Sequence record: PQ799574.1
DNA length: 64,000 nt
DNA from: Escherichia phage vB_EcoM_Maryam
Direction: 5' to 3' (one strand)
Shown here: piece after piece, positions 1 to 64,000 of the stretch
Position numbering within the stretch: the first letter of the stretch is position 1
Layout: every line of letters starts with the position of its first letter
Program-made: the position numbers and the translations under genes
The notes under the pieces: generated by a model
Told to the model about the DNA's origin: nothing
Database searches by the model: none
The model's input: the letters and a program-made list of their open reading frames with translations, nothing else

Positions 1-1
1 A

Positions 2-73
2 TTGCCTGACTCTACTGAGTTCTTTAAAGAACTTGTGAGTGTTCAACCAATGCCTAATAATATTTTGGATTAA
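2..73 (+). CDS. 3' end of an upstream ORF (partial at window edge)
   Basis: Open frame from window start to TAA at 71-73; no start codon inside window. Confidence 0.25.
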
Positions 74-75
74 AA

Positions 76-318
76 ATGACCAAGCGTAAAGAATATATGG
101 AGGCTGCTGAAAAGGCAGTCCGTGAATTAGCAATAGCTTATTATAATGAACATGGTAAATTTCCTGATAGATACAGCGTGCTTAAATCTGCTTTAACTCG
201 TTCATATAAAAATATGCTATCAGAAGTAAGTGATATTATATACAAACATAAAGAACAAACGGGCCAAAGTCTTGATTACGACGAGACTTTTAAACAAGTA
301 CTAGGAATTAAGGAATAA
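76..318 (+). CDS. hypothetical early protein upstream of nrdC
   Basis: ORF track 80 aa; packed in same-strand early gene array. Confidence 0.5.
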
Positions 319-319
319 T

Positions 320-583
320 ATGTTTAAAGTATATGGTTATGATAGCAACATTCATAAATGTGTGTATTGCGATAATGCAAAACGTCTTTTGACCGTGAAG
401 AAACAGCCGTTTGAATTTATCAACATTATGCCGGAAAAAGGTGTTTTTGATGATGAGAAAATCGCTGAGCTTCTGACTAAACTAGGTCGTGATACTCAAA
501 TCGGCTTGACAATGCCTCAGGTATTTGCTCCTGATGGAAGTCATATTGGTGGATTTGACCAACTGCGAGAATATTTTAAATGA
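320..583 (+). CDS. nrdC: phage thioredoxin/glutaredoxin NrdC
   Basis: 87 aa, sequence MFKVYGYDSNIHKCVYCDNAKRLL with CVYC redox motif; recalled T4 NrdC. Confidence 0.9.
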   Translation: MFKVYGYDSNIHKCVYCDNAKRLLTVKKQPFEFINIMPEKGVFDDEKIAELLTKLGRDTQIGLTMPQVFAPDGSHIGGFDQLREYFK

Positions 584-795
584 TGCTCGAAGGAACTGAC
601 TATATTCATGATTACCGCGGAAGCGCGGTATATGTAGGTGATGAAGTTGCAGTTTATTATGGGTATGGAACTTTGATGACAGCCAAGGTTATTCAAATTA
701 AAAATAATCGTGCTAAACTTGAAGTTTATTATTCTAATGGTGAAAAGTCTATTTCTAAGTGGAAATACGGTGATTGCATGGTCAAACTGGGGTAA
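580..795 (+). CDS. hypothetical protein
   Basis: ORF track 71 aa; stop/start overlap with nrdC. Confidence 0.5.
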   Translation: MMLEGTDYIHDYRGSAVYVGDEVAVYYGYGTLMTAKVIQIKNNRAKLEVYYSNGEKSISKWKYGDCMVKLG

Positions 796-797
796 AT

Positions 798-968
798 ATG
801 ATTTACGATATTAATGTAGCAAGAGCTCCGTCAATGGTTACTATTCCTGCTGAAGAACTAGATCGTCTTCATAAAATTGAAGAACTTCTTTGGGAAATTG
901 AATGTGACCTGCCATCAGGACTAGAATCCTGGATTGATTATGAAGAACTTAATAAGCTTCGGGGTTAA
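798..968 (+). CDS. hypothetical protein (start moved to first ATG after upstream stop)
   Basis: ORF track 774..968; ATG at 798 follows upstream stop. Confidence 0.4.
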   Translation: MIYDINVARAPSMVTIPAEELDRLHKIEELLWEIECDLPSGLESWIDYEELNKLRG

Positions 969-1072
969 ACCTTGGTGGGCGGCTAGATGGGAAACTGTAG
1001 AGCCAGAGCCGGAAGAACCGGTTTACACTGATGAAGAAACAGTATATAATGAACCAACGATAAATGACTTAA

Positions 1073-1576
1073 TTGATATGGAGATGGGACATGATTACAG
1101 TAGATAAGTGGTTTAGAATTAATCGTGCTGATACAGGGCTGTGTAATTACTGGCCGGAACTTAGTGCAGGTACTGTCTTTAAAGTTCGTGAACTTGCAAA
1201 AGAATGTGAAGATGATATAGAGCCTGATACTGGAATTATTGAAATTGAACTTTCCGACGGAAAGATTATTAATATCTATGATAAGCCAATTACGTATTGG
1301 TGCTTATGGAATACTGAATCAGTAGAAAATGGTGAAATCGAGGAAGTTGTAGAGCGAACTAATCAAGTTGTTCAGAAGCCTAAAGCTGATTTTCAAGGTG
1401 AACGTATTTCATACGCATTAGCTAAATTAGCTGCGCAAGAAAATAACGATGGCTATGAAGGTAACCTGATGCAAGCTGCGGCAGAATATATTGAATGGCT
1501 TGAAACCCAAATTTCTTTTTCTGACCAAAAGATTCGGCAATATAAGCGATTGAATCAAATGTTTTACAATACTTGA
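1073..1576 (+). CDS. hypothetical protein between nrdC and gene 49
   Basis: ORF track 167 aa; start uncertain (several in-frame ATG). Confidence 0.5.
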   Translation: MIWRWDMITVDKWFRINRADTGLCNYWPELSAGTVFKVRELAKECEDDIEPDTGIIEIELSDGKIINIYDKPITYWCLWNTESVENGEIEEVVERTNQVVQKPKADFQGERISYALAKLAAQENNDGYEGNLMQAAAEYIEWLETQISFSDQKIRQYKRLNQMFYNT

Positions 1577-1587
1577 AAATAATAAAT

Positions 1588-1618
1588 ACCCTTATCTATT
1601 TAAGGTAAGGGTTTTATT
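1588..1618 (+). terminator. stem-loop (ACCCTTA / TAAGGGT, 7 bp) followed by TTTATT, directly before gene 49 ATG
   Basis: Inverted repeat 1588-1594 / 1606-1612 read from sequence; could act as terminator and/or translational control hairpin for gene 49. Confidence 0.45.
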
Positions 1619-2092
1619 ATGTTATTGACTGGCAAATTATATAAAGAAGAAAAACAGAAATTTTATGATGCACAAAATGGTAAATGCTTAATTTGCCAAC
1701 GAGAACTAAATCCTGACGTTCAAGCTAATCACCTCGACCATGACCATGAATTAAATGGACCAAAAGCAGGAAAGGTGCGTGGATTGCTTTGTAATCTCTG
1801 CAATGCCGCAGAAGGTCAAATGAAGCATAAATTTAATCGTTCTGGCTTAAAGGGACAAGGTGTTGATTATCTTGAATGGTTAGAAAATTTACTTACTTAT
1901 TTAAAATCCGATTACACCCAAAATAATATTCACCCTAACTTCGTTGGAGATAAATCAAAGGAATTTTCTCGTTTAGGAAAAGAGGAAATGATGGCTGAGA
2001 TGCTTCAAAGAGGATTTGAATATAATGAATCTGACACTAAAACACAATTAATAGCTTCATTTAAGAAGCAGCTTAGAAAGAGTTTAAAATGA
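1619..2092 (+). CDS. 49: endonuclease VII (Holliday junction resolvase)
   Basis: 157 aa, MLLTGKLYKEEKQKFYDAQNGKCLICQ... matches recalled T4 gp49; zinc-binding Cys cluster. Confidence 0.95.
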   Translation: MLLTGKLYKEEKQKFYDAQNGKCLICQRELNPDVQANHLDHDHELNGPKAGKVRGLLCNLCNAAEGQMKHKFNRSGLKGQGVDYLEWLENLLTYLKSDYTQNNIHPNFVGDKSKEFSRLGKEEMMAEMLQRGFEYNESDTKTQLIASFKKQLRKSLK

Positions 2093-3906
2093 CAATTGAA
2101 AAAGAAATTGAAGGATTGATTCATAAAACTAATAAAGACCTTTTAAACGAGAATGCTAATAAAGATTCTCGTGTTTTTCCAACTCAACGGGACCTTATGG
2201 CTGGTATTGTGTCTAAACACATTGCCAAAAATATGGTCCCGTCTTTTATTATGAAAGCGCATGAAAGCGGAATTATTCATTTCCATGATATTGATTATTC
2301 CCCTGCTCTTCCATTTACTAATTGTTGTTTAGTAGATTTAAAAGGAATGCTTGAAAACGGATTTAAGCTAGGTAATGCGCAGATTGAAACTCCTAAATCA
2401 ATTGGCGTTGCTACTGCAATTATGGCACAAATTACTGCGCAAGTTGCTTCCCATCAATATGGCGGAACGACTTTTGCGAATGTAGATAAAGTACTTTCTC
2501 CTTATGTTAAACGCACCTATGCAAAACATATTGAGGATGCAGAAAAATGGCAAATCGCTGATGCGTTGAATTATGCCCAGTCTAAAACAGAAAAAGACGT
2601 ATACGATGCATTCCAAGCTTATGAATATGAAGTAAATACTCTTTTTAGTTCAAACGGACAAACTCCTTTTGTAACAATTACATTTGGTACGGGAACTGAC
2701 TGGACTGAACGAATGATTCAGAAAGCAATTCTGAAAAATCGTATTAAAGGTCTCGGTCGTGATGGGATAACTCCTATTTTCCCTAAGCTTGTTATGTTCG
2801 TCGAAGAAGGTGTTAATCTTTATAAAGACGATCCGAACTATGATATTAAACAGCTTGCTCTAGAGTGCGCAAGCAAAAGAATGTATCCTGACATCATTTC
2901 GGCTAAGAACAATAAAGCTATTACTGGTTCATCTGTTCCTGTTTCTCCAATGGGTTGCCGTAGTTTCTTGAGCGTATGGAAAGATTCGACTGGTAATGAA
3001 ATTCTTGATGGACGTAATAATCTTGGTGTTGTAACACTGAATCTTCCTCGTATCGCATTAGATTCTTATATTGGAACACAGTTCAATGAACAGAAATTTA
3101 TCGAATTGTTCAATGAGCGAATGGATTTGTGTTTTGAAGCTTTGATGTGTAGAATTAGTTCCTTAAAAGGAGTTAAAGCAACTGTTGCTCCTATTCTTTA
3201 CCAAGAAGGTGCATTCGGGGTTCGTCTTAAACCTGATGACGACATAATTGAGTTATTTAAAAACGGTAGAAGTTCAGTGTCTTTAGGATACATTGGTATT
3301 CACGAATTGAATATTCTTGTCGGTCGTGATATTGGACAAGAAATTTTAACTAAAATGAATGCTCATCTTAAACAGTGGACTGAAAGAACCGGATTTGCTT
3401 TTAGTTTATATTCGACTCCTGCTGAAAACCTTTGTTATCGCTTCTGTAAACTCGATACAGAAAAATATGGAAGCGTAAAAGATGTTACAGATAAAGGCTG
3501 GTACACTAACAGTTTCCATGTTTCAGTAGAAGAAAATATTACTCCGTTTGAAAAGATTTCTCGTGAAGCGCCATATCATTTCATTGCGACAGGTGGTCAC
3601 ATTTCTTATGTTGAACTTCCTGATATGAAAAATAACTTAAAGGGTCTTGAGGCCGTATGGGATTATGCTGCACAACATTTAGATTATTTTGGTGTTAACA
3701 TGCCGGTAGATAAATGTTTTACGTGTGGAAGTACCCATGAAATGACTCCTACTGAAAACGGATTTGTTTGTTCTATCTGTGGAGAAACTGATCCTAAAAA
3801 GATGAACACAATAAGAAGAACATGTGGTTATTTGGGAAATCCGAACGAACGCGGATTTAATCTCGGTAAAAATAAAGAAATCATGCATAGGGTTAAACAC
3901 CAATGA
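2089..3906 (+). CDS. nrdD: anaerobic ribonucleotide reductase large subunit NrdD (intron-less)
   Basis: 605 aa continuous ORF; glycyl-radical C-terminal region (RRTCGYLG) and Cys cluster; ATGA overlap with gene 49. Confidence 0.95.
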   Translation: MTIEKEIEGLIHKTNKDLLNENANKDSRVFPTQRDLMAGIVSKHIAKNMVPSFIMKAHESGIIHFHDIDYSPALPFTNCCLVDLKGMLENGFKLGNAQIETPKSIGVATAIMAQITAQVASHQYGGTTFANVDKVLSPYVKRTYAKHIEDAEKWQIADALNYAQSKTEKDVYDAFQAYEYEVNTLFSSNGQTPFVTITFGTGTDWTERMIQKAILKNRIKGLGRDGITPIFPKLVMFVEEGVNLYKDDPNYDIKQLALECASKRMYPDIISAKNNKAITGSSVPVSPMGCRSFLSVWKDSTGNEILDGRNNLGVVTLNLPRIALDSYIGTQFNEQKFIELFNERMDLCFEALMCRISSLKGVKATVAPILYQEGAFGVRLKPDDDIIELFKNGRSSVSLGYIGIHELNILVGRDIGQEILTKMNAHLKQWTERTGFAFSLYSTPAENLCYRFCKLDTEKYGSVKDVTDKGWYTNSFHVSVEENITPFEKISREAPYHFIATGGHISYVELPDMKNNLKGLEAVWDYAAQHLDYFGVNMPVDKCFTCGSTHEMTPTENGFVCSICGETDPKKMNTIRRTCGYLGNPNERGFNLGKNKEIMHRVKHQ

Positions 3907-4373
3907 ATTACGATAGATTTTATCCATGTGATTTTGTGAATGGCCCTGGATGCAGGGTCGTTCTTTTCGTTACAGGTTGTTTGCATAAATGCGAAGGGTG
4001 TTATAATAAATCAACATGGAATGCTAGAAATGGTATTCCATTCACTGGTGAAACACTAGAACAATTGATTGAATGTTTGAATAATGATTATATAGAAGGA
4101 TTGACTATAACCGGAGGTGACCCTCTCTATCCTGATAATCGAGATGTTATTCATTGCATTGTTCAAACAGTAAAAAATCTTTATCCCAATAAAAGCATTT
4201 GGTTGTGGACAGGATATAAATTTGAAGATATTAAACAACTAGAAATGCTTAAATATGTTGATGTTATTATTGATGGGAAGTATGAGAAAAATCTTCCGAC
4301 TAAAAAGCTATGGCGAGGATCAGATAATCAGCGGCTTTGGTCAAATACCGATGGGGTGTGGAAACATGATTAA
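3903..4373 (+). CDS. nrdG: anaerobic RNR activating protein NrdG (radical SAM)
   Basis: 156 aa; CxxxCxxC motif (CLHKCEGC); ATGA overlap with nrdD. Confidence 0.9.
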   Translation: MNYDRFYPCDFVNGPGCRVVLFVTGCLHKCEGCYNKSTWNARNGIPFTGETLEQLIECLNNDYIEGLTITGGDPLYPDNRDVIHCIVQTVKNLYPNKSIWLWTGYKFEDIKQLEMLKYVDVIIDGKYEKNLPTKKLWRGSDNQRLWSNTDGVWKHD

Positions 4374-4479
4374 ATTGAATTATATTATGGATACTATAAA
4401 TGATATGATTTTTCATTTTGGTCCAGAATTTTATTCGCAATATAGTTTAGTGCTTATCAATGCTTGGTTAATCAATTAA
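4366..4479 (+). CDS. small hypothetical ORF (37 aa)
   Basis: ATG at 4366 overlapping nrdG stop; ORF track gives longer out-of-frame overlap 4255..4479. Confidence 0.3.
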   Translation: MIKLNYIMDTINDMIFHFGPEFYSQYSLVLINAWLIN

Positions 4480-4488
4480 GGGTAAAAT

Positions 4489-4704
4489 ATGTATAAATTT
4501 CGTAAAGGTTTAGCTGATTTTCTTACAACTGTAACATTCTTTCTGTTTATGGCAGTTGGAGCTATTTTTCTTATTCCTTTTATTGTTGTATTTTTCGTTA
4601 TTAGTTTAATTTCTCCAGAAAAGGGCTTATCTTCTAGTGAGTTCAATGAGCGTCTGGATAAAATTACTAACAAGCTGAATGCTGTTCTTGATAAAAAGGC
4701 TTAA
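4489..4704 (+). CDS. small membrane protein
   Basis: 71 aa with long hydrophobic stretch FFLFMAVGAIFLIPFIVVFFVISLI. Confidence 0.5.
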   Translation: MYKFRKGLADFLTTVTFFLFMAVGAIFLIPFIVVFFVISLISPEKGLSSSEFNERLDKITNKLNAVLDKKA

Positions 4705-4706
4705 TT

Positions 4707-5018
4707 ATGATTAGTTTTGAGCGGTATGTAGTAGAGAGTTGGAATGGTTTTGATATGTTCGGTAATGACTATTATTTCTATGAATGTAGTCTGAACCCAA
4801 GCTTCTGGGCTGGACGTGAACAAGACCTCGAAGAAATCAACGCTCGTGCCGATTTGTTAGGTGAACTGCCTACTACTTATTTCACCTTTGATGAATCCGG
4901 CTTCGTTATCCAGGTTTATTTCCCTGAAGAAAATTCTGGTGATGATTCTGTTAATCCTCCTTATTGGGCTTACCAAGGAATTATTTCTCGTGGAACAAAA
5001 CTCGAACTTAAAGAATAA
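4707..5018 (+). CDS. hypothetical protein
   Basis: ORF track 103 aa. Confidence 0.5.
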   Translation: MISFERYVVESWNGFDMFGNDYYFYECSLNPSFWAGREQDLEEINARADLLGELPTTYFTFDESGFVIQVYFPEENSGDDSVNPPYWAYQGIISRGTKLELKE

Positions 5019-5313
5019 GATTGAAGTCTATGGAATTCCAGATGAAGTAGGTCGTTGTCCTGGATGTCAATCAGTTACAAAACTTCTAAAGGAGCTCAAT
5101 GCTCCTTTTACTTTCTATAAAGTTCTTACAAATAACGGTAAGATTGAGTATGATCGTCCACTGATTGTATCTCTTGCTAAACGCGCTGGATTCACATCTC
5201 TTAACATTCGTTATCCAGTCATTTTCATTAATGATTCTAGACAAAAGAACATTAAACACTTCAAAGAAACTCTCATTTCACTTGGATATGATAGAGATAT
5301 CATAGAAGATTAA
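4988..5313 (+). CDS. glutaredoxin/thioredoxin-like protein (NrdH-like, CPGC motif); start codon uncertain
   Basis: Frame of ORF 4861..5313 contains KIEVYGIPDEVGRCPGCQ; no ATG after upstream stop, GTG at 4988 or other non-AUG start possible. Confidence 0.45.
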
Positions 5314-5316
5314 GAC

Positions 5317-5338
5317 GGGCCCTTTGGGCCTTTCTTTC
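5317..5338 (+). terminator. GC hairpin (GGCCC ttt GGGCC) plus T-rich tail
   Basis: Inverted repeat read from sequence, directly after ORF ending 5313. Confidence 0.5.
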
Positions 5339-5411
5339 TCACATTCTGTATATTACCATTCTAAGCTATCGTTCCCTTCTTATCATTCCCTAAAATAATT
5401 TTCACAAAGTT

Positions 5412-5441
5412 GTTTACAACGAGCTCAAACTGTGGTATTAT
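5412..5441 (+). promoter_or_regulatory. T4-type early promoter (GTTTAC ... TATTAT)
   Basis: -35-like GTTTAC 5412-5417 and -10-like TATTAT 5436-5441, upstream of ORF at 5472. Confidence 0.45.
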
Positions 5442-5471
5442 TAACACATGAATTGCCTTTGAGGAATTGAT

Positions 5472-5648
5472 ATGGTTGATAAAGAGATTAAAATTGACCA
5501 GTATTATCGTGTTAACGGACATATCGTTATTGTTACAGCAGTCGATGATCTAGATGTTCATTATACTGTGATTAAATGGAACAAACGTATGATTTGTGAT
5601 CGTGCTGTATTTAGTTCAGTTGCTAAGGAAATTAAACTCCATGGGTAA
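5472..5648 (+). CDS. small hypothetical protein (58 aa)
   Basis: ATG 5472 preceded by GAGGA; not in ORF track (<60 aa). Confidence 0.4.
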   Translation: MVDKEIKIDQYYRVNGHIVIVTAVDDLDVHYTVIKWNKRMICDRAVFSSVAKEIKLHG

Positions 5649-5934
5649 AACGTATCGTCGTAAAGACTTAAAAGTGCGTGATTATGACTATTTCGGAAAG
5701 CGTAAAGCTCCTGATGGGGTAAGTCATAAAGATATGGTTGAAAACATTTTTCGCTCAGATAAATGGCGTAGAATGAAAGGCATTGATTCAGAAGTTAAAG
5801 ATGAGCTAAATCGCCAATTACGCGGTGAAGTAAGAAAGTTGAAAAAATCAGTTTACATTGATGATGATTTTGATTATAATACTTCTCAACGAGTTGCTAA
5901 ACGTAAATCAAACGAGTGTTATCGTTACAGCTGA
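5641..5934 (+). CDS. hypothetical basic protein
   Basis: ORF track 5596..5934; start moved to ATG 5641 which overlaps upstream stop. Confidence 0.5.
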   Translation: MGKTYRRKDLKVRDYDYFGKRKAPDGVSHKDMVENIFRSDKWRRMKGIDSEVKDELNRQLRGEVRKLKKSVYIDDDFDYNTSQRVAKRKSNECYRYS

Positions 5935-5941
5935 GGAAAAT

Positions 5942-6073
5942 ATGAATATCAAACGAATGCTTTTTAAGCAGGGGTTATACACTTTAAATGTTACTCCAAA
6001 AGGTGATACAACTAAGTGGTCAGTAAATGACTGGATTAAATTTATTGATGAAAATGGTAATTGGGAAATTTAA
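5942..6073 (+). CDS. small hypothetical ORF
   Basis: ATG 5942 with GAGGA upstream; in frame with ORF track 5858..6073. Confidence 0.35.
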   Translation: MNIKRMLFKQGLYTLNVTPKGDTTKWSVNDWIKFIDENGNWEI

Positions 6074-6274
6074 ATGAATCCTGAATCTAAATTATCGCAG
6101 CGAATTGCCGAAGCTCGTCGTCAGTTCTTTGAAAATATGATAGCACAAGGTATTGATGACGAAGTTTTTCTAAACTGGTTTTGGAATCACAAATATTCAA
6201 GTTGCTCAGGAGCAATATTAATATCAGCCGCAATGATGTATGAAGGCTGGAAGGGTGCCAAACGGTTTAGCTAA
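6074..6274 (+). CDS. hypothetical protein
   Basis: ORF track 66 aa. Confidence 0.5.
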   Translation: MNPESKLSQRIAEARRQFFENMIAQGIDDEVFLNWFWNHKYSSCSGAILISAAMMYEGWKGAKRFS

Positions 6275-6291
6275 GGGCTTCGGCCCTTTTT
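6274..6291 (+). terminator. GGGC-TTCG-GCCC hairpin plus T-run
   Basis: Tetraloop hairpin followed by TTTTT. Confidence 0.55.
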
Positions 6292-6326
6292 GGATAATAA
6301 AATTTTAATGCAATTGAGGATAATGT

Positions 6327-6653
6327 ATGACTATTCAAATTAAAAACGCCATCAATTCTTACGCATATGATAAAGTAGTTTCTTTGTTAGAAAAAGGCGA
6401 TATTGTAACTCCTCAAATTTTGGATAAATGGGAAAAAGAGCTTCATCAAATGATGAAACAGAATGATCAGAAGATTGGACGCAATACTGTCCGTGAATTG
6501 TTGGTTCAATATATCTTGTCAGAATTTGATGTTAAAGCTTTTGGTGTAGAATCTAAAGCTTATCAAAAGCATGAAATTTCCGATAAAACTATTCGTCGCA
6601 TGAAAAATCAACGCAAGAAAAAATTTGCAGACCTGAAAATTACTAAGGTATAA
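6327..6653 (+). CDS. hypothetical protein
   Basis: ORF track 108 aa. Confidence 0.5.
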   Translation: MTIQIKNAINSYAYDKVVSLLEKGDIVTPQILDKWEKELHQMMKQNDQKIGRNTVRELLVQYILSEFDVKAFGVESKAYQKHEISDKTIRRMKNQRKKKFADLKITKV

Positions 6654-6655
6654 TT

Positions 6656-6871
6656 ATGAACGAAGCTCTTATTAACGATTTGCGTCTTGCCGGATATGAA
6701 GTAAATACAAACGGCAATGGTTTAACTCAAATTGAAGGAAATGGATTCATCCTTGAGTATGAATTTAGCCAATGGTGGTTATATGCCAATTACGGCGAAT
6801 TGATTGAATATGTTGACCAATTTGATTCACTAGATGCAGCTCTTGGAGCGGCTAAGTTGATGAATGTATGA
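6656..6871 (+). CDS. hypothetical protein
   Basis: ORF track 71 aa. Confidence 0.5.
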   Translation: MNEALINDLRLAGYEVNTNGNGLTQIEGNGFILEYEFSQWWLYANYGELIEYVDQFDSLDAALGAAKLMNV

Positions 6872-7137
6872 AATTTATTAATATTTCTATTACTATTGAA
6901 AATTATGGCATTTTCTATGTTGACCAATACATGAAAATTTCATTTTTCCCAAATAAGACTGGTGTTGGATATTGGGAAAGCCATGTTTCTGAATTAAATG
7001 AAAGTGAATATGTTAGTACACATGAAAAGTTTTTAGACTTTTTATATCATGCTGATCTAACTAGTCATTATATAGATATTCATGAATTTAAAAAGATGAT
7101 GGAGAAAGTATTCCAAGCATACTGTTTACTTAGATAA
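6868..7137 (+). CDS. hypothetical protein
   Basis: ORF track 89 aa. Confidence 0.5.
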   Translation: MKFINISITIENYGIFYVDQYMKISFFPNKTGVGYWESHVSELNESEYVSTHEKFLDFLYHADLTSHYIDIHEFKKMMEKVFQAYCLLR

Positions 7138-7150
7138 CTGATATCCTCTA

Positions 7151-7190
7151 TGCTTTAAGATAGATCTTCAAATATTATGATATAATAGAT
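7151..7190 (+). promoter_or_regulatory. possible middle-type promoter (MotA-box-like TGCTTTA plus TATTAT) upstream of gene 55
   Basis: TGCTTTA at 7151-7157 and TATTAT about 15 nt downstream. Confidence 0.3.
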
Positions 7191-7215
7191 CTATGAATTG
7201 AGCTAAGAGGTGAAA

Positions 7216-7773
7216 ATGTCAGAAACTAAGCCTAAATATAATTACGTAAACAATAAAGAGCTTTTACAAGCTATTATTGATTGGAAAACAGAATTAGCAA
7301 ATAATAAAGACCCAAATAAAGTAGTTCGTCAGAATGATACTATCGGATTAGCCATTATGCTTATTGCAGAAGGCTTATCTAAGCGTTTCAACTTTTCAGG
7401 ATACACCCAGTCTTGGAAACAAGAAATGATTGCAGATGGTATAGAAGCTTCTATTAAGGGGCTTCACAATTTTGATGAAACGAAATATAAAAACCCACAT
7501 GCATATATAACTCAAGCTTGTTTTAATGCATTCGTCCAGCGTATTAAAAAAGAACGTAAGGAAGTTGCAAAGAAATATAGTTACTTCGTTCACAATGTCT
7601 ATGACAGTCGTGACGACGATATGGTTGCGTTAGTAGATGAAACTTTTATTCAAGACATCTACGATAAAATGACGCATTACGAAGAATCAACCTATAGAAC
7701 ACCGGGGGCTGAAAAGAAAAGTGTTGTAGACGATTCTCCTAGTTTGGATTTTTTATATGAGGCTAACGATTAA
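7216..7773 (+). CDS. 55: late-transcription sigma factor gp55
   Basis: 185 aa from ATG 7216 ([23 protein letters not shown]...), recalled T4 gp55; ORF track starts 6 nt upstream at GTG. Confidence 0.9.
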
Positions 7774-7975
7774 CCTCTCCGGATTCTTGGAAGAAATACC
7801 TGAAGTTGAAGCTATTCCCTATTTACTTAAAATGTATCTCAGGGAAGTTTTAGCTCTTGACATTGATATTGATCCAGAAAATCCGTATGATACCGCTTTT
7901 AAATCTAATGGTGTAGAATTAAATTACAGGTATCATTTAACAGATGATGATTTTTATTTTATATTAGAGAAATAA
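7757..7975 (+). CDS. hypothetical protein
   Basis: ORF track 72 aa; start uncertain. Confidence 0.4.
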
Positions 7976-7976
7976 T

Positions 7977-8294
7977 ATGACTGATAAACCCGAAATTAAT
8001 GATGAAGTGGAAAAGCTTATTTCTTCTATTGAAGAAAAGAACCGTCTTGAAGCAGAAAGAAAAGCAAATAAGTTATTGTCTAAAAACAAACGCGAACTGA
8101 ATCGTCTTTATAAGCATGCTCAGATTGCGGCTGAAAATAATAATTTTGCTCAATACGAATATGCTATCAAGAAAAGTCGGGATATTCTAAAACAGCCATA
8201 TAACGATGAACTCATCAGTATTCTTTGGAAGACTACTAGATCGCAAATTGAGGATATGATTGATGCTTACACACGTAAAATTCAAGCGTCTTAA
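7977..8294 (+). CDS. hypothetical protein
   Basis: ORF track 105 aa. Confidence 0.5.
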   Translation: MTDKPEINDEVEKLISSIEEKNRLEAERKANKLLSKNKRELNRLYKHAQIAAENNNFAQYEYAIKKSRDILKQPYNDELISILWKTTRSQIEDMIDAYTRKIQAS

Positions 8295-8466
8295 AATTAA
8301 TGCAGGATTTACTGAATCTTTGAATGGTCATCTTTGTGTGAAAATTTCTGAAAAAGAATACCATGATAGTTCAATTAAAGAAGTTAATCCTCCTATTGTA
8401 AGAGCAGACCCTAATATGAAAGTGTGGGTTGATTCTTATCAAGTCAAAAAATGGTGGCAGTTATGA
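8260..8466 (+). CDS. hypothetical protein
   Basis: ORF track 68 aa. Confidence 0.45.
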   Translation: MMLTHVKFKRLKINAGFTESLNGHLCVKISEKEYHDSSIKEVNPPIVRADPNMKVWVDSYQVKKWWQL

Positions 8467-8709
8467 AAGATGAACATCCAGACTTCTGAAATAGATTATA
8501 ATAAAATTCGTTCCTCTAAAGAGGAAATGATGAGACTCTTTAAAGCGTCTCATGATAAAGCTAAAGCAGAAGGAACTATAAAATATAAGCGCATAAAATT
8601 TAAAAGTTCTAACGAGCCTCTGTATGGCGTATTATGTGGATAGGAGCTTCGGCTCCTATATTGCTTTATAAATTTTTGGTAAAATAAACCAAAACAAAGA
8701 GGATATTAA

Positions 8710-9912
8710 ATGAAAGTATGTATTTTTATGGCTCGAGGTCTTGAAGGTTGTGGTGTAACAAAATTCTCACTCGAGCAACGTGATTGGTTTATTAAAAATG
8801 GTCATGAAGTAACTTTGGTTTATGCTAAAGATAAATCATTTACTCGTAATTGCGCGCATGATTATAAATCATTTTCAATTCCGGTTTTATTGGCAAAAGA
8901 ATATGATAAAACACTTAAGCTGGTAAATGATTGTGATATTCTAATTATCAATTCAGTTCCTGCTACTTCGGTTGAAGAAGACACTATTAATAACTATAAA
9001 AAAATTATTGATAACATTAAACCTTCTGTTCGTGTTGTAGTTTATCAACATGACCATTCTTCTCTTTCTTTGCGCCGAAATTTGGGATTAGAAGAAACTG
9101 TTCGTCGAGCTGATGTTATTTTTAGCCATTCTGATAATGGTGATTTTAATAAAGTTCTGATGAAAGAATGGTATCCTGAAACAGTTTCTCTGTTTGATGA
9201 TATTGAAGAAGCACCGACAGTATATAACTTTCAGCCTCCTATGGATATTGCGAAGGTTCGGTCAACCTACTGGAAAGATGTTTCTGAAATTAACATGAAT
9301 ATCAACCGTTGGATTGGTCGTACGACTACATGGAAAGGTTTTTATCAGATGTTTGATTTTCATGAAAAACATCTTAAACCTGCAGGACTAAGTACTATTA
9401 TGGAAGGTCTGGAACGTTCTCCAGCGTTCATTCCTATTAAAGAAAAAGGAATTCCATACGAGTATTATCGTCTTCATCAAGTAGACCAAATTAAAATTGC
9501 TCCTAATTTGCCAACGCAAATTCTTGACCGTTATGTAAATAGCGAAATGCTTGAACGTATGAGTAAATCCGGTTTTGGTTATCAGTTGAGTAAGTTGGAT
9601 AAAAAATATCTACAACGTTCTTTAGAATATACTCATCTCGAGCTTGGTGCATGTGGAACAATTCCGGTATTTTGGAAATCTACTGGCGAAAATTTAAAAT
9701 TCCGTGTTGATAATACTCCGCTAATTTCGCATGATAGCGGTATCGTTTGGTTTGATGAAAATGATATGGAATCAACGTTTGAACGTATTAAAGAACTGTC
9801 ATCTGACCGAGCTCTTTATGACCGTGAGCGAGAAAAAGCGTATGAATTTTTGTATCAGCATCAAGATTCAAGCTTCTGCTTTAAAGAACAGTTTGACATT
9901 ATTACAAAATAA
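8710..9912 (+). CDS. agt: DNA alpha-glucosyltransferase
   Basis: 400 aa, matches recalled T4 alpha-gt in size and position between 55 and 47. Confidence 0.85.
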   Translation: MKVCIFMARGLEGCGVTKFSLEQRDWFIKNGHEVTLVYAKDKSFTRNCAHDYKSFSIPVLLAKEYDKTLKLVNDCDILIINSVPATSVEEDTINNYKKIIDNIKPSVRVVVYQHDHSSLSLRRNLGLEETVRRADVIFSHSDNGDFNKVLMKEWYPETVSLFDDIEEAPTVYNFQPPMDIAKVRSTYWKDVSEINMNINRWIGRTTTWKGFYQMFDFHEKHLKPAGLSTIMEGLERSPAFIPIKEKGIPYEYYRLHQVDQIKIAPNLPTQILDRYVNSEMLERMSKSGFGYQLSKLDKKYLQRSLEYTHLELGACGTIPVFWKSTGENLKFRVDNTPLISHDSGIVWFDENDMESTFERIKELSSDRALYDREREKAYEFLYQHQDSSFCFKEQFDIITK

Positions 9913-9929
9913 AGGGCTTCGGCCCTTTA
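9912..9929 (+). terminator. AGGGC-TTCG-GCCCT hairpin
   Basis: Tetraloop hairpin directly after agt stop. Confidence 0.5.
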
Positions 9930-9951
9930 GCTTTATACGGAGTTTGATATA

Positions 9952-10092
9952 ATGATATTTCTTGGATATGTGATACTTTTTCTTGCATTTTATCTATTCA
10001 CTAGAGCATGTTGGATTGGGTTCTTTAGCACTCCAGATGGATTTATTTCAATAATTTTATTTTGCATTTCAATGACGGTTCTTGATATATGA
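9952..10092 (+). CDS. small membrane protein (46 aa) between agt and 47
   Basis: ATG 9952, hydrophobic MIFLGYVILFLAFYLF...; TGA overlaps gene 47 ATG. Confidence 0.4.
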   Translation: MIFLGYVILFLAFYLFTRACWIGFFSTPDGFISIILFCISMTVLDI

Positions 10093-11108
10093 AAATTTTA
10101 AATTTAGGTGATTGGCATTTAGGCGTTAAAGCTGATGATGAGTGGGTTCAATCCATTCAGTTGGATGGAATTAAACAAGCAATAGAATATTCTAAGAAAA
10201 ATGGAATTACTACCTGGATTCAATACGGCGATATTTTTGATGTGCGAAAAGCGATCACGCATAAAACTATGGAGTTTGCTCGTGAAATAGTTCAAATGCT
10301 TGATGATGCTGGTATTACCCTACATACTATTGTAGGAAACCATGATATGCACTTTAAAAATACTTTAACTCCAAATGCCTCTACTGAGCTTTTGGCTAAA
10401 TATCCTAATGTTAAAGTATATGATAAGCCTACTACAGTAGATTTTGACGGATGTTTAATTGATTTAATTCCTTGGATGTGTGAAGAAAATACTGGTGAAA
10501 TTCTTGAACACATCAAAACTTCATCTGCTTCTTTTTGTGTTGGTCACTGGGAACTGAATGGATTTTATTTTTATAAAGGAATGAAATCTCATGGTCTTGA
10601 ACCTGATTTCCTTAAGACTTATAAAGAAGTGTGGTCTGGTCACTTCCATACTATTTCTGAGGCTGCAAACGTCAGATATATTGGGACACCATGGACACTA
10701 ACTGCAGGTGACGAGAATGACCCTCGTGGGTTCTGGATGTTTGATACAGAAACAGAACGAATGGAATTTATTCCAAACAATACTACCTGGCATCGTAGAA
10801 TTCATTATCCATTTAAAGGAAAAATTGACTATAAAGATTTTACAAATCTATCAGTACGTGTTATAGTAACTGAAGTAGACAAAAATCTAACGAAGTTCGA
10901 ATCTGAACTAGAAAAAGTTGTGCATTCATTACGAGTTGTGTCAAAGATTGATAACTCTGTCGAGTCAGATGACAGTGAAGAAGTTGAAGTTCAATCTCTT
11001 CAGACGTTGATGGAAGAATACATTAATGCAATTCCAGACATCACTGATTCTGATCGCGAAGCACTTATTCAATATGCAAATCAGTTATATGTAGAGGCAA
11101 CACAATGA
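10089..11108 (+). CDS. 47: recombination endonuclease subunit gp47 (Mre11-like)
   Basis: 339 aa; phosphoesterase motifs (GDWH, GNHD); recalled T4 gp47. Confidence 0.9.
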   Translation: MKILNLGDWHLGVKADDEWVQSIQLDGIKQAIEYSKKNGITTWIQYGDIFDVRKAITHKTMEFAREIVQMLDDAGITLHTIVGNHDMHFKNTLTPNASTELLAKYPNVKVYDKPTTVDFDGCLIDLIPWMCEENTGEILEHIKTSSASFCVGHWELNGFYFYKGMKSHGLEPDFLKTYKEVWSGHFHTISEAANVRYIGTPWTLTAGDENDPRGFWMFDTETERMEFIPNNTTWHRRIHYPFKGKIDYKDFTNLSVRVIVTEVDKNLTKFESELEKVVHSLRVVSKIDNSVESDDSEEVEVQSLQTLMEEYINAIPDITDSDREALIQYANQLYVEATQ

Positions 11109-11368
11109 CTTTTGATGAATTTAAAAATGTTATGATGAGTCAGCATTTTGAATGCGAAGTAAAAGATGATATTGGTCATAAAGAAATTATTGAATATTGG
11201 TTTGAACCGCTAGAGGTTGAAGATAATTGTATTAAAAAGGTTACGGTCTGCACTGACTGGGCTGTATCTTTTAACTTCAACATTTTAGATAATGACACAC
11301 CTAAATCATTACGAGATATGGCTGTATCTTGTATTAAGGATGCATATTGTGAAGTTTTCGACATTTGA
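11105..11368 (+). CDS. hypothetical protein between 47 and 46
   Basis: ORF track 87 aa. Confidence 0.5.
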   Translation: MTFDEFKNVMMSQHFECEVKDDIGHKEIIEYWFEPLEVEDNCIKKVTVCTDWAVSFNFNILDNDTPKSLRDMAVSCIKDAYCEVFDI

Positions 11369-11555
11369 CATTAATGATGAATTCATAGCAAATATTGATT
11401 ATACCGAAGAAGATTCTAGATATGTTGGAATAATTTATATTACATCAAAAACAGCACAAGGTGTTGTTTGCATGGCTGAATTTGATGAATACTTTTTAGA
11501 TTATGATGATATGATAGAATGGTCTAAAAGATACATTAAAAGGAATCTTTTGTGA
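11340..11555 (+). CDS. hypothetical protein between 47 and 46, start uncertain
   Basis: ORF track 11292..11555 overlaps previous ORF; ATG 11340 is alternative start. Confidence 0.4.
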   Translation: MHIVKFSTFDINDEFIANIDYTEEDSRYVGIIYITSKTAQGVVCMAEFDEYFLDYDDMIEWSKRYIKRNLL

Positions 11556-13234
11556 AGAATTTTAAACTAAACCGAGTTAGGTATCAAAATATAATGTCAG
11601 TAGGTGGAAATCCTATTGACATTCAATTAGATAAGGTTCAAAAAACTCTTATTACTGGACGAAATGGCGGTGGTAAGTCTACTATGCTAGAAGCCATCAC
11701 ATTTGGGCTTTTTGGTAAGCCATTTCGTGATGTAAAGAAAGGTCAATTAATAAACAGCACAAATAAGAAAGAACTTTTAGTTGAACTGTGGATGGAATAT
11801 GATGAGAAAAAGTACTATATCAAAAGAGGACAAAAACCAAACGTTTTCGAAATCACCGTTAACGGTACACGTCTTAATGAATCTGCCAGCAGTAAAGATT
11901 TCCAAGCAGAATTTGAACAGCTTATCGGAATGTCATATGCCAGTTTCAAGCAGATTGTTGTCCTTGGTACAGCAGGGTATACCCCTTTCATGGGTTTGTC
12001 GACCCCTGCACGAAGAAAGCTTGTGGAAGACCTGCTTGAGGTAGGAACATTAGCTGAAATGGATAAGCTTAATAAAGCACTAATACGTGAATTAAATTCG
12101 CAGAACCAAGTGCTTGATGTTAAAAAAGATAGTATTATCCAACAAATTAAAATATATAATGATAACGTTGAACGCCAGAAAAAATTGTCTGGTGACAACC
12201 TTACTCGTCTGCAGAATATGTATGATGATTTGGCAAAAGAAGCTAGAACGCTAAAATCGGAAATAGAAGAAGCTAATGAAAGATTAGTTAATATTGTTTT
12301 AGATGAAGACCCGACTGATGCATTTAATAAAATCGGTCAAGAAGCATTTTTAATTAAATCAAAAATTGACTCGTATAATAAAGTCATTAATATGTATCAT
12401 GAAGGTGGATTATGTCCAACCTGTTTGTCACAATTAAGTTCCGGTGATAAAGTTGTTTCTAAAATTAAAGATAAAGTTTCTGAATGTACGCATTCATTTG
12501 AACAGCTTTCAACACACCGTGATAATTTAAAAGTTCTTGTTGATGAATACCGAGATAATATTAAAACCCAGCAGTCGTTGGCAAATGATATTCGCAATAA
12601 AAAGCAATCTCTAATCACGACGGTAGATAAAGCTAAAAAAGTTAAAGCGGCTATAGAAAAAGCATCTTCTGAGTTTATTGACCATGCTGATGAAATAGCA
12701 CTGCTTCAAGAAGAACTTGATAAAATTGTTAAGACAAAAACTAATTTAGTAATGGAAAAATACCACCGAGGAATTTTGACTGATATGCTCAAAGATTCTG
12801 GTATTAAAGGTGCTATTATTAAAAAGTACATTCCATTATTTAATAAGCAGATTAACCATTATCTTAAAATAATGGAAGCGGATTATGTGTTTACATTAGA
12901 TGAAGAATTTAATGAGACAATTAAATCCCGTGGTCGTGAAGATTTTAGTTATGCTTCATTTAGTGAAGGTGAAAAGGCACGAATTGATATTGCTCTTTTA
13001 TTTACTTGGCGTGATATTGCTTCTATCGTATCTGGTGTTAGTATTAGTACATTAATTCTTGATGAAGTGTTTGATGGGTCATTTGATGCCGAAGGTATTA
13101 AAGGTGTAGCTAATATTATAAATTCAATGAAAAACACTAATGTTTTTATAATTTCGCATAAAGACCATGACCCGCAAGAATATGGTCAGCATCTTCAAAT
13201 GAAGAAAGTTGGTCGATTTACTATAATGGTTTAA
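11552..13234 (+). CDS. 46: recombination endonuclease subunit gp46 (Rad50-like ATPase)
   Basis: 560 aa; Walker A GRNGGGKST; coiled-coil middle with CPTC zinc hook; GTG start. Confidence 0.9.
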   Translation: MKNFKLNRVRYQNIMSVGGNPIDIQLDKVQKTLITGRNGGGKSTMLEAITFGLFGKPFRDVKKGQLINSTNKKELLVELWMEYDEKKYYIKRGQKPNVFEITVNGTRLNESASSKDFQAEFEQLIGMSYASFKQIVVLGTAGYTPFMGLSTPARRKLVEDLLEVGTLAEMDKLNKALIRELNSQNQVLDVKKDSIIQQIKIYNDNVERQKKLSGDNLTRLQNMYDDLAKEARTLKSEIEEANERLVNIVLDEDPTDAFNKIGQEAFLIKSKIDSYNKVINMYHEGGLCPTCLSQLSSGDKVVSKIKDKVSECTHSFEQLSTHRDNLKVLVDEYRDNIKTQQSLANDIRNKKQSLITTVDKAKKVKAAIEKASSEFIDHADEIALLQEELDKIVKTKTNLVMEKYHRGILTDMLKDSGIKGAIIKKYIPLFNKQINHYLKIMEADYVFTLDEEFNETIKSRGREDFSYASFSEGEKARIDIALLFTWRDIASIVSGVSISTLILDEVFDGSFDAEGIKGVANIINSMKNTNVFIISHKDHDPQEYGQHLQMKKVGRFTIMV

Positions 13235-13248
13235 TTTATAAGAGATTA

Positions 13249-13272
13249 TGCTTTAATTTATTAGAGTATAAT
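13249..13272 (+). promoter_or_regulatory. middle-type promoter (MotA box TGCTTTA plus TATAAT)
   Basis: TGCTTTA 13249-13255, TATAAT 13267-13272. Confidence 0.4.
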
Positions 13273-13289
13273 CTCTATGGAGGAAAAAC

Positions 13290-13478
13290 ATGGAATATTC
13301 AACTGGACAGCATCTATTAACTATTCCTGAAATAAAACGATATATTCTGAGAAATAATTTTTCTAATGAAGAGCATATAGTTACTGAATCTATGCTTAGG
13401 AATGCATTTAAAGCAGAATATACAAAAATAATGTCCAATAGAAATGAAGCTTGGACTGTTACTGATTATTATGACTAA
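13290..13478 (+). CDS. hypothetical protein (gene 45.2-like)
   Basis: ORF track 62 aa; position between 46 and rpbA. Confidence 0.5.
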   Translation: MEYSTGQHLLTIPEIKRYILRNNFSNEEHIVTESMLRNAFKAEYTKIMSNRNEAWTVTDYYD

Positions 13479-13487
13479 AGGTGTATT

Positions 13488-13877
13488 ATGACTAAAATTA
13501 CTGTGAATTATACTGTTGATGTAAAAGATATTCAGCCAAAACACGTGCGTTCTGAATCAAATCCACAAAACCAAAATAAAATTCGTCGCGCATGGGTTTT
13601 GTCTCTTTCTGATAACGCAATGGAAGTTATTCAGAATAAAATTAAATCTGCACCTGCTCGTCATGCGTATTATGAAGCTATCGATCGTGAAGTAAGTAAT
13701 AAATGGATTGAACTAATGCGCAAACATACTACAGAATCCCTAAACGCCGGTGCTAAATTTATTATGACTTCATGTGGTGAACGCCTTGAAGATGATTATT
13801 GTGGTAATGCAGATGAACGTCTAATTGTTGCTGCTCAAATTGTTGCGGAAACAATTGCGGCTGATTTTAATCGTTAA
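13488..13877 (+). CDS. rpbA: RNA polymerase-binding protein RpbA
   Basis: 129 aa, position immediately upstream of gene 45 start; recalled T4 size. Confidence 0.6.
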
Positions 13878-13932
13878 TTGCTTTATTAAATTAGTTATAA
13901 AATTAAATCTCATTTGAATTGAAGGAAATTAC

Positions 13933-13992
13933 ATGAAACTGTCTAAAGATACTACTGCTCTGCTTAAAAATTTCGCTACTATTAACTCGTAA
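13933..13992 (+). pseudogene. 45: sliding clamp gene 45, 5' fragment only (19 codons then TAA)
   Basis: MKLSKDTTALLKNFATINS matches recalled gp45 N-terminus; remainder of the ~228-aa gene absent. Confidence 0.8.
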
Positions 13993-14062
13993 TTAAAATC
14001 GCAGCAGTTTTTTCATTCAGAACATCGTTAGAAGCTTTGATGATGTAAGTTACTTTAGACAT
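13982..14062 (-). pseudogene. motA: motA (middle transcription activator), 5' fragment only (25 codons)
   Basis: Minus-strand MSKVTYIIKASNDVLNEKTAAILIT then S and stop; matches recalled MotA N-terminus; converges on the gene 45 fragment. Confidence 0.75.
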
Positions 14063-14159
14063 TTTGTTTCTCCGTAGTTGATAAGACTATAATACCATAA
14101 GTTAAAGCAGAAGTAAACTTTATTTTGAGCTCTTTTTCAAGAGCTCTGGTAAAAATTAC

Positions 14160-14375
14160 TTAGATTGATAGGTCTTTAATCTTAGCTATTAAAACAGCTT
14201 TTCCTTCACGAAGTTTTTCCAGTTTACGACCATTAGAGCCGCGAACTACTAAGGAATTTATCTCCACTTCCAACCAATTTAGTTTTTCAACTAGTTCTTT
14301 ACGTTTAGCATTCATGCCGGGTTTAACTTTACCGAAACGGGTGGTAGCGTTTTGAGTATTTTTCATCTTATTCAT
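14160..14375 (-). CDS. hypothetical basic protein between motA and 52
   Basis: ORF track 71 aa. Confidence 0.5.
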   Translation of the reverse strand: MNKMKNTQNATTRFGKVKPGMNAKRKELVEKLNWLEVEINSLVVRGSNGRKLEKLREGKAVLIAKIKDLSI

Positions 14376-14417
14376 TTTAATCTCCAGTTATTTTTCTGTA
14401 TCAGTGTTGATAGGGTA

Positions 14418-14447
14418 ATAGTACCATGGAATGCTTTGGTTGTAAAC
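14418..14447 (-). promoter_or_regulatory. T4-type early promoter (GTTTACA 17 nt TACTAT) on minus strand
   Basis: Reverse complement of 14418-14447 reads GTTTACA...TACTAT; upstream of ORF 14160..14375. Confidence 0.5.
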
Positions 14448-14469
14448 CGTTTTGTGAAAAAAATTTTAA

Positions 14470-14497
14470 ATAAAAAAGGGAGAGCCGAGGCTCTCCC
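14470..14497 (-). terminator. GGGAGAG / CTCTCCC hairpin with T-run on minus strand
   Basis: Perfect 7-bp inverted repeat 14478-14484 / 14491-14497; A-run on plus strand gives U-run in minus-strand RNA. Confidence 0.55.
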
Positions 14498-14502
14498 TAA
14501 AA

Positions 14503-14652
14503 TTACTGCATGACTGTGATAACTGTCATGATAACACGTTGAATTCCGAACGCAAGAAGACCTCCTGCTACGGCTGGAACAACGCCTAAACCAGCCAGTA
14601 AAATGCTACCAGATACTAATGCAGCGCTTGTAATACCAATGAATGGACTCAT
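14503..14652 (-). CDS. small membrane protein (49 aa) downstream of gene 52
   Basis: Minus-strand ATG overlapping gene 52 stop; hydrophobic MSPFIGITSAALVSGSILLAGLGVV... Confidence 0.4.
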   Translation of the reverse strand: MSPFIGITSAALVSGSILLAGLGVVPAVAGGLLAFGIQRVIMTVITVMQ

Positions 14653-15977
14653 TTGATTTCCTCTAAATCTTTGGTGTATTCGGTAACTACATCAGTAGTT
14701 TTCCAATATTCGTTTTCTTCTTTTTTAGCTTTAGCTTCTTCAGCAAGTTTCTTTGCTTCATCGGAAGTCATATGAAAAATATTCATTCCAACTAGTTTAT
14801 CAACATAAGAAGAATACATATCGATTTTCGAAAGTTCTTCGGTCAGTTCTTTACGAGTTTTACCCTGTACAACAATTTCACCTGAAATTACTTTCTTAAT
14901 GAAATGTGCCTTGGCAAAGGCTAAACGAAAAGCTGATTCAGTTTCTTTAATTTTGTTATCAATTCGTTTTTGGACATAAGTTTTACGAACTTCAACGAAG
15001 TCTTTAATTAAATCAACTACGTTATCGTAAACTTGTAGTTTTCCTTTCTCATTAATAACCGTAATATTCTGAGAACGACGCTCAATCAACCCAAAGTCTT
15101 TCATAATTTTTGCATGGCGTTCTTCTTCATTATCGCTCAAAGAATATTCTTTACGGAATTTAACTTTGAATCCAAAACCGTGCTCACCGCAAGCATCATC
15201 CCATGTAATGAAGCCTTTATCTTCAAGTGGGTCTAAGATTTTACTCACATAAGTTTCACGATCATACTTATATGGAATCTCAGTGATATGCATTTGAGTT
15301 CGTGAAGTAAACTTATATGTTCCGCGAATTTCATATTGACCATCAATCTCAACGACTTCACCACGAAATTCTGGGAATTCTACCTTCGGTTTAGTTACTT
15401 TCTTTCCTTGAAGAGCTTGCAGTACAGCTTTCTTGACAGAAGAAACACTATGAGGAAGAATGTAAGTTGCATAACCAGTTGCAATACCGGAAACGCCATT
15501 AAGAAGAACAGTAGGAATAATAGGTAAATAGAAAGCAGGCGGAATGTGTTCTTTATCTTGATGTACCGGAGCATATTCAGTATCTTTATATACGTTATAG
15601 AAATTTTTACTTACACGAGCAAAAATATAACGACTTGCTGCTGCTTTTTGGACGGTACGAGAACCAAAGTTTCCTTGACCATCTAACAGAGGAAAATTAT
15701 TATTCCAAGTGTTAGCCATCAAAGCACCTGCGTCTTGTGCAGAGTTTTCGCCATGGTGATATCCAAGGTCCGCTACACCACCTGCAATAGAAGCAAGTTT
15801 GTGAAACTTATCTTTATTTCCTCGTGCCAAATCAAGAGCTCGAGCAATAACAAATCGTTGAACTGGCTTAAATCCATCAATCATATTTGGAATGGCACGA
15901 TTTTCAACCGTGTACATAGCATAAGCCAATGCTTCATTATCAATGATACTTTTTAAATCGCGATTATTCAGTTGCAT
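14649..15977 (-). CDS. 52: DNA topoisomerase II medium subunit gp52
   Basis: 442 aa; MQLNNRDLKSIIDNEALAYAMYTVENRAIP... typical topo II breakage-reunion domain. Confidence 0.95.
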   Translation of the reverse strand: MQLNNRDLKSIIDNEALAYAMYTVENRAIPNMIDGFKPVQRFVIARALDLARGNKDKFHKLASIAGGVADLGYHHGENSAQDAGALMANTWNNNFPLLDGQGNFGSRTVQKAAASRYIFARVSKNFYNVYKDTEYAPVHQDKEHIPPAFYLPIIPTVLLNGVSGIATGYATYILPHSVSSVKKAVLQALQGKKVTKPKVEFPEFRGEVVEIDGQYEIRGTYKFTSRTQMHITEIPYKYDRETYVSKILDPLEDKGFITWDDACGEHGFGFKVKFRKEYSLSDNEEERHAKIMKDFGLIERRSQNITVINEKGKLQVYDNVVDLIKDFVEVRKTYVQKRIDNKIKETESAFRLAFAKAHFIKKVISGEIVVQGKTRKELTEELSKIDMYSSYVDKLVGMNIFHMTSDEAKKLAEEAKAKKEENEYWKTTDVVTEYTKDLEEIK

Positions 15978-15981
15978 AAAT

Positions 15982-16122
15982 TTACCATACTAGTGAATGT
16001 AGTGCCATAATAACATCAGAAATGAAAAGCACGACTTGAATTAATCCGAACATTACTCCATAATATAGTGCTACTAATAAAGTAGCAAGGGCTAATGAAT
16101 AGCCCAAGATTTTCTTAATCAT
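15982..16122 (-). CDS. small membrane protein (46 aa)
   Basis: Minus-strand ORF MIKKILGYSLALATLLVALYYGVMF... between 52 and ac. Confidence 0.4.
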   Translation of the reverse strand: MIKKILGYSLALATLLVALYYGVMFGLIQVVLFISDVIMALHSLVW

Positions 16123-16273
16123 TAGTAGATAACAACACAAATGTTAAATATGCACACATACCTTGGGCTAAAGCTTGCGAAAACACGCTGCTGGCATCAA
16201 TACAGATAGTTAAAACACATGCTACTATCCAACAAATAAATGAAATAACTCCTAATAATTTTGCAATATTCAT
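16115..16273 (-). CDS. small membrane protein, ac-like (52 aa)
   Basis: Minus-strand MNIAKLLGVISFICWIVACVLTICID...; position between 52 and stp as for T4 ac. Confidence 0.4.
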   Translation of the reverse strand: MNIAKLLGVISFICWIVACVLTICIDASSVFSQALAQGMCAYLTFVLLSTND

Positions 16274-16280
16274 ATTTTCC

Positions 16281-16361
16281 TCACTGGCGTCCGAAGACGC
16301 CTTTAGTTTTAAGATTATTACGATAGAACTGCATCACATGTTCGTTATGGAAATTACTCAT
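16281..16361 (-). CDS. stp: Stp peptide (restriction alleviation / PrrC activator)
   Basis: 26-aa [29 protein letters not shown] matching recalled T4 Stp. Confidence 0.8.
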
Positions 16362-16819
16362 TAATATGCCTGCAAAACAAATTTAAAGTTATCAGCCAAC
16401 ATACGGTTCATTTCTTCAAGTGTTTGATACTCAGAATGATGATTACGAGTAAACGCCAAAGCTAACTGACCTTTACCAAATCCTGTCGTCAGAGGTTTCA
16501 TCTTAGAAGCAGGCAGATAAAATACTGTGTATGGAACATTGTTATTTGCAATAGTACGTGCAAGCTGAGACCGACGTTGACGAATATGACTTAGAACTGC
16601 ACTGAATCCTTGCTTAGAACGCTGATTACCTACATAAAATCGTGCAGACACACATGGATTACTAAATGGACGACCATCTAATTTACTTACTAAAAAGTAA
16701 AATCCAGGTTTAGATAAAATGTCTTTATGCGGAGTTCCCAAAAACCATTCACCGCCCTTGATTGTGCCAATAACAGTAGCGCCTGCATTATTCAGATCAG
16801 TAACAGTCATGTATTTCAT
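16361..16819 (-). CDS. ndd: nucleoid disruption protein Ndd
   Basis: ORF track 16361..16867; true start [18 protein letters not shown]... at 16819. Confidence 0.85.
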
Positions 16820-16879
16820 ATTAATTTCCTCTAAATTATTTTCTACTCCAAGGCCGCATGAATACACGCGGCCATTAAA

Positions 16880-17095
16880 TTAATCGTCGCAGTCGACGCT
16901 CAATTCCCAAAACTCTTCTACGGTATAAGTTTCAATATCATTTTCAATACAGAAACGTTCATTACTATTGTTTGCTAAAGTAGCGTTAACTGTCATTTTC
17001 TCGCTGGTACTCTTAAGAGGTGAAATACGAATTAACTGATCACCGTTATCTAAACAAAAAATTTCACCAACTTTTACATCTTTAAAACTTTTCAT
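16880..17095 (-). CDS. hypothetical protein (ndd-adjacent)
   Basis: ORF track 71 aa. Confidence 0.5.
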   Translation of the reverse strand: MKSFKDVKVGEIFCLDNGDQLIRISPLKSTSEKMTVNATLANNSNERFCIENDIETYTVEEFWELSVDCDD

Positions 17096-17210
17096 AATTC
17101 ACCTCAAGGAGTATAAAATCCGAATGCAGTTGTTGACCATCCCATCCAGTATGGGAAATTTGCACCAATGTAAAACATAAGAATATAAAACCAACCGCTC
17201 AGCAAATTCA

Positions 17211-17429
17211 TCATTTTACACCGTTCCAAATTGTTTCAACCACGGATTTTAAGCCATTTTGATGAATGTCCATTCCAACTACCGCCATCAAATAGATTCC
17301 AACTACAACTGAACCTAAGGCAAAAATCAGCATGAAAATGAATAAAGCCGGAAAAATATTATCGAAAAACCATTCAATAAATGTAAAAGCACTGCGTTTA
17401 CGCTTCATATTTTCCTCACATAAATCCAA
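17211..17429 (-). CDS. small membrane protein
   Basis: ORF track 72 aa, hydrophobic. Confidence 0.45.
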   Translation of the reverse strand: MDLCEENMKRKRSAFTFIEWFFDNIFPALFIFMLIFALGSVVVGIYLMAVVGMDIHQNGLKSVVETIWNGVK

Positions 17430-17529
17430 AGTAAACGTTTAATACATCAATCATTAAAACGATTGGGAATATACTCAAAACAACTAAAATTATAATTATA
17501 TTCCATATAGCTTTAATAATCTTTTTCAT
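17416..17529 (-). CDS. small membrane protein (37 aa)
   Basis: Internal ATG of ORF 17416..17664 with GGAGGA upstream; MKKIIKAIWNIIIILVVLSIFPIV... Confidence 0.4.
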   Translation of the reverse strand: MKKIIKAIWNIIIILVVLSIFPIVLMIDVLNVYFGFM

Positions 17530-17557
17530 TTTGTGTTCCTCCGTGGTTGATAGGGTA

Positions 17558-17587
17558 ATAATACCACAGAGGAACAGTCTTGTAAAC
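17558..17587 (-). promoter_or_regulatory. T4-type early promoter (GTTTACA 17 nt TATTAT)
   Basis: Reverse complement reads GTTTACAAGACTGTTCCTCTGTGGTATTAT. Confidence 0.5.
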
Positions 17588-17836
17588 AACTTTTTTAAAA
17601 ATATTCGTAATAAATGTGAATACCAATCACTACTGCCGAAACTTGCGCAACCCACCACGCACAAGCAATAAGTACAGAATTAAAAATTTTCATAATAACC
17701 TCATCACAAAAGTAAATGTTAAACAAATTACTGGAATACTAATTAACCAAACAAAACACCACCACAATGAACTCATAGTTCAATCTCAGCGATTTTCATT
17801 TTATTCTCCAAATCTGTATCAGTAGTTGATAGTTGT

Positions 17837-17866
17837 ATAGTACCACGGTCCTTGTGGTATGTAAAC
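17837..17866 (-). promoter_or_regulatory. T4-type early promoter (GTTTACA 17 nt TACTAT)
   Basis: Reverse complement reads GTTTACATACCACAAGGACCGTGGTACTAT; near-identical copy at 45026-45055. Confidence 0.5.
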
Positions 17867-17881
17867 CATTTTGTGAAATTT

Positions 17882-18439
17882 TTAAATGGAAAGATACCAT
17901 CCATTGTAGTTGCTTTTTCTTACAACCTTACGAAGGTCTTCTCTATCACCGATGAACTTCGGAGTGTACTGGATGACACCTGGATGAATTTCTTTAGTGT
18001 TGAATATAATTATACAGTCCGCGACCTGGTGATTTAGAATGGGCCCTAGATTTATTCCAGAACCATATGGATACTCTCCGCTGCATCCTGTTGTTACAGA
18101 AATCCAACGTGAGTCAGTTTGATGTGTCTTAACTTCTACACGGAGCCCGCAATATTTTGGATGTGCTAAAACATCCCATGCATATGTGTACGGATCATTG
18201 ACATCTTCTTGGCCTTTATTGACATATCCGCTTAGCCAATCTGCTACAAAAAACTCTGCGTACACAGCGATACGGCATCTTTCGATAACTTCTGTCTTAT
18301 CCTGATTTGGGTTTTGTTTTAAAGAGTATCTTGCAGTATCAGCAATTTTGACCTTCATTTCACCAGTCAAGTCACTGTTCGATAGGGTAAATGTCGGAAT
18401 CTGAAATAGTCTCTGTAGCCCCGGATTCGTTTTCTGCAT
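17882..18439 (-). CDS. denB: endonuclease IV DenB
   Basis: 185 aa, size and position (between ndd and rIIB) match recalled T4 DenB. Confidence 0.7.
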   Translation of the reverse strand: MQKTNPGLQRLFQIPTFTLSNSDLTGEMKVKIADTARYSLKQNPNQDKTEVIERCRIAVYAEFFVADWLSGYVNKGQEDVNDPYTYAWDVLAHPKYCGLRVEVKTHQTDSRWISVTTGCSGEYPYGSGINLGPILNHQVADCIIIFNTKEIHPGVIQYTPKFIGDREDLRKVVRKSNYNGWYLSI

Positions 18440-18496
18440 TTAAACTTTCCTTTATGTCGGAATCACTGATATTCATATAATAAATCATAAAACAAA

Positions 18497-18510
18497 AGGG
18501 CCGAAGCCCT
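18497..18510 (-). terminator. AGGGC-UUCG-GCCCU tetraloop hairpin
   Basis: Inverted repeat with CGAA loop on plus strand (UUCG in minus-strand RNA). Confidence 0.45.
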
Positions 18511-18514
18511 TATT

Positions 18515-18709
18515 TTATTTGAATTGTGCAATTCTTTTCTCTAGACATTCAGCATAAGATTTCATTGAGATGAACTGTGAAAGCAGCAGTTCTTGCTCAA
18601 CTGCACTAACCGTTAGAAACTTTGTGCTTTCTAAAAATTTGCTCAGTGCATTAATTTTGAGCATTAATTGATCGTATTCTTCTTTTACTCGTGCTTGATA
18701 ACCTAACAT
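18515..18709 (-). CDS. hypothetical protein between rIIB and denB
   Basis: ORF track 64 aa; bracketed by two copies of the same hairpin. Confidence 0.5.
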   Translation of the reverse strand: MLGYQARVKEEYDQLMLKINALSKFLESTKFLTVSAVEQELLLSQFISMKSYAECLEKRIAQFK

Positions 18710-18716
18710 AATTTTC

Positions 18717-18730
18717 CTTAGTTAAGGGCC
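18717..18730 (-). terminator. AGGGC-UUCG-GCCCU tetraloop hairpin (second copy)
   Basis: Same motif AAGGGCCGAAGCCCTTA as at 18497. Confidence 0.45.
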
Positions 18731-18737
18731 GAAGCCC

Positions 18738-19676
18738 TTATTTAAATTGTTCAGTAACGTCTTCAACTACTTCATATTGGCAGGTACGCATTTTAGCATC
18801 ATTGTAATCAATCGGAATTGATACTACATCACGTGGATGTACTTTAACTTTTACAACTCGGCTGGTTGAACTGCCAAAGTGACGAATATAAGATTTAGAA
18901 CACACATGCAGACCACGAGAACAAGTTTGTGTATCATCGTCATTCACACGAGTACGCGGCATTTTAACTACTTTACCAGGACTGTTATCAAAGGTATTTG
19001 AGTGACAGTCAAAGTAATTGCTGCGAACTACTTTCCAAGCATAGAAGTAACCATCTTCTGTAATTTCAATATCGTTTGCTACCAAGAAATCAAAAAGTCG
19101 AGATACCGCTTTCTGGCTTGGGTTTTCCAGCAGATTTTCCAAGAACGGAAAATAAAATTCAAAGTTTTCGCCTTTTTCCATCGAATCAAGAATACGATCA
19201 ACCAAACCAGACCGCAATTCAATATTTTGATAGAATAAGCTTCCACCTTCAATTCGAACATCGCCGGAAATATATTTTTCAACAGCACGACGAACATTAA
19301 TTTTTTGTGCCGCTTCTTCCAGCTTATCTGCTACAAGCAGATTAAGAATTTCCTGGAAGTTTGAATGAGTATTAGGAGTTGCGTTATAAGTTACACCGTC
19401 AACAGTAATTGAAATGAATTTTTTAGATGCATTCCAAATAATGTCAGATTTAGCAACTGGAGCAATAACTGCATCGCTATTAACTTTAACTGTAATATCA
19501 CCGCTAATAGTAACTTTAGAGCGTTTAGCTTCTTCAGCATTTTTCAAAACACGACGGATTGTGTCAACCGATACATCCTTCCAATAAGCTAATTCCTGCT
19601 GAGTGTAATTACCACTTGAATACAGTTTAACAATTTCAGCTTGTTCGTTTTTGGTCAGGCATTTAATATTGTACAT
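18738..19676 (-). CDS. rIIB: rIIB protein
   Basis: 312 aa, MYNIKCLTKNEQAEIVKLYSSGNYTQQELA...; adjacent to rIIA. Confidence 0.9.
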   Translation of the reverse strand: MYNIKCLTKNEQAEIVKLYSSGNYTQQELAYWKDVSVDTIRRVLKNAEEAKRSKVTISGDITVKVNSDAVIAPVAKSDIIWNASKKFISITVDGVTYNATPNTHSNFQEILNLLVADKLEEAAQKINVRRAVEKYISGDVRIEGGSLFYQNIELRSGLVDRILDSMEKGENFEFYFPFLENLLENPSQKAVSRLFDFLVANDIEITEDGYFYAWKVVRSNYFDCHSNTFDNSPGKVVKMPRTRVNDDDTQTCSRGLHVCSKSYIRHFGSSTSRVVKVKVHPRDVVSIPIDYNDAKMRTCQYEVVEDVTEQFK

Positions 19677-19687
19677 AATTTTCCTTA

Positions 19688-21865
19688 TTAGGCCGCAAGG
19701 GCCTTCATAGTTTTAGCGATTTGGGAAACTTCATCATCACTTAAAGAGTTGCGATATCCGATGAAGTCGGAAACAATACGGAATTTCTTGGTAAACTCAG
19801 CAACCATTTTATCACTGTTTTTTGAAGCATTATTTGATAATACATCAAAAAGATTAGTTACTGTCCAGATGTCATGACCGATGGTATCTTTTCCACCATT
19901 AAAATATACACCGCGCAATGAACTAACTATATTAGCGAGTCGTGTATATTCTTCAGAAACTTCATCTGTACTGAAGTACTTCATCATAAAATCTAGTTCA
20001 GGATACTTGATAATTTTATCAATATATCGTTGAGCTGAACTTGAATAACCTACATACTTATCATAATCTACATCATCAAAAGCATCTACATATAAATCAC
20101 GCAAAGCTTCAAAAATACATTGGCACTGACCGAGTTCTTTTACCTTTTTCTGTAAAAGCGGACGAATAACATAAAATTCATTAATGCCAATAAGATTAGC
20201 CATACGAATCAAAATATTCATAGATGGATGACAAAGAGATGTAGTACCATCCATAGAGAAAATATCAGAACGATGCATATACGCTACATAACCAGTAATT
20301 TCATCTGCTTCTGATGTGAGCGTAAATAATTCCTCTTTTTCCCATCGCCCATCTTTAATTTCAAACTTAAATGCTGTAGCAGCTTTAGGACGAGGAGCTT
20401 TACTTTTAACTACCTTTGGAATATAGCTTTTAACTAAAGCTTCAATTTCTGACAAATAATGAATGTTAACTTCATCACTTTCAAACATCGCCATAATATC
20501 AGGAAGTAAATCAATCTGCGATTCTACTTCCGGATTAATAAACAGAAGACGCTCATTGTGATGAATATTCAAAGTGTTATTAAATTCACTATCATCTAAC
20601 GCGTGTGCTAATCCACGGACAATATTAACACGATTTTTAATATTATCAATAACGATATTAATTTTTGTTGCATTAATACCAAACAGACGATAACTTGATG
20701 CAACGGCTGAAGTTTCATGACTTTGCTTAATGCGCTTCAGTCGAGGGTCAAGATTTACTTCATACACAACTCCTGCATTACATAACTTACTATCAGGTTC
20801 AAACATGCTTTGCATCTTCTTATATGACAGATTTTTAGTCGTAAATTTGACTGAATTACTAATCATATAATCTCGAGCAGAATACCCCATCTTCATCAAT
20901 TCACGATATGTATGACGGGGAGATGTGGATTCTTTAAATCGTTTTACATCTTCATTAAATGCTTTCTCACTGAGTTCTTTAACTCGTTCAATGATATTTT
21001 TACGAGTGCGATCATCTAGTGAAAGAGCCTCGCGAGATGGAGCAATATCAAGTGAACCCATTGGAAACTTAATGTAATTCACTTCATTGCGAATGCTTAG
21101 CCAGTTACGGTCTCTAATAACACCATCGATAGGATAAACAATACCGCCATAGATAGCATATAATCCACCACGATCAGGCCAGTATCTTTCTGGATTTACA
21201 CCATAATAATCATCAAAATCCGGAAAATAATCAATTTCACGGTCAAGACCATTAATGATAGCCAAATCTTTGAACGGTCGCATGATATAAGAAACTTCAT
21301 AAGCAAAGTTTCTAAAGTCTTTTTCTTCAACTGGAACTACGATTTCAATACCAGTTTTATCATCTGGACCCATTTCTTTTACGAATGTAGGTTTAATCTG
21401 TGGACCATCACCATCCATGTAAGCTACATAACCACGAATTTCACCTTTATGATACGAAGTAATACTAAACGTATCAGTATAACTAAACGGAGATTTAGAA
21501 CCTAAACCAAATCCGCCAATAAAGTCATTAGATTCAGCTTTAGATGAACTGAAGTATGAATTATACAACCCAGGAGAATTATCATCACCTTGAATATCAA
21601 AATCACTCATACCCGGACCAAAATCTCGACAAACAAATCGCGGGTCTAAACGTCCAGGAACTTGTATGATAAATTTCTCTGGATTTCCATTAAGTGCATG
21701 AGCATCAATCATGTTAGTAATCAATTCACGGACTACTGCGCGAATCTTGTTTGTATACAAATCAGACGACAGAATTTTAAATACTTTAGGAGATGCTGTG
21801 ATGCTAAATGCTTTCGATTTAGAACCATTACCAAGAATTGTTTCTTTTTCAGTGGTGATAATCAT
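19688..21865 (-). CDS. rIIA: rIIA protein
   Basis: 725 aa, [25 protein letters not shown]...; GHKL-type ATPase-like N-terminus. Confidence 0.9.
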
Positions 21866-21875
21866 AATTTCCTCA

Positions 21876-22079
21876 TTAATTCATATTACGCTTAATAACT
21901 TCAGCAACTTCTAGTAGTTCATCTTTAGTTGCGGTGTCGGATTGAATTTTATCTCTAATATCTTTAAAGCGGTTTTTAAATTCTTCAGCTTCTCCCATAT
22001 CGAAAAAGCGTTGAATGATTCTATATTCTCGATGAACTGCTTTATCAAAAAGTTCTAAATTTACTTTATATGATTTCAT
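21876..22079 (-). CDS. hypothetical protein (rIIA.1-like)
   Basis: ORF track 67 aa. Confidence 0.5.
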
Positions 22080-22104
22080 TTCAATATCCTCATTTGCCCA
22101 ATTA

Positions 22105-22134
22105 ATTATACCACATCCTTGTGGTAAAGTAAAC
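22105..22134 (-). promoter_or_regulatory. T4-type early promoter (GTTTAC ... TATAAT) for rIIA.1/rIIA
   Basis: Reverse complement reads GTTTAC ~18 nt TATAAT. Confidence 0.45.
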
Positions 22135-23954
22135 TACTGGCTCATCCATTCTTTACGAAGGTCAGCATTATCTCCCATGAGCATTTCAAAAAGCTCTTTC
22201 CAGTTCTCAGGAAGTTTAACAACATCATATACTGGGTTTTGAATCATCTCACGATATTCAGATTTTTCCAAAGAGCCAAGTCCCTTAATATAACGGATGC
22301 TATGTTTAGGTAGAGCATCTTTGGCACTCTCATATTCAGCGACTGTATAAAACCATTCTTGTTTTTTACCGACCTGAGCGATGATTACAGGAGTTTTGAC
22401 AAAGCGAATTCGTCCTTGCTCAAACAATTCTGGCCAATTACTAAAAAATCCAAGCAGAGAAGGATAAATGCTTCCTAGACCATCATGGTCAGCATCAGTC
22501 ATAATAGCAATATTATGATAATTCAAGTTTTCAGCTTTTTCACCGAGAACTAATCCAGTGATTGCGCAAATATCAAATAGTTCTTTGTTTTTAAGCATAT
22601 CAGCATATGACATACCCCAACTATTAAGAACTTTACCACGCAATGGATAACCACCATGAAGTTCTTTATCACGAACATCAATAAGATATCCGATAGCCGA
22701 ATCACCCTCAGTCAAGAAAAGAGTCGTGTCAGCATCTTTACCACAAAGATTCGCTTTAATATGTTTATGAACCTTAGCTTTAGAAGCCTTTTTAGCTGCT
22801 TTTGTTTCTGCTGCTTTTTCTGCTGCCAATTTACGAGCCAAAGCAGCTTCAATAATCGGCATTAGAATTGCTTCATTATTTAGAATAGCACGTGAAATCT
22901 TTTTAGCATCAAGCTGAATATGACTACGGATTTCACCAAATGGAGAAGTCAAACGCTCTTTAGTTTGAGAATCAAATCGCATGTTTTTCATATCACGAAC
23001 AAACATAACGATAGTCAAACATTCTTTAACACGTGCTTTAGTTACATCAATTTTGAATTTACGTTTGATTTGTGGAATAAGGTCTTCACAAATATCATCC
23101 ATAACACAGTCAATGTGATGGCCACCATTCTTAGTGTGAATGTTATTCACATAAGTTAATTGACGAAATCCATCCGGTGAACGACCAACCGCAATAGAAC
23201 AATTTTCTTGTTCTTGAACAATAGCATGTTCATCATACTGTCGTGCATATTTCTTAAAATTGCCCTGAACCTTTTTACCATTAAAGGTAAATTGAATATC
23301 AGGATAAACAACAGCAAGTGTCTGGAGACGATCTAGTGTAATATCAAGATAAACTTGGGACAGCTCATTAGTTTCAAATGACATAAAATCAGGAATGAAA
23401 GTAACACGTGTTCCTTTCCATTTTCCAGGAATATCTTCCCATGATTTATTTTCCATGCCATTTGAACAACGAACTACAATATTATTTTGACCATCACCCG
23501 TTTCACCAACAAACATCACAGAAAAAATGTTTGTCAAACTAGAACCAACACCATTCATACCGCCGGTGACACGTTCTTTATCATCACCAAAGTTACCACC
23601 CGCTTTTGGAATAGTCCAAGCAGCAACTGGACCAGGAATTTCTTCACCGGTAGGTGTTTTAACCATCGCTTGTGGAATACCACGACCGTTATCTTCAACT
23701 GTTACTTGATTGTTTTTAATAGTAACATTAATTTTATTTGCGAATTTAAACTTAGTACGAATACCTTCATCGACTGAGTTATCGATAATTTCATCAATAA
23801 GCTTAACAAGACCAGGTACATACTGAACACTTTCCCATTTACCAAACAGAAAGCGCTCATGCATTTCATTAGCAGAAGAGCCAATGTACATGCCACTACG
23901 CTTTTTGATATGTTCAATATCGCTCAGAATTTTAATTTCATTCTTAATCATCAC
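22134..23954 (-). CDS. 39: DNA topoisomerase II large (ATPase) subunit, single fused gp39 (T2-type, no gene 60 split)
   Basis: 606 aa continuous ORF covering both the ATPase domain and the TOPRIM-containing C-terminal part. Confidence 0.9.
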   Translation of the reverse strand: MMIKNEIKILSDIEHIKKRSGMYIGSSANEMHERFLFGKWESVQYVPGLVKLIDEIIDNSVDEGIRTKFKFANKINVTIKNNQVTVEDNGRGIPQAMVKTPTGEEIPGPVAAWTIPKAGGNFGDDKERVTGGMNGVGSSLTNIFSVMFVGETGDGQNNIVVRCSNGMENKSWEDIPGKWKGTRVTFIPDFMSFETNELSQVYLDITLDRLQTLAVVYPDIQFTFNGKKVQGNFKKYARQYDEHAIVQEQENCSIAVGRSPDGFRQLTYVNNIHTKNGGHHIDCVMDDICEDLIPQIKRKFKIDVTKARVKECLTIVMFVRDMKNMRFDSQTKERLTSPFGEIRSHIQLDAKKISRAILNNEAILMPIIEAALARKLAAEKAAETKAAKKASKAKVHKHIKANLCGKDADTTLFLTEGDSAIGYLIDVRDKELHGGYPLRGKVLNSWGMSYADMLKNKELFDICAITGLVLGEKAENLNYHNIAIMTDADHDGLGSIYPSLLGFFSNWPELFEQGRIRFVKTPVIIAQVGKKQEWFYTVAEYESAKDALPKHSIRYIKGLGSLEKSEYREMIQNPVYDVVKLPENWKELFEMLMGDNADLRKEWMSQ

Positions 23955-24004
23955 TTATCCTCGTTTGGTTTCGGGAATATTATACTCCGGTAATCATAAA
24001 GCTA

Positions 24005-24021
24005 AAGGCCCGAAGGCCTTT
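24005..24021. terminator. AGGCC-CGAA-GGCCT hairpin with flanking T-run
   Basis: Inverted repeat 24005-24018 followed by TTTTATTT. Confidence 0.45.
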
Positions 24022-24290
24022 TATTTAAAACGAATAGTTGAATCCTTAAAGAACAGCCCAGAACATACTGTTCCTTCTACTTTCTGCCCGGTAGGTCCAA
24101 TAGCACGAAATCCAGTATGTTGGAAATCATTTTCAGAGCAACCGAACCAGTTATATCCAGTGATTTCAATATTCGTAAAACCACTTGATGATAAAATTTT
24201 AGTTGCATTATCAGCATCAGTACATCCTACTAAAGATACTGCTAATACTAATGCTGCAATAGAACGATTAATATATTTCATAATTTTCAC
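24021..24290 (-). CDS. putative lipoprotein
   Basis: 89 aa; signal peptide with lipobox LVGC. Confidence 0.5.
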   Translation of the reverse strand: MKIMKYINRSIAALVLAVSLVGCTDADNATKILSSSGFTNIEITGYNWFGCSENDFQHTGFRAIGPTGQKVEGTVCSGLFFKDSTIRFK

Positions 24291-24658
24291 TTAAATTTAA
24301 TGGCTTGAAGAAGACTAATAACTCTCAAGCGACTTCTTTCATCTTTAACTGTAAAGGAAAGAGGGTCACCAGATTTCATAGTGATAGTGCATCCAAAATC
24401 AAAATTTTCGGGAACTTCTTTGAAGAAGTCAAATTCTTCATCATAAATTAGAACATTACTCTGACAACTATGAAGAATTTTTCCATCATTTCCAGATGCT
24501 GTACTAATCATTGTAACATTATGACCTTTCATATCTTCAACGATAAATTCACTAGTCAATATTACAGCATTAATAGAACTATTCCTATTACTAGCAGAAA
24601 GTAGAAATTTCTGTTCTTCACCTTCACGAATGCAATATTTCTTACCAATTTTAAACAT
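24287..24658 (-). CDS. hypothetical protein
   Basis: ORF track 123 aa. Confidence 0.5.
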   Translation of the reverse strand: MFKIGKKYCIREGEEQKFLLSASNRNSSINAVILTSEFIVEDMKGHNVTMISTASGNDGKILHSCQSNVLIYDEEFDFFKEVPENFDFGCTITMKSGDPLSFTVKDERSRLRVISLLQAIKFK

Positions 24659-24660
24659 AA

Positions 24661-24837
24661 TTACCCTTTAAGTAAATCGTAAAATCCACCATTCACATGC
24701 TTAGGAGCAGAAGGCCGACGAGTAGACAAACGATGACATTTAGGGCAAACATCATTTTCTCGTTCAGAAATCTTTTTAATTTTTTCATATTCATGCCCGC
24801 AGTCTTCAGATTGGCATTTATAATCATACATTGGCAT
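24661..24837 (-). CDS. zinc-ribbon protein (58 aa, two CxxC pairs)
   Basis: Minus-strand MPMYDYKCQSEDCGHEYEKIKKISERENDVCPKCHRLS...; not in ORF track (<60 aa). Confidence 0.45.
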   Translation of the reverse strand: MPMYDYKCQSEDCGHEYEKIKKISERENDVCPKCHRLSTRRPSAPKHVNGGFYDLLKG

Positions 24838-24839
24838 AA

Positions 24840-25265
24840 TTATTCCTTAAAGTGTGCTTTCAGCATTTGATACAAGGACCATGCCTGTTCATTATTTTCA
24901 ATAGTAACTTTCATGACAGGAAATTCTGTGAAATCTTCTATTTGTTCTTGCTCTTTCTCTTCCTGCTCTTGCTCTTCAGCTGCCTGATATGGATTTTCCA
25001 CTTCATCAAAGAACTCGGCTTCGTTAGTAGAGAGCCAGATAAAGTTTTCGTCAAGGATATCACCATGTGTTGCATATCCAATTGTGCCAGTAAATGACAT
25101 AATTTTAGTAGGACGACCAAGATGGTCAACATCTAAAATTTTAAAAGGATGCATACCTAAACGTCGTGCATAAATTCCGTTATCAGTATGGTCTTTAATA
25201 AAAGCTTCTTGAGCTTGTTTATTTTTAAATTGATACCATTTATTAACTTCAAATTTAATAGCCAT
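24840..25265 (-). CDS. hypothetical protein with acidic C-terminal region
   Basis: ORF track 141 aa. Confidence 0.5.
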
Positions 25266-25480
25266 TAATAAATTTCCTTCCAGTAAGTTGTGCCATCTTC
25301 AGTAATTTCACGAAATACACCGTAAATTGGTTGTTTATCACCAACCTTTTCATACACATAAACCGAAGTCAAGTGAGTAAACTTAACGGTATGTTCCTTT
25401 TGAACCACTACCAAATCTGGATCAAATAATACATCTTCAAATTCGTCATTAGTGCAATTCTGAACAATTTTACGTTTCAT
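25265..25480 (-). CDS. hypothetical protein
   Basis: ORF track 71 aa. Confidence 0.5.
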
Positions 25481-25493
25481 TACAATTTCCTCA

Positions 25494-25775
25494 TTAATTA
25501 AACATTGGAGCGATACGTTTCAGAAGAGTAGCAGCACCTTTAGCGAATTTTACATCATGAAAAACAGTTTCTTCTTCTGTAACAACTCGAACTTTAATAT
25601 TTTCACAATCCCAATTTTTACGAACAATCTTCAAAAGCTGCAGTAAATCTTTACATTCAGCAATATCGATAACACATCCACGAGAATCTTCCATTATCGC
25701 ACGATAACCGTAAGCCATACCATAATCGTTGAAAGATTGCTCGATGATAATTAAGTTTTCCATTTTATTCTCCAA
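25494..25775 (-). CDS. hypothetical protein
   Basis: ORF track 93 aa. Confidence 0.5.
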   Translation of the reverse strand: MENKMENLIIIEQSFNDYGMAYGYRAIMEDSRGCVIDIAECKDLLQLLKIVRKNWDCENIKVRVVTEEETVFHDVKFAKGAATLLKRIAPMFN

Positions 25776-25860
25776 GTTGTTTTCTGTATCAGTAGTTGAT
25801 ATTGATATAGTACCATAATCAACTACTGATGTATATAGTTTTATGAAAAAATTTTAAACT

Positions 25861-26352
25861 TTATGCATAGCGAGCTTTGCTGTAGTGTTTAATCCAACTT
25901 TCAGGAATGACTTTGTATGTTCCTAAAAATACCGCGTTGTATAACTTAACGCCATCTTCTACCCATTGATCAGTAATGTATGCACACATAGCGCGAGTAC
26001 GGTTAACAACACCTTCCTCACCTTCAGTAAATTCAAACTCATAAGGAGCAACGAACTTGATAGCTTGACCGAGTTTCCACTTAAAGTCTACACCTACATG
26101 CGAAGTATCAATCGTTTCAATTCCTTTAGCGGGAACAGCTTTCAAAAACGCAGGCTCAAGAAATTTCCATCGAACATAACCAAACTGAGGTTTAGACATT
26201 CCATCTTTAGGAATGATACGCACTTTTACTTCAGAATCTTCATCTTTAACACCATGTTTAAGCTGAATGCTTACGACTTCAACCAATTTTCCTGCTGCTT
26301 TAGAACGGGATTTATCAGATACACGAGCAATTTCACCGATATTAATATTCAT
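25861..26352 (-). CDS. hypothetical protein (paralog of next ORF)
   Basis: 163 aa; C-terminal WVEDGVKLYNAVFLGTYKVIPESW similar to WIEDGVELLNVVHAGEYSVVPRS in 26426..26926. Confidence 0.5.
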   Translation of the reverse strand: MNINIGEIARVSDKSRSKAAGKLVEVVSIQLKHGVKDEDSEVKVRIIPKDGMSKPQFGYVRWKFLEPAFLKAVPAKGIETIDTSHVGVDFKWKLGQAIKFVAPYEFEFTEGEEGVVNRTRAMCAYITDQWVEDGVKLYNAVFLGTYKVIPESWIKHYSKARYA

Positions 26353-26425
26353 AATTATCTCTCACTTGTTAAAAAGATTTTATACTCCGCAGGACCATTA
26401 TACTCTGGTCCCAAGAGTTTGTAAA

Positions 26426-26926
26426 CTAGCTTACACGAACATTAATCACTGCGCTGCGAGGAACTACGGAGTACTCTCCAGCATGAACTACGTTCAGAAG
26501 TTCAACACCATCTTCAATCCACTGATCAGTTACCCAACCGCCAATCGGATTCGCGAATGGACGACGAATATAAACTGCCTTACACAACAAATCAGTCGGG
26601 TCTTCAATTTTTTCAACTGGTGTTACATACATAGAAACTAAATCCATATCAATATGGGATTTTTCTTGTTCTTCTTTTTCAATTTCTGTCAATAAATTGA
26701 AATCTTCTTCATAGATGATGAATGATGATACCCTTCCATAATAGTTTCTAATTTCCATGTACACTGTACCAATGAGAATTCCGCTATTAACACTAATAAC
26801 AGTAAAAGGATATCCGCCAGTTGTACCAAGAAGTTCCCAAAACTTGCTATCAGTCGTATTCGACATTGTCTGGAAATCAATTTCAGATGGTTTTTTCATT
26901 TGATACGTAGTATTAATTTTAATCAT
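26426..26926 (-). CDS. hypothetical protein (paralog of previous ORF)
   Basis: 166 aa; shared C-terminal motif. Confidence 0.5.
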   Translation of the reverse strand: MIKINTTYQMKKPSEIDFQTMSNTTDSKFWELLGTTGGYPFTVISVNSGILIGTVYMEIRNYYGRVSSFIIYEEDFNLLTEIEKEEQEKSHIDMDLVSMYVTPVEKIEDPTDLLCKAVYIRRPFANPIGGWVTDQWIEDGVELLNVVHAGEYSVVPRSAVINVRVS

Positions 26927-26935
26927 AATTTTCCT

Positions 26936-27487
26936 TTAATCTAAGGTAATAAAGCCTTTTAATTCGGCATGCGATTTGCGAAACATTACTTGATGCCCAC
27001 CAATGATAACTTGATCATCTGGCACTTCATAAATCGCAATGTACATTCCACGATCTTTTAAGTCTTCACGCTCTTCTCGAGTAAACCATCTCATTATATC
27101 ATATTCACTAGCGAAAGCAAAATGATATAATGCAATAAACCACAATGGAATATAATTTTCAATTCGTGAATAATCTTTATTCCATTTAGTTTTAATAGCA
27201 TCATTAGCATTTTCAACTAATAACTTATCATCGTGTGGAATAGGAATACTTTCATGACTTTCATAATCATTGCTATGATGATGAAATGATGATGAATTAA
27301 TACCGCAAAATTTTAGCCAAGTTCGAGTTTTCATAGAATCAAATCCACGATAAGGAGTTGATTGAACACATAACTCTTGCCTAATTTTCATTATACCACT
27401 ATCATCATTTAATGCGCTAAACGATGATTCAACACGATAAATTTTCATTTTATTATCCTCAGTAGCTATGGTGTTATAATACCACAA
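26936..27487 (-). CDS. hypothetical protein
   Basis: ORF track 183 aa; start may be internal. Confidence 0.45.
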   Translation of the reverse strand: MWYYNTIATEDNKMKIYRVESSFSALNDDSGIMKIRQELCVQSTPYRGFDSMKTRTWLKFCGINSSSFHHHSNDYESHESIPIPHDDKLLVENANDAIKTKWNKDYSRIENYIPLWFIALYHFAFASEYDIMRWFTREEREDLKDRGMYIAIYEVPDDQVIIGGHQVMFRKSHAELKGFITLD

Positions 27488-27511
27488 CTAACCGAGGAAG
27501 TAAACAACTTT

Positions 27512-28195
27512 TTATCGTTTTGTTGGAAGAGATAGAGGATCGCACTCTTCCTCTGATGGAGCGTCTTCAAGACCCATCGCATAGCGCAAAGCATACTTCA
27601 TCATCAGGATGTCTTTCGCACAGTCATGAATAGAATCATGCGCAACGAATCCATCTAAAGTTCCCTTTGGAAGAGGACATGTGGTCATATCACGAACAAG
27701 CAGAAGTGCTTCAATTCTGGTACGAATATCACGCTGATTCCAGAATTTACATGGTTCTAACTTAAATGTGTCAAGCTCATTCTCAGATACACCATTAAGG
27801 CGTTGAATATCACGAATGAGATCGACTAAAATTGGAAAATCAAACGACATTCCACGGCACCAGCCTTGAGATTTCCAAGGATCGATATTATGTGCATTGA
27901 TGTAATCATTAAATTTCGCAATACCGTCGATAGTGCTTACATCTTCATCGGACGGTGCAATATTTTTTCGAGCTTCAGGAGACTGATTTTTCCACCATTC
28001 GATAGTGCTTTTAGTAAAAAGACGGTGTCCTTTTTGGCTTTTTAAATCAAATTTGATTTTAATGCCGCGTGAAACTAATTCATCAAATGTTTCAACTACT
28101 TCTGGGTTAGGGTCAAAAGCAATTACAGCTAAATCAATAACAGCTGCTTTTTCACCACTTCCCATTGTTTCAAAATCTATAATAAAATCAAACAT
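27512..28195 (-). CDS. dexA: exonuclease A (DEDD 3'-5' exonuclease)
   Basis: 227 aa, MFDFIIDFETMGSGEKAAVIDLAVIAF... DEDDh-type motifs. Confidence 0.9.
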   Translation of the reverse strand: MFDFIIDFETMGSGEKAAVIDLAVIAFDPNPEVVETFDELVSRGIKIKFDLKSQKGHRLFTKSTIEWWKNQSPEARKNIAPSDEDVSTIDGIAKFNDYINAHNIDPWKSQGWCRGMSFDFPILVDLIRDIQRLNGVSENELDTFKLEPCKFWNQRDIRTRIEALLLVRDMTTCPLPKGTLDGFVAHDSIHDCAKDILMMKYALRYAMGLEDAPSEEECDPLSLPTKR

Positions 28196-28452
28196 TAAAT
28201 TTTCCTTGCTAAATCGCGAATTTGACCTACAGTATAATCTTGGATATAAACTTTATTAATAGGCTCATCAATAAATTTTGACATAGATTCAATATCTTTT
28301 TGTATCTCTTCAAGACTGTATACTATCTTTAAAGCTTTTTCGCGAATAGTAATATTTTCAGGACCCTGATTTTCTTCAATGACAGCTTTAACATTTGTCA
28401 TAAGAGATTTAAATTGGTACCAACTTAATTCAATCATTAATAATCGCCTCAT
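28195..28452 (-). CDS. hypothetical protein (tandem paralog 1)
   Basis: 85 aa, similar in pattern to next ORF. Confidence 0.5.
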   Translation of the reverse strand: MRRLLMIELSWYQFKSLMTNVKAVIEENQGPENITIREKALKIVYSLEEIQKDIESMSKFIDEPINKVYIQDYTVGQIRDLARKI

Positions 28453-28690
28453 AAAGATAGCTAATTTCGCCTAAAACATAATCATTAATTGTAACAGTTT
28501 TCACTTCACCGCAAAAGAATTCTAACGCAATTAAATCTCGTTCAATTTCTTCTAATTGAAGCATCAACTTATTAGATTCAATTTTTACAGTTTCACGATT
28601 TTTACCATGAGCAATTTCATAAATTTCGCTAATTTTATCCTGAAGAAGATAAAACTGATCTTTAGTTATTTCCACGAATAGCTTCCTCAA
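28430..28690 (-). CDS. hypothetical protein (tandem paralog 2)
   Basis: 86 aa. Confidence 0.5.
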   Translation of the reverse strand: MRKLFVEITKDQFYLLQDKISEIYEIAHGKNRETVKIESNKLMLQLEEIERDLIALEFFCGEVKTVTINDYVLGEISYLYEAIIND

Positions 28691-28922
28691 ATTTAATTAG
28701 TAATTTACAGACACTTTCATCTAGTGTAATTACCGTATCTGTATTACTGTGATATGATTGTTTTTCAATTCGTTTAATTGCTAATATAGTATCACTTATA
28801 AGATAAAGCTTATGAAGGAGCTCAGCTCCTGTTACCATAACATTAAGATTATCTTGCTTATTAGTATGCTTCCTTATACCATCTATTAGACGATTTAAAT
28901 ATTTTGAATTGATGTTAATCAT
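28662..28922 (-). CDS. hypothetical protein
   Basis: ORF track 86 aa. Confidence 0.5.
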   Translation of the reverse strand: MININSKYLNRLIDGIRKHTNKQDNLNVMVTGAELLHKLYLISDTILAIKRIEKQSYHSNTDTVITLDESVCKLLIKFEEAIRGNN

Positions 28923-28928
28923 ATATCC

Positions 28929-30248
28929 TCACACATAAAATACGTCATAACGACCACGGGTAACACCAACATAAAGAAGTTGTTGAGCCAATTCAGCATC
29001 TGCATAATGAATACAAGGCGTATAAATGAAAGCACGGTCTACAGACATACCCTGAGCTTTATGGAATGTTGATGCAGGAAGTGCTTTCACTTTACTGAAC
29101 TGCGATTTAGCATCCCAAAAATCACTCCATGGAGCTTTTCCGCCTTTGTTCCAATTTTTATAAGTTTCTGCCGTTTTACCTAAAAATAGGTTAAACTTAT
29201 ACAATTCTTCATCAGATGAAATTATTTTAATCTTTTCACGATAATATTCATCATCGCCATAAGTTTCTACTGTTAAATCCCAATGACGAATTAAGTATTC
29301 CCCAGAAACACCACGAGCTTTAACAAACGTTGATGTATACTCTGCTTCTATAATACGAACTAATTGTCCGTTATTAAAAATAATTTCTGACACAGGCTTT
29401 CCATCAATTTTATATGTTTTAATTAATGGTTCCTGCATTACAATAATTTCACCGACAATAAAATCTTTATCAGTTTCAAAAATCTTTTTACGAATGATGT
29501 TATTTAACTTGTCAACAGATTTATTCGTAAATGCCATTACGCGATTTTCAAACAAATCATCTAGTGATTTTACGATTGAAAAATAATTTACCATAAAATC
29601 GCGTAAAGCGGTATCACCAGTAAATCCACGTACTCCATGCCCGTCAACAACTTTATCATAAATCCACTTACCGTTGCGAACATCAGTAGCTACATCAATA
29701 ATAGGAGCATTACTGCGTTTAACTTCAGTGAGTTCACACTGATAAAAATCTTTGTGTGTAAAGAATGGACTGATATAAGCAGTATTTTCTCCTGGGTCAA
29801 CAGGTCTAATTTGCTTATTATCGCCTATTCCAATTATAGTACACCACGGCGGAATAGTTGAAAGCAGAATTTTAAACAGCTTTCTATCATACATTGACAC
29901 TTCGTCACAGATTAATACTCTGCATTTAGCTAAATCTGGTACTTCCTTCTGCTCAAAGAGGACATTTTCTTCATATGTTACCGGGTTAATTTTAAGAATG
30001 CTGTGAATAGTACTCGCTTCTTTCCCTGATAGTTTTGAAAGAATCTTTTTAGCTGCATGAGTAGGAGCTGCTAAAATAATACCAGTTTCACCCGTAGATA
30101 TTAGGGCTTCAATGATGAATTTTGTAAGAGTAGTCTTACCAGTACCAGCAGGTCCATTAATAGTTACATGATGTTTCTTTTCTTTAATAGCCTTCATAAC
30201 AATGTTAAAGGCATTTTTCTGGCCTTCTGTCAAATCATCAAATGTCAT
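28929..30248 (-). CDS. dda: Dda DNA helicase (SF1)
   Basis: 439 aa; Walker A GPAGTGKT; recalled T4 Dda. Confidence 0.95.
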   Translation of the reverse strand: MTFDDLTEGQKNAFNIVMKAIKEKKHHVTINGPAGTGKTTLTKFIIEALISTGETGIILAAPTHAAKKILSKLSGKEASTIHSILKINPVTYEENVLFEQKEVPDLAKCRVLICDEVSMYDRKLFKILLSTIPPWCTIIGIGDNKQIRPVDPGENTAYISPFFTHKDFYQCELTEVKRSNAPIIDVATDVRNGKWIYDKVVDGHGVRGFTGDTALRDFMVNYFSIVKSLDDLFENRVMAFTNKSVDKLNNIIRKKIFETDKDFIVGEIIVMQEPLIKTYKIDGKPVSEIIFNNGQLVRIIEAEYTSTFVKARGVSGEYLIRHWDLTVETYGDDEYYREKIKIISSDEELYKFNLFLGKTAETYKNWNKGGKAPWSDFWDAKSQFSKVKALPASTFHKAQGMSVDRAFIYTPCIHYADAELAQQLLYVGVTRGRYDVFYV

Positions 30249-30556
30249 CGGAAAGTCCCTGCAATTGGAATACTAACAATACGCCCAGTATCTAGAATTC
30301 GTTGATATAATCTTTGTGTATCTACATCAGGCTTAACATGTTTAACTTCTATTTTATTAAACCAAAATTTACGTGGGGTCTCAACTAATCTTGGAATTCC
30401 CTTACCTAAAGCTAGTTTATATTGGTCTTTGAGAGTAGTAAAAACTCTATCAGCAATCTCTCTTTCAAAAAACACAGCAGGACGATGTTCATCAAGTGGA
30501 ACTGGCGCCGTAAATCCGTCTTTGTCTCGGTAAACTATCGCATATACATAAACCAT
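30245..30556 (-). CDS. hypothetical protein
   Basis: ORF track 103 aa. Confidence 0.5.
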   Translation of the reverse strand: MVYVYAIVYRDKDGFTAPVPLDEHRPAVFFEREIADRVFTTLKDQYKLALGKGIPRLVETPRKFWFNKIEVKHVKPDVDTQRLYQRILDTGRIVSIPIAGTFR

Positions 30557-30557
30557 A

Positions 30558-31313
30558 TTATCCTCGGATAAGTTTAAAAATTGAACAATTTAGCGGGTAT
30601 CCTCTTTTCAGTTTAAGTTTATCAATAAAAGACAAGTTTTGATACCGCTCTACACCTTGAATAATTTTATCACACATATCATATTGCATTTCTGCTTCTG
30701 ACAACTTTTTCACAATTTTCCAATCCGAGCCTTTAAGAAGAACGTTCAGTTTAACAACTTCAGCGCCTTCTGCTATGCGAGAACCATCAATACGAGCTTT
30801 AAGTGCTATAATCTTTAGCTTAATGTCAGAGGTCTGTTTTGATTTAGAAAGCTGAGAAATGTGTTCAATTCGATTTTCACGTTTTTTCTGTATAGCTTTA
30901 ATTTGATTATAAGTCTTTTTGATTTTAGCCCATTTCTTTTCATCTAAATTTAGTTTATGAACTTTTTTCGCAGATGAACGACCAATTCGCAAAGCAAATA
31001 AATCCCGTTTTTCAATCAACTCTTCTAAAGTATAATCAGAACGAAATGTATTATACTTTTTCTTTACTGCAATAACATTCCCTTTAATGTATCCAATGTT
31101 ATTATCAAAACGTTCTAATGATAATTTCTCTCCTTCAATACGATTATCAAAAGGTTCTCCCGAGTAAGCACAAACTTTTTGATCTAAAATGTTCTTAATG
31201 TAATTGAAGTCTAAGTTAAAATCTTTAGAACGTCTTTTTGCAGATGCCTGAGTATGCTCTAAACGACGTTTAATTTTACGAATTTGATTATTAGACATAT
31301 TATGCAGTTTCAT
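30558..31313 (-). CDS. srd: Srd-like protein (sigma-70-related decoy)
   Basis: 251 aa; position between dda and modA as in T4. Confidence 0.6.
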   Translation of the reverse strand: MKLHNMSNNQIRKIKRRLEHTQASAKRRSKDFNLDFNYIKNILDQKVCAYSGEPFDNRIEGEKLSLERFDNNIGYIKGNVIAVKKKYNTFRSDYTLEELIEKRDLFALRIGRSSAKKVHKLNLDEKKWAKIKKTYNQIKAIQKKRENRIEHISQLSKSKQTSDIKLKIIALKARIDGSRIAEGAEVVKLNVLLKGSDWKIVKKLSEAEMQYDMCDKIIQGVERYQNLSFIDKLKLKRGYPLNCSIFKLIRG

Positions 31314-31434
31314 ATTTTTCTCACATCTTACGGACGATTGACTACTATACTATAACATTTTTACCTTGGCTTGTAAACAATTTTATGAAAAATGCTTTAA
31401 AAATTTCATGGTATAATGAATCTAAGTCCTTCCA

Positions 31435-32037
31435 TTATAGATTAAATCCTTCAAAATCAAGAGTATAGATAGTGTATGTTGAGTACTTTTTGTACTCATA
31501 TCTATCTGCAATTCTAAATACACTTCCAGCTGGTATCATTACTTCTTGTTCATCTGAAACTAATTCCATATTACGATAACGATGACTATCCGGAAACTTA
31601 AAGTTTGGATTGTATTCTTTACAGCGTAGAGCTTTTATAGCATACTCCTGGAAATTGAATACCATAGGAGCTTTGAATTCAAAAATAACTTGTGTGTTAT
31701 ACTCTAAACCAGAAGCAAAATGTAGAGCTATATTTTTATCATATGAAGCTGATACGACTTTATCAAATGTAATAATATCAATTCCTTGATTTAATACTTG
31801 TTTAGTCTCAGCTGGAACACCTCTCCAAAGAGGTTTATCGTTTGGAACCAAACGAGATTTGATTATTTCATTTAACCAAGAATGATCGTCTGGTTTATTA
31901 GTAATACAATGAATTAAAAGTTCAATTTCAGATAAATTAAACCCTTCAGAAAGTAATTCTTCACGAATAGAAGCACGCACCGATGCATCCATTGATTTTA
32001 TTTTAAAATCTTTTAGTTGCATTACCGAGTATTTCAT
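31435..32037 (-). CDS. modA: ADP-ribosyltransferase ModA
   Basis: 200 aa; R / S-x-S / E-x-E ART signature (LWRG, SAS, EQEVMIP). Confidence 0.85.
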   Translation of the reverse strand: MKYSVMQLKDFKIKSMDASVRASIREELLSEGFNLSEIELLIHCITNKPDDHSWLNEIIKSRLVPNDKPLWRGVPAETKQVLNQGIDIITFDKVVSASYDKNIALHFASGLEYNTQVIFEFKAPMVFNFQEYAIKALRCKEYNPNFKFPDSHRYRNMELVSDEQEVMIPAGSVFRIADRYEYKKYSTYTIYTLDFEGFNL

Positions 32038-32657
32038 TCAACTACCTCAATATCATAAACTTTAAATGTTCCAAATGAATCGTGTAATTTTTCTTTTGAA
32101 ATAGAAGTTATTCTATACTTTCCAATTGGAATCATCCATTCCTGTTCACGCACAATCATCATTAAGTTATCAGTACGCTCTGAATCTAATCCATCAGTAT
32201 CTTCATACGTGTACTTAAACTCAGTATTAGGAGAAGAAAGTATAATATCGCTGATATGGTCAGAATAATTAAAAGCTTTATTAGTTTTTAAGCGAAGTAT
32301 TATTTTAGTAAAATATTCAGCGTAAGAAAAAGAACATGCTGTGAGCAAACTAGTAGTAAATGAATCTACTCTATTCGTTGAAAACACTTCTCCAACTTGT
32401 AAATCTTTAATAAGTTCTTCTGTTGATTTTGATATACCACGATATAACTGATAAGGTGATTTAGTTAAATGCTTTTTAATGATTTTATTCAACTGCCGAT
32501 GAAGAGCTTCATTCTTTTTGGCTTCCATACATTGCCAAAGAACTGACTGCTCAAAGTCAGTAAATTTTTCACAGACCTTTTTATACATATCATATTGAAA
32601 ATCGACGCTTTCAGCTTTTATAGATAACTGTTCAACATCTGCAAGATTAATAATCAT
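32034..32657 (-). CDS. modB: ADP-ribosyltransferase ModB
   Basis: 207 aa; ART signature (LYRG, EQEWMIP); tandem with modA. Confidence 0.85.
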   Translation of the reverse strand: MIINLADVEQLSIKAESVDFQYDMYKKVCEKFTDFEQSVLWQCMEAKKNEALHRQLNKIIKKHLTKSPYQLYRGISKSTEELIKDLQVGEVFSTNRVDSFTTSLLTACSFSYAEYFTKIILRLKTNKAFNYSDHISDIILSSPNTEFKYTYEDTDGLDSERTDNLMMIVREQEWMIPIGKYRITSISKEKLHDSFGTFKVYDIEVVE

Positions 32658-32724
32658 GATAGCCTCCGTATACTTCAGAAGCTATCATATCATCGTTAGA
32701 AAGGAAAGTAAACAACTTTTTGAA

Positions 32725-32907
32725 TTATTTTGCCCAGGGAGCCCAGGGCGGAGGGTCAAGATGGTATGAAGCTAGTTCTTCTAGAAGAGCATCTGGGGCT
32801 TCAATTCCATAATTCTGTAATACTATACGGTACTCTTTCTTATAATCACTAGAATCATTCTGGATATTCGTAGAATGATTATCTTCTAACATCTCAAATA
32901 AATCCAT
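32725..32907 (-). CDS. hypothetical protein
   Basis: ORF track 60 aa. Confidence 0.4.
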   Translation of the reverse strand: MDLFEMLEDNHSTNIQNDSSDYKKEYRIVLQNYGIEAPDALLEELASYHLDPPPWAPWAK

Positions 32908-32915
32908 ATTAATTC

Positions 32916-33386
32916 CTAGCGATAAAAACCAAAATGACGATTAGCTTCAGCAATCTTTCTTTCTTCTTCGGACATTCTCCATCGTAGTCCAACATCAAAA
33001 TGAGCCCAGACCATCCTAACAAATGCATTTATATCTTTAATATCTTCAATAATGAATGTTTTACTTTTAGAAGGTTGACTCGCTAATTTAACTTTATCGT
33101 CTTCAAACATGTCAAAAAGACCATATTCATGAGCTCTTTTATAGCCTTTAATAGTTAAAGCTTCAGAAGAAGAAAATGGTGAATCTGTATTCTGCAAAAT
33201 ATCTTCAGTATGCTTTATAATTAGAATAATATTTTCTGGATATTTTCTTTCTTTTATATCTTTAATTAAAATATCCGGATTTTCTGCTAAAGGAATAATT
33301 AATGAGCATTTTTTATCAAGTGTATTTACTGATTTACCTTCTTTAGACATAAATTCTATTGAATAATGTTTTGCTACTTCAATCAT
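32916..33386 (-). CDS. hypothetical protein
   Basis: ORF track 156 aa. Confidence 0.5.
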
Positions 33387-33539
33387 GGGATTTCCTTTTG
33401 CCTACTAATGGACCATCGGGAATTTTGTTTTCCTGGATATATTTCTCATTTTCTTCCATCATTTTACTGCCAATTTTAAGAAGCAAATCCAGTGCTTCAT
33501 TTGCTTTAGCTTTAGCCTCTTCCAGCGTCATATCTTTGT

Positions 33540-33743
33540 TCACGATTTATCCCCATAGATGTCTCTCATCAATTTAAGCGCTGAGCGTTCTAATTTCTTT
33601 TCTTTCTCAGCACTAATCATTGATTTCATCCATTCTTCCGATTCGTTCTGCATTTCTTTATTTGCTTGTTCAACCCAACCATCATCAATGTACATTGAGT
33701 TTGGTCTATTGAACCATTCAAGAATCTTCTTGAGAGCTTTCAT
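33540..33743 (-). CDS. hypothetical protein
   Basis: ORF track 67 aa. Confidence 0.45.
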
Positions 33744-34215
33744 TTATTTTACCTAAAACAATAGTAGGAGCATTGTCAAATTTATGAATTTTTAGCAAAT
33801 TTGGATTTAAATTATTCCATAAAGAGGTAATAAAATATGATAGCGCACTTTCGTCCGTAATTATAAATTTATTTCCTTTATCTATTTTCCAATCATATAT
33901 TGAATCATATGAATAGAAGGATAACGGTTTATTATTATAATATGCTTCAGCAACATCAATATAGTTAGATTTAGTAAATGCTTGAATTGCCATAAATGGA
34001 GAATTTTGTACAGTTTCAATAATTCCGATCTTTTTAAGTTTTATTTCAACATCTTCTGGAATTGGCATTGAAATAAAATCTTCTACTAGATACATGTTAT
34101 TGTCATATCTTTTATCAATCATTACTGCTACTGTAATTGGAACATCCTTGACAAACGCCATACTAATGCTATTGATAGACATTTCAAACAAAATTGCTTC
34201 CATAATTTTCCTCAA
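33718..34215 (-). CDS. hypothetical protein
   Basis: ORF track 165 aa. Confidence 0.5.
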
Positions 34216-34553
34216 TCACAAGATGTAGATGAACAACTAGAATCACAAGAACTTCCACATGAATCGCCCGTCCATACATAAACAGGAACATTTGTATCAT
34301 ATGAATCAGAACTAGACTGTGTTTTCTGTGCATTAGATGATGTAGTAGGTGTTGACCAGCGCCAAGGATTTTTATAATATTCTTGGGCTTCTTCATAAGT
34401 CATAGTAACTGCTTCTACTGTTCCATCTCCCATATAAACATACTCAACTACAGTTAAAGGAAGGTAGTCATTTGAAATAGGAACTACACCTTCTCCAGGA
34501 GTCGTAGAGAAAAAATCCGTAAAGAAACTTTTAAACCAATTAAAGATAAACAT
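34212..34553 (-). CDS. hypothetical protein with Cys/Ser-rich C-terminal tail
   Basis: 113 aa ending [18 protein letters not shown]. Confidence 0.5.
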
Positions 34554-34759
34554 TACAAAAAGCCTCTTTTGAATTCAACTTGTTTATCGCCATAATCATA
34601 TCGAATTTCTGCATTAAATTCAACAGAACCATCTGCGTACATCATAAATGAATGAACAACAACTTCTGTAGACCATGGTTGCAGTTCATATTTCTTCATT
34701 ACATGCCGTGAAATGATAATATCTAAATCTTCATTTGGTTTAATCCAACGATTTAACAT
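34553..34759 (-). CDS. hypothetical protein
   Basis: ORF track 68 aa. Confidence 0.45.
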   Translation of the reverse strand: MLNRWIKPNEDLDIIISRHVMKKYELQPWSTEVVVHSFMMYADGSVEFNAEIRYDYGDKQVEFKRGFL

Positions 34760-34830
34760 AATGCTCTCCTCTATAAGATAATTCTATTATACCATACTCA
34801 TTTTGGAAAGTAAACCGGTAAAATGAAAAA

Positions 34831-34850
34831 AGGACTCCCGAAGGAGTCCT
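34831..34850 (-). terminator. rho-independent terminator downstream of soc (8-bp stem, UUCG loop, U-run)
   Basis: AGGACTCC-CGAA-GGAGTCCT with A-run on plus strand (U-run in minus RNA). Confidence 0.65.
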
Positions 34851-34855
34851 TGAAA

Positions 34856-35101
34856 TTATTCACCAGTTACTTTCCACAAATCTTCGTTTGCAGTAATCCA
34901 TTCAGTACGTTGATTTTCTTCATATACTGTAGAATATGCTGCTTTTTCTGAAGGGAATATCTGATAATGAGCTCCAGAAATTTTGTGAACGTCAGAATAA
35001 AGAGGGAAAGCTACAGAAATTTCCTTTCCTTCAATTTTCTTATTTCCATCTAATTTCTGCTCAAACGTTTTGATATTAACATAACCGCGAGTACTAGCCA
35101 T
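34856..35101 (-). CDS. soc: small outer capsid protein Soc
   Basis: 81 aa MASTRGYVNIKTFEQKLDGNKKIEGKEISVAFPLYSDVHK... Confidence 0.9.
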   Translation of the reverse strand: MASTRGYVNIKTFEQKLDGNKKIEGKEISVAFPLYSDVHKISGAHYQIFPSEKAAYSTVYEENQRTEWITANEDLWKVTGE

Positions 35102-35131
35102 GTAATTCTCCTTTTATTTAAATTACATGAT

Positions 35132-35139
35132 TATTTATA
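35132..35139 (-). promoter_or_regulatory. late promoter TATAAATA upstream of soc
   Basis: Reverse complement of TATTTATA at 35132-35139, ~30 nt upstream of soc ATG. Confidence 0.6.
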
Positions 35140-35323
35140 ATAAATTCTCACGGAACGTTAAAATACCCAATTTTAGTTAATATAACAATATCGCCGTTAA
35201 TAATTACCGGAGAATAATCGGCTGGAGCATTAAATTTTCAATGGGCTCTAATATTATATCCATCAGAACCAAATGCTCGACTAGCCGGTCTCCCGGCTTT
35301 TTGCCATGCATAAAAATCAAATT

Positions 35324-35530
35324 TCATTTTGAATGCTCTATAATTAATTTTAAGGCTTCTTCACGCACCAACTTGCCTAATGGTATATGACCAGTTTTAA
35401 TTGTGTAAGCTTTGTGGAGCTGATTAGATAAGAGCTCGTATGTGAGCTCTTTGTCATAATTTTTAAATAGCTGGTCAATACGTTTCTTGCGGGCTTTCTT
35501 AAGCTGGCGTTTATTTAAACGAGCCATCAA
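35324..35530 (-). CDS. hypothetical basic protein
   Basis: ORF track 68 aa. Confidence 0.45.
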   Translation of the reverse strand: MMARLNKRQLKKARKKRIDQLFKNYDKELTYELLSNQLHKAYTIKTGHIPLGKLVREEALKLIIEHSK

Positions 35531-36045
35531 TAACCTCGGTCTTGACGAGCGAAGTTTTCAGCATTTTTCAGATAATAAAGTTTAAAGATTTCTTCAGCTG
35601 ACATTCCAAGAGCAATGAATTTATTCATGAAAAAGTGAAATTGGTCAATCAGTTCAAATTTAATTTCAAGCTGATCTTCAGGAGATAAGTCTTGAATTTT
35701 CTTGGATTGCATTTCAGAATAACGTTTCTTCCAAGGTTTCCATACGGCAGAAGCTTCTTTTTCACCATTACTCATACCACCAAGAGAAGTATATAGCTCG
35801 CGAGTTTCATCTGCGATATAATCGTCTTGGTTTCGCAGCCAAGTAAGAACTTCTCCTGCAGTTTCAAGTGAATCGGGATGACGATTTGTTTCTGGTTTAT
35901 CATTAGCCAAACGAATCTGTAAATGCCGCTGCATATCAAGCATAACCTGCAGTGGGTCAATATTGTGCATAATATTCTCAGCATATGCACGATTTGCTTT
36001 ATCAACACCTTCGATCAAATGAGCGCATTCATTAAAGTGAGCCAT
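35527..36045 (-). CDS. 56: dCTP pyrophosphatase gp56
   Basis: ORF track 35527..36138; true start MAHFNECAHLIEG... at 36045 preceded by AAGGAAA. Confidence 0.8.
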   Translation of the reverse strand: MAHFNECAHLIEGVDKANRAYAENIMHNIDPLQVMLDMQRHLQIRLANDKPETNRHPDSLETAGEVLTWLRNQDDYIADETRELYTSLGGMSNGEKEASAVWKPWKKRYSEMQSKKIQDLSPEDQLEIKFELIDQFHFFMNKFIALGMSAEEIFKLYYLKNAENFARQDRGY

Positions 36046-36116
36046 TATTTTTCCTTTCAATTCATGAGTTAGTAGATTAATTATACAATAAATATATAAA
36101 GCAATAAGGAGGACAT

Positions 36117-36317
36117 ATGGTACAAAAATTAATGGCACTTGTTAATGCCATCAAAGGTAATAAAAAGCGTATAGCTTTTACTATTTCTGCTATGGTAGGA
36201 ATTTTACTCTGGAACTTTATTCTATCACCTGTTGCAATTGCACATGGTATTAATATTCCAGTAGTTACTCTTGATACATTCGTAGATTTAGCATTTGCTT
36301 TAGTTGGGTTAATTTAA
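36117..36317 (+). CDS. small membrane protein encoded on opposite strand between genes 56 and 61
   Basis: 66 aa; strong SD AAGGAGG 7 nt before ATG; two hydrophobic segments. Confidence 0.4.
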   Translation: MVQKLMALVNAIKGNKKRIAFTISAMVGILLWNFILSPVAIAHGINIPVVTLDTFVDLAFALVGLI

Positions 36318-37342
36318 ATCTTAGCATATTTAGATAACCGCATTTTAGCCATCAACCCCTGGGCAATATTATTTTTCATATATTCCATAATTTGTTCAGG
36401 GGTTGCACCTTCCTTTCTAATCATATCATTAACATCTTTTGATTTCCAGGGAGATTTATCCCAAAACATAACCCTTTCTCCTGCATCAACTAATTTAGTC
36501 ATTCGCTTAATAGTGTCAGGATGACGAGGTTCATTATCTAAAACCCACACTCGTCTATCTTTAAATGGAACAACTTCTAGGTCTAATTGACCACCCGTAA
36601 TAGCTATACCATTTTCAATAAAAAGTGAATCTATAGGTCCTTCTAGAACATATACATCACCATCTTTAACTCGTTCGACTCCATATATTTTTGTTGCCTC
36701 AGGATAAGCTTTAATGGTGATATATTTTTGAGGAGCATCTTTCTTTAATGCACGTCCTTGAAAAGACTCAGCTTTTCCATTAGCATTATAAATTGGAATA
36801 ACAAGACGAGGCTCAGAAATTTCCTTTTTGTATGTTCCCGGTGCTATGCTATTAACTAATTTAGGCCATTCGGTTGTAAACCAAAGATATTTCCATTTAT
36901 CCTTTGGAATACAACGAGCTTTTACATATTTTATAATTGGATGGTCTTCCGCCAGTTTATCTAATCTAACACATGACGGAAGAGATTTAATTATTTTCTT
37001 CTCAGGTTGCTTAGGAAGTTCTTTAGGTTTTTCTACTGGACGACTTTTACCTTTTTCTTTTCTTATTTCAAAGATATACTCACGATATAAATCAGGTTCA
37101 AACTCCTTTAAATATATTCCGATTGGTGCATGATAATTACAGTTATAACAATGAATATTTCCTTCATTATTATCACCATAATACCATCCACGAGCTTTAT
37201 TCTGGTCGGTTTTTGAATCTCCACAAACAGGACATCTAAACCGCAATTTAAAAGTTGAACTATTATTTACTTGTGTGAATTTAGGTAAATGAGCCAATGC
37301 ACGATACGCAAACTCATTATCAATCCAAGGTATTGATGACAT
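36314..37342 (-). CDS. 61: DNA primase gp61
   Basis: 342 aa; zinc ribbon CPVCGDS...CYNCNYH plus TOPRIM. Confidence 0.9.
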   Translation of the reverse strand: MSSIPWIDNEFAYRALAHLPKFTQVNNSSTFKLRFRCPVCGDSKTDQNKARGWYYGDNNEGNIHCYNCNYHAPIGIYLKEFEPDLYREYIFEIRKEKGKSRPVEKPKELPKQPEKKIIKSLPSCVRLDKLAEDHPIIKYVKARCIPKDKWKYLWFTTEWPKLVNSIAPGTYKKEISEPRLVIPIYNANGKAESFQGRALKKDAPQKYITIKAYPEATKIYGVERVKDGDVYVLEGPIDSLFIENGIAITGGQLDLEVVPFKDRRVWVLDNEPRHPDTIKRMTKLVDAGERVMFWDKSPWKSKDVNDMIRKEGATPEQIMEYMKNNIAQGLMAKMRLSKYAKI

Positions 37343-37510
37343 TTTTACTCTTCTTTTTCTTTAGATTCCTCTTTTTTCTTTTTAGGAATCTGTTCAGGAC
37401 CTTTATTTACTACAGCACCTGATGTTGTTCCAGTAGAGATATTTTCAGGATTACCACCTGAATCTCCAGCGACCATATCTTCTTTAATAAATTCTTTATA
37501 TGTTTTCATA

Positions 37511-37867
37511 TTAACCTCTATTCATAAAAGCATTAAAAATTTGGTCATCAATAGATGGCGCAGTAATATTTTCTGCATCATTTAGCAAATCATTAATTTC
37601 ATCAGATAGCATAACACATGTACCTTTATTTCCTGTAATTGTTACTGCACAATTACGAACGTTTTCTTTATCAAATTTTAGGTTAATATTTTCGTAGTGA
37701 AAATCCTTTAATGCCGAATATATCTTTAAAATGAAATTGTCTTTTACTACAATAAACCCAACCTCACTATTAAAACGCGGTTCATGGAAACTGTAATAAA
37801 CCTTTTCATCTATAAAATCGTATGAAATTTTTTCCATTTTTAAATATGAAAATTCAGAACTATACAT
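37511..37867 (-). CDS. hypothetical protein (61.1-like), shares C-terminal DDQIFNAFMN(R/K)G with next ORF
   Basis: ORF track 118 aa. Confidence 0.5.
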   Translation of the reverse strand: MYSSEFSYLKMEKISYDFIDEKVYYSFHEPRFNSEVGFIVVKDNFILKIYSALKDFHYENINLKFDKENVRNCAVTITGNKGTCVMLSDEINDLLNDAENITAPSIDDQIFNAFMNRG

Positions 37868-37868
37868 A

Positions 37869-38510
37869 TTAACCTTTATTCATAAAAGCATTAAAAATTT
37901 GATCGTCAATAGAAACTTTTACTTTAGGCTGTTCTTCAAACGGTAATTCATATCCACATATTACAATTTTGTGATCGATACCAAAATACACAGAAGCAAT
38001 ATTATTAATATTATTTTCAGTGAAATCTAAATTAACATCAATATCTTTTTGACTAACGCTCAAAGGATAATTAATACGAATAATTCGATTATCTTTAACA
38101 AAGATTCCACCGACATACTCTGTGCTGCGTTTAAAGTTTACACGTTTCCTAAATGAAAAATATTCAGGTTCTTTATGGGCTCGACTCATAGGGCTTAAAG
38201 TGTATTCCGAATATGAAATATCAAATCCTACACCTTCAATATGAGCCAAAGTGTCATGATTAAACCAATTATAATCGTATGCCAAATCCATTAAATTGTA
38301 ATATGTGAAAGGCACCGGATTAACATCATGTGTTGTACCTTTAAAATCTGCCCAGGCAACGATTTCGTTATCTTTAACAATTACAAAAATTGTGTCAATA
38401 AGATATCCACGGTTATTTTCATCAGGCGTTATATTATAACATTGTGCATCAGGAAATTTACCGTATTTAAACGGCGGATTTTTGTGCATATAATAAATCA
38501 TATTATTCAC
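37869..38510 (-). CDS. hypothetical protein (61.2-like), two internal VKDN-type repeats
   Basis: ORF track 213 aa. Confidence 0.5.
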   Translation of the reverse strand: MNNMIYYMHKNPPFKYGKFPDAQCYNITPDENNRGYLIDTIFVIVKDNEIVAWADFKGTTHDVNPVPFTYYNLMDLAYDYNWFNHDTLAHIEGVGFDISYSEYTLSPMSRAHKEPEYFSFRKRVNFKRSTEYVGGIFVKDNRIIRINYPLSVSQKDIDVNLDFTENNINNIASVYFGIDHKIVICGYELPFEEQPKVKVSIDDQIFNAFMNKG

Positions 38511-38796
38511 CTGTGATTTCGGTTACGATATTTTTGTTATTAAAGTTTTTATCGCAATACAGAACATAATTATACTGCATTACACCACCAGACTTAAGTT
38601 GTTTTTGCACTTCAGCTTTCATTTTAGGACGATCGCGCTCAACGATATTCATAATATCCGCTTCAATTTGAGTTTCAACTTCAGTCTGATCTGCAGTCAT
38701 AGACCATTCACACAAATCTTTATCATATCCTGCCATAGCAGGCTGAGCAGCACAAGAAGCCAAAGTAAAAATTGTAGCAAAAATAAATTTTTTCAT
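38503..38796 (-). CDS. sp: periplasmic Spackle-like protein
   Basis: 97 aa with signal peptide MKKFIFATIFTLASCAAQPAMA; size and position match recalled T4 sp (61.3). Confidence 0.6.
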   Translation of the reverse strand: MKKFIFATIFTLASCAAQPAMAGYDKDLCEWSMTADQTEVETQIEADIMNIVERDRPKMKAEVQKQLKSGGVMQYNYVLYCDKNFNNKNIVTEITGE

Positions 38797-38856
38797 GATA
38801 ATCTCCTCAGTAGTTTATGTTTATATAGTATCTCAATTTCCAACAAAAGTAAACAG

Positions 38857-39156
38857 CTATTTTAAAACTTCTGCGTAATCACATGTTACAAACTGTTTCT
38901 CTAGCTTAACGATTTTACGAAAATACCTTTTATACTGACGAATCTGCCTCTTCGTAGGACGTACAGCAAACTTAATAAATTCCACTCGACCAAATGGAGG
39001 ACTTTCTTCTGCTGGAATATCTAACACCAATTCCCACGTATCTGCAATAAGTGCTTTGAATTGAGTATTTTTCCTGACGTTATACGGAGTAGGTTTAAAT
39101 AAAACAATATGCATATTATCCTCGGCAATCCACTTCGCACACTTTCTTGTCATCAA
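38857..39156 (-). CDS. hypothetical protein (61.4-like)
   Basis: ORF track 99 aa. Confidence 0.45.
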   Translation of the reverse strand: MMTRKCAKWIAEDNMHIVLFKPTPYNVRKNTQFKALIADTWELVLDIPAEESPPFGRVEFIKFAVRPTKRQIRQYKRYFRKIVKLEKQFVTCDYAEVLK

Positions 39157-39298
39157 TGAAAGCTTTAACTAATGCTTTATTAACTTCAGCATATTGAGTA
39201 GTAGCCCATTGAACGTCATCTTTCATCATTGTGATTTCTTTAGTAAACATGCTTTCATTCTTAAACCACCCCATAAAAACTACCTTTACCAATTCCAT
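39116..39298 (-). CDS. dmd: Dmd-like protein (60 aa)
   Basis: 60 aa directly downstream of gene 41, as recalled for T4 dmd. Confidence 0.5.
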   Translation of the reverse strand: MELVKVVFMGWFKNESMFTKEITMMKDDVQWATTQYAEVNKALVKAFIDDKKVCEVDCRG

Positions 39299-39356
39299 AA
39301 CAATCTCCTCATTTAACCAACAAGACTACTATACCATAGTCTTGTCAGCTTGTAAA

Positions 39357-40784
39357 CTAAAATTTTAATTCATTTGCCAAAGCATCTAACTGAGCTCGAG
39401 CTGATTCGTTTCTTTGATAGCGATTCTGTTCAGCCTGAATCTGTTGTGAACCTGCTACTTCACTCACTTCGGTTGGAGTAGAATCTTGTTCAATTTCTAC
39501 CCATTTTTGATTTCCTTTTTGAACACCCATCAAAAACTTATTCCACTTATTCTTATCACCATATCGTGATTTGATTTGCTTAATAAGTTGTTGTTCAGCA
39601 GCTGCTAGCTCCTCAGTTTCAATGACCGCAAGCATAAAATCAGCTGTTGCTGGAAGACCAGCAGATTCTGCAATATCGCTCATGTTAACATCGGAAGAGT
39701 CCCAAGCTTGTTTACCGACCTGTGCTGCAGTCCAAAGAACAGTTTCGGTTTCAACAGCCAGAGCACGCAATTCCTCTGCGATAGCTTTAACAGTTGTGTA
39801 ACTATTTTCTGAATAAACTCGGATGCGACAAGATTTACAAATACCCAGATAGTCGACAATAATGATTGTTGGAACAAAATTCTTTTTGAGCTTCAATTCA
39901 TTCAAGAGAGACCTGAATGTATTAGCATCTGCTCCACCAGTAGGGTACTGTTTAACGATTAAACGACCAAGAGTAGATTTCTCACGCCATTTTTCCATTT
40001 TTCCTTTATACTCAGCGTAAGAAATATGTCCATCATCAATATCGTCAAGAGAAACATCGAGCATGTTAGCATCAATACGTTTAGCACAGACTTCTTCGGC
40101 CATTTCCATGGAGATATAAAGAACGTTATGACCAAGCTGTAAATAATCCGCTGCTAATGAACACAATCCTAATGACTTACCAACGTTAACGCCAGCCATT
40201 AAAACGTTCAGTGTTCCTGTTTCAGCTCCGCCTTTTGTAATTTTATTCAAAATACGAAGTTTAAATGGAACTTTACGAGCTTTATTCATATAAGATAGCC
40301 AGCGTGCTTCGTAGTCATCCATCCAATCATGACCAACGTAGCTATCAAATGAAATTGATAATGCTTGGCGCATGATGTCAGGAATAGCACCAACATCCGG
40401 CATTTTCTTATTTCGTTTTTCCGGAGGAAGCTCAGCATTAGTTTGAATTTCGATTATTTTAGACGTAGCATTAAACATCGCCCTTTGCTGAACATATTTT
40501 TCTGTTTCTTTTACTAACCAGCTGTGGTCTTCCGGAGAATCAGCCAGTTTTGAAATAAGTGTTTTTACACCAGAATATTCTGTTTCAGTAAATGAACTAT
40601 TTTCTAATGCAACATTTAACGCATTAATAGATGGAACGCTATGGTACTCATTAACATGAGATTTAATTAATTTGAATGTATTTTTAGCTGGACCACTTTC
40701 AAAATATTCTGAATCCATATATGGCCAAACTTTTGAAAAATAAGCTTGATCAAATATAAGATGAGAAAGAATAATTTCTACCAC
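39357..40784 (-). CDS. 41: replicative DNA helicase gp41 (DnaB-like)
   Basis: 475 aa; Walker A GVNVGKS. Confidence 0.95.
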   Translation of the reverse strand: MVEIILSHLIFDQAYFSKVWPYMDSEYFESGPAKNTFKLIKSHVNEYHSVPSINALNVALENSSFTETEYSGVKTLISKLADSPEDHSWLVKETEKYVQQRAMFNATSKIIEIQTNAELPPEKRNKKMPDVGAIPDIMRQALSISFDSYVGHDWMDDYEARWLSYMNKARKVPFKLRILNKITKGGAETGTLNVLMAGVNVGKSLGLCSLAADYLQLGHNVLYISMEMAEEVCAKRIDANMLDVSLDDIDDGHISYAEYKGKMEKWREKSTLGRLIVKQYPTGGADANTFRSLLNELKLKKNFVPTIIIVDYLGICKSCRIRVYSENSYTTVKAIAEELRALAVETETVLWTAAQVGKQAWDSSDVNMSDIAESAGLPATADFMLAVIETEELAAAEQQLIKQIKSRYGDKNKWNKFLMGVQKGNQKWVEIEQDSTPTEVSEVAGSQQIQAEQNRYQRNESARAQLDALANELKF

Positions 40785-40793
40785 ACTTACTCC

Positions 40794-41138
40794 TTAAAAG
40801 AATTTAAACTTTTTCTTTGACCTTTTATTAAATGCATCTTGTAGTTGCATTGTAATACATTTTTCTACATGAGGAGCTAACTCAGCTTTTCTTTCTTGGT
40901 CAAGAACAGCAAAGTCCATTACAACCTTTCCATCAACCCAATCCAGTTTAGTTACATACACTATATGTGTAGAACCATCTTCTAGTTTAATGACAATCTC
41001 CTGGATAACATTTTCCATGGCAGATTTAATTATCTTAAGAGATTCATTAAAAAGACGTTCTTTTCTTTCTTCTTCCCCCTCCGAAGAGGGGGATTCATCG
41101 ATAATTTCTAGATCTAAATCTAAATCATCTTTATTCAT
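40794..41138 (-). CDS. 40: gp40 head vertex assembly chaperone
   Basis: ORF track 40794..41156; second ATG gives 114 aa without overlapping uvsX. Confidence 0.6.
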   Translation of the reverse strand: MNKDDLDLDLEIIDESPSSEGEEERKERLFNESLKIIKSAMENVIQEIVIKLEDGSTHIVYVTKLDWVDGKVVMDFAVLDQERKAELAPHVEKCITMQLQDAFNKRSKKKFKFF

Positions 41139-42312
41139 TAAATTCTTCCATATCACTTAACTGCTCGAGGTCAGTTTCTAAATCAGCAGCTGATTTACTT
41201 TTACTTTCTGAAGATTTAAATTTTTCAACTTTTGAGTTAATCAATTCATCAACTTCAGCTTCAACAATTTCATTACTATCAATAGCACCTAACTGATAAG
41301 CACGTTTAATAGCATCTCGGAATGGTTGATGCTTAAATAAAGGACCCCAGAATGTAGTGCAGTTGGTATCTTTTGCACGCCAAGATTTTTCTTCGCGAAT
41401 CATCTCGCCGGTTTCTTCGTCAAGAAATTCACGCGCATACCAACCATTTTTAGGTTTTACTACAAATCCTAATTCTAGAGCCATATCTAACAATCCAGAA
41501 TAAGGATCAATACCACCGTCAAATTTAACATCAATAAAGAATTTACTTTTTTCTTTAACGGTACGAGATTTTTCTACATTTAGAACAAATTGATACCCCT
41601 GAAGATCAGAACCATCTTTAATCTGACGCTTACCGATAATGAATACTGTATCAGCCGAATACATTACGCCTGTACCACCTGTCATCACGGTTTTACTAAA
41701 CATTTCAATTGTTTCAATTGTATGGTTAACCGCAACACATGGAATATTTTTAATGCTAAAGTAAGGAGTAACGATACGGAATAATGACTTCAGTGATTTA
41801 GCACGAGTCATATCTGCCACAGATTTTTCATTTAAGGCATCTTCCGTTTCTTTCTTAGAAGCCATATTACCGATTGAGTCGATGAATACAATAACCTTTT
41901 CACCACGCTCAATAGCTTCAAGCTGATTCACCATATCAATTTTCAGCTGTTCAACTGACTGAATCGGCGTATGAATTACTCGTTCCGGGTCAACTCCCAT
42001 GGATCGCAAATAAGCTGGAGTAATACCAAATTCACTATCATAGAATAGACAAACCGCGTCAGGATATTTGTTCAAATATGCCGCAACCATAGTCAAAGAC
42101 ATATTTGATTTAAAGTGTTTAGAAGGCCCTGCGAAAATAGTTAAACCAGACTGCATACCGCCATCAATCGCACCAGAAATAGCGATATTAAGCATTGGGA
42201 TTTTTGTGCGGATTACATCCTTTTCATTAAAGAATTTAGATGTAGTCAGTTCAGCAGTCATTTTAGAAGTGGAAGCTTTAATCAAACGGGATTTTAAATC
42301 TGCAATAGACAT
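41131..42312 (-). CDS. uvsX: UvsX recombinase (RecA-like)
   Basis: 393 aa; RecA-fold motifs; recalled T4 UvsX. Confidence 0.95.
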   Translation of the reverse strand: MSIADLKSRLIKASTSKMTAELTTSKFFNEKDVIRTKIPMLNIAISGAIDGGMQSGLTIFAGPSKHFKSNMSLTMVAAYLNKYPDAVCLFYDSEFGITPAYLRSMGVDPERVIHTPIQSVEQLKIDMVNQLEAIERGEKVIVFIDSIGNMASKKETEDALNEKSVADMTRAKSLKSLFRIVTPYFSIKNIPCVAVNHTIETIEMFSKTVMTGGTGVMYSADTVFIIGKRQIKDGSDLQGYQFVLNVEKSRTVKEKSKFFIDVKFDGGIDPYSGLLDMALELGFVVKPKNGWYAREFLDEETGEMIREEKSWRAKDTNCTTFWGPLFKHQPFRDAIKRAYQLGAIDSNEIVEAEVDELINSKVEKFKSSESKSKSAADLETDLEQLSDMEEFNE

Positions 42313-42389
42313 TCATTTTTTCCATAGGCATCATTATATTTTCCTCACTGGTTAAAGATAGAGTAATTATAACATAATAAATTTAGGCA

Positions 42390-43238
42390 TTAATCAACTG
42401 CTATTGGATGAATAGCATTAAACTTATGAAATGCTTCTGATTTTTCTTTGCGCGAAACGCACATGCGAAGAACCTTTAATGGCTCGTCTTCTTCACCCAA
42501 CGATTTTCGTTTTTCAATATTAGAAGTTTTCCAACGAGCTTGCTCTGGAAACTCTCTATTGATTTGCTCAAGCGCTCTATTATGTTTAGAATTACTACGA
42601 ATTGAACTACACCCGCCAGGAGCTTGTGCTTTTCCAGATACAACCAGATATTTGAACAAGGCCAAATGCGGATAACCTTGATTAATTAAATTGAGAAATG
42701 CATACATATCTTCGCACAAATCAATTTTTCCATACCCAATTTGTTCTGTCGTAAGTTTTCCGAGGTCATACCATGTATTCGTGAATCCATATGAATTTTC
42801 ACGATAATTACCCCAAGATGAAGTAATTTTAAAAATTGGTAGGCGAGCATGACCGTGATAATACCCGCAATCCATGGCATCTTCAACGTATTGAATCAAT
42901 TCATAGAACTGTTCACGGGTTAATTGATTGACTTTATCTACACAACGACGGTCATCTCTTTTTCGCATTGAACTCATACGAATAGTAGTATCATCGTCAA
43001 TCATCCAGATTCGTTGACCTGCATACATATCAGTAATTGCTTTACGAGTACCGGCAATTCCGTTTACATCATCAGGAATAGTTATAATTTTAGCTCTAGA
43101 CCCATAGGCATCATAATAAGCTTTTTCTTCATGTTCACGCACTACAATATGGGGTTCATAATCAGTCGGAAACATATCAAGGGCAGAAACTGCCCCGACA
43201 CGCTGATAACTTGGAATTACGAATTGAATCATTTCCAC
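42390..43238 (-). CDS. putative glucosyltransferase at the beta-gt locus (T2/T6-type beta-glucosyl-HMC alpha-glucosyltransferase-like)
   Basis: 282 aa with DDD motif; lies between uvsX and 42; does not resemble recalled 351-aa T4 beta-gt. Confidence 0.5.
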   Translation of the reverse strand: MEMIQFVIPSYQRVGAVSALDMFPTDYEPHIVVREHEEKAYYDAYGSRAKIITIPDDVNGIAGTRKAITDMYAGQRIWMIDDDTTIRMSSMRKRDDRRCVDKVNQLTREQFYELIQYVEDAMDCGYYHGHARLPIFKITSSWGNYRENSYGFTNTWYDLGKLTTEQIGYGKIDLCEDMYAFLNLINQGYPHLALFKYLVVSGKAQAPGGCSSIRSNSKHNRALEQINREFPEQARWKTSNIEKRKSLGEEDEPLKVLRMCVSRKEKSEAFHKFNAIHPIAVD

Positions 43239-43969
43239 TCACCGTTATAATCTTTTTTCACAATATGAGTTTCGCCAGTATTCCACCAATGATCAACCAA
43301 GTAAAAATGACGAGAATATACATGAAGACTTCCAACATTCCATATAATAGAACCTGCTTTATACTGACGAGTTGAATCGCCGGCATTCAAATCAGATACT
43401 AATTTATCTAATACGTATTTTTGCCATGCATAATCATTACGGAATCCGAAGACCACGTCATTTGAGCGCATGCTTACTACTGCATTGACTTTCTTATCAC
43501 GAATCAGGTACTGTACTGTATTAGTACACATGAAATCTGACATACCATCTTTATTGTAGTCAAATTGCATGGATGGACGAGTATAAATCATGATACCACG
43601 TCGAGAATCAGGATTTTGACCAAGTTCAGCTAAACACATATCATACTGGGCATAGTTATCTTCTGACCAAATAGCCCAACCATAATTCGAGTTAATTTCG
43701 CCTTTAGAAGATGCTACCTGCTGCCAAATCTTTGGTGTTTCGCCTGGAATATCTTTAACAAACAAGCTCTTAGATTTATACCATTCAAGTTCACGCTGAA
43801 TGTATTCATCATTAAGAGCGCCAAAAATAAAGGGTTCATCTGCTACAAATGATGCGCCAATAATTTCAATAGTTTTAACGCCAGTTTTATCAACTACGAA
43901 ATCTTTTTCCTTTAATGCAGTTCCCAAATAAAAACGGATTTCTTCAACTGTCATAGAGTCATTAATCAT
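43229..43969 (-). CDS. 42: dCMP hydroxymethylase gp42
   Basis: 246 aa; thymidylate-synthase-like fold. Confidence 0.9.
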   Translation of the reverse strand: MINDSMTVEEIRFYLGTALKEKDFVVDKTGVKTIEIIGASFVADEPFIFGALNDEYIQRELEWYKSKSLFVKDIPGETPKIWQQVASSKGEINSNYGWAIWSEDNYAQYDMCLAELGQNPDSRRGIMIYTRPSMQFDYNKDGMSDFMCTNTVQYLIRDKKVNAVVSMRSNDVVFGFRNDYAWQKYVLDKLVSDLNAGDSTRQYKAGSIIWNVGSLHVYSRHFYLVDHWWNTGETHIVKKDYNGEWK

Positions 43970-44122
43970 TTAAACCTCAATTGATACATTCATATTTAAC
44001 TTGTAACAGTAATAAACCCCAACCTAAAATAATAGTCGGAATCATAAGAGGAACCGTTACACTATAGTATATACTTATTATAATCATCAAGATTAAAAGC
44101 AACACTTCTATAATTTTGCTTT

Positions 44123-44374
44123 TCATTCCTTCTCTCTGATGATAATTACTTGATTTGGCTGTGCAGACTTTTTAGTTTCACCCGCAATTGACCAAATAAA
44201 TGTAATAAACCAACCAATAATTGACCAGTTAAACAGCAAAGACGTGAAAAAGATTCCTACTGTCGATTTTGACCCACGCATCAAGGCGATAAACCATGGA
44301 AGCATGTATATAATAATAGCCAACACACCTGAAACTAAAACCATAAAAATTGAACCTGCTACTAAAGTTTCCAT
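44123..44374 (-). CDS. imm: immunity (superinfection exclusion) membrane protein Imm
   Basis: 83 aa, two TM segments. Confidence 0.8.
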   Translation of the reverse strand: METLVAGSIFMVLVSGVLAIIIYMLPWFIALMRGSKSTVGIFFTSLLFNWSIIGWFITFIWSIAGETKKSAQPNQVIIIREKE

Positions 44375-44381
44375 GTTTTCC

Positions 44382-44762
44382 TCACTTAGTCAAATTTTTT
44401 ACGCATGAATTATAAGAATTCACTACATACTCCATCGGAGCATTTTTACCGGTACGCCATTGGTAATTATTAGCCCAATTTGCCCAAAGCTCGGCGCAGT
44501 AGTTTTCAATTTTTTCTTCGCGTGTAATTACATCCGAATTACGATATGCTTGAGCAGATTCATCTGGACGAATAGCTTCGTCAAAATTTGCCTGCATTTG
44601 TTCTACTGTTTGCTTTGGAGCTTCTTTATAACACTTGACATTAGGATTATAAAACTTGCTTGAACAGTTTACAATTTTTCCTACATCAGACTGATTTACT
44701 ACCGGTCCTTGAGCCACACAACCAGTAAGACCTAATGCAATAACCAAAATAGCGATTTTCAT
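44382..44762 (-). CDS. putative lipoprotein adjacent to imm
   Basis: 126 aa; signal peptide with lipobox LTGC. Confidence 0.5.
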   Translation of the reverse strand: MKIAILVIALGLTGCVAQGPVVNQSDVGKIVNCSSKFYNPNVKCYKEAPKQTVEQMQANFDEAIRPDESAQAYRNSDVITREEKIENYCAELWANWANNYQWRTGKNAPMEYVVNSYNSCVKNLTK

Positions 44763-44772
44763 AATAATTTCC

Positions 44773-45021
44773 TCAAATGCAAGTAGTAATTACTCCAGTA
44801 GTGCTTATGCAGGTATTACCCATTTGCACACCTAAAGATCCATTTGTATTCACATGAAGATTATCATCAATTTTAACTGATATTTTACCATTAGTGTGAA
44901 TAACGGTGCTAGATTTAATCACAGGTTGAGTATCATTTTCAACACTAATAAATGGAACTGCTACTAATGCAACTAAACAAACTGCTAAGCATCCCATAAC
45001 AATTTTCATTTTATTCTCCAA
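44773..45021 (-). CDS. secreted/membrane small protein
   Basis: ORF track 82 aa; hydrophobic N-terminus. Confidence 0.45.
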   Translation of the reverse strand: MENKMKIVMGCLAVCLVALVAVPFISVENDTQPVIKSSTVIHTNGKISVKIDDNLHVNTNGSLGVQMGNTCISTTGVITTCI

Positions 45022-45025
45022 ATCT

Positions 45026-45055
45026 GTATCAGTAGTTGATAGTTGTATAGTACCA
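45026..45055 (-). promoter_or_regulatory. T4-type early promoter (GTTTACA 17 nt TACTAT)
   Basis: Reverse complement reads GTTTACAAGACTGTTCTTCTGTGGTACTAT. Confidence 0.5.
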
Positions 45056-45163
45056 CAGAAGAACAGTCTTGTAAACAGTTTTGTGAAAATTTTTTAGGGA
45101 ATTCTAAAGGTCCAGAATCATCTGTTTTTCATAAGTATAGATTTATATTACTTGTATGAAAAA

Positions 45164-45179
45164 GGGACCCGGAGGTCCC
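45164..45179 (-). terminator. GGGACC-loop-GGTCCC hairpin with U-run downstream of gene 43
   Basis: Inverted repeat read from sequence; A-run on plus strand. Confidence 0.55.
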
Positions 45180-45192
45180 TAGATTTATTCTA

Positions 45193-47888
45193 TCAGCCAA
45201 ACAGGAAGTCTAACGAAGCTTTTTCTTCATAGTCCATACCAGCCGATTCACACATGCCTGCAAGCGGTTTAACAAACGATTTTTGGAACAAAGTTGAGTA
45301 GTCAATCCAAGATAGTACATCAGAACGAATTTCTTTTGGAAGTTCTGTACCCGACGGCCAAGCAATGCACTTGTCGCCAAATGGATTTCCTTCACGTAAT
45401 GGAAGAACCATTACCTTATTTCCATCCAAAATTGGAGCTACACCCAGACCACTAACAGCTCGACGATAAGTTAGCACACCACGAATATGGAACGGGCATT
45501 TAAATCCTGGCCAACCTTTATCATCATATTTCGCTATATCGTTCGCAGTTTTTACTTCAGCAATAACTTTATAGTCAAGTTGACGATATTCTTTCTCGAA
45601 GTTCTTGTAATATTCTTGGACAGACTCTTCACCTTCCTGAAGAATACGACGAATACTTTCTTCAAGAGCTTCTTGAACTGCTTTAGGCGTTGAACTTTGC
45701 TGAGTTTCCATACCCATGATTTTTAGATGCGGTTCAGCAAAACGCTTATCTTCCATATCATATACGTTCAGAGCATAACGCTTTTTCGCTTTCCAAAATC
45801 CACCAACGCCCTTTGAACCAAGTGGAGGGCAAGAAATAGCTTCACGGTCCATATGCATCAGATGCTCGCGGTTATTCATATAATCACATAACTCACGATA
45901 TGCAACATCAATCATAGGTTCCATCTTTTTCTTACCGAACTGATTCATGAATTCAACTAAATCGTTCTGCTCTTTGAATCGGTCAAGACCAACTTTTTCA
46001 ATAACTTTATCTACACAAACATATACCGAATCAGTATCACCTGCTGCAATGAAATCTTCGCCATTAGTTCCGCACACTTTATTCAGATACTCATTAATTT
46101 TACGAGCAATCCACTGAATACCAACTTGGCCGAAAATTGTGATAGCAGTAGCATTTCGCAAATCATAGTAACGGAAATGAATATTACCAAGAGCACCGTA
46201 AAGGCTGTTAATAAGAATTTTACGGTTCAGCTGATTTGTATTAGCAAGTGTAGCCGCTTTTTCACATTCTTCAATCAAACTATTGAGAACAGATTCAGTA
46301 TAATTCGATAGTTCATTTAAGAAATCATCACTGAACTTAACATATCGTTCAACTTCAGGTTTAGTTGAACAAGACCCTGCGCCTTTCATAATAATCTTTT
46401 TAATAGCTTCGGCATTCATTTCTTCAGCGAACATTTTCTTTTTCCAATCTTTACGCTGGAAAAATACTTTAGCGATTTCCTTTGGAATGATACCTTCTTG
46501 ATGCTTATCGTACATCCATCCATTCGGAGAACAAGAATATTCATCACTCGGTTTAGGAGCTGTTCCTGCGATATATTCATGAATTGGATGAACTTTAAAC
46601 TGACCACGAATAGTCTCAGGACTAATGTTAACCTGACGAATAATGCTCGGATACAGAGACGTCAAGTCAAAACTCATAATATATCGACGAGCAATTGGTT
46701 TAGGTTCAAATACAAATGCACCCGGAAAACTCTGTTTAACGTGCGAACCTTGTTGAGGAATAACCTTATGTTCACCTTTCAATGAGTTAAAAATAATAGC
46801 ATCCCAGGTTTTAATAGGACTCATTACACCAGAAAAAGGCATTTTAGCGTAATAAGACATACTTAAAACTAGATCGATAAACCCGCGAATTTTATCAATT
46901 GCTTGAACTGATTCTACGTCAATGATGTTATAACTAATGTATCGTTGATGATTAGTCTCACGAAGTTTATTAATAGGACCGTCGTATGGTAATTTACCTT
47001 TTTTGGTTTCATGCTGAGCAACTGATTCCAAAGAGAATGACGGCAAATTAGTAAATGCGAATTTCTTATACAAATCTAAATAATCAAGAATAGATACGCC
47101 ATCAATAGAATAAATTTCTTTGCTACCGTACATATTTTGGATAAGTTTAGATTTTACTCGACCGATTGGAGAGAAGCGTTTCATACTACGTTCACCGAGA
47201 ACCATTTTAACGCGATTCATGATATACGGAACGTCAAATCCCTCAATATTCCAACCAGTAAAAATAGCAGGTCGTTTCTGTTCCCAGAGATTGATATATT
47301 CCATGAGCATATCACGCTCATTATCGAATGGCATATAAATTACTCGGTCAAGAATTTCTTGAGGAACTTCATCACCACCTTCACAGTCAAGCTTAGCAGC
47401 TAACTTTGCATCCCATTTTGATACTGAACCATACATTGAATTCAAAAGGTCGAAAACATAAAAACGATCATCAATTGAATCGTAATGAGTGATAGCATCA
47501 ATTTCATATTCAGCTTTCATTGGGTCAGGAAATTTATCACCAGTAACCTCAATGTCACAGTTAGCTACACGAACAAATTTTCGGTCATAAACAATTTCTG
47601 AACCGTATGTATCACTGATAAAGCGAGTTTAAAATCGTTCATACCGAGAGCTTCGAGACCGATGTCTTCCATTCGTTTCATCCAATCTCGAGCATCTTTC
47701 ATTGATGGAAATTTTTGAGGAGCGCAGTTTTTACCATAGATGTCTTTGTACTTTGACTCTTCCTTACAATGCCTAAACATAGTTGGAAGATATTCTACTT
47801 CACGAGTACGTTCCTTTCCATTTTCATCAATATAACGTTCAACAATATTATTTCCGACTGTTTCAATAGAGATATAAAATTCTTTCAT
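45193..47888 (-). pseudogene. 43: DNA polymerase gp43 interrupted by a 1-nt frameshift near 47619
   Basis: N-terminal 84 codons in ORF 47565..47888, remainder in ORF 45193..47520 in another frame; the second frame is open upstream and reads ISDTYGSEIVYDRKFVRVANCDIEVTGDKFPDPMKAEY. Confidence 0.85.
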
Positions 47889-47930
47889 AGATATTCCTTA
47901 GTTTATAGCCCGAGTTATTAGGCTCTTGAT
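47889..47930 (-). promoter_or_regulatory. probable gene 43 translational operator / 5' leader hairpin
   Basis: Leader contains AGAGCCUAAUAACUCGGGCU-type hairpin just upstream of SD AAGGAA; T4 gp43 is known to autoregulate via such an operator. Confidence 0.3.
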
Positions 47931-47948
47931 ATATTATACTCCAAATAA

Positions 47949-47962
47949 GGGGCCGAAGCCCC
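47949..47962 (-). terminator. GGGGC-UUCG-GCCCC hairpin
   Basis: Same 16-nt core as at 51729-51744. Confidence 0.5.
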
Positions 47963-47968
47963 TTTGCT

Positions 47969-48256
47969 TTAAATTTCTATTGTACGACGCGATATAACGG
48001 ACTTGCCATCTGTATTTGTGGTTTTGATAATCGCATGAAATGCGCGTTGGCGTGGGTAAACTAATCGTTGGAATTCTTTTTGGAATTCTATTTGTTTATC
48101 TTCCGGGAGGTCAAAAACCAGTTGGGTAGAAGACAGACCATATGTTTGTTTTAGATTTTCGAATATTAGAAAAGCTTCGGTAAACTGAATCTCTGATTGT
48201 GTCATATAATTTACCTTAATTACCAATCGTATATTTAGGAACGAGTTTCCATTCAT
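47969..48256 (-). CDS. hypothetical protein between regA and 43
   Basis: ORF track 95 aa; start likely internal. Confidence 0.45.
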   Translation of the reverse strand: MNGNSFLNIRLVIKVNYMTQSEIQFTEAFLIFENLKQTYGLSSTQLVFDLPEDKQIEFQKEFQRLVYPRQRAFHAIIKTTNTDGKSVISRRTIEI

Positions 48257-48584
48257 GTTTTTGTTTAAAAGAAATAACTCGGAAGTTATTAGTTAAATCT
48301 TTCATAAAAGTTCTTTGACCAGGAACGATTTCAATCAGTCCCCAATCTTCTAACAACCATGCAATCGAATCACGACGAACTTCATCTTCTTCTGTCATTT
48401 CAACTTGGCGACCATCCATACGAAGCATTTCTTTAAAATGAACGATATAGTATAGTCCTTTTTTCTGAAGAATATGACAGGACTGATACAGAACTTTATC
48501 TTTATTATTAGCAATTCCCATACGAGTCAAAGTTTCTTTTACTTTCAGAAAATCTTCAGGTTTTTTAAGAGTAATTTCAATCAT
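48216..48584 (-). CDS. regA: translational repressor RegA
   Basis: 122 aa MIEITLKKPEDFLKVKETLTRMGIANNKDKVLYQSCHILQKKG... Confidence 0.9.
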   Translation of the reverse strand: MIEITLKKPEDFLKVKETLTRMGIANNKDKVLYQSCHILQKKGLYYIVHFKEMLRMDGRQVEMTEEDEVRRDSIAWLLEDWGLIEIVPGQRTFMKDLTNNFRVISFKQKHEWKLVPKYTIGN

Positions 48585-48585
48585 T

Positions 48586-49131
48586 TTACCATTCCAATGC
48601 TAGTTTTTTGAGTTGTTTCTGTTCTTTTACGTTCTTAGTCACTTCTTTCAAAAAATCATCCGTGACTAAACCTTTTAGTTCTTTTAATACTAAAGGAAGT
48701 TTTCCATTTTTAGTAAGAATTGATTTATAGTTAATTGCATCATTTGTATTAACTTGATACCACTTAGCAAGTAACTTAATAATCAATACTTCGGTGGAAT
48801 CTTCAACCAGTTTTGCCCATTTACCGTATCTTTTACCACGAGGAACTGCAGCCATTAGATAATTAAAATGAGCTTCATCACTTAAGCCTGATCCAATTAA
48901 ATTCATAGCATATACAGCTGGCATGCACTCTGGAAATTGTGATAATGCATTTTCAACCATGAATTTTGAATAATCTTTTTGAGCAATAGAGCATTTAGTT
49001 TTATTATTGATAGCTCCAATTATTTCAAAAAATTCATTTTCAGCTTTTTCTTTAAAAGAATCAGCAGCGGATTGGACAGCTGTCCAATCTTTTGAATACC
49101 AAGCAAGTAGGAAAAGATTATGTATGCCCAT
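48586..49131 (-). CDS. 62: clamp loader small subunit gp62, N-terminus atypical
   Basis: 181 aa; from [15 protein letters not shown] onward matches recalled gp62, first ~9 residues MGIHNLFLL do not. Confidence 0.75.
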
Positions 49132-49237
49132 TTAGTTCTCCGGTAAATGGAATGCTAAAACCTGCTTTACGCGATCTTTATATTGCGATGAACGAAGAAA
49201 TGATAAAAGAATTAAAACGTCAACTGAAGGTGATTTA
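49111..49237 (+). pseudogene. 3' fragment of an unidentified ORF ending at breakpoint 2
   Basis: Frame open only from the stop at 49108; encodes ...MLKPALRDLYIAMNEEMIKELKRQLKVI then stop. Confidence 0.3.
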
Positions 49238-49239
49238 AT

Positions 49240-49458
49240 TTGGCCAGGGAAATTAATTCAAAATCCGATTATTTTAATTCTCTCAATGATAAAGATAAAA
49301 ATCTAATACGGCATTTTATTGTTGAGATGGGATATACCGATACACGCGATTTAAGAGAACATATATTTGAATGTGGTGTAGCTAAAAAGTTTTCATTCAC
49401 ATGCAAATGTTTGAGAGAGGTAATTCAGCACTATGAACAATTTAGTCGCAAAACATAA
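49240..49458 (+). CDS. hypothetical protein
   Basis: ORF track 72 aa. Confidence 0.5.
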   Translation: MAREINSKSDYFNSLNDKDKNLIRHFIVEMGYTDTRDLREHIFECGVAKKFSFTCKCLREVIQHYEQFSRKT

Positions 49459-49541
49459 TTTTAATAAAGCTTCTGTTCATAAGGATAAGAAGAAAGCGTT
49501 TAAAGAATCTAATCGCAAGCAGAAACATAAGGGGAAGGTCT

Positions 49542-49820
49542 ATGATTATTGATTCTCAGTCTGTGGTTCAATACACAATCAAAATTGATATTCTAGAAAA
49601 GCTATATAAGTTTCTACCAAATTTATACCACTCAATTGTTAATGAATTAGTTGAAGAACTACATCTCGAGAATAATGATTTCTTGATTGGAACTTATAAA
49701 GACCTCTCAAAAGCAGGATATTTCTACGTAATTCCAGCACCAGGAAAAAGTATTGATGATGTATTAAAAACTATAATGATTTATGTCCATGATTATGAAA
49801 TTGAAGATTATTTCGAATGA
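49542..49820 (+). CDS. arn: Arn (anti-restriction nuclease) -like protein
   Basis: 92 aa; position upstream of asiA. Confidence 0.6.
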   Translation: MIIDSQSVVQYTIKIDILEKLYKFLPNLYHSIVNELVEELHLENNDFLIGTYKDLSKAGYFYVIPAPGKSIDDVLKTIMIYVHDYEIEDYFE

Positions 49821-49981
49821 GTCATAATCTTGAAAAAGTAATCGAGCATAATGTAGCTCAGGAACGTAAGTCGTTCAAGGAATTCGTAGAAAAAATTTTT
49901 GAAGAAAATAGCACAGACCAGTTTACAAATCAAACGTCTGATGATATTATAACAAAGTCAACTAATTGAGTGGTATAGTTA

Positions 49982-50254
49982 ATGAATAAAAATATTGATA
50001 CAGTTCGTGAAATTATTACTGTTGCGTCTATTTTGATTAAATTTTCCAGAGAAGATATTGTTGAAAATCGTGCTAATTTTATTGCATTTCTGAATGAGAT
50101 TGGAGTAACGCATGAAGGTAGAAAGTTAAATCAGAATTCATTCCGTAAAACTGTTTCTGAATTAACTCAAGAAGATAAGAAAACCCTCATCGACGAATTC
50201 AACGAGGGTTTTGAGGGTGTATATCGATATCTAGAGATGTATACGAACAAATAA
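49982..50254 (+). CDS. asiA: anti-sigma-70 factor AsiA
   Basis: 90 aa MNKNIDTVREIITVASILIKFSREDIVENRANFIAFLNEIG... Confidence 0.9.
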   Translation: MNKNIDTVREIITVASILIKFSREDIVENRANFIAFLNEIGVTHEGRKLNQNSFRKTVSELTQEDKKTLIDEFNEGFEGVYRYLEMYTNK

Positions 50255-50911
50255 TTATTTAGCCCTTCCTAATATTCTGGCCGCCTGAGCACATATTGAT
50301 TCAAGGCGGTCATTACTTATATGATCATTTCTATACCAGTACATGGTTATCGTTCCAGCATAGATATTATCCAAATTAAAATATGGACAACTGTACATGT
50401 AGTTTATTTCAGGAGTAGGCTTTTTAGTTGGTAAAAAAGCAAATTTTGAGTTGGAATAATAATGACGTCCATTTAAATGAACTGCATATTCATCCATAGT
50501 TTTATCAACAGGATATCCTCCAAGTGATTTTTCACTTATTGTTGAAGGTAATTTTCCTTCATATGCTATAATATCAACAAAATAGTTTAAGTTTTTAGGG
50601 CGGAAAGAATACACCGCACTAAAGTCTGCCTCAGATGATATATGAACTATCTGGAGTTGTTCCAGGGCGACAGATTCAAAGCGTGCATTTCTTTCCTTTT
50701 CAATAATTTCACTGTATGTTTCATACTTTGATTGCTTATAGTACTCAAAGAAACTATCTCCCCTATACCAAACAATCGCCATCATAAATAAAAGAATTAC
50801 GACAGCTACACGGGAAGCAAGAACTTTCCCGGTAGCGTTATCTTTGAACAAGCGATCTAGAACACCAAATAGAATATCAGAGGGCGAAAATGATATTCTA
50901 GGTGCTGCCAT
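50255..50911 (-). CDS. t: holin T
   Basis: 218 aa with single N-terminal TM and large periplasmic domain; convergent with asiA. Confidence 0.9.
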   Translation of the reverse strand: MAAPRISFSPSDILFGVLDRLFKDNATGKVLASRVAVVILLFMMAIVWYRGDSFFEYYKQSKYETYSEIIEKERNARFESVALEQLQIVHISSEADFSAVYSFRPKNLNYFVDIIAYEGKLPSTISEKSLGGYPVDKTMDEYAVHLNGRHYYSNSKFAFLPTKKPTPEINYMYSCPYFNLDNIYAGTITMYWYRNDHISNDRLESICAQAARILGRAK

Positions 50912-50941
50912 AGACCCTCCTTTTAAGGATATTTATTCAAA

Positions 50942-51718
50942 TTATACTCTTGGACCATATATTGCTCCAACATTTTGCCACGTTGGAGAAGACCCTATAA
51001 CAGCATATCCAGAATCGCCGCCATTGTATTCAGATCCTTGACCACGAATATTACATCTACCTCCTGCGGCGCCTACCTCACCACCGCTTCCGCCATTATA
51101 GATACCGTTCACGGACCCCGATCCAGGCGCATAAAGAGTACCAGCAGTTGCGCCTGATTGCATATCAATAGATCCGCCAGGTGCACCAAACGGACGCCCA
51201 CCACCACCACCAAAGGTTAATCTCATTTGTGAAAAAGGAGAATAATACCCACCGCCACCACCGCCACCACCGGCAGCAATAGCTCCGCCATTATTAATTC
51301 TTAGTCTCCCACCAATATCGTTTTGAATACAATGACCTCCAGCTGAGCCAGGACTATTGCTACCGCCATTACCTCCACGACCATACATCGTTACGCCGTG
51401 TATATTTAACTGAACATATTCATTTGGTGTATCTCCGTACATAAAGAATAAAGGAACATCTTTAGAATATGATACTAAATCACCTGTAATATTAAACACT
51501 ATAGGTGCACTACCTGCCTCAAAACATCTATCTCGGAACCATTGACCATTGAAGTTATGGTCTGCTCCAAGCGTGTGAATTATTTCAACAGATCGACCTA
51601 TCATATTACTCATCCAAAACGGAACGCCCATTCTTAATCTTGCGGCTGCTCCTGCCATCCAATGGTCTCCAGTCTGTGCCAATGCAGAAGTTCCTATCCA
51701 CGGTCCTGCTACTGCCAT
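50942..51718 (-). CDS. 38: long tail fibre adhesin gp38, T2/T6-type with glycine-rich repeats
   Basis: 258 aa from ATG 51718 ([15 protein letters not shown]...), GGAGG SD; poly-Gly runs; ORF track starts at upstream TTG. Confidence 0.8.
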
Positions 51719-51728
51719 ATAAACCTCC

Positions 51729-51744
51729 AAGGGGCCGAAGCCCC
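51729..51744 (-). terminator. GGGGC-UUCG-GCCCC hairpin between genes 37 and 38
   Basis: Identical core to hairpin at 47947-47962. Confidence 0.45.
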
Positions 51745-51749
51745 TCTTA

Positions 51750-54700
51750 TTATTTTAACAATGATTTAACTAATGCTTTAAGTTCTTCGATTTCTGATTT
51801 AAGTTCTGCAATTTCTGCAGTATGCTCATTGATTGCAGCTGTATTTAAACCAATTACACCGTTATAGTTCAAACGAAGTAAAGCTTCGCCATCAGGGTCA
51901 CCTTCAACTAATTCTGGTAAAATAGCTTGAACTTCTTGAGCAATTAAACCGGCGTTAGGTTCCCATTTCTGATTGCCTTCTTCATCTAGGCCTCGCTTCT
52001 GCATATAAGTGTAACCGTTAATTTTGGAAAGCTTCTCAGAAGCATTTTCAAATTTAACAAGGTCTTTTTTAACACGAATATCAGAACGGACATAAACATC
52101 TCGAACAAATGTGGAATAGGCATCGCTCTGTTGGACTAAATGACCAAAAGAAATAATAGCTCTTCCTTGTTCAGTCCACAAAGCACCAGTGGTATCCCAA
52201 AGACCTTCATGGAGATGGTAAGCGGACGACCATGAAGCAATATGCATTCCATTTGCAACCATATTAATTCGCCCATCACCGCCATGAACTAATCCAGTAT
52301 CATTATCACCAATAACAAGACATGGTCCAGTCCACACCGGGTCACCACCGCCAGCTGATAATCTTGCTCCGGTTTGAACCATGTTAGGAACATACAGAAC
52401 TCCAGTGTGGTGGAATTCATAGATAGCTTGTGGGTCAGAACCGTTTTCCTGGTTACCTACACGAATAATACCTTGTGCCCAGTTATTAGTAATGCGACGC
52501 ATACCAAAATCAACGCTAGATATGTATCCTTCATTCGTAATAGCAGATTTTCCTTTAATAATAGGATAATAACTATCATTACCAACATTACCAAAATCTA
52601 CAAATATCGGAGCTTCTTGTCGCCATTGGTTTCCCCAATCGCCAGCCTGGTGCGCAGTCCATTGTGTACCGTTTATATGAAGGCGGTCTCTATTAAAATT
52701 AAATGTTCCTTGACCTTGAGGAGAAAGCGATATTTCGCCGTTATTTGTTATGTATACACCACCCTGTGTAATGTAACTGTAAAAACCTAGACCGTTGTCG
52801 CCGCCACCTTTGCCTATATACCAGTTATTTGTACCACCTACATCACTACGGATATGTGATGAAGCACCTCCGCCAGCAGTTAAAACGAGAGCATCATTGC
52901 CTGCTGATAAAGTCAATTTACCAGTCATCGTGTCGCCTTCTTTAGAAACACGAGTAGCTATTGCATCGCGAATATTTGTGGTTTCTCCCGCAGAAGTAAA
53001 CGATTTCCAAATATCTGAGAAAATATTACCATTACGAGCAATAGTAGCTTCACCGCCGCCGACTTGAACGTTATCGGGGAAATTAACTGTACCGTCTTGA
53101 TTAAAACGAGACGTATGGCCTTGTGAACCATCTTCTTTTAAATGATGTAAAACAAATGTACCCGAATTAATTTCAGTACCTAAAGACCAAACAGCTTTAC
53201 TGTTTAAAAACTTCTGTTTAACAATAGGATAATATTTACTTACTGCGTCATCATCGATTTCCTGGAAAATAGGAGCTGCTTGAACATATTGAATATCATA
53301 ACCACCAGCGCCAGCGCCGTGACCAGTAAATTTAATATATCCGTTTGCTGCGAACGTATTGTAACTTGATTGTAAATCTGGAATAGTAACTTTACCAGTA
53401 TCTAAAGCCATACTAAACGGGCGAAGTGGACCGATATCACCATGTTTACCTTCACCATAAGCAGTTGGAATAATATGAAGACTGCCTTCTGAACGTCTAA
53501 AAATAGCTCCATAATCTGCGTTCCAAATGCGAAGAGCATTCACTGCTCCAGATGAAATTTCGCCTGTTGTGTGAACTCCTCTATTTCCAGCAGTAACACC
53601 AGATGATTCAAATGAACCGTTAACGTTCATTTCTACTTCACCTGTTGTAAGTCTTTGAATATAGCTCATCCAGCTAGTTGCATCGGAAATTTCCATGACA
53701 TTTTTGCGATTACCTTCACTAGGAATAGTAAATGTATTACCCCACACGGAAATTGTCATATTATCAACTGAACTACTACCAGTTGTGTTACCTCTAAACA
53801 TCAGTGTAGAAGCATTATTTCTACCATCGATATTAACAGAACCACCAATAACGTCAATATTACCAGGAGTAACTAACAAACCGCCATGAGTATTAATGTT
53901 TGTGGTACCCTTGCCGCGGAAATAATGATGATAGTTACCGCCTTGATAATATCCTAAAAGAGTCTGACCATCTCCAAACGCGTTATTATCGTGATATGTC
54001 ACGACAGTAGCAAGAGCATAATTTTCAGTTGGAGGAGTAGTTAAATCGGTTCCGTTAGTAGAATATCCAGCTACAAATTTTCTTAGGCTAGTTGTTTCGC
54101 TAGGACTAAATAAAAACGTTTTTGTTCCATTATTAACGCTAAAATAATATCCATCTTGATGCCATTTAAATCCAGTATCATTATCTCCTAAAGCAATACT
54201 AGATTGTCCTAATATTGAATAATCTTTATTACCAGGTGTTAAACCAATAGAAATTGAGTGACTTGATTTAATTCCGCCGCTCCAAGTAAATGACCAAAGA
54301 TAGGTGTCAAGTCCATCACCTGCATACCAAGTTATTCCATCATTATCTTTAACTTCATGGAAAATACCAGAACCAACGGCATTACGCATGACACGAAGAT
54401 GATTAATAGCAGTAGTGCTTTCAGACAATGGAACATTGTCTGCCATCGAATAGATGTCATAATCACCCGTAGATTTATTATTAGTAATGACTTTGTTGGT
54501 CAGAATTTGTGGAGACGAAATAGATTTCCATGCTGATACTTCAGGTGAAGTAAATAGTCCACTGCCTGAAAATGCATAAGTGCTTTCGCTACCAGCGGCG
54601 TAGTCTTGAACCCTGATATTAAGTACTTGTGTAGTTAAACCATCATTAGCCGGGGCATAAATGATTCCGCGTTCGCGACTATTGTTATCGAAAAAACGAA

Positions 54701-55061
54701 CATGCGCTGTACCTGAACTTTTTGTAATAAGTTCTCCGCCTTCAGTCATAATCTGCCCAGCGGAAATAATATCGCGAGTTACTCGAGCAATACCAATTAA
54801 ATTAAAATTACCAGTCTGAGTGAAGACGCCATTTAAAGTATAATCGCCAGTTTGGTTATAATTGCCTGTATGAATAACATTCCCGTCAATACTACCGCCT
54901 TTAGCAAAACCCAGATCAATAATATTTCCTTGGTCATCTTTAGTAAAAAGTACACGGTCTTTTAAGTTTATAGCCAATTCACCTTCGGCTAATACTGAAG
55001 CGGCAGGACGTGCTCCTGCAGTTTTGCTTCTTTTAAATTGTATTTGTTTTAAAGTAGCCAT
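51750..55061 (-). CDS. 37: long tail fibre distal subunit gp37 with C-terminal intramolecular-chaperone-like domain
   Basis: 1103 aa; glycine-rich fibrous repeats; C-terminus SDIRVKKDL...[15 protein letters not shown]...[14 protein letters not shown]. Confidence 0.85.
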
Positions 55062-55069
55062 AAGTCCTC

Positions 55070-55726
55070 TTAATAATAGCCGAAATCTTGAACAGAATCC
55101 TTAATAACAATTTGGTCAAATCGTGGAACATGCGAGGGTTGAGATGCAGGATTCTGTGAAAAAAGGTTTGGCGCAGTTAAATTTCCTGTCATAGTGTCTC
55201 CAGAGCGTAATACCCTAGAGTTTGCGTTTGCTGTAACAATATTTATTGCTCCATCAACATAATCTTTCCGCGTAAGGTCATAATTATTTACTGGTGATAA
55301 CGAAGTTACACGGATTTGTGATGCTTCAATTACGCCCTTTGAGCTAATATCTCCATTTCGTGTGTTAATTACTACAGTTCTACCTGCTGTTCCTTGTGAT
55401 GATTTAAAACCAATACCATACCACGAAACAATATCCATATTTGTAGTATCATACGTGGCACTATCACCAGGACCAGCAAAAATACCATTATCGCCTGACC
55501 CTGCGCCAGGAACAGTCATTCCTTTATTAAAAATTACTTTATTTAAATAAGTACCACCATTAGCTTTAGAAACGAAATCGTTATCTGCAGCTTGTGGTTT
55601 ATTATATTCTGAATATATTTTAAATGATTTATAGAGTACATCGTCACCGGCTGGATTCAATGGAAAATTTCCTTGATGCCAAATGACAGAGCCTCCGGTT
55701 GTTGAACCTACTTTTAAATCAGCCAT
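55070..55726 (-). CDS. 36: long tail fibre hinge protein gp36
   Basis: 218 aa; position between 35 and 37. Confidence 0.85.
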   Translation of the reverse strand: MADLKVGSTTGGSVIWHQGNFPLNPAGDDVLYKSFKIYSEYNKPQAADNDFVSKANGGTYLNKVIFNKGMTVPGAGSGDNGIFAGPGDSATYDTTNMDIVSWYGIGFKSSQGTAGRTVVINTRNGDISSKGVIEASQIRVTSLSPVNNYDLTRKDYVDGAINIVTANANSRVLRSGDTMTGNLTAPNLFSQNPASQPSHVPRFDQIVIKDSVQDFGYY

Positions 55727-55749
55727 TGTATGCCCCTTTATTTTAATAG

Positions 55750-55757
55750 TATTTATA
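55750..55757 (-). promoter_or_regulatory. late promoter TATAAATA upstream of gene 36
   Basis: Reverse complement of TATTTATA at 55750-55757, ~24 nt upstream of gene 36 ATG. Confidence 0.6.
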
Positions 55758-55766
55758 AAGAAAAAG

Positions 55767-55786
55767 GGAACCCGAAGGCTCCCTCA
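55767..55786 (-). terminator. GGGAGCC-UUCG-GGUUCCC hairpin with U-run between genes 35 and 36
   Basis: Imperfect inverted repeat with one G-U pair, UUCG loop in minus-strand RNA. Confidence 0.5.
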
Positions 55787-55788
55787 AT

Positions 55789-56904
55789 TTAAACTTCTCT
55801 AAATTCCTGTCCAAACACTTTACCAGTTTTAGACGATGCTTGCGTAGGAAGTACCATTATATCCGGAGGTGAAGCAGATTCACAGATATAATTAACTCGA
55901 ATACCATTGACGCCAAACTCAGCAGGTTTTGAAATGCCACCATTTCTTGACACTTCAGAAAAGCTTAAATTTCTCATACCGCCTTGACCCGCTTGTGCAG
56001 TTCTCTGTGCGTATATCGTAAATCCAACTGCATTTTCTGGAACAACTACATAATCTTCTTTTAATTCCCAAGACCCAGCTTGTCCGGTAAACTCAGCATG
56101 TGTTGAAGAAATATATCCATCCGATTCATTATAAAATCTAATGGATATATTCGTAGTTCCAAGAGCAAGTAAATCGGCATCAGCATATAGTTGTGCTTTA
56201 AGATAAAGAACATCGCCAGGAATTAAATTGTAGTCAGAAAGTTTACTTATCGCGGATGAAGTTGGTAGACGTGCAATTTCGTTATTAGTTCCACCAACCG
56301 CTGACATAAACTGCTCAACGCTTTCATATGTTCTTCTTGGAAACCCGGTAGCTCCAACGTCTTCTAAACTGTCAAATACAACATCTAAAATAGTTTGATA
56401 ATCATCAGTGCTTTTTCTGTTGCTCAGTTTAACATGCTCTAATGCGATAGCTCTTTTAGAAGAAGTGTAAAAAGAAGCATATGATACATCAAATCTTGAC
56501 AATACAGAGTCAGATGGAAAAGCAGACGTTCCTGCTGTTCTTAGCCAAGATACTACTTCAGGAGGAAAATTAACCTTTCCGCTAGTTAATATAGCAACAA
56601 TTCTATTATTCGTCAAAGAATTCATGAAACTAACAAAAGCAGCTGATGTAGTATCATTTGAAGTAGAAAAAGCATATGACTTACTATCAACTAATGCTCC
56701 TGTAGAAGGGTCAAAAACTCTTAAATGAAGACCTGCGCTAAATGTTTGACTTCCTACAGGATTATCCTGAAATTTAACATATGGTCCTGCTGTAGAAAGC
56801 GGGCAAGAACCCGCTATACTTATTTTGTATCTTACTGAATTACTTTCCGATAAAAATGGCGTTTGGACGTATCCTTGTCCAAACTCTGCCATAAATTTTT
56901 CCAT
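55789..56904 (-). CDS. 35: long tail fibre hinge connector gp35
   Basis: 371 aa; follows gene 34. Confidence 0.85.
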   Translation of the reverse strand: MEKFMAEFGQGYVQTPFLSESNSVRYKISIAGSCPLSTAGPYVKFQDNPVGSQTFSAGLHLRVFDPSTGALVDSKSYAFSTSNDTTSAAFVSFMNSLTNNRIVAILTSGKVNFPPEVVSWLRTAGTSAFPSDSVLSRFDVSYASFYTSSKRAIALEHVKLSNRKSTDDYQTILDVVFDSLEDVGATGFPRRTYESVEQFMSAVGGTNNEIARLPTSSAISKLSDYNLIPGDVLYLKAQLYADADLLALGTTNISIRFYNESDGYISSTHAEFTGQAGSWELKEDYVVVPENAVGFTIYAQRTAQAGQGGMRNLSFSEVSRNGGISKPAEFGVNGIRVNYICESASPPDIMVLPTQASSKTGKVFGQEFREV

Positions 56905-56912
56905 AATACCTC

Positions 56913-59900
56913 TTATTCAACCCATTCAAATTTAACAGTTTTATTCACTGGGTCAGGAATAATACGAACATTACCAATTCGCAAGAAATCACGAATAGTA
57001 AGATTACCCATTATAGCATTATCAGATGGTAAAGCACCGATATCAGATGGCTGAGGAGGGTTACCTCCGTCAAATACCTGAACAAAACTTGACCAAGAGT
57101 TTTTGGTTTTCTGCCATGTGCGTGTCCAACGAGTGGTACGCGCTTCTGGTGTTGTTGGATAAGTAATCCAATCTTGGTAAAGCGAATCAAGTGTGTTACC
57201 AAACTGAGTCAATGTACCAGGAGATTTAACTTCTTCGCCACGTTCTAAGTATGGAAGTCCAGTCACTTCATTAGTTTTTTCAACCATTTTAAAATAACCA
57301 GGGAATTGATTATAAGTGGCTGAATCGTTAATATCAATTGACCAGAATCCTACTGTATCAGTTGTTGGTGCGCGGGTATATAAATCAGATGTTTTAGTGC
57401 CCTGAGAACGAATTCTCGAGTTAACAGTCAAACCGCCTGAATTTATAGTAGCACCTTTGGCAATAATTAAGCTTTCGCCAATCGTTACTTGGCCAGATGC
57501 ATTATTAATAGCTAAAGGACGTAATCCATTAAATCCACCAGTCTGATCACCCGATGCAGTAAGCATAAAATTCGTTACTGATCCATCATTGCGAACAATG
57601 AAACCATAATTTCCGTTAATAGCACGGAAAGCATTTGCGCTTCGAGAAATAATTTCACCAGTTGCAGTGACTGAATTACCAAATGTTGCTACACCATTTG
57701 CATTCAATGTTCCTGAAGCATTAACATTTATAGGTGTTACTGTACCGTTGATATTAAATGTTATATTTCCGGCTTTATTGCGCTGAGAATAAAAATGACT
57801 AGATGTTTCATCACTAACTTCAAATACGGTAGAACGTGTTGTATCTAATTCCCCACTAAATTGATTTCCCCACACTCTAACAGTCATCGTTTGGGCTGGG
57901 TTTGTTCCAGTTTGAGGTCCTTTCTCAAAAATCAATCGAGTTGCTGTTCCAGTATTAGAAATAGTTAATGTACTATTTGCTGAAACTGATCCACCGAACG
58001 TAGCAGTACTAGATGATACAAGAGGGGCACTCAGATTCGTTTGTTGGGTTAAGGTTAGTGAACCATTAACTGTCTGCGCAATGTCCCTACGAATGAACTG
58101 AGATGAATCTAGACCATCCAATAAATTACTATCTACAGCTTTTGCTTTTAATGGCAAATAATTTGCTAATACACGGTTTAATTCATATGGTGATACTGCA
58201 TAACCATTTTTCTCATATGATTCTAATGGCTGTGTTGAACCTACCGTATCATTACCAACAAACGTTAATGAACCAGAAGAAGTTTTAACAAAGCCCCTTA
58301 TCGCAGTAGTTGCTGCCCAAGTAGATTCGCTCTGCACAATCCATTTTAAATTTTTTGGAGATACAGCAGTATTTGCTGACGTTCCAGTCACAGTTTCAGA
58401 CTGAGTTGCAACTTTAATAACACCTTCTTGTGCTTCAGTAGATTTAGTACCTAAAAGCTTTTTAGGAGTTATTAAAACATTATCTAATGTTCCTGCAGCA
58501 GCTTCGACCTGTGTAGCTACACGAAGTGTACCACGCTGTGTCTCATTTGCTTCAAGAATATCAAGGGTATAATGGTCCCAGAGAGTTCCTGATTCAACTA
58601 ATCCAGATAGAGCAACAACAGAAGTACGATCAGTACTATTAAATCTGGTTTTAATTTTTAATGGTGTAGAGATACGAGTATCGTCGACGCCTGCGTCGAA
58701 TTCAACCTGTGTAGCAATTTCAGCTATACCACTTAAACTTTCAGTTGCTCTACGGTCATTTAAAGTTTTAGGAGTGACTGCACGAGTATAGTCAGTTCCT
58801 GTGTTAACTTCACTTTGCGTAGCAATTTCAATTAAACCAATTCTTGCATCAGTTGATGTCTTTTTATGTAACGTTTCTGGCGTTACAACCGCATTTGCCC
58901 ATCCTTCTTGGCTTTGTCCAGCAATTACTTCACTTTCAACTGCTAAAATTACTGCGCCTTGTTGCGTTGGAGTAGCTTTATACTGATCCAAAGCTTTAGG
59001 TGAAACAACTAAATTATTAGTGTTTTTATTATAAACATTCGTACCATTTAATTCACGACTAGAAGCTGGAGTAGCACCTGCAGTAGATACAAAGGTTACA
59101 ATACCAGATAATGATTCAGAACCTTGACGAGCTTGAAGCTTTTTAGGAGTGATGATTGTAGTATCATCGGTTCCTGCATTAGTTTCTTGCTGCGTAGCAA
59201 TTTCTGCGACACCTCTACGAGTTTCTGTAGCAGTTCTTTCATTCAGCTTTTTAGGAGTAATGATAAGGTCATCTGCAAAAGAGAATGTGGTGTTCTGATT
59301 CACTTGAGCAGTAGTTGCTATTCTTGCAATACCTCTACGAGTTTCTGTAGCAGTACGATTAGCTAACGTTTCTGGAGTAATTGCCAATTCTTTTTGTGGA
59401 GAATTTTCTAAATCAGCATTAGCTTGAGCTTGTGTAGCTAAAGCAATTACACCTAATCTTGCTCTAGTAGAATCATTTAAAGAATCTACTCTTTCTACGG
59501 TTGGAACATTTTGCTGTACAACCCAATATTTTCCGTCAGAATCTTCTATATAAGCAAGCTCTAAAACTGGAACATAATTAGTTTCACCGTTAAAAACTAA
59601 TTCTTGAACTGTAACCCACTCAGCTTCAGGTGGATATTCTGAGCGTTTTGGGAATTGCAGCAATTGAACTGAAGAAGCAATTTTATCTTCACCTGCAGCT
59701 TTGATTTTAACCGTTTGTCCTTTTCTCATGTAATTCATAGAAATTTTGACAGTATCACCAACAGAAATATCAGTCGGAAGCTGAAGTTCAATTGTTTGGG
59801 TTGTTCCATTATTCGCGCCAAATACCATGACTTCTTCGTTTGGACGAATATTAGAATTAGTTGTTATAATGCGTAAACGTGCTTTACTATCCCCGTCAAA

Positions 59901-60782
59901 CAATCTCCACAATTTCTCATTATCATCAAACATCAAGAAACCGTCAATCGATGTACGGCCTTCAATGGAATGAGTTCCAACTTCTTGTACTGAAGTTGTT
60001 TCATCATATGTAGTAACAATTGTGTGATAAAGAGGATTTAATTTATCCAAATCAACGAAATTAATAATATCGCCATGATTGGCAAATCTTGGAAGTTTAA
60101 TATTAATTGCTGAAGCAGAAGTAAATCTACGTACGATAAAATCGTTTGATTGTGCCTGATAGAGACTCGCAGGAGTTACAACTACAGCTTCTCTACTATA
60201 ATCAGCAACATACATTTGCCACAGACGATTACTAAAAATTAAAACTATCTGTGATTTTGGATGAGTCATTAGTACTGAACGTACTTGCTGACCTCTAAAA
60301 TTTACAATGCTTTGTACCGGAGCTGTAATTAAAACTTGATTAACTCCAGGTTTTCCTCCAATATCTTGGAGAACGATGGTATCACCATCAATTGGAGAAG
60401 ATGGTAAAGTAAATGTAATGTCATTACCAGCTGCAGTATCAACTGAAATTGATTCGCCCGATTTTAATTGATAAGGTCCTGATGAAACAGTTGTCCAGTT
60501 TGCATCAGTACGTAACGCTCTCCATCGTACGCTATTAAAAGCTCCTGCTGGTTTTGGAATATCATTTATAGCAGCCCAAAAGCGGTTATCATAAATGATT
60601 ACAAAATCTTTTAAATATCCACGAGTTGGATCATATTGTTGAACTGTGTTTTCTTGAATTAAGTAATCAACGTTAACGCCGTCAGTTCCTACGGCACGAT
60701 CAGCTAAAGCTACGTTGATTATTTTATCACCACCTGCGTCCAGACCATCTTCTGCTCTGAACTTTCTTTTAATCTCGGCCAT
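56913..60782 (-). CDS. 34: long tail fibre proximal subunit gp34
   Basis: 1289 aa, size identical to recalled T4 gp34. Confidence 0.9.
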   Translation of the reverse strand: MAEIKRKFRAEDGLDAGGDKIINVALADRAVGTDGVNVDYLIQENTVQQYDPTRGYLKDFVIIYDNRFWAAINDIPKPAGAFNSVRWRALRTDANWTTVSSGPYQLKSGESISVDTAAGNDITFTLPSSPIDGDTIVLQDIGGKPGVNQVLITAPVQSIVNFRGQQVRSVLMTHPKSQIVLIFSNRLWQMYVADYSREAVVVTPASLYQAQSNDFIVRRFTSASAINIKLPRFANHGDIINFVDLDKLNPLYHTIVTTYDETTSVQEVGTHSIEGRTSIDGFLMFDDNEKLWRLFDGDSKARLRIITTNSNIRPNEEVMVFGANNGTTQTIELQLPTDISVGDTVKISMNYMRKGQTVKIKAAGEDKIASSVQLLQFPKRSEYPPEAEWVTVQELVFNGETNYVPVLELAYIEDSDGKYWVVQQNVPTVERVDSLNDSTRARLGVIALATQAQANADLENSPQKELAITPETLANRTATETRRGIARIATTAQVNQNTTFSFADDLIITPKKLNERTATETRRGVAEIATQQETNAGTDDTTIITPKKLQARQGSESLSGIVTFVSTAGATPASSRELNGTNVYNKNTNNLVVSPKALDQYKATPTQQGAVILAVESEVIAGQSQEGWANAVVTPETLHKKTSTDARIGLIEIATQSEVNTGTDYTRAVTPKTLNDRRATESLSGIAEIATQVEFDAGVDDTRISTPLKIKTRFNSTDRTSVVALSGLVESGTLWDHYTLDILEANETQRGTLRVATQVEAAAGTLDNVLITPKKLLGTKSTEAQEGVIKVATQSETVTGTSANTAVSPKNLKWIVQSESTWAATTAIRGFVKTSSGSLTFVGNDTVGSTQPLESYEKNGYAVSPYELNRVLANYLPLKAKAVDSNLLDGLDSSQFIRRDIAQTVNGSLTLTQQTNLSAPLVSSSTATFGGSVSANSTLTISNTGTATRLIFEKGPQTGTNPAQTMTVRVWGNQFSGELDTTRSTVFEVSDETSSHFYSQRNKAGNITFNINGTVTPINVNASGTLNANGVATFGNSVTATGEIISRSANAFRAINGNYGFIVRNDGSVTNFMLTASGDQTGGFNGLRPLAINNASGQVTIGESLIIAKGATINSGGLTVNSRIRSQGTKTSDLYTRAPTTDTVGFWSIDINDSATYNQFPGYFKMVEKTNEVTGLPYLERGEEVKSPGTLTQFGNTLDSLYQDWITYPTTPEARTTRWTRTWQKTKNSWSSFVQVFDGGNPPQPSDIGALPSDNAIMGNLTIRDFLRIGNVRIIPDPVNKTVKFEWVE

Positions 60783-60816
60783 TCTCCCGGGCTCCTATTG
60801 TGTTTTCAATAATAAG

Positions 60817-60824
60817 TATTTATA
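60817..60824 (-). promoter_or_regulatory. late promoter TATAAATA upstream of gene 34
   Basis: Reverse complement of TATTTATA at 60817-60824, ~35 nt upstream of gene 34 ATG. Confidence 0.6.
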
Positions 60825-60886
60825 CTTGTTTACTTTAAGATTTGGATGGTATATAATAGAAATCTCACTAATTGAACGAGGTTCAT

Positions 60887-61804
60887 ATGGATTTAGAAAT
60901 GATGTTGGATGAAGATTACAAAGAAGGAATTTGCTTTATTGACTTTAGTCAAATTGCGCTTTCAACTGCTTTGGTAAACTTCCCAGATAAAGAAAAAATT
61001 AATTTATCAATGGTTCGTCATTTGATATTGAACTCAATTAAGTTTAATGTCAAAAAAGCAAAAACGCTTGGATACACTAAAATTGTACTGTGTATTGATA
61101 ACGCGAAATCTGGATACTGGCGTCGTGATTTTGCGTATTATTACAAGAAAAACCGTGGAAAAGCACGAGAAGAATCTACTTGGGACTGGGAAGGTTATTT
61201 TGAATCCAGCCATAAAGTTATAGATGAATTGAAAGCTTATATGCCATACATTGTTATGGATATTGATAAGTATGAAGCAGATGACCACATTGCTGTTCTT
61301 GTTAAAAAGTTCTCTTTAGAAGGACACAAGATTTTAATCATTTCATCGGATGGTGACTTTACTCAACTTCACAAATACCCAAATGTTAAGCAATGGTCAC
61401 CGATGCACAAGAAATGGGTTAAAATTAAAAGCGGTTCTGCTGAAATTGACTGTATGACTAAAATCCTTAAAGGCGACAAAAAGGATAACGTTGCTTCAGT
61501 TAAAGTACGATCTGACTTTTGGTTTACCAAAGTTGAAGGTGAACGAACTCCTTCAATGAAAACTTCAATCGTTGAAGCTATTGCTAATGACCGTGAGCAA
61601 GCTAAGGTGCTTCTCACAGAATCTGAATATAATCGTTATAAAGAAAATTTAGTTCTAATTGATTTTGATTATATTCCTGATAATATTGCTTCAAACATTG
61701 TGAATTACTATAATTCATATAAATTACCACCGCGTGGCAAAATTTATTCATATTTTGTAAAAGCGGGTCTTTCTAAATTAACTAATAGCATTAATGAATT
61801 TTGA
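60887..61804 (+). CDS. rnh: RNase H (5'-3' exonuclease, FEN-1 family)
   Basis: 305 aa from ATG 60887 (MDLEMMLDEDYKEG...); ORF track starts at upstream TTG. Confidence 0.9.
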   Translation: MDLEMMLDEDYKEGICFIDFSQIALSTALVNFPDKEKINLSMVRHLILNSIKFNVKKAKTLGYTKIVLCIDNAKSGYWRRDFAYYYKKNRGKAREESTWDWEGYFESSHKVIDELKAYMPYIVMDIDKYEADDHIAVLVKKFSLEGHKILIISSDGDFTQLHKYPNVKQWSPMHKKWVKIKSGSAEIDCMTKILKGDKKDNVASVKVRSDFWFTKVEGERTPSMKTSIVEAIANDREQAKVLLTESEYNRYKENLVLIDFDYIPDNIASNIVNYYNSYKLPPRGKIYSYFVKAGLSKLTNSINEF

Positions 61805-61812
61805 GGTGAATA

Positions 61813-62082
61813 ATGGCTAAAAAAGAAATGGTTGAATTTGATGAAGCTATCCATGGCGAAGATTTGGCTAAATTTATTAAAGAAGCATCTGATCATAAAC
61901 TGAAAATTTCCGGTTATAATGAACTGATTAAAGATATTCGAATTCGTGCCAAAGATGAACTTGGTGTTGATGGCAAGATGTTTAATCGTCTGTTAGCTTT
62001 GTATCATAAAGATAACCGTGATGTGTTTGAAGCTGAAACTGAAGAGGTAGTTGAACTTTATGACACAGTTTTCTCTAAATGA
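61813..62082 (+). CDS. dsbA: dsDNA-binding protein DsbA
   Basis: 89 aa; position between rnh and 33. Confidence 0.75.
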   Translation: MAKKEMVEFDEAIHGEDLAKFIKEASDHKLKISGYNELIKDIRIRAKDELGVDGKMFNRLLALYHKDNRDVFEAETEEVVELYDTVFSK

Positions 62083-62398
62083 TATTCGTCCGGTCGATGA
62101 GACCGGTCTTTCAGAAAAAGAACTTTCCCTTAAGAAAGAAAAGGATGAAATTGCAAAGCTTCTTGATCGTCAAGAAAATGGATTTATCATTGAAAAAATG
62201 GTAGAAGAGTTTGGAATGAGTTATCTTGAAGCTACGACAGCATTCTTGGAAGAAAACTCTATTCCTGAAACTCAATTTGCTAAATTTATTCCTTCGGGTA
62301 TAATTGAAAAAATTCAGTCAGAAGCTATTGACGAAAATCTTTTGCGTCCTTCTGTTGTTCGTTGTGAAAAAACTAATACATTAGATTTTCTGCTATGA
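62060..62398 (+). CDS. 33: late transcription co-activator gp33
   Basis: 112 aa from ATG 62060 (MTQFSLNDIRPVDE...). Confidence 0.85.
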   Translation: MTQFSLNDIRPVDETGLSEKELSLKKEKDEIAKLLDRQENGFIIEKMVEEFGMSYLEATTAFLEENSIPETQFAKFIPSGIIEKIQSEAIDENLLRPSVVRCEKTNTLDFLL

Positions 62399-63048
62399 TT
62401 AAACTCCGCATGCCTGCTGGTGGTGAAAGATACATTGATGGTAAATCAGTTTATAAATTATACTTAATGATAAAACAGCATATGAATGGAAAGTATGATG
62501 TTATTAAGTATAATTGGTGCATGCGGGTGTCTGATGCCGCTTATCAAAAGCGAAGGGATAAGTATTTTTTCCAGAAGTTATCAGAAAAATATAAATTAAA
62601 GGAACTTGCTTTAATCTTTATAAGCAATTTGGTTGCTAACCAAGATGCTTGGATTGGTGACATCTCTGACGCTGATGCACTTGTGTTTTATCGTGAATAT
62701 ATCGGACGCTTAAAGCAAATTAAATTTAAGTTTGAAGAAGATATTCGCAATATTTACTATTTTAGTAAAAAAGTTGAAGTTTCTGCTTTTAAAGAAATCT
62801 TTGAATATAATCCAAAGGTTCAGTCAAGTTATATTTTTAAACTTCTGCAATCGAACATAATTTCGTTTGAGACGTTTATCTTGCTTGATTCGTTTTTAAA
62901 TATAATTGATAAACATGATGAACAGACTGATAATTTAGTCTGGAATAATTATTCTATAAAGTTAAAGGCTTATAGAAAAATTTTAAATATTGATTCACAG
63001 AAAGCTAAAAGTGTTTTCATTGAAACTGTGAAATCTTGCAAGTATTGA
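62395..63048 (+). CDS. 59: helicase loader gp59
   Basis: 217 aa; position between 33 and 32. Confidence 0.85.
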   Translation: MIKLRMPAGGERYIDGKSVYKLYLMIKQHMNGKYDVIKYNWCMRVSDAAYQKRRDKYFFQKLSEKYKLKELALIFISNLVANQDAWIGDISDADALVFYREYIGRLKQIKFKFEEDIRNIYYFSKKVEVSAFKEIFEYNPKVQSSYIFKLLQSNIISFETFILLDSFLNIIDKHDEQTDNLVWNNYSIKLKAYRKILNIDSQKAKSVFIETVKSCKY

Positions 63049-63049
63049 T

Positions 63050-63682
63050 ATGAATATAGTATATTGGTTTACATTTGAAGACCGTGTCAAAAATAAGACT
63101 CCACCGTACTACTATATCGGTAGTAAATTAAATTGCTCATTTGAGAACGGAATAATATATGACTCTTCCGGAAAGGAATACTGGAGCTCATGTAAACAAA
63201 AAAGATTTTTGAATGCGCTAATGCTTCAAAAACCGAGCGTTAAAATAATTCAAATTGATGATGACTTGGATGTTATTGAAGCAGAACGAAAATACCAACT
63301 TGAAGTAAATGCCAGAGATAATCCAGACTATTTTAATCTGGTATATGCTGGTGGTGGATTTGGTGTGAGTGGTGAAACTCATCCAGCCAAAGACCCGGAA
63401 GTTAGAGAGCATATGAGATTGGCTAATTATATGAACCGTGACGATTTTAGACCTTGGAAAACATCACGAGCTAATATAGAGTCTTGGAAATTATCTCATA
63501 TTGCTTACGAGAATTATGTGTTATTATTATCCTCTAATCTGTACGGTAAAACTCCTGGATGGCGAAGAGTTAAAGGTAATATAAATATAACTGATACAAC
63601 TGCTAAATCGATGGTAAAGTATTTCAACTCAGGTTGGATACCTCTCGAAGACCCAGAGTATTGCAAATTATGCCAGCTATGA
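63050..63682 (+). CDS. SegG-like putative homing endonuclease (possible GIY-YIG)
   Basis: 210 aa; N-terminus IVYWFTF...YYYIGSK loosely fits GIY...YIG; occupies the 32.1/segG position between 59 and 32. Confidence 0.45.
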   Translation: MNIVYWFTFEDRVKNKTPPYYYIGSKLNCSFENGIIYDSSGKEYWSSCKQKRFLNALMLQKPSVKIIQIDDDLDVIEAERKYQLEVNARDNPDYFNLVYAGGGFGVSGETHPAKDPEVREHMRLANYMNRDDFRPWKTSRANIESWKLSHIAYENYVLLLSSNLYGKTPGWRRVKGNINITDTTAKSMVKYFNSGWIPLEDPEYCKLCQL

Positions 63683-63736
63683 GGTAAAGTGTCATAGCAC
63701 CAACTGTTAATTAAATTAAGTTAAAAAGGAAATAAA
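63683..63736 (+). promoter_or_regulatory. gene 32 5' leader / translational operator (A/U-rich unstructured region)
   Basis: GTGTCATAGCACCAACTGTTAATTAAATTAAGTTAAAAAGGAAATAAA immediately before gene 32 ATG. Confidence 0.5.
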
Positions 63737-64000
63737 ATGTTTAAACGTAAATCTACTGCTGAACTTGCTGCGCAAATGGCTAAACTGAATGGCAATAAAG
63801 GTTTTTCTTCTGAAGATAAAGGCGAGTGGAAACTGAAACTCGATAATGCGGGTAACGGTCAAGCAGTAATTCGTTTTCTTCCGTCTAAAAATGATGAACA
63901 AGCACCATTCGCAATTCTTGTAAATCACGGTTTCAAGAAAAATGGTAAATGGTATATTGAAACATGTTCATCTACCCATGGTGATTACGATTCTTGCCCA
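63737..64000 (+). CDS. 32: ssDNA-binding protein gp32 (5' part, truncated by window end)
   Basis: [51 protein letters not shown]... Confidence 0.95.

Follow-up and report, generated by a model that had tools for sequence, protein, structure and literature searches.

Has this phage given its clamp-loader gene 62 a new N-terminus and a new set of neighbors, or has its sequence been joined to DNA that does not belong there? In the window, by which we mean the whole 64,000-nt stretch of Escherichia phage vB_EcoM_Maryam (PQ799574.1) that was analyzed, a minus-strand gene 62 with a foreign start runs directly into a 3′ gene fragment that has no start, and gene 44 is missing from beside it. The DNA of the window is T-even (Tequatrovirus), with 93–99% identity to T4, RB27, CAM-21, and hundreds of relatives. 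The clamp loader and sliding clamp of T4, whose genes are 44, 45, and 62, are essential for DNA replication, and middle transcription is activated by MotA; arn.2 is a hypothetical T4 early gene located between arn.1 and arn.3. Three features make up the locus, whose joint we call breakpoint 2:

48586..49131, minus strand: chimeric gene 62 open reading frame (ORF), 181 aa
49106..49107: breakpoint 2, where the last gene 62 base (49106, T4 30862) abuts the first arn.2 base (49107), from base-by-base alignment
49107..49256, plus strand: arn.2 3′ remnant, Arn.2 residues 50–98, no start codon

Beyond its start, the minus-strand ORF is gp62, as a first-pass annotation of the sequence had recognized. 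Residues 10–181 correspond to T4 gp62 residues 16–187 with one substitution in 172, the full profile of Pfam PF16790 (Phage_clamp_A) is covered (E=1.6e-76), and PDB 8UH7_A matches residues 8–181 (E=1.5e-111). The domain is complete, as in T4 gp62 (PDB 3U5Z/3U60/8UH7; PF16790), and regA and gene 43 follow downstream as they do in T4; unlike in T4 gp62, the first 15 residues are swapped for nine from antisense arn.2. The annotation had counted about nine foreign codons, which holds for what was put on (MGIHNLFLL, codons 1–9, 49105–49131), but the native part that was replaced amounts to 15 residues, i.e., 43 nt at the 5′ end, and the native N-terminus (MSLFKDDIQLNEHQV...) is absent. Whereas T4 gene 44 normally ends 1 nt before the start of gene 62, no gene 44 adjoins the ORF here. 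The nine codons had been described as antisense to a plus-strand frame, and by alignment that frame is arn.2. The chimeric ORF begins at the first in-frame ATG in the arn.2 antisense, with a stop codon immediately before this ATG and, as read directly from the sequence, a GGAG 6 nt upstream of it.

The joint itself was placed by alignment to gene 62 of RB27 and T4 and to arn.2 of CAM-21 and T4, which narrowed a crossover previously estimated at about 49105–49110 to 49106|49107, with gene 62 antisense on its left and arn.2 sense on its right. The joint is blunt, without a shared base, because the window differs from the next base in each parent. On the right side, the plus-strand frame is open from 49056, and not only from 49111 as had been thought, while arn.2 homology starts at 49107 (Arn.2 residue 50). 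From there, 49107–49256 is 98–99% identical to the 3′ 150 nt of arn.2 in CAM-21, G10400, and T4, and is followed by the canonical order arn.1, arn, asiA.1, asiA, t; unlike T4 arn.2, the remnant lacks the 5′ 147 nt and the start codon and carries a private premature stop. The startless 3′ fragment said to end near 49237 is therefore an arn.2 remnant, but its end there is not that of the gene: a private C>T at 49236 changes Arn.2 Q93 to a stop (premature TAA at 49236–49238), and the arn.2 ORF of relatives runs six codons further, to 49254–49256. The C>T was found in 0 of 484 matching phage records and was also absent from IMG/VR. A second private transition relative to the closest of these 484 records, T>C at 49266, is intergenic. 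Around the joint, gene 43, regA, and 62 lie on the minus strand and arn.1, arn, asiA.1, and asiA on the plus strand, after which t, gp38, and gp37 are again on the minus strand.

The synteny breakpoint described in the first-pass annotation is thus real in the sequence, but it is not isolated. Local blastn of the window against T4 (NC_000866) resolved three pieces, and breakpoint 2 is the right end of a 35,118-bp middle block (13989..49106) that is inverted relative to both flanks and has its partner junction at 13988|13989:

73–13988, reversed: left piece, T4 48638 down to 32548; nrdC ... 55, a-gt, 47, 46, rpbA, and the first 56 nt of 45
13989–49106 (T4 HSP from 14375), forward: middle piece, T4 163604 through 168903/1 to 30862; motA codons 1–24, motA.1, 52 ... 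rIIB, rIIA ... 43, regA, and 62 from codon 15
49107–64000 (T4 HSP from 49101), reversed: right piece, T4 162031 down to 147590; arn.2′ ... asiA, t, 38–34, rnh ... 32

Taken singly, all three pieces are colinear with canonical Tequatrovirus genomes (T4 NC_000866, RB27, CAM-21, and about 500 records) at 93–99% identity; relative to the canonical order, the middle 35.1-kb piece is flipped and about 1.5 and 1.7 kb are gone at its ends. One missing segment of ~1.7 kb corresponds to T4 30863–32547 (1,685 bp) and holds the 5′ end of 62, the whole of 44, and 45 from codon 20 onward, and the other, of ~1.5 kb, holds the 5′ half of arn.2, arn.3, arn.4, and motA from codon 25 onward. All three pieces lie at a similar distance from their nearest database relatives, about 2–3%, which would fit one novel phage rather than a mixture of two.

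Other differences from T4 are distributed over the window. Between uvsX and 42, a 282-aa ORF (42390–43238, minus strand) matches Pfam TAGT (TET-associated glycosyltransferase, E=1.2e-9), and T4 beta-glucosyltransferase has no tblastn match in the window, so that the DNA glucosylation module of this phage is probably a different one. The large subunit of topoisomerase II is a single 606-aa ORF (22134–23954, minus strand) with GyrB, HATPase, and TOPRIM_C domains, unlike in T4, where it is split into 39 and 60, and the T4 segment with the gene 60 bypass region, 60.1, and mobA is absent. A T2-type host-range module (50942–55061, minus strand) includes a 262-aa gp38 adhesin (Pfam GP38 + Gp38_N), next to an 1103-aa gp37 with only about 34% identity to its T4 counterpart; the identity of database records across the tail-fiber region does not exceed about 96%, and the strain-specific gp37 has no exact protein match on record. 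Ordinary T-even mosaic differences from T4 occur at 35139–36106, 584–967, 2624–2627, and 8694–8719, and among the mosaic differences are a gene 56 only 70% identical to that of T4, the lack of a dam match, the absence of 49.2, 49.3, and mobB, and an nrdD without an intron or I-TevII.

At the partner junction, two genes are left as 5′ stubs that meet at their cut ends:

13988..13989: breakpoint 1, blunt head-to-head joint of gene 45 to motA
13933..13988, plus strand: gene 45 (sliding clamp) 5′ stub, first 56 nt, remainder gone from the window
13989..14062, minus strand: motA 5′ stub, first 74 nt, remainder gone from the window

The T4 alignment of the middle piece starts only at 14375 because an extra small gene, which T4 does not have, lies between motA and motA.1 (14155–14373, minus strand). 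This gene is found in vB_Eco_BGP (hypothetical protein, 71 aa), UoN_LDJ77_1, and Salmonella phage Manna, and in alignments to vB_Eco_BGP-type phages the middle piece is homologous from 13989 onward, which takes in the first 74 nt of motA.

What the two junctions do to gene content was assessed by a tblastn census of 94 T4 proteins against the window. Gene 44, whose absence had already been noted, has no match anywhere in the 64 kb, nor do arn.3 and arn.4, and 45, motA, arn.2, and 62 are present only as partial copies. All other T4 genes with a counterpart in the window are full length (65–100% protein identity), and the lesions are therefore not what remains of an element at the end of its decay. 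Because the essential gene 44 is gone, 45 is a 5′ stub, and 62 is without its start, a genome with exactly this sequence could not replicate. Apart from these junction lesions, there is only one other in the window, a 1-nt deletion in gene 43 (DNA polymerase, minus strand) at 47620–47622 (GATATAAGC > GATAAAGC on the plus strand), which splits the polymerase at codon 89/90 into ORFs 45193..47520 and 47565..47888. None of 502 matching phage records has this deletion, and 84 of them are otherwise identical across the 161 nt tested. It is likely an uncorrected sequencing or polishing error, and this second private lethal lesion would most simply be read as a mistake in the sequence.

A separate deposit bears on breakpoint 1. 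PV290051.1 (Escherichia phage vB_EcoT_BCU-2) is only 46,924 bp long, yet titled “complete genome”; it is a fragment of a roughly 167-kb T-even genome, spanning gene 5 through the start of gene 44 and ending inside gene 44. Its positions 32001–45988 are identical to window 1–13988 (100.000% identity, 0 mismatches), the next-best relatives being at 97.8%, and it departs from the window exactly at 13988|13989. Past that point comes a 936-bp tail, 99.0% identical to RB27 and absent from the window, in which gene 45 is complete (228 aa) and is followed by the 45-44 intergenic region and by 84 codons of gene 44. The search for genes 44 and 45 that was proposed as a check when the locus was first annotated thus found both in their normal place in this record, gene 44 as its first 84 codons. 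Judged by this identical deposit, the DNA of this phage carries the canonical rpbA-45-44 order, and the PV290051.1 assembly broke inside gene 44, i.e., within one of the segments missing from the window. The deposit contradicts breakpoint 1 only; no identical record covers breakpoint 2, and no further identical sibling records were found for the middle block or the right flank.

Window base 1 is PV290051.1 base 32001, an offset of exactly 32,000, and so round an offset suggests that the window was taken from some longer sequence, which would have its first 45,988 bases in common with PV290051.1 and to which the other pieces were then attached. In the window, the PV290051.1 sequence stops 936 bp short of the end of that record and is not joined at its terminus, and therefore simple contig concatenation is insufficient and a re-assembly or trimming step must be assumed. 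Overlap-merging of the PV290051.1 tail with the missing motA-arn.2 segment was considered and rejected, as the two have no similarity.

Neither junction recurs in the collections searched. Among 50,697 phage records, none spans either junction, and about 500 T-even records match one side or the other of breakpoint 2 without a single one continuing across it. The exact junction patterns were absent from IMG/VR (both breakpoints), JGI metagenomes, and GTDB genomes, megablast gave no match to the junction in E. coli genomes and plasmids, the chimeric gp62 protein has no exact match on record, and a search of the literature on this phage or on T-even inversions found nothing relevant.

Inversion mediated by repeats or microhomology was rejected, since the four break sites share no sequence and both joints are blunt; comparison of the break sites gave only chance matches of 9–12 nt, none of them at the breaks. 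A similarity of 11/14 between the gene 62 and arn.2 sites (TACCAAGCAACTTG vs TACCAAAAAGCTTG) is 3 nt out of register with the joint and was treated as chance. By inspection, no restriction site or common cleavage motif was found at the four break sites, HindIII occurring at one site only. An amplification chimera arising from a local inverted jump was rejected as well, because the jumps are about 37 kb apart and not local. Searches for a new promoter or terminator at either joint returned nothing above shuffled expectation. A natural synteny variant would be recognized by its recurrence, by essential genes left intact, and by homology where the breaks occurred, none of which is seen here. The importance implied for the locus by its first description finds no support: the pair of junctions breaks essential genes, is unique to this sequence, and is contradicted at breakpoint 1 by PV290051.1.

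We consider it very probable that breakpoint 2 arose where pieces of a fragmented Tequatrovirus assembly, each assembled on its own, were put together, and that it is not phage biology; the phage is most likely vB_EcoT_BCU-2, or the sequence a re-issued version of that record. Directly observed are the geometry, the bluntness of both joints, the absence of the junctions from all other records searched, the broken essential genes, and, at breakpoint 1, the disagreement with the identical deposit, and the strongest line pointing to an artifact is PV290051.1, an independent, 100%-identical deposit with the normal order at breakpoint 1. Signs of an unpolished or fragmented assembly are visible in the private 1-nt deletion in gene 43 and in the sibling record of 46.9 kb that ends inside gene 44. 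A fragmented assembly of one T-even phage would have been turned into a single sequence from three pieces, namely PV290051.1-type positions 1–45,988, the 35,118-bp piece, and a piece starting inside arn.2. The 35,118-bp piece would have been put between its proper neighbors in the wrong orientation, and the two short connecting stretches (~1.7 kb and ~1.5 kb) would have been dropped or never assembled. That these pieces were contigs, joined manually or by assembly or scaffolding software, is our inference. What looks like a “new N-terminus” in gp62 would then reflect only the first in-frame ATG that the arn.2 antisense happens to contain.

Mis-joined or mis-oriented contigs in draft phage assemblies, and likewise complex structural variants of the “deletion-inversion-deletion” class, share with this arrangement a block in place but flipped, the loss of short connectors, blunt joints inside genes, and a lack of support in relatives. 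Some points run against an assembly artifact, among them the limitation of the PV290051.1 evidence to breakpoint 1 and the extra re-assembly or trimming step. A real inversion, too, would be expected to leave the block in its proper place and change nothing but its orientation, and the private nonsense change in the arn.2 remnant, to which a truly broken gene would be indifferent, speaks weakly in the same direction, being a single change.

The first alternative is a rearrangement that is real but defective, which we regard as unlikely. Here, four breaks would have been followed by religation of the block in inverted orientation with loss of both end fragments, and the product would have persisted as a sub-population of the stock, kept by wild-type helpers, until the assembler picked it up. 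Such an event has the geometry of a true inversion (position correct, orientation flipped, small losses at both ends), its blunt joints would be expected of end joining or of topoisomerase-mediated illegitimate recombination, a mixed population would account for the normal order at breakpoint 1 in PV290051.1, and the private stop codon in the arn.2 remnant agrees with it. The price is four simultaneous breaks together with the loss of several essential genes, in a minority defective genome of a kind that does not normally become the consensus; moreover, there is no second example in any collection searched, and the gene 43 frameshift shows that the sequence contains errors anyway. Slightly less likely again is the fully specified form of this event, i.e., a T-even stock in which the 35-kb early-gene block (motA′ to ′62) was inverted after four breaks and 44-45 and motA-arn.3 were lost, a chromothripsis-like deletion-inversion-deletion maintained by helpers. 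A true rearrangement of this complexity, with blunt ends and in a phage without end-joining functions, would be a rarity among documented cases.

Editing after assembly, in silico or by hand, is very unlikely to be the source of the arrangement, although some details would suit it: both junctions are perfectly blunt, fall within genes at arbitrary points, and have no k-mer in common, and the offset to PV290051.1 is round, with that sequence truncated 936 bp before its end. A segment might have been reverse-complemented while the record was reordered or revised, or the window might contain a simulated structural variant, with no reads reflected in either case; on the present data, however, this account looks the same as a contig-join artifact, and it is a sub-case of “not biological”. 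It is scarcely credible that the order is real and viable, with 44, 45, motA, and arn.3/4 relocated or duplicated outside the window and gp62 working with its new 9-residue N-terminus, for although the window shows no more than 64 kb of the genome, the ATG of the chimeric ORF has its GGAG 6 nt upstream, and the Phage_clamp_A domain is intact, relocation of the missing pieces could not restore intact genes because the 45 and motA 5′ stubs stay at breakpoint 1, leaving relocated copies without starts unless they were full duplicates, and, in addition, PV290051.1 has 45 and 44 in their canonical place beside rpbA, none of about 500 close T-even relatives has such an order, and gene 43 is frameshifted too.

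Read as a contig-joining artifact, which we favor, the arrangement predicts no new gene, mechanism, or genome architecture. The consequences lie in how the two records are used, as neither the source sequence nor PV290051.1 is reliable when synteny, pangenomes, or gene presence are analyzed in Tequatroviruses. Read literally, the two records would lead to the false conclusions that motA and the genes of the clamp and clamp loader have been “lost”, that there is a variant gp62, and that 35 kb have been inverted.

Follow-up and report, generated by a model that had tools for sequence, protein, structure and literature searches.

A mosaic gene 38 allele of a T-even-like phage encodes a T6-type gp38 adhesin with Tsx as its most likely receptor

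Introduction

The gene that follows gene 37 in this T-even (Tequatrovirus-like) phage raises three linked questions: whether its product is a receptor-recognizing adhesin or a T4-type gp38, which receptor its variable segments would select, and how its glycine-rich coding region came to vary. A sequence-only reading of the locus had favored a T2/T6-type adhesin with host-range-determining segments between glycine islands, and had regarded the repetitive DNA as prone to slippage. Taken as a whole, the explanation that gene 38 encodes a T6-type gp38, most likely Tsx-binding, in a recombinant allele is in our judgment highly probable. Gene 38 here is a new allele, of a kind whose family, structure, receptor logic, and recombination behavior have all been published already.

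Results

Gene 38 lies directly downstream of gene 37. An open reading frame on the minus strand occupies exactly 50942-51718 of the window (the whole stretch of DNA that was analyzed, 64,000 nt), from an ATG at 51718-51716 to a TAA at 50944-50942. Its product has 258 aa and the start codon follows the double stop (TAATAA) of gene 37 after a spacer of 31 nt, which confirms the earlier description of an approximately 258-aa product from the gene after gene 37. The strand was absent from that description. A gap of 30 nt separates the end of gene 38 from the holin gene t, and the order 37-38-t, all on the minus strand, matches that of PE37, T4_ev151, and T2. The features of the locus are as follows.

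50255-50911, minus strand: gene t (holin), downstream neighbor (Pfam Phage_holin_T, E 5.9e-117)
50942-51718, minus strand: gene 38, 258-aa receptor-recognizing adhesin gp38, stop codon included (ORF and translation, Pfam and PDB matches)
51724-51728, minus strand: GGAGG ribosome-binding site, 5 nt before the gene 38 ATG (read from the sequence)
51731-51744, minus strand: GGGGCUUCGGCCCC tetraloop hairpin in the 31-nt gene 37/38 spacer (sequence and predicted fold)
51750-55061, minus strand: gene 37, distal long-tail-fiber subunit of 1103 aa and partner of gp38 (Pfam, S16 gp37 alignment)
51753-52085, minus strand: predicted self-cleaved intramolecular chaperone of gp37, residues 993-1103 (placed by motif position; putative cleavage)

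The hairpin in the spacer was found in the minimum-free-energy and centroid folds alike; the stability of its 71-nt context did not differ significantly from that of shuffled sequences (z = -1.23). A look-up in a large gene collection returned no record of the exact gp38 protein.

The product of 50942-51718 is a gp38 adhesin of the T2/T6/S16 type, specifically T6-type. The Pfam model GP38 (PF05268) matches residues 45-258 over its whole 218-position profile with 238.7 bits (8.8e-71), and Gp38_N (PF21721) matches residues 1-40 with 70 bits (1.7e-19), against cut-offs of 25 bits for each model. The closest solved structure is the receptor-binding domain of PP01 gp38 (9v85, E 1.7e-79), followed by the gp37-bound S16 gp38 (6f45_D, E 5.6e-49, residues 1-255). 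An AlphaFold2 model built from 53 homologues (mean pLDDT 93.1, pTM 0.84) predicts a beta-helix and a polyglycine-II sandwich, and in a Foldseek search of this model against the PDB only 9v85 (E 5e-27) and 6f45_D (TM 0.83/0.86) had E <0.001, the next match having E >5. As a negative control, BLASTP found no similarity to the 183-aa T4 gp38 (E 1.4; best segment just 11 residues). The adhesin identity follows from the agreement of the Pfam models, the solved structures, the predicted fold, and this control, and the claim of a T2/T6-type adhesin in place of a T4-type gp38 is thereby upheld. Homology search had been named in advance as the refuting test, and what it returned was a clear relationship to gp38 adhesins. 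The label "T2/T6-type" itself is right at the family level but too generic, as the protein is 84% identical to T6 gp38 and 49% identical to T2 gp38.

The partner protein gp37, with its S74 chaperone, fits an adhesin-type fiber. Its C-terminal 190 aa align to S16 gp37 (6f45_A, E 3.4e-43), and it carries a Pfam Peptidase_S74 chaperone domain at residues 993-1052. The motif DVYVR^SD at residues 988-994 corresponds to the cleavage sites DLNVS^SD of S16 and DVYIR^SD of the fPS phages (PMC7917993), and by this analogy gp37 would cleave itself after DVYVR.

[quoted passage not shown] The map was obtained by placing the scheme of Trojet et al. (PMC3157838) on a 53-sequence alignment (52 homologues plus gp38), in which conservation was expressed as the mean majority-residue frequency per column. 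The parts of the protein, from the N-terminus to the C-terminus, are encoded as follows.

51599-51718, minus strand: N-terminal attachment domain, residues 1-40, with W7, W20, and W35 (Pfam Gp38_N)
51386-51598, minus strand: linker and central beta-helix domain, residues 41-111 (AlphaFold strands, pLDDT 90-96; 6f45_D alignment)
51362-51385, minus strand: GRM1, YGRGGNGG, residues 112-119 (conservation 0.88, no indels)
51341-51361, minus strand: variable part of HVS1, SNSPGSA, residues 120-126 (conservation 0.54, 2 gap columns)
51248-51274, minus strand: GRM2, A-GGGGGGGG, residues 149-157 (codon reading, 53-sequence alignment)
51212-51247, minus strand: HVS2, residues 158-169 (conservation 0.36)
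51185-51211, minus strand: GRM3, GGGGGRPFG, residues 170-178 (conservation 0.99)
51095-51184, minus strand: HVS3, residues 179-208 (conservation 0.52, 9 gap columns)
51059-51094, minus strand: GRM4, residues 209-220 (53-sequence alignment)
51023-51058, minus strand: HVS4, residues 221-232 (conservation 0.36)
50993-51022, minus strand: GRM5, residues 233-242 (53-sequence alignment)
50945-50992, minus strand: conserved C-terminal motif, residues 243-258 (53-sequence alignment)

The N-terminal domain has the features of a docking module. Three helices (residues 8-16, 21-27, and 36-39) are present in the model, W7 is invariant, and W20 and W35 are kept in at least 90% of the sequences. In S16 gp38, these three tryptophans plug into pockets of the gp37 trimer (PMC6851490), and residues 1-40 of the protein studied here may likewise dock on the tip of the gp37 trimer, a role taken from that S16 work (PMC6851490). 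At the DNA level, this domain (51599-51718) is 100% identical to that of T4_ev151.

Glycine makes up 60 of the 258 residues overall (23%) and 32% of residues 116-258. The run G150-G157 (51248-51271), followed by Y158 and Y159, occupies the position of polyglycine-II (PGII) helix 3 of S16 gp38 (151-GGGGGGGG-158; PMC6851490), and a second run comprises G170-G174 (51197-51211). Across the 53 sequences, the five GRMs have conservation values of 0.71-0.99, compared with 0.36-0.54 for the variable segments, and all indels fall in the latter, with 16 gap columns in HVS1-HVS4 and 0 in the GRMs. The two runs and this contrast in conservation bear out the description of long poly-glycine runs split by variable segments. 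The proposal that the variable segments are host-range determinants likewise fits the conservation pattern and the published work (PMC3157838, PMC12032242, PMC6851490, PMC12892980). The residue A149, which precedes the eight-glycine run, had been considered as a unique oddity and was ruled out as such: in a set of 124 sequences, A occupies position 149 in 4, compared with G in 104 and S in 11.

The sequences of the hypervariable segments point to the nucleoside channel Tsx as the most likely primary receptor on E. coli K-12. Across residues 158-232, gp38 is 100% identical to the adhesins of FL04 and MIZ4 (Krischvirus), 93% to that of T4_ev151, and 88% to that of T6. Identity over the same residues is 40% to T2 (FadL), 41% to PE37 (PP01-like), and 37-64% to the OmpA-typed FL18, FL08, AV119, and M1 together with JSE. 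The four OmpA-type references stood in for K3 and Ox2 gp38, and JSE has an RB49-like adhesin, RB49 being OmpA-typed. Segment by segment, gp38 carries the T6-type set of four HVSs. HVS1 (SNSPGSA) is identical to that of T6 and has one difference from FL04; HVS2, HVS3, and HVS4 are each 100% identical to FL04, and 92%, 83%, and 92% identical to T6, respectively, with HVS3 being 90% identical to T4_ev151.

The neighbors that share these loops have been typed genetically. FL04, FL15, FL23, and FL44 lost infectivity upon tsx deletion in MG1655 mutants (PMC12032242), WilhelmHis (Bas35) is Tsx-dependent as shown with complementation (PMC8594841), and T6-like adhesins bind Tsx in E. coli (PMC3157838). 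The gp38 of WilhelmHis is 93.1% identical to ours over residues 129-258. The main text of the 2026 receptor-screen preprint makes no mention of receptor typing of T4_ev151. The prediction of Tsx is based on the identity of HVS2-HVS4 to the Tsx-dependent FL04 and of HVS1 to T6. The sequence-only reading had put forward nearest-neighbor comparison as the way to predict the receptor, and that typing gives Tsx.

It is unlikely that OmpA, OmpF, FadL, OmpC, or the LPS core replaces Tsx as the primary receptor of this gp38 adhesin or serves alongside it. Small differences do matter in this family: the gp38 of PST, a few residues away from that of T6, also uses OmpA, and the substitution Q206L occurs in RB51 and RB68, in RB51 switching OmpF to OmpW. 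The protein studied here itself differs from FL04 at residue 122 (HVS1, S and not G) and at A149 (GRM2). Furthermore, the T6-like adhesin of fPS-65, with a C-terminal region 93.8% identical, uses LPS inner-core heptoses on Yersinia. One to few loop substitutions can thus widen or switch the receptor specificity of gp38 adhesins, and because the fPS-65 adhesin works via the Yersinia LPS inner core, the receptor on hosts other than E. coli may differ. However, the loops HVS2-HVS4 are fully identical to those of a Tsx-dependent phage, all typed close neighbors (FL04, FL15, FL23, FL44, WilhelmHis, and T6) depend on Tsx, and the OmpA-, FadL-, and OmpC-type loop sets are just 37-64% identical. We therefore retain Tsx as the predicted primary receptor on E. 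coli K-12.

Host range is the practical point of this prediction. With Tsx as the predicted primary receptor, loss of tsx is the expected resistance route, and strains without functional tsx, E. coli B REL606 among them, are predicted to be poor hosts (PMC8594841).

The variation of gp38 arises via loop substitutions, loop indels, and recombination between the motifs. That the poly-glycine codon runs would instead be slippage-prone simple repeats that generate adhesin length variants, as had been suggested, is very improbable. Tandem Repeats Finder does report two short tandem arrays, 15 bp of (CCA)5 (51198-51212) and 24 bp made of 2.7 copies of a 9-nt unit (51249-51272). The description of 51,160-51,300 as GGN/CCN repeats is correct insofar as these two small arrays exist, but the repeats do not extend throughout the interval, in which 38% of the codons encode glycine. 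The slippage claim finds no support: both arrays are small, all four glycine codons are mixed in gene 38 (26 GGT, 16 GGA, 13 GGC, and 5 GGG), 114 of 124 homologues keep a GRM3 run of exactly five glycines, and the GRMs are free of gap columns in the 53-sequence alignment, whereas the HVSs contain all 16. A long homogeneous tandem repeat with a copy number varying among relatives was not found in gene 38, and the word "slippage" is absent from Trojet et al. (PMC3157838). The apparent variation in the run length of GRM2 is due to substitutions at the ends of the run. The glycine motifs are under strong structural constraint, and recombination with cross-overs in conserved stretches is the pattern seen in place of slippage.

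Sequence comparison indicates that gene 38 is a mosaic, T4_ev151-like in codons 1-150 and 250-258 and FL04-type (Krischvirus) in about codons 151-248. Pairwise identity to T4_ev151 and FL04 was calculated over sliding 60-nt segments. From 52,290 to ~51,540, a stretch that comprises the gp38 N-terminal domain as well as the tip and S74 domain of gp37, identity to T4_ev151 is ~100%. Between 51,270 and 50,970, the sequence is 95-100% identical to FL04 but just 87-92% identical to T4_ev151, and past 50,970, where gene 38 ends and gene t lies, the identity to T4_ev151 is back to 100%. The informative sites, i.e., positions where T4_ev151 and FL04 differ, are distributed along the gene as follows.

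Codons 1-150: 77 sites T4_ev151-like, 5 FL04-like
Codons 151-248: 6 sites T4_ev151-like, 25 FL04-like
Codons 250-259: 13 sites T4_ev151-like, 0 FL04-like

Fisher tests on these counts gave p = 1e-14 and 5e-7. The 5' transition is diffuse, with mixed sites over codons 149-173 (GRM2, HVS2, and GRM3), and its 3' counterpart is placed between codons 248 and 250, inside the PTWQNVG motif. The cassette at 50975-51262 has its six best DNA matches at 95.5-96.9%, five of which count as Krischvirus (FL04, MIZ4, KMB43, and LF73P4 carrying the label directly), with FL15 outside the label count; the best Tequatrovirus match to the same cassette reaches at most 91.7%. Neither T4_ev151 nor FL04 is an actual parent of gene 38, and we infer the history and direction of the exchange from these sequence comparisons.

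The transitions agree with the published view of GRMs as recombination joints for module shuffling, and engineered gp38 swaps recombined the same segment, "from HVS2 onwards" (bioRxiv 10.64898/2026.04.02.716166). The attachment domain of gp38 and the tip of gp37 move as a single block, a co-transfer that is predicted by their physical interaction. A more specific account is that the allele derives from a fairly recent natural exchange between Krischvirus and Tequatrovirus of the HVS2-HVS4 cassette alone, with cross-overs in GRM2-GRM3 and in the C-terminal motif; we put it forward tentatively, at somewhat less than an even chance. If true, it would be a natural case in which phages of different genera recombined at glycine motifs.

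The surroundings of gene 38 call for some caution about the record. No T-even genome is colinear with the window, which consists of three blocks. The first (1-13988) matches positions 32001-45988 of PV290051.1 (vB_EcoT_BCU-2) with 100% identity and stops 18 codons into gene 45; the second (13989 to about 49104) starts within motA and ends within gene 62, whose N-terminus is lost; the third (about 49101-64000) starts within an ORF of the arn region and carries asiA, t, 38, 37, 36, 35, 34, rnh, and 59. PV290051.1 is a 46.9-kb record labeled "complete genome." Both block joints cut genes; gene 44 is absent altogether, as are the remainder of gene 45 and most of motA. The patchwork is probably an assembly artifact, with concatenated or misjoined contigs as the simplest explanation.

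Damage to gene 38 itself from such errors, leaving a chimeric allele and not a functional gene, is nevertheless very unlikely. Errors of this kind are suggested by two gene-cutting joints in the window and by the loss of 1 nt, compared with T4, from the essential gene 43, which is broken as a result. In contrast, the reading frame of gene 38 is intact over its full length; the gene can be aligned with its relatives from end to end, with no gaps in the conserved motifs; and the confidence of its structural model is high. The tail-fiber block is colinear with PE37, T4_ev151, and T2, including the flanking genes 37 and t, and the mosaic transitions sit where natural and engineered exchanges occur. 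Single-base details of the allele could be unreliable, as the surrounding assembly contains errors.

Discussion

A working model of the adhesin can be proposed by analogy with its solved relatives. Following trimerization, gp37 would probably cut off its C-terminal 111-residue chaperone after R992, as suggested by S16 and PP01. One gp38 monomer may then cap the exposed gp37 tip via its N-terminal three-helix domain with W7, W20, and W35. As polyglycine-II helices, the glycine-rich motifs are predicted to form a rigid sandwich, which would present the hypervariable loops, and these loops would contact the surface loops of an outer-membrane protein. The present allele probably arose by recombination, in which an FL04-like specificity cassette was joined to a T4_ev151-like unit made up of the gp37 tip together with the N-terminal domain and beta-helix of gp38; the putative exchange points fall within GRM2-GRM3 at one end and within the conserved C-terminal motif at the other. 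The mosaic pattern illustrates the modular swapping of specificity cassettes among phage genera, and current understanding is unchanged by these findings.

Comparison with known gp38 proteins delimits what is common to the family and what is particular to this allele. T4 gp38, a 183-aa assembly chaperone, shares just the gene name and the position after gene 37 with our protein, and in T4 the C-terminus of gp37 itself binds the receptor (PMC6851490, PMC12032242). That gene 38 encodes such a T4-type chaperone outside the virion has next to no probability: name and position are the same and some database homologues are labeled "distal long tail fiber assembly catalyst," but BLASTP against T4 gp38 (E 1.4) refutes it, the lengths differ (258 aa vs 183 aa), adhesins account for every Pfam, PDB, and fold match, and gp37 has its own S74 intramolecular chaperone. 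Within the gp38 adhesin family, the FadL/OmpF adhesin of T2 has the same gene position and GRM/HVS layout, with just 49% overall identity and 0-33% in the individual HVS2-HVS4 loops.

The gp38 proteins of the Salmonella phage S16 (PDB 6F45) and of PP01 (PDB 9V85) have a three-domain fold in common with ours, i.e., a helical attachment domain, a beta-helix, and a polyglycine-II sandwich (PMC6851490; PMC12892980). Identity in the Foldseek alignments is 44% to S16 gp38 (6f45_D) and 62-65% to PP01 gp38 (9v85), and the loops differ. PP01 is a phage of E. coli O157 whose gp38 binds OmpC, unlike the Tsx predicted here. The classical Tsx-binding adhesin of T6 is closer, with the same architecture, the same four HVS types, and 84% identity overall; it has 261 aa, a different type of N-terminal domain (MAVVGVPGW..., 55% identical), and several substitutions in the beta-helix.

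Two of the known alleles match different parts of this one. T4_ev151 gp38 (LR597660.1) is the best overall match, with 96% amino-acid and 94.5% nucleotide identity, the same gene order, and DNA that is 100% identical over the gp37 tip, the gp38 N-terminal domain, and gene t, but its specificity cassette is just 87-92% identical in DNA, and its HVS3 differs from ours (TISAPGA vs TLYAPGS). FL04 gp38 (Krischvirus, PP358550.1), which is grouped with those of MIZ4, KMB43, and LF73P4, is 100% identical over residues 158-232 (HVS2 to HVS4); it is also 97% identical over residues 41-148 and 96.5% identical in DNA over 50975-51262. It departs from our protein in the N-terminal attachment domain (just 58% identical), in the last residues (QNRGAIYGPAV), and at positions 122 and 149, where it has G and our protein has S122 and A149. 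FL04 belongs to a different phage genus and has an extra small ORF between gene 38 and the holin gene.

Relatives of the adhesin gene in Krischvirus

The beta-helix, the central domain of the gp38 adhesin, and the specificity region (HVS2-HVS4) of three Krischvirus phages, FL04, MIZ4 and KMB43, share 88-100% DNA identity with the Tequatrovirus-type gene of our window, whereas the gp38 of JSE, also a Krischvirus phage, is only 57% identical. This distribution of sequence identity suggests transfer of a T6-type adhesin gene between phage genera.

The distal long-tail-fibre subunit gp37 (gene 37, window 51750-55061) is also mosaic, alternating between stretches like those of PE37, a related phage with a PP01-like gp38, and stretches like those of T4_ev151, the best overall gp38 match. 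Near 53,700-53,600 and 52,950-52,300, gene 37 is 94-100% identical to PE37 and only 23-85% identical to T4_ev151; at 52,290-51,750, it is T4_ev151-like at 100%, with PE37-like identity of 62-95%. A hairpin lies between the two fibre genes:

51731-51744, minus strand: UUCG-tetraloop hairpin GGGGCUUCGGCCCC, after the stop of gene 37 and ahead of the ribosome-binding site of gene 38

The hairpin was seen in both the centroid and the minimum-free-energy folds, and the stability of its 71-nt context was not significantly above that of shuffles (z = -1.23).

Integrity of the assembled sequence

Three blocks make up the window, a patchwork whose joints, at 13988/13989 and about 49101-49107, interrupt genes. 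At the first joint, motA is fused to gene 45 after 18 codons of gene 45; at the second, an ORF of the arn region is fused to gene 62, whose N-terminus is missing. The block 1-13988 is inverted in orientation relative to the other blocks and corresponds at 100% identity to positions 32001-45988 of PV290051.1 (vB_EcoT_BCU-2). Gene 44 is missing from the window altogether, as are the remainder of gene 45 and the greater part of motA. The patchwork most likely reflects contig concatenation or misassembly, not biology.

The DNA polymerase gene is also interrupted:

45193-47888, minus strand: DNA polymerase gene 43, split, with the break near 47,620

Gene 43 occupies two ORFs (107 and 775 aa) because of a single-base deletion relative to T4 (T4 GCTTATAT, window GCTT-TAT). 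This deletion in an essential gene is probably a sequencing error.

Other genes and comparison with known phages

Three further ORFs were assigned to PHROG families:

47969-48256, minus strand: small conserved ORF (phrog_3826, E 1.5e-33, residues 23-95 matched)
22134-23954, minus strand: topoisomerase II large subunit, 606-aa ORF (phrog_543, E 1e-295)
63050-63682, plus strand: homing endonuclease ORF, 210 aa (phrog_7504, E 8.5e-134)

The small ORF sits between regA and gene 43 and shares about 40 nt with the end of regA. The homing endonuclease ORF immediately follows the helicase-loader gene 59, and the annotation of PE37 shows this order too. In T4, the topoisomerase II large subunit is split into genes 39 and 60; in the window, by contrast, it is unsplit, an unbroken ORF that matches its family at full length.

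Follow-up and report, generated by a model that had tools for sequence, protein, structure and literature searches.

The C-terminal chaperones of phages S16, K1F, phi29 and T5 are removed by autoproteolysis (PMC7289586; PMC7917993). The tail fibre protein gp37 of Salmonella phage S16 (PDB 6F45; Dunne et al. 2018, as relayed in PMC7917993 and PMC7289586) carries this domain in the same position as the protein described here, and autocleavage at DLNVS^SDRRIKK removes its last 113 residues (PMC7917993). The same source places autocleavage after trimerisation, and describes how it exposes a docking surface for the attachment domain of gp38 and the conserved tryptophans. The gp37 proteins of T2 and T6 also undergo C-terminal cleavage and are then capped by gp38 (PMC3157838), the proteolytic processing of T2 gp37 at its C-terminus going back to Drexler et al. 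1986, as cited in PMC3157838. The T2 gp37 (LC348380) carries a C-terminal Peptidase_S74 match (residues 1243-1300), and the next gene encodes an adhesin of the GP38 family, an arrangement like the one found here.

Phage T4 has a different type of fibre tip. The T4 gp37 (NC_000866) gives Collar and Phage_fiber matches, lacks S74 and forms its own receptor-binding tip, unlike the gp37 described here. The T4 gp38, of roughly 183 residues, has no GP38 match and is an unrelated assembly chaperone located outside the virion (annotation; PMC3157838), the T4 system being gp37 with gp38 and gp57A as its chaperones. T4 and the present phage have in common a homologous N-terminal region of gp37, the position of the gene and its neighbours (genes 36, t and asiA).

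The chaperone of endosialidase NF is the founding member of Peptidase_S74. This domain of phage K1F (PDB 3GW6) is only 12-15% identical to the domain reported here, and belongs to a triple β-helix tailspike rather than to a long fibre, the cleaved end of which has no adhesin cap, unlike the fibre considered here. The closest known systems also include the chaperones of the T5 L-shaped tail fibre pb1 (PDB 4UW8) and of the neck appendage of phage GA-1 (PDB 3GUD), which we group together; the cleaved tip of pb1 binds the receptor itself, whereas a separate gp38 would be added here. The ICA domain of MyRF (PDB 7DC3), a eukaryotic membrane-bound transcription factor, is internal, and its cleavage frees the transcription factor, compared to the maturation of a fibre in the present case.

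The DNA analysed here is a stretch of 64,000 nucleotides from Escherichia phage vB_EcoM_Maryam (PQ799574.1), termed the window hereafter. The phage is a T-even phage (Tequatrovirus), the gp37 of which is made as a precursor of 1103 residues. Gene 37, encoding the distal subunit precursor of the long tail fibre, occupies 51750-55061 on the minus strand (1103 codons and a stop), with genes 36, 35 and 34 upstream and gene 38, t and asiA downstream, and it is intact despite the irregularities of assembly or sequence that we found elsewhere in the window. The PHROG 1699 family "long tail fiber protein distal subunit" matches residues 1-1102 with an E-value of 0, and the Pfam matches are Gp34_trimer and Peptidase_S74, whereas an NCBIfam scan of gp37 and gp38 gave zero matches. 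A look-up of the exact gp37 sequence among the contigs of the collection gave no record; the nearest database protein also has 1103 residues and is 91% identical. A plus-strand open reading frame of 75 codons that overlaps the region (51640-51867, TTG start) is mechanical, has no support of any kind and was discarded.

Comparison with T2 showed that the present phage is not T2 itself, an identification that we rejected. The T2 gp37 has 1341 residues compared to 1103 here, and the two proteins are 34% identical over the first ~680 residues and 30% identical over the last ~290; moreover, the alignment of the two gp38 proteins is limited to the N-terminal 147 residues, with 46% identity.

The last 111 residues of gp37 (Ser993-Lys1103; 51753-52085, minus strand) are a C-terminal intramolecular chaperone of the Peptidase_S74 type, which is predicted to be released after trimerisation. 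The Pfam family Peptidase_S74 (PF13884, "Chaperone of endosialidase") matches residues 993-1052 over profile positions 1-57 of 58, with an E-value of 1.1e-12 and 48.5 bits against a curated gathering score of 22; this core (51906-52085, minus strand) contains the invariant elements G1038-x-I-A-Q1042 and P1049-E. Among PDB sequences, the best match is the S16 gp37 construct (6F45_A), which aligns with the last 132 residues up to the final residue (E=2.5e-35), followed by a weak second match to the MyRF ICA domain. The chaperone parts of the present gp37 and S16 gp37 are 56% identical. An earlier note on this DNA had observed that the last ~110 residues resemble the self-cleaving chaperone domains of phage fibres, and both matches bear out this observation. 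It had placed the domain at 51750-52090, a range that covers the stop codon and residues 991-1103; the peptide quoted there is present exactly at the end of the open reading frame, and begins at Val989 (52097), so that the range was a few bases off.

An exhaustive search of 1.84 billion cluster representatives returned 15,211 relatives of the domain at E<=0.001. For the best 150 of these 15,211, the match lies nearly always at the extreme C-terminus of long proteins, the same position as in gp37, whose own domain starts at residue 993 and reaches the final residue. Of 209 domain hits, 145 leave no more than 15 residues between the domain and the C-terminus, the median being two, and most of the hits that lack the C-terminal position trace to one repetitive protein.

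Searching for homologous proteins with the 116-residue domain as query returned mainly short fragments. Three of the proteins obtained (P0001-P0003) are open reading frames of 170 residues named "tail fiber domain-containing protein", which correspond to gp37 residues 934-1103 and are 98-99% identical to the query. Open reading frames of this kind lie on several contigs of 165-167 kb deposited as Escherichia coli, and, judging from their length, their first codon would correspond to a position near Met934 of gp37. This points either to a truncation or frameshift of gene 37 in these assemblies or to phage genomes deposited as bacterial contigs.

The fold was predicted by AlphaFold2 for a single chain spanning residues 988-1103, with a mean pLDDT of 83.2. 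The model has a small β/α core followed by a long C-terminal helix, which DSSP assigns to positions 79-115 of the 116-residue query (residues 1066-1102; 51756-51866, minus strand) at a pLDDT of 88-97. This long helix probably forms a trimeric coiled coil in the precursor. Structural similarity search using Foldseek placed the MyRF ICA domain (7dc3, E about 1e-5) and the endosialidase chaperone (3gw6, probability 0.84-0.97) at the top, and the predicted fold resembles only solved intramolecular chaperones among PDB entries. By contrast, a profile of 14 relatives searched against PDB sequences reached only S16 gp37, MyRF and one tail fibre (8jov), and not the endosialidase (3GW6) or T5 (4UW8) chaperones. 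The kinship with these two thus rests on the Pfam assignment and the fold comparison.

Altogether, four independent lines, namely the Pfam profile, the sequences of solved structures, the exhaustive search and the fold, assign the domain to the S74 type, and Pfam alone would annotate it automatically. A similarity arising by chance or from composition, such as the coiled-coil bias of a helical tail, has a practically negligible probability, being refuted by the Pfam match, by 6F45_A, by the 15,211 relatives and by the fold matches.

Ser993 and Lys998, five residues apart, form the Ser/Lys dyad. The codon of the predicted catalytic Ser993 is at 52083-52085 and that of Lys998, the predicted general base, is at 52068-52070, both on the minus strand. 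The dyad serine and lysine of endosialidase are also said to be five residues apart, a spacing reportedly described by Schulz et al. in 2010. Conservation was counted in a phmmer alignment of 170 collected proteins, 167 of which could be aligned. Of these 167 relatives, 165 retain Ser993 and every one retains Asp994 and Lys998; G1016, G1038, A1041, Q1042, P1049 and Y1066 are nearly invariant as well. The dyad that the earlier note had proposed to look for is therefore present and nearly invariant.

The alignment to the published sites of S16 and the fPS phages puts the predicted autocleavage site between Arg992 and Ser993 (...DVYVR|SDIRVK...; 52083-52088, minus strand). We predict a cut at this bond because it aligns with the published S16 site DLNVS^SDRRIKK. 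The two proteins have in common the motif SD-x-R-x-KK as well as the gene order 37-38, whereas their fibre shafts differ upstream of the last few residues. The fPS phages carry the cleavage site DVYIR^SD (PMC7917993), which is near-identical to DVYVR|SD here, and the T2 motif NVYIR-SDIRLK aligns with the same site. By analogy, the cut would release 111 residues, compared to the 113 reported for S16, and leave a mature gp37 of 992 residues (52086-55061, minus strand). This predicted product, delimited by alignment to S16 and T2, would end in ...FVRDVYVR and form the fibre shaft and, at the tip, the docking surface for gp38. The residue preceding the bond (P1) is Arg here and Ser in S16, which counts against the proposed reading; T2 and the fPS phages also have Arg, and it is the commonest residue at this position among the relatives (72 of 160).

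Gene 38 encodes the partner of the domain. It extends from 51718 to 50942 on the minus strand (50942-51718), and its product of 258 residues is a T2/S16-type tail-fibre adhesin, as identified by Pfam and PDB matches. The Pfam families GP38 (E=9e-71) and Gp38_N (E=1.7e-19) both match, and S16 gp38 (PDB 6F45_D) aligns with residues 1-255 (E=5.6e-49), a full-length match that includes the attachment domain; a second solved gp38 (9v85) matches with an E-value of 1.7e-79. The translation also contains poly-Gly stretches. The N-terminal attachment domain (residues 1-40; 51599-51718, minus strand), delimited by Gp38_N and predicted to dock on the cleaved gp37 tip, aligns from residue 1 of S16 gp38 onward and contains Trp7, Trp20 and Trp35; the role of conserved Trp "prongs" in gp38 is described in PMC7917993. 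A T4-type tip would have an S74-free gp37 and a chaperone gp38, whereas S74 and an adhesin-type gp38 were found here. The earlier note had inferred from the chaperone that the mature tip differs from that of T4. This difference holds, as T4 gp37 has no S74, but it is not a new implication, being the established distinction between T2-type and T4-type tips. The processing of T2 gp37 before gp38 binding, which that note had also invoked, is indeed found in the literature (PMC3157838, and through it Drexler et al. 1986).

The mechanical open reading frame of gene 38 (50942-51730, minus strand) opens at a TTG four codons upstream of the ATG at 51718. This ATG lies 7 nt past a GGAGG Shine-Dalgarno sequence, and both the Gp38_N match and the alignment to T2 gp38 begin there; it is most likely the true start. 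An 18-nt UUCG hairpin (51729-51746, minus strand), found by RNA folding, lies downstream of the double stop codon that ends gene 37 and upstream of the GGAGG of gene 38. It has a GGGGC-UUCG-GCCCC core with two extra pairs, followed by the GGAGG and the gene 38 ATG, and its 49-nt context folds at -15.8 kcal/mol (z=-2.4). We take it to resemble the CUUCGG hairpins of T4 intercistronic regions.

We propose, with a probability of roughly 0.9, that the C-terminal chaperone aids the trimerisation of gp37 and is autocleaved at Arg992|Ser993, and that gp38 then caps the tip. By analogy with S16, T2 and the S74 family at large, we infer for the present gp37 the cleavage, its autocatalytic nature and the order of events. 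The chaperone domains of the three chains would associate with each other, probably via the long C-terminal helices, and thereby align the chains in register, from which the folding of the trimeric fibre tip would nucleate at the C-terminal end. Once the trimer has folded, Ser993 activated by Lys998 would attack the Arg992-Ser993 bond and the chaperone would be freed. Docking of gp38 would follow the departure of the chaperone, and from this release and docking it would follow that the receptor-binding tip in the virion is gp38 rather than gp37.

Alternatively, the S74-like domain could be a permanent trimerisation module that stays uncleaved, with gp38 binding elsewhere or the domain itself forming the tip. 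The cleavage of gp37 in this phage is a prediction from sequence, and uncleaved chaperones do crystallise, as in 4uw8, which is the T5 fibre with its chaperone attached. We nevertheless regard a permanent module as unlikely: Ser993 and Lys998 are intact and nearly invariant in the relatives, the 56%-identical domain of S16 is autocleaved and its gp38 docks on the surface thereby exposed (PMC7917993), T2 and T6 gp37 are cleaved (PMC3157838), and the gp38 encoded here has an attachment domain in common with S16 gp38.

A second question is which activity would cut the bond. A separate protease of the host or the phage might shorten gp37, leaving the domain as a folding aid without a catalytic role. 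PMC3157838 speaks of proteolytic cleavage and names no protease, the title of Drexler et al. 1986, as cited there, contains "proteolytic processing", and an Arg at P1 could suit a trypsin-like enzyme. However, P1 is Ser rather than Arg in S16, and autoproteolysis is the mode given in the literature for S16, K1F, phi29 and T5 (PMC7289586; PMC7917993). Moreover, in 167 relatives whose hosts differ widely, the invariant Ser/Asp/Lys motif coincides exactly with the cleavage point, as expected for autocatalysis. We therefore consider a separate protease very improbable, and retain autocleavage by the Ser993/Lys998 dyad as the preferred reading.

At the nucleotide level, the best match of the 37-38 region is Escherichia phage vB_Eco_CP, with 94% identity. 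Over the 411 nt encoding the chaperone, the identity is 100% with vB_EcoM_G2133 and 99.3% with AR1, whereas across the 37-38 region as a whole it is only 90.3% with vB_EcoM_G2133. Similarly, the nearest database protein (P0024) is 91% identical to gp37 overall and reaches 100% identity from about residue 985 onward. Together with the last strand of the mature tip, the chaperone therefore behaves as a conserved module in a mosaic gene, in agreement with the lock-and-key pairing between gp37 C-termini and gp38 N-termini that has been described (PMC3157838; PMC7917993).

A more speculative extension is that gp37 from about residue 985 to residue 1103 and the attachment domain of gp38 form one exchangeable cassette, and that the released trimer of the 111-residue chaperone might have a further role, such as handing the tip over to gp38. 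This part of gp37 is shared at 100% identity with a relative that is only about 91% identical in the remainder of the protein. We consider both ideas a long shot, and the cassette has, as lock-and-key pairing, largely been discussed already (PMC3157838; PMC7917993). If the cassette were real, the swapping of T-even fibre tips would always use one recombination boundary, located shortly upstream of the cleavage site.

The original observation is thus confirmed and its interpretation supported, and the biology is already known: the architecture and mechanism have been published for S16, T2, T6 and related Tequatrovirus phages. The value lies mostly in correct annotation and in engineering, and no new question is opened. 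By analogy with the processed fibres, virion gp37 should be annotated to end at Arg992, and receptor specificity would be assigned to gp38, not gp37. In recombinant fibres and host-range swaps, the chaperone and the attachment domain of gp38 must remain a matching pair.

Several irregularities were observed elsewhere in the window. Gene 43 (DNA polymerase) is split into two open reading frames on the minus strand, at 47565-47888 (107 residues) and 45193-47520 (775 residues), owing to a 1-base deletion at 47620/47621 compared to Shigella phage KRT47 (GATATAAGC -> GATAAAGC). As the cause we consider either a sequencing error or a genuine frameshift in this essential gene.

In addition, the gene order is interrupted by two breakpoints. 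The first lies at 49101-49106 inside gene 62 (clamp loader), where the homology of the 43-regA-62 block ends at 49106 and that of the arn-asiA-t-38-37 block starts at 49101, in the orientation opposite to T4 and T2; the N-terminus of gp62 is replaced by "MGIHNLFLL", and none of 515 matching phage records spans this junction. The second breakpoint is at ~13988, 56 nt into gene 45 (sliding clamp). The segment 12800-13988 is 100% identical to Escherichia phage vB_EcoT_BCU-2 (PV290051), in which gene 45 continues, whereas past ~13988 the window continues with the motA.1 / gene 52 region, read from the opposite strand. Compared to the T4 and T2 gene order, the block of roughly 35 kb between the breakpoints is inverted relative to both flanks, and gene 44, most of gene 45, the 5' end of gene 62 and motA are apparently absent. 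Neither breakpoint is spanned by any of 500-800 matching phage records, and no repeat common to both junctions was found. The breakpoints are suggestive of an inversion or of wrongly joined contigs, and genes 37 and 38 are untouched by them.

Upstream of the fibre-tip genes, gene 35 (55789-56904, minus strand) encodes the hinge protein gp35 of 371 residues. Its residues 58-126 match the Pfam family ILEI (PF15711; E=1.1e-8) above the gathering score, and ILEI, for interleukin-like EMT inducer, is an unexpected domain name for a fibre hinge protein.

Follow-up and report, generated by a model that had tools for sequence, protein, structure and literature searches.

The open reading frame between genes 59 and 32 of Escherichia phage vB_EcoM_Maryam is segG of the T4 type

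The open reading frame (ORF) between genes 59 and 32 of Escherichia phage vB_EcoM_Maryam (PQ799574.1) is segG of a T4-type phage (Tequatrovirus), and its product is SegG itself, a protein already well studied in T4. As a whole, the data are best explained by a free-standing GIY-YIG homing endonuclease to which the mechanism of T4 SegG carries over, and we give this reading a probability of about 0.96. The analysis covers a stretch of 64,000 nt, here called the window, whose features are collected in Table 1. This copy is essentially the T4 allele and offers nothing new, which makes the assignment correct but ordinary. The proper label is segG, and some database records still say hypothetical. 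SegG is a textbook case of “intronless homing” and of marker exclusion in T4 x T2 crosses.

In the ORF listing of the window, a single ATG-started frame of 210 residues plus stop occupies this position. The frame is real, and its N-terminal residues 3-26 read IVYWFTFEDRVKNKTPPYYYIGSK, as the initial annotation had quoted. Megablast against 50,697 phage records finds segG in 141 of them, each at no less than 80% query coverage and at least 95% identity. Furthermore, full-length SegG homologues with 34-64% amino-acid identity retain the reading frame and the motif residues. Together, the 141 records and these homologues argue that the ORF is not due to chance.

The gene order 34(-), rnh, dsbA, 33, 59, segG, 32 is the same in the window and in T4 (NC_000866). 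The TGA of gene 59 lies at 63046-63048 and the ATG of segG follows 1 nt further on, an arrangement also found in the T4 annotation. At the other end, 54 nt separate segG from the gene 32 ATG (63737). No further segG paralogue was found in the window, either by tblastn or with a GIY...YIG regular expression applied to ORFs of at least 100 aa. As for the neighbouring genes, rnh (60872..61804, +) and gene 33 (62051..62398, +) were called from upstream TTG codons, giving 310 and 115 aa. The ATG starts annotated in T4 and ES19 give 305 and 112 aa, so the TTG starts are an ORF-calling artefact and not a real difference.

Table 1. Features of the segG region in the window
Feature	Position	Strand	Remarks
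Gene 59 (helicase loader; left flank of the insertion)	62395..63048	+	217 aa; Pfam T4_Gp59_N and T4_Gp59_C, E ~1e-53
segG-specific insert relative to T2	63047..63672	+	626 bp in place of 38 bp of T2 sequence
segG (gene 32.1) CDS	63050..63682	+	210 aa + stop; T4 SegG NP_049855.1, PHROG 7504
N-terminal GIY-YIG catalytic domain (predicted)	63050..63349	+	Residues 1-100
Candidate catalytic residues	Y5 63062-64; Y22-I23-G24 63113-21; R52 63203-05; E79 63284-86; N96 63335-37	+	
MotA-box-like middle-promoter candidate in segG	63219..63250	+	TAATGCTTCA, 12 nt, TAAAAT; pattern match
Flexible linker	63350..63385	+	Residues 101-112; pLDDT drops to 54 (101-110), below 50 at 103-107
C-terminal all-helical domain, presumed DNA-binding/target-recognition	63386..63679	+	Residues 113-210; carries K206
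T4 late-promoter consensus in segG	63580..63587	+	TATAAATA; consensus match; 150 nt upstream of gene 32 ATG
Gene 32 operator pseudoknot, 5' part	63671..63698	+	TGCC AGCTATGA GGTA AAGTG TCATAGC; overlaps the last codons and stop of segG
Gene 32 (ssDNA-binding protein), first 264 nt	63737..64000	+	T4-type sequence

The initial annotation had described a SegG-like ORF at the position of T4 segG and proposed a comparison with the T4 protein. That comparison confirms the description and shows it to be an understatement. At the same locus, 209 of the 210 residues match T4 SegG without gaps, and the sole change is E206K (codon 63665-63667). The protein also matches PHROG 7504, “homing endonuclease”, with an E-value of 8.5e-134. 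Over the 633 bp of the gene, the DNA is 100% identical to ES19 and ES21 and 99.5% identical to T4 (megablast). The T4 counterpart lies at 147909-148541 of NC_000866 and is annotated “SegG, homing endonuclease, GIY-YIG family”. Besides E206K, segG differs from the T4 gene by two silent changes, in codons 18-19. The protein sequence with K206 is found unchanged in RB3, RB5, ES19 and S1P5QW.

The likeness extends beyond the coding sequence. As in T4, the gene sits between 59 and 32, is of equal length, follows gene 59 after 1 nt and reaches into the gene 32 operator, and the flanks are near-identical. Aligned over 1.1 kb, from the end of gene 59 through segG to the start of gene 32, the window departs from T4 by 7 substitutions and a single 1-nt indel. 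The remaining genome background differs from T4, for example in the adhesin-type gp38 of the window.

T2 had been described as a phage without segG, and its sequence agrees. In T2 (AP018813), genes 59 and 32 are separated by 99 bp with no ORF between them. The identity of 98% between the window and T2 in gene 59 (BLASTN) stops at 63046 and homology restarts at 63673. Over its final 10 nt, stop included, the segG ORF lies in sequence shared with T2, namely the 5' part of the gene 32 operator pseudoknot (63671-63698). The 38 bp of T2 that segG replaces hold a TGCTTA MotA-box-like motif and the late-promoter consensus TATAAATA. Given these motifs, the segG insertion appears to have displaced the ancestral promoters of gene 32. 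Judging from sequence motifs, functional replacements for them now appear to lie inside segG.

At its 3' end, segG runs into the control region of gene 32. The final 12 nt of the ORF overlap the operator pseudoknot, whose helices in Table 1 were assigned after the T4/T2 gene 32 pseudoknot. An overlap of the pseudoknot with ORF 32.1 was described by Borjac-Natour et al. (PMC535899). Scanned with Rfam, 62300-64000 yielded nothing but chance matches below threshold; the gene 32 operator has no family in Rfam. As for transcription, the middle and late promoters of gene 32 sit inside segG (PMC2988022). The motifs at 63580 and 63219 are consensus matches only, and they fit this placement. The one at 63580 is the sole plus-strand occurrence of TATAAATA within 62395-63760. 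A sigma-70 promoter scan, whose scope does not include T4 middle and late promoters, found no excess of sites (8, compared with 7.5 +/- 2.8 in shuffled sequence).

Two differences from T4 were found in the gene 32 leader. One is an A-to-G change at 63720, inside the UUAAA-repeat operator region, and the other concerns the A-run (63733/63734) that links the Shine-Dalgarno sequence to the ATG, which has one nucleotide fewer. Both appear to occur in ES19 as well, where the segG-to-32 spacer likewise has 1 nt less than in T4. Up to nt 264 of gene 32, ES19 shows no ungapped mismatch to the window.

The segG cassette has no dedicated intergenic region, reaching from 1 nt after the gene 59 stop to the inside of the gene 32 operator. 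With promoter motifs inside it and its end in a translational operator, clean loss of the cassette would probably be costly. In a rival reading, segG would be a functionally decayed or idle cassette, kept mainly because the promoters of gene 32 are embedded in it along with the 5' end of its operator pseudoknot, and not for a nuclease that still acts. The late-promoter consensus and MotA-box-like motif inside the ORF, and the pseudoknot that takes in its last 12 nt (PMC2988022, PMC535899), would be a selective reason to keep the DNA whatever the nuclease activity. Moreover, all copies are at least 95% identical, too alike to gauge purifying selection on the protein within the lineage. However, the ORF is intact, every motif residue is present, and the only change from a T4 enzyme of published activity is E206K, at a conservative position near the C-terminus. 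The homologues at 34-64% identity keep the full-length frame and an invariant Y22-I23-G24, E79 and N96, which points to selection on the protein. We therefore regard an idle cassette as very unlikely and a working endonuclease as the preferred reading.

In terms of motifs, we aligned 27 homologues with 28-64% identity to SegG. Invariant columns include Y22, I23, G24, S25, K26, E79 and N96, and Y5 is kept in at least 90% of the sequences. In the AlphaFold2 (AF2) model, the first two beta-strands hold the two motifs, GIY (I3-V4-Y5) in strand 2-8 and YIG (Y22-I23-G24) in strand 21-26, and E79 lies inside helix 75-85. From motif order and secondary structure, we infer that E79 and N96 correspond to the metal-binding Glu and the downstream Asn of I-TevI. 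The I-TevI counterparts we take to be E75 and N90, with R27 as the conserved Arg.

The putative corresponding arginine is less constant in this family. R52 opens helix 51-59 of the model, and 6 of the 27 homologues have I, D, L, Q or G in its place. Homologues lacking it may be inactive, or the clade may rely on another basic residue. Unlike R52, R12 is kept in nearly all homologues; it lies in the stretch that separates the GIY motif from the YIG motif. The tyrosines of the two motifs are separated by 16 intervening residues, presumably a longer spacer than in I-TevI-type domains.

The AF2 model has two domains joined by a low-confidence linker. Its N-terminal part shows the alpha/beta fold of GIY-YIG domains, and the best match is the GIY-YIG catalytic domain of I-TevI. 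In a Foldseek search of the PDB, I-TevI ranked first, but with a non-significant E-value of 0.9. The same search against BFVD gave 24 matches with E of 1e-3 or lower, many of them named GIY-YIG, Seg-like or NUMOD endonucleases. For SegG relatives that have the N-terminal domain alone, similarity ends at about residue 100-124. Relatives of this kind keep residues 1-100/124 and carry other C-termini, NUMOD modules among them, which shows a modular plan with domain swapping.

Sequence profiles gave little. A profile search for the GIY-YIG domain had been suggested as a check, and it came back blank: scans of the protein against Pfam and NCBIfam returned 0 families, even at E of 10 or lower. A precomputed Pfam domain is absent in all 29 database relatives, and the SegE_GIY-YIG profile matches a single one of the 27 homologues (E 0.035). 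Searches of all PDB sequences with the protein (phmmer) and with the 27-sequence family profile (hmmsearch) gave chance matches and nothing relevant. Using hhalign, the family profile and full-length I-TevI did not align over their catalytic domains (probability 1.7%). We attribute the lack of a curated GIY-YIG match to limited profile sensitivity, since both the fold and the motifs are present. Pipelines that depend on Pfam and NCBIfam profiles alone miss SegG as a nuclease.

The initial annotation had noted a loose fit of the N-terminus to a GIY...YIG motif. The fit holds up well, with the motif residues conserved in the family and a predicted fold closest to the I-TevI domain. Membership of SegG in the GIY-YIG superfamily is supported by this motif conservation and by the modelled fold. 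That the IVY...YIG likeness is fortuitous, and the protein a DNA-binding or regulatory factor of a different fold, would suit a domain unrecognised by any profile database and a non-significant PDB match to I-TevI, but set against the conserved motifs and the modelled fold its chance is close to negligible.

As a GIY-YIG protein, SegG is distant from I-TevI, the T4 td intron endonuclease (PDB 1LN0) and archetype of the GIY-YIG homing endonucleases, with 17% identity. Compared with I-TevI, its GIY-to-YIG spacer is longer, and the Arg helix is preceded by an additional beta-hairpin (residues 30-37). The SegG clade might form a distinct GIY-YIG subfamily, marked by the long spacer, the beta-hairpin before the Arg helix and an R52 that is dispensable in some members, with R12 or K26 possibly substituting. 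We hold this to be unlikely; if true, it would mean an active-site arrangement unlike that of I-TevI. It is mildly instructive that profile libraries overlook this GIY-YIG clade and that the putative catalytic Arg is not universal among the relatives. SegG is also free-standing, whereas I-TevI is intron-encoded. Endonucleases of the free-standing kind cleave at a distance of hundreds or thousands of bp from the gene that encodes them, and intron-encoded ones at most 25 bp from the insertion site (PMC2988022).

The primary study of T4 SegG is that of Liu, Belle, Shub, Belfort & Edgell (2003, J Mol Biol 334:13). The target gene of the enzyme is listed as “32” (PMC2988022, Table 1). As summarised in the papers that cite Liu et al. 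2003, the T4 enzyme cleaves gene 32 of the segG-less T2, and the break is then repaired by recombination with the T4 genome, which amounts to gene conversion. In T4 x T2 crosses, the same summaries state, the gene 32 markers of T2 are excluded and segG passes to the progeny at high frequency (PMC2988022, PMC2330249, PMC535899).

With an identity of 209/210 and an identical context, the function of T4 SegG can be transferred to the present copy, for which expression, cleavage and homing are probable by analogy. In co-infection with a segG-less relative such as T2, SegG would make a double-strand break in gene 32 of that relative, at a predicted distance of a few hundred bp from its unoccupied 59/32 junction. 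Resection would follow, and then repair by recombination, with the segG-carrying genome as template. The gene 32 region of the recipient would be replaced, a localized marker exclusion, and segG would often be copied along with it (“intronless homing”). The presence of segG predicts that this phage would impose its own gene 32 region on segG-less relatives in mixed infections. The cleavage site of T4 SegG, which we take to be ~332 bp from the insertion site, would fall at or just past the end of the window.

The sequence of gene 32 agrees with this scheme in part. Over 264 nt, the window has 2 differences from T4 and 16 from T2 (13 substitutions and a 3-nt indel). The divergence between T4 and T2 in gene 32 peaks at nt 52-63, including the 3-nt indel, and at nt 207-294, with 10 differences. 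Counted from the right edge of the segG insert, this latter cluster is 271-358 bp away, and the window carries T4 alleles at every one of its sites within reach (63943-63997, equal to gene 32 nt 207-261). This cluster is a plausible location of the SegG target-site polymorphism.

Among database records, 100 match the gene 32 5' end of the window at 99% or more, and T2-like records, with a 267-nt haplotype, do so at ~94-96%. In the window, as in the segG-carrying records that were sampled, segG goes together with the T4-type 5' haplotype, and at least one record departs from this. PsgM02F (OR584013.1) has segG at 99% amino-acid identity, yet a T2-like gene 32 5' haplotype (94.4%, 267 nt), so linkage between segG and the gene 32 allele is not strict. 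The pattern in the sampled records, from which PsgM02F deviates, is what co-conversion with segG would produce and lends indirect support to biased inheritance.

As for the distribution of the gene, a close gene 59 is present in 518 records, and segG in 141 of these (~27%). These counts indicate a presence/absence polymorphism at a fixed site. More divergent SegG-like proteins occupy the same 59/32 gap in other genera, both of them much further from the window SegG than that of T4. The protein of Dhakavirus VR5 (YP_009205936.1) is 58% identical over its full length. For gp32.1 of Gaprivervirus VR7 (YP_004063938.1), the 53% identity covers residues 1-112, the catalytic domain only; its C-terminal domain is different and shorter, which implies different target recognition. 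Relatives of the catalytic domain are also found at other loci, for example beside gene 49 and rpbA. One record named “T4” (OL964745.1) matches at no more than 70.7% identity; the matched stretch takes in two CDS labelled “homing endonuclease”, and the record may hold a disrupted segG.

Finally, the initial annotation had seen a mosaic in the presence of segG alongside T2-type tail-fibre genes. The architecture is indeed of that kind, with gp38 (50942..51730, -) a 262-aa adhesin type and not the T4 chaperone type. The allele is not that of T2: gp38 is T6-like, with 82% identity to gp38 of T6, 96% to that of “T4_ev151” and 42-46%, in the N-terminal half, to that of T2. Likewise, leaving aside the conserved N-terminus, gp37 (51750..55061, -, 1103 aa) has only 34% identity to its T2 counterpart. 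The entire stretch that runs from gp38 through segG into gene 32 is found again, at ~94-96% identity, in PE37, NBEco003, 121/2022-2B, KMB40 and others. We rejected an unusual mosaic of segG with adhesin-type tail fibres, as the same block is widespread among isolates. Many segG-carrying relatives also have this adhesin-type gp38 tail-fibre block, and the combination is common among sequenced Tequatroviruses.
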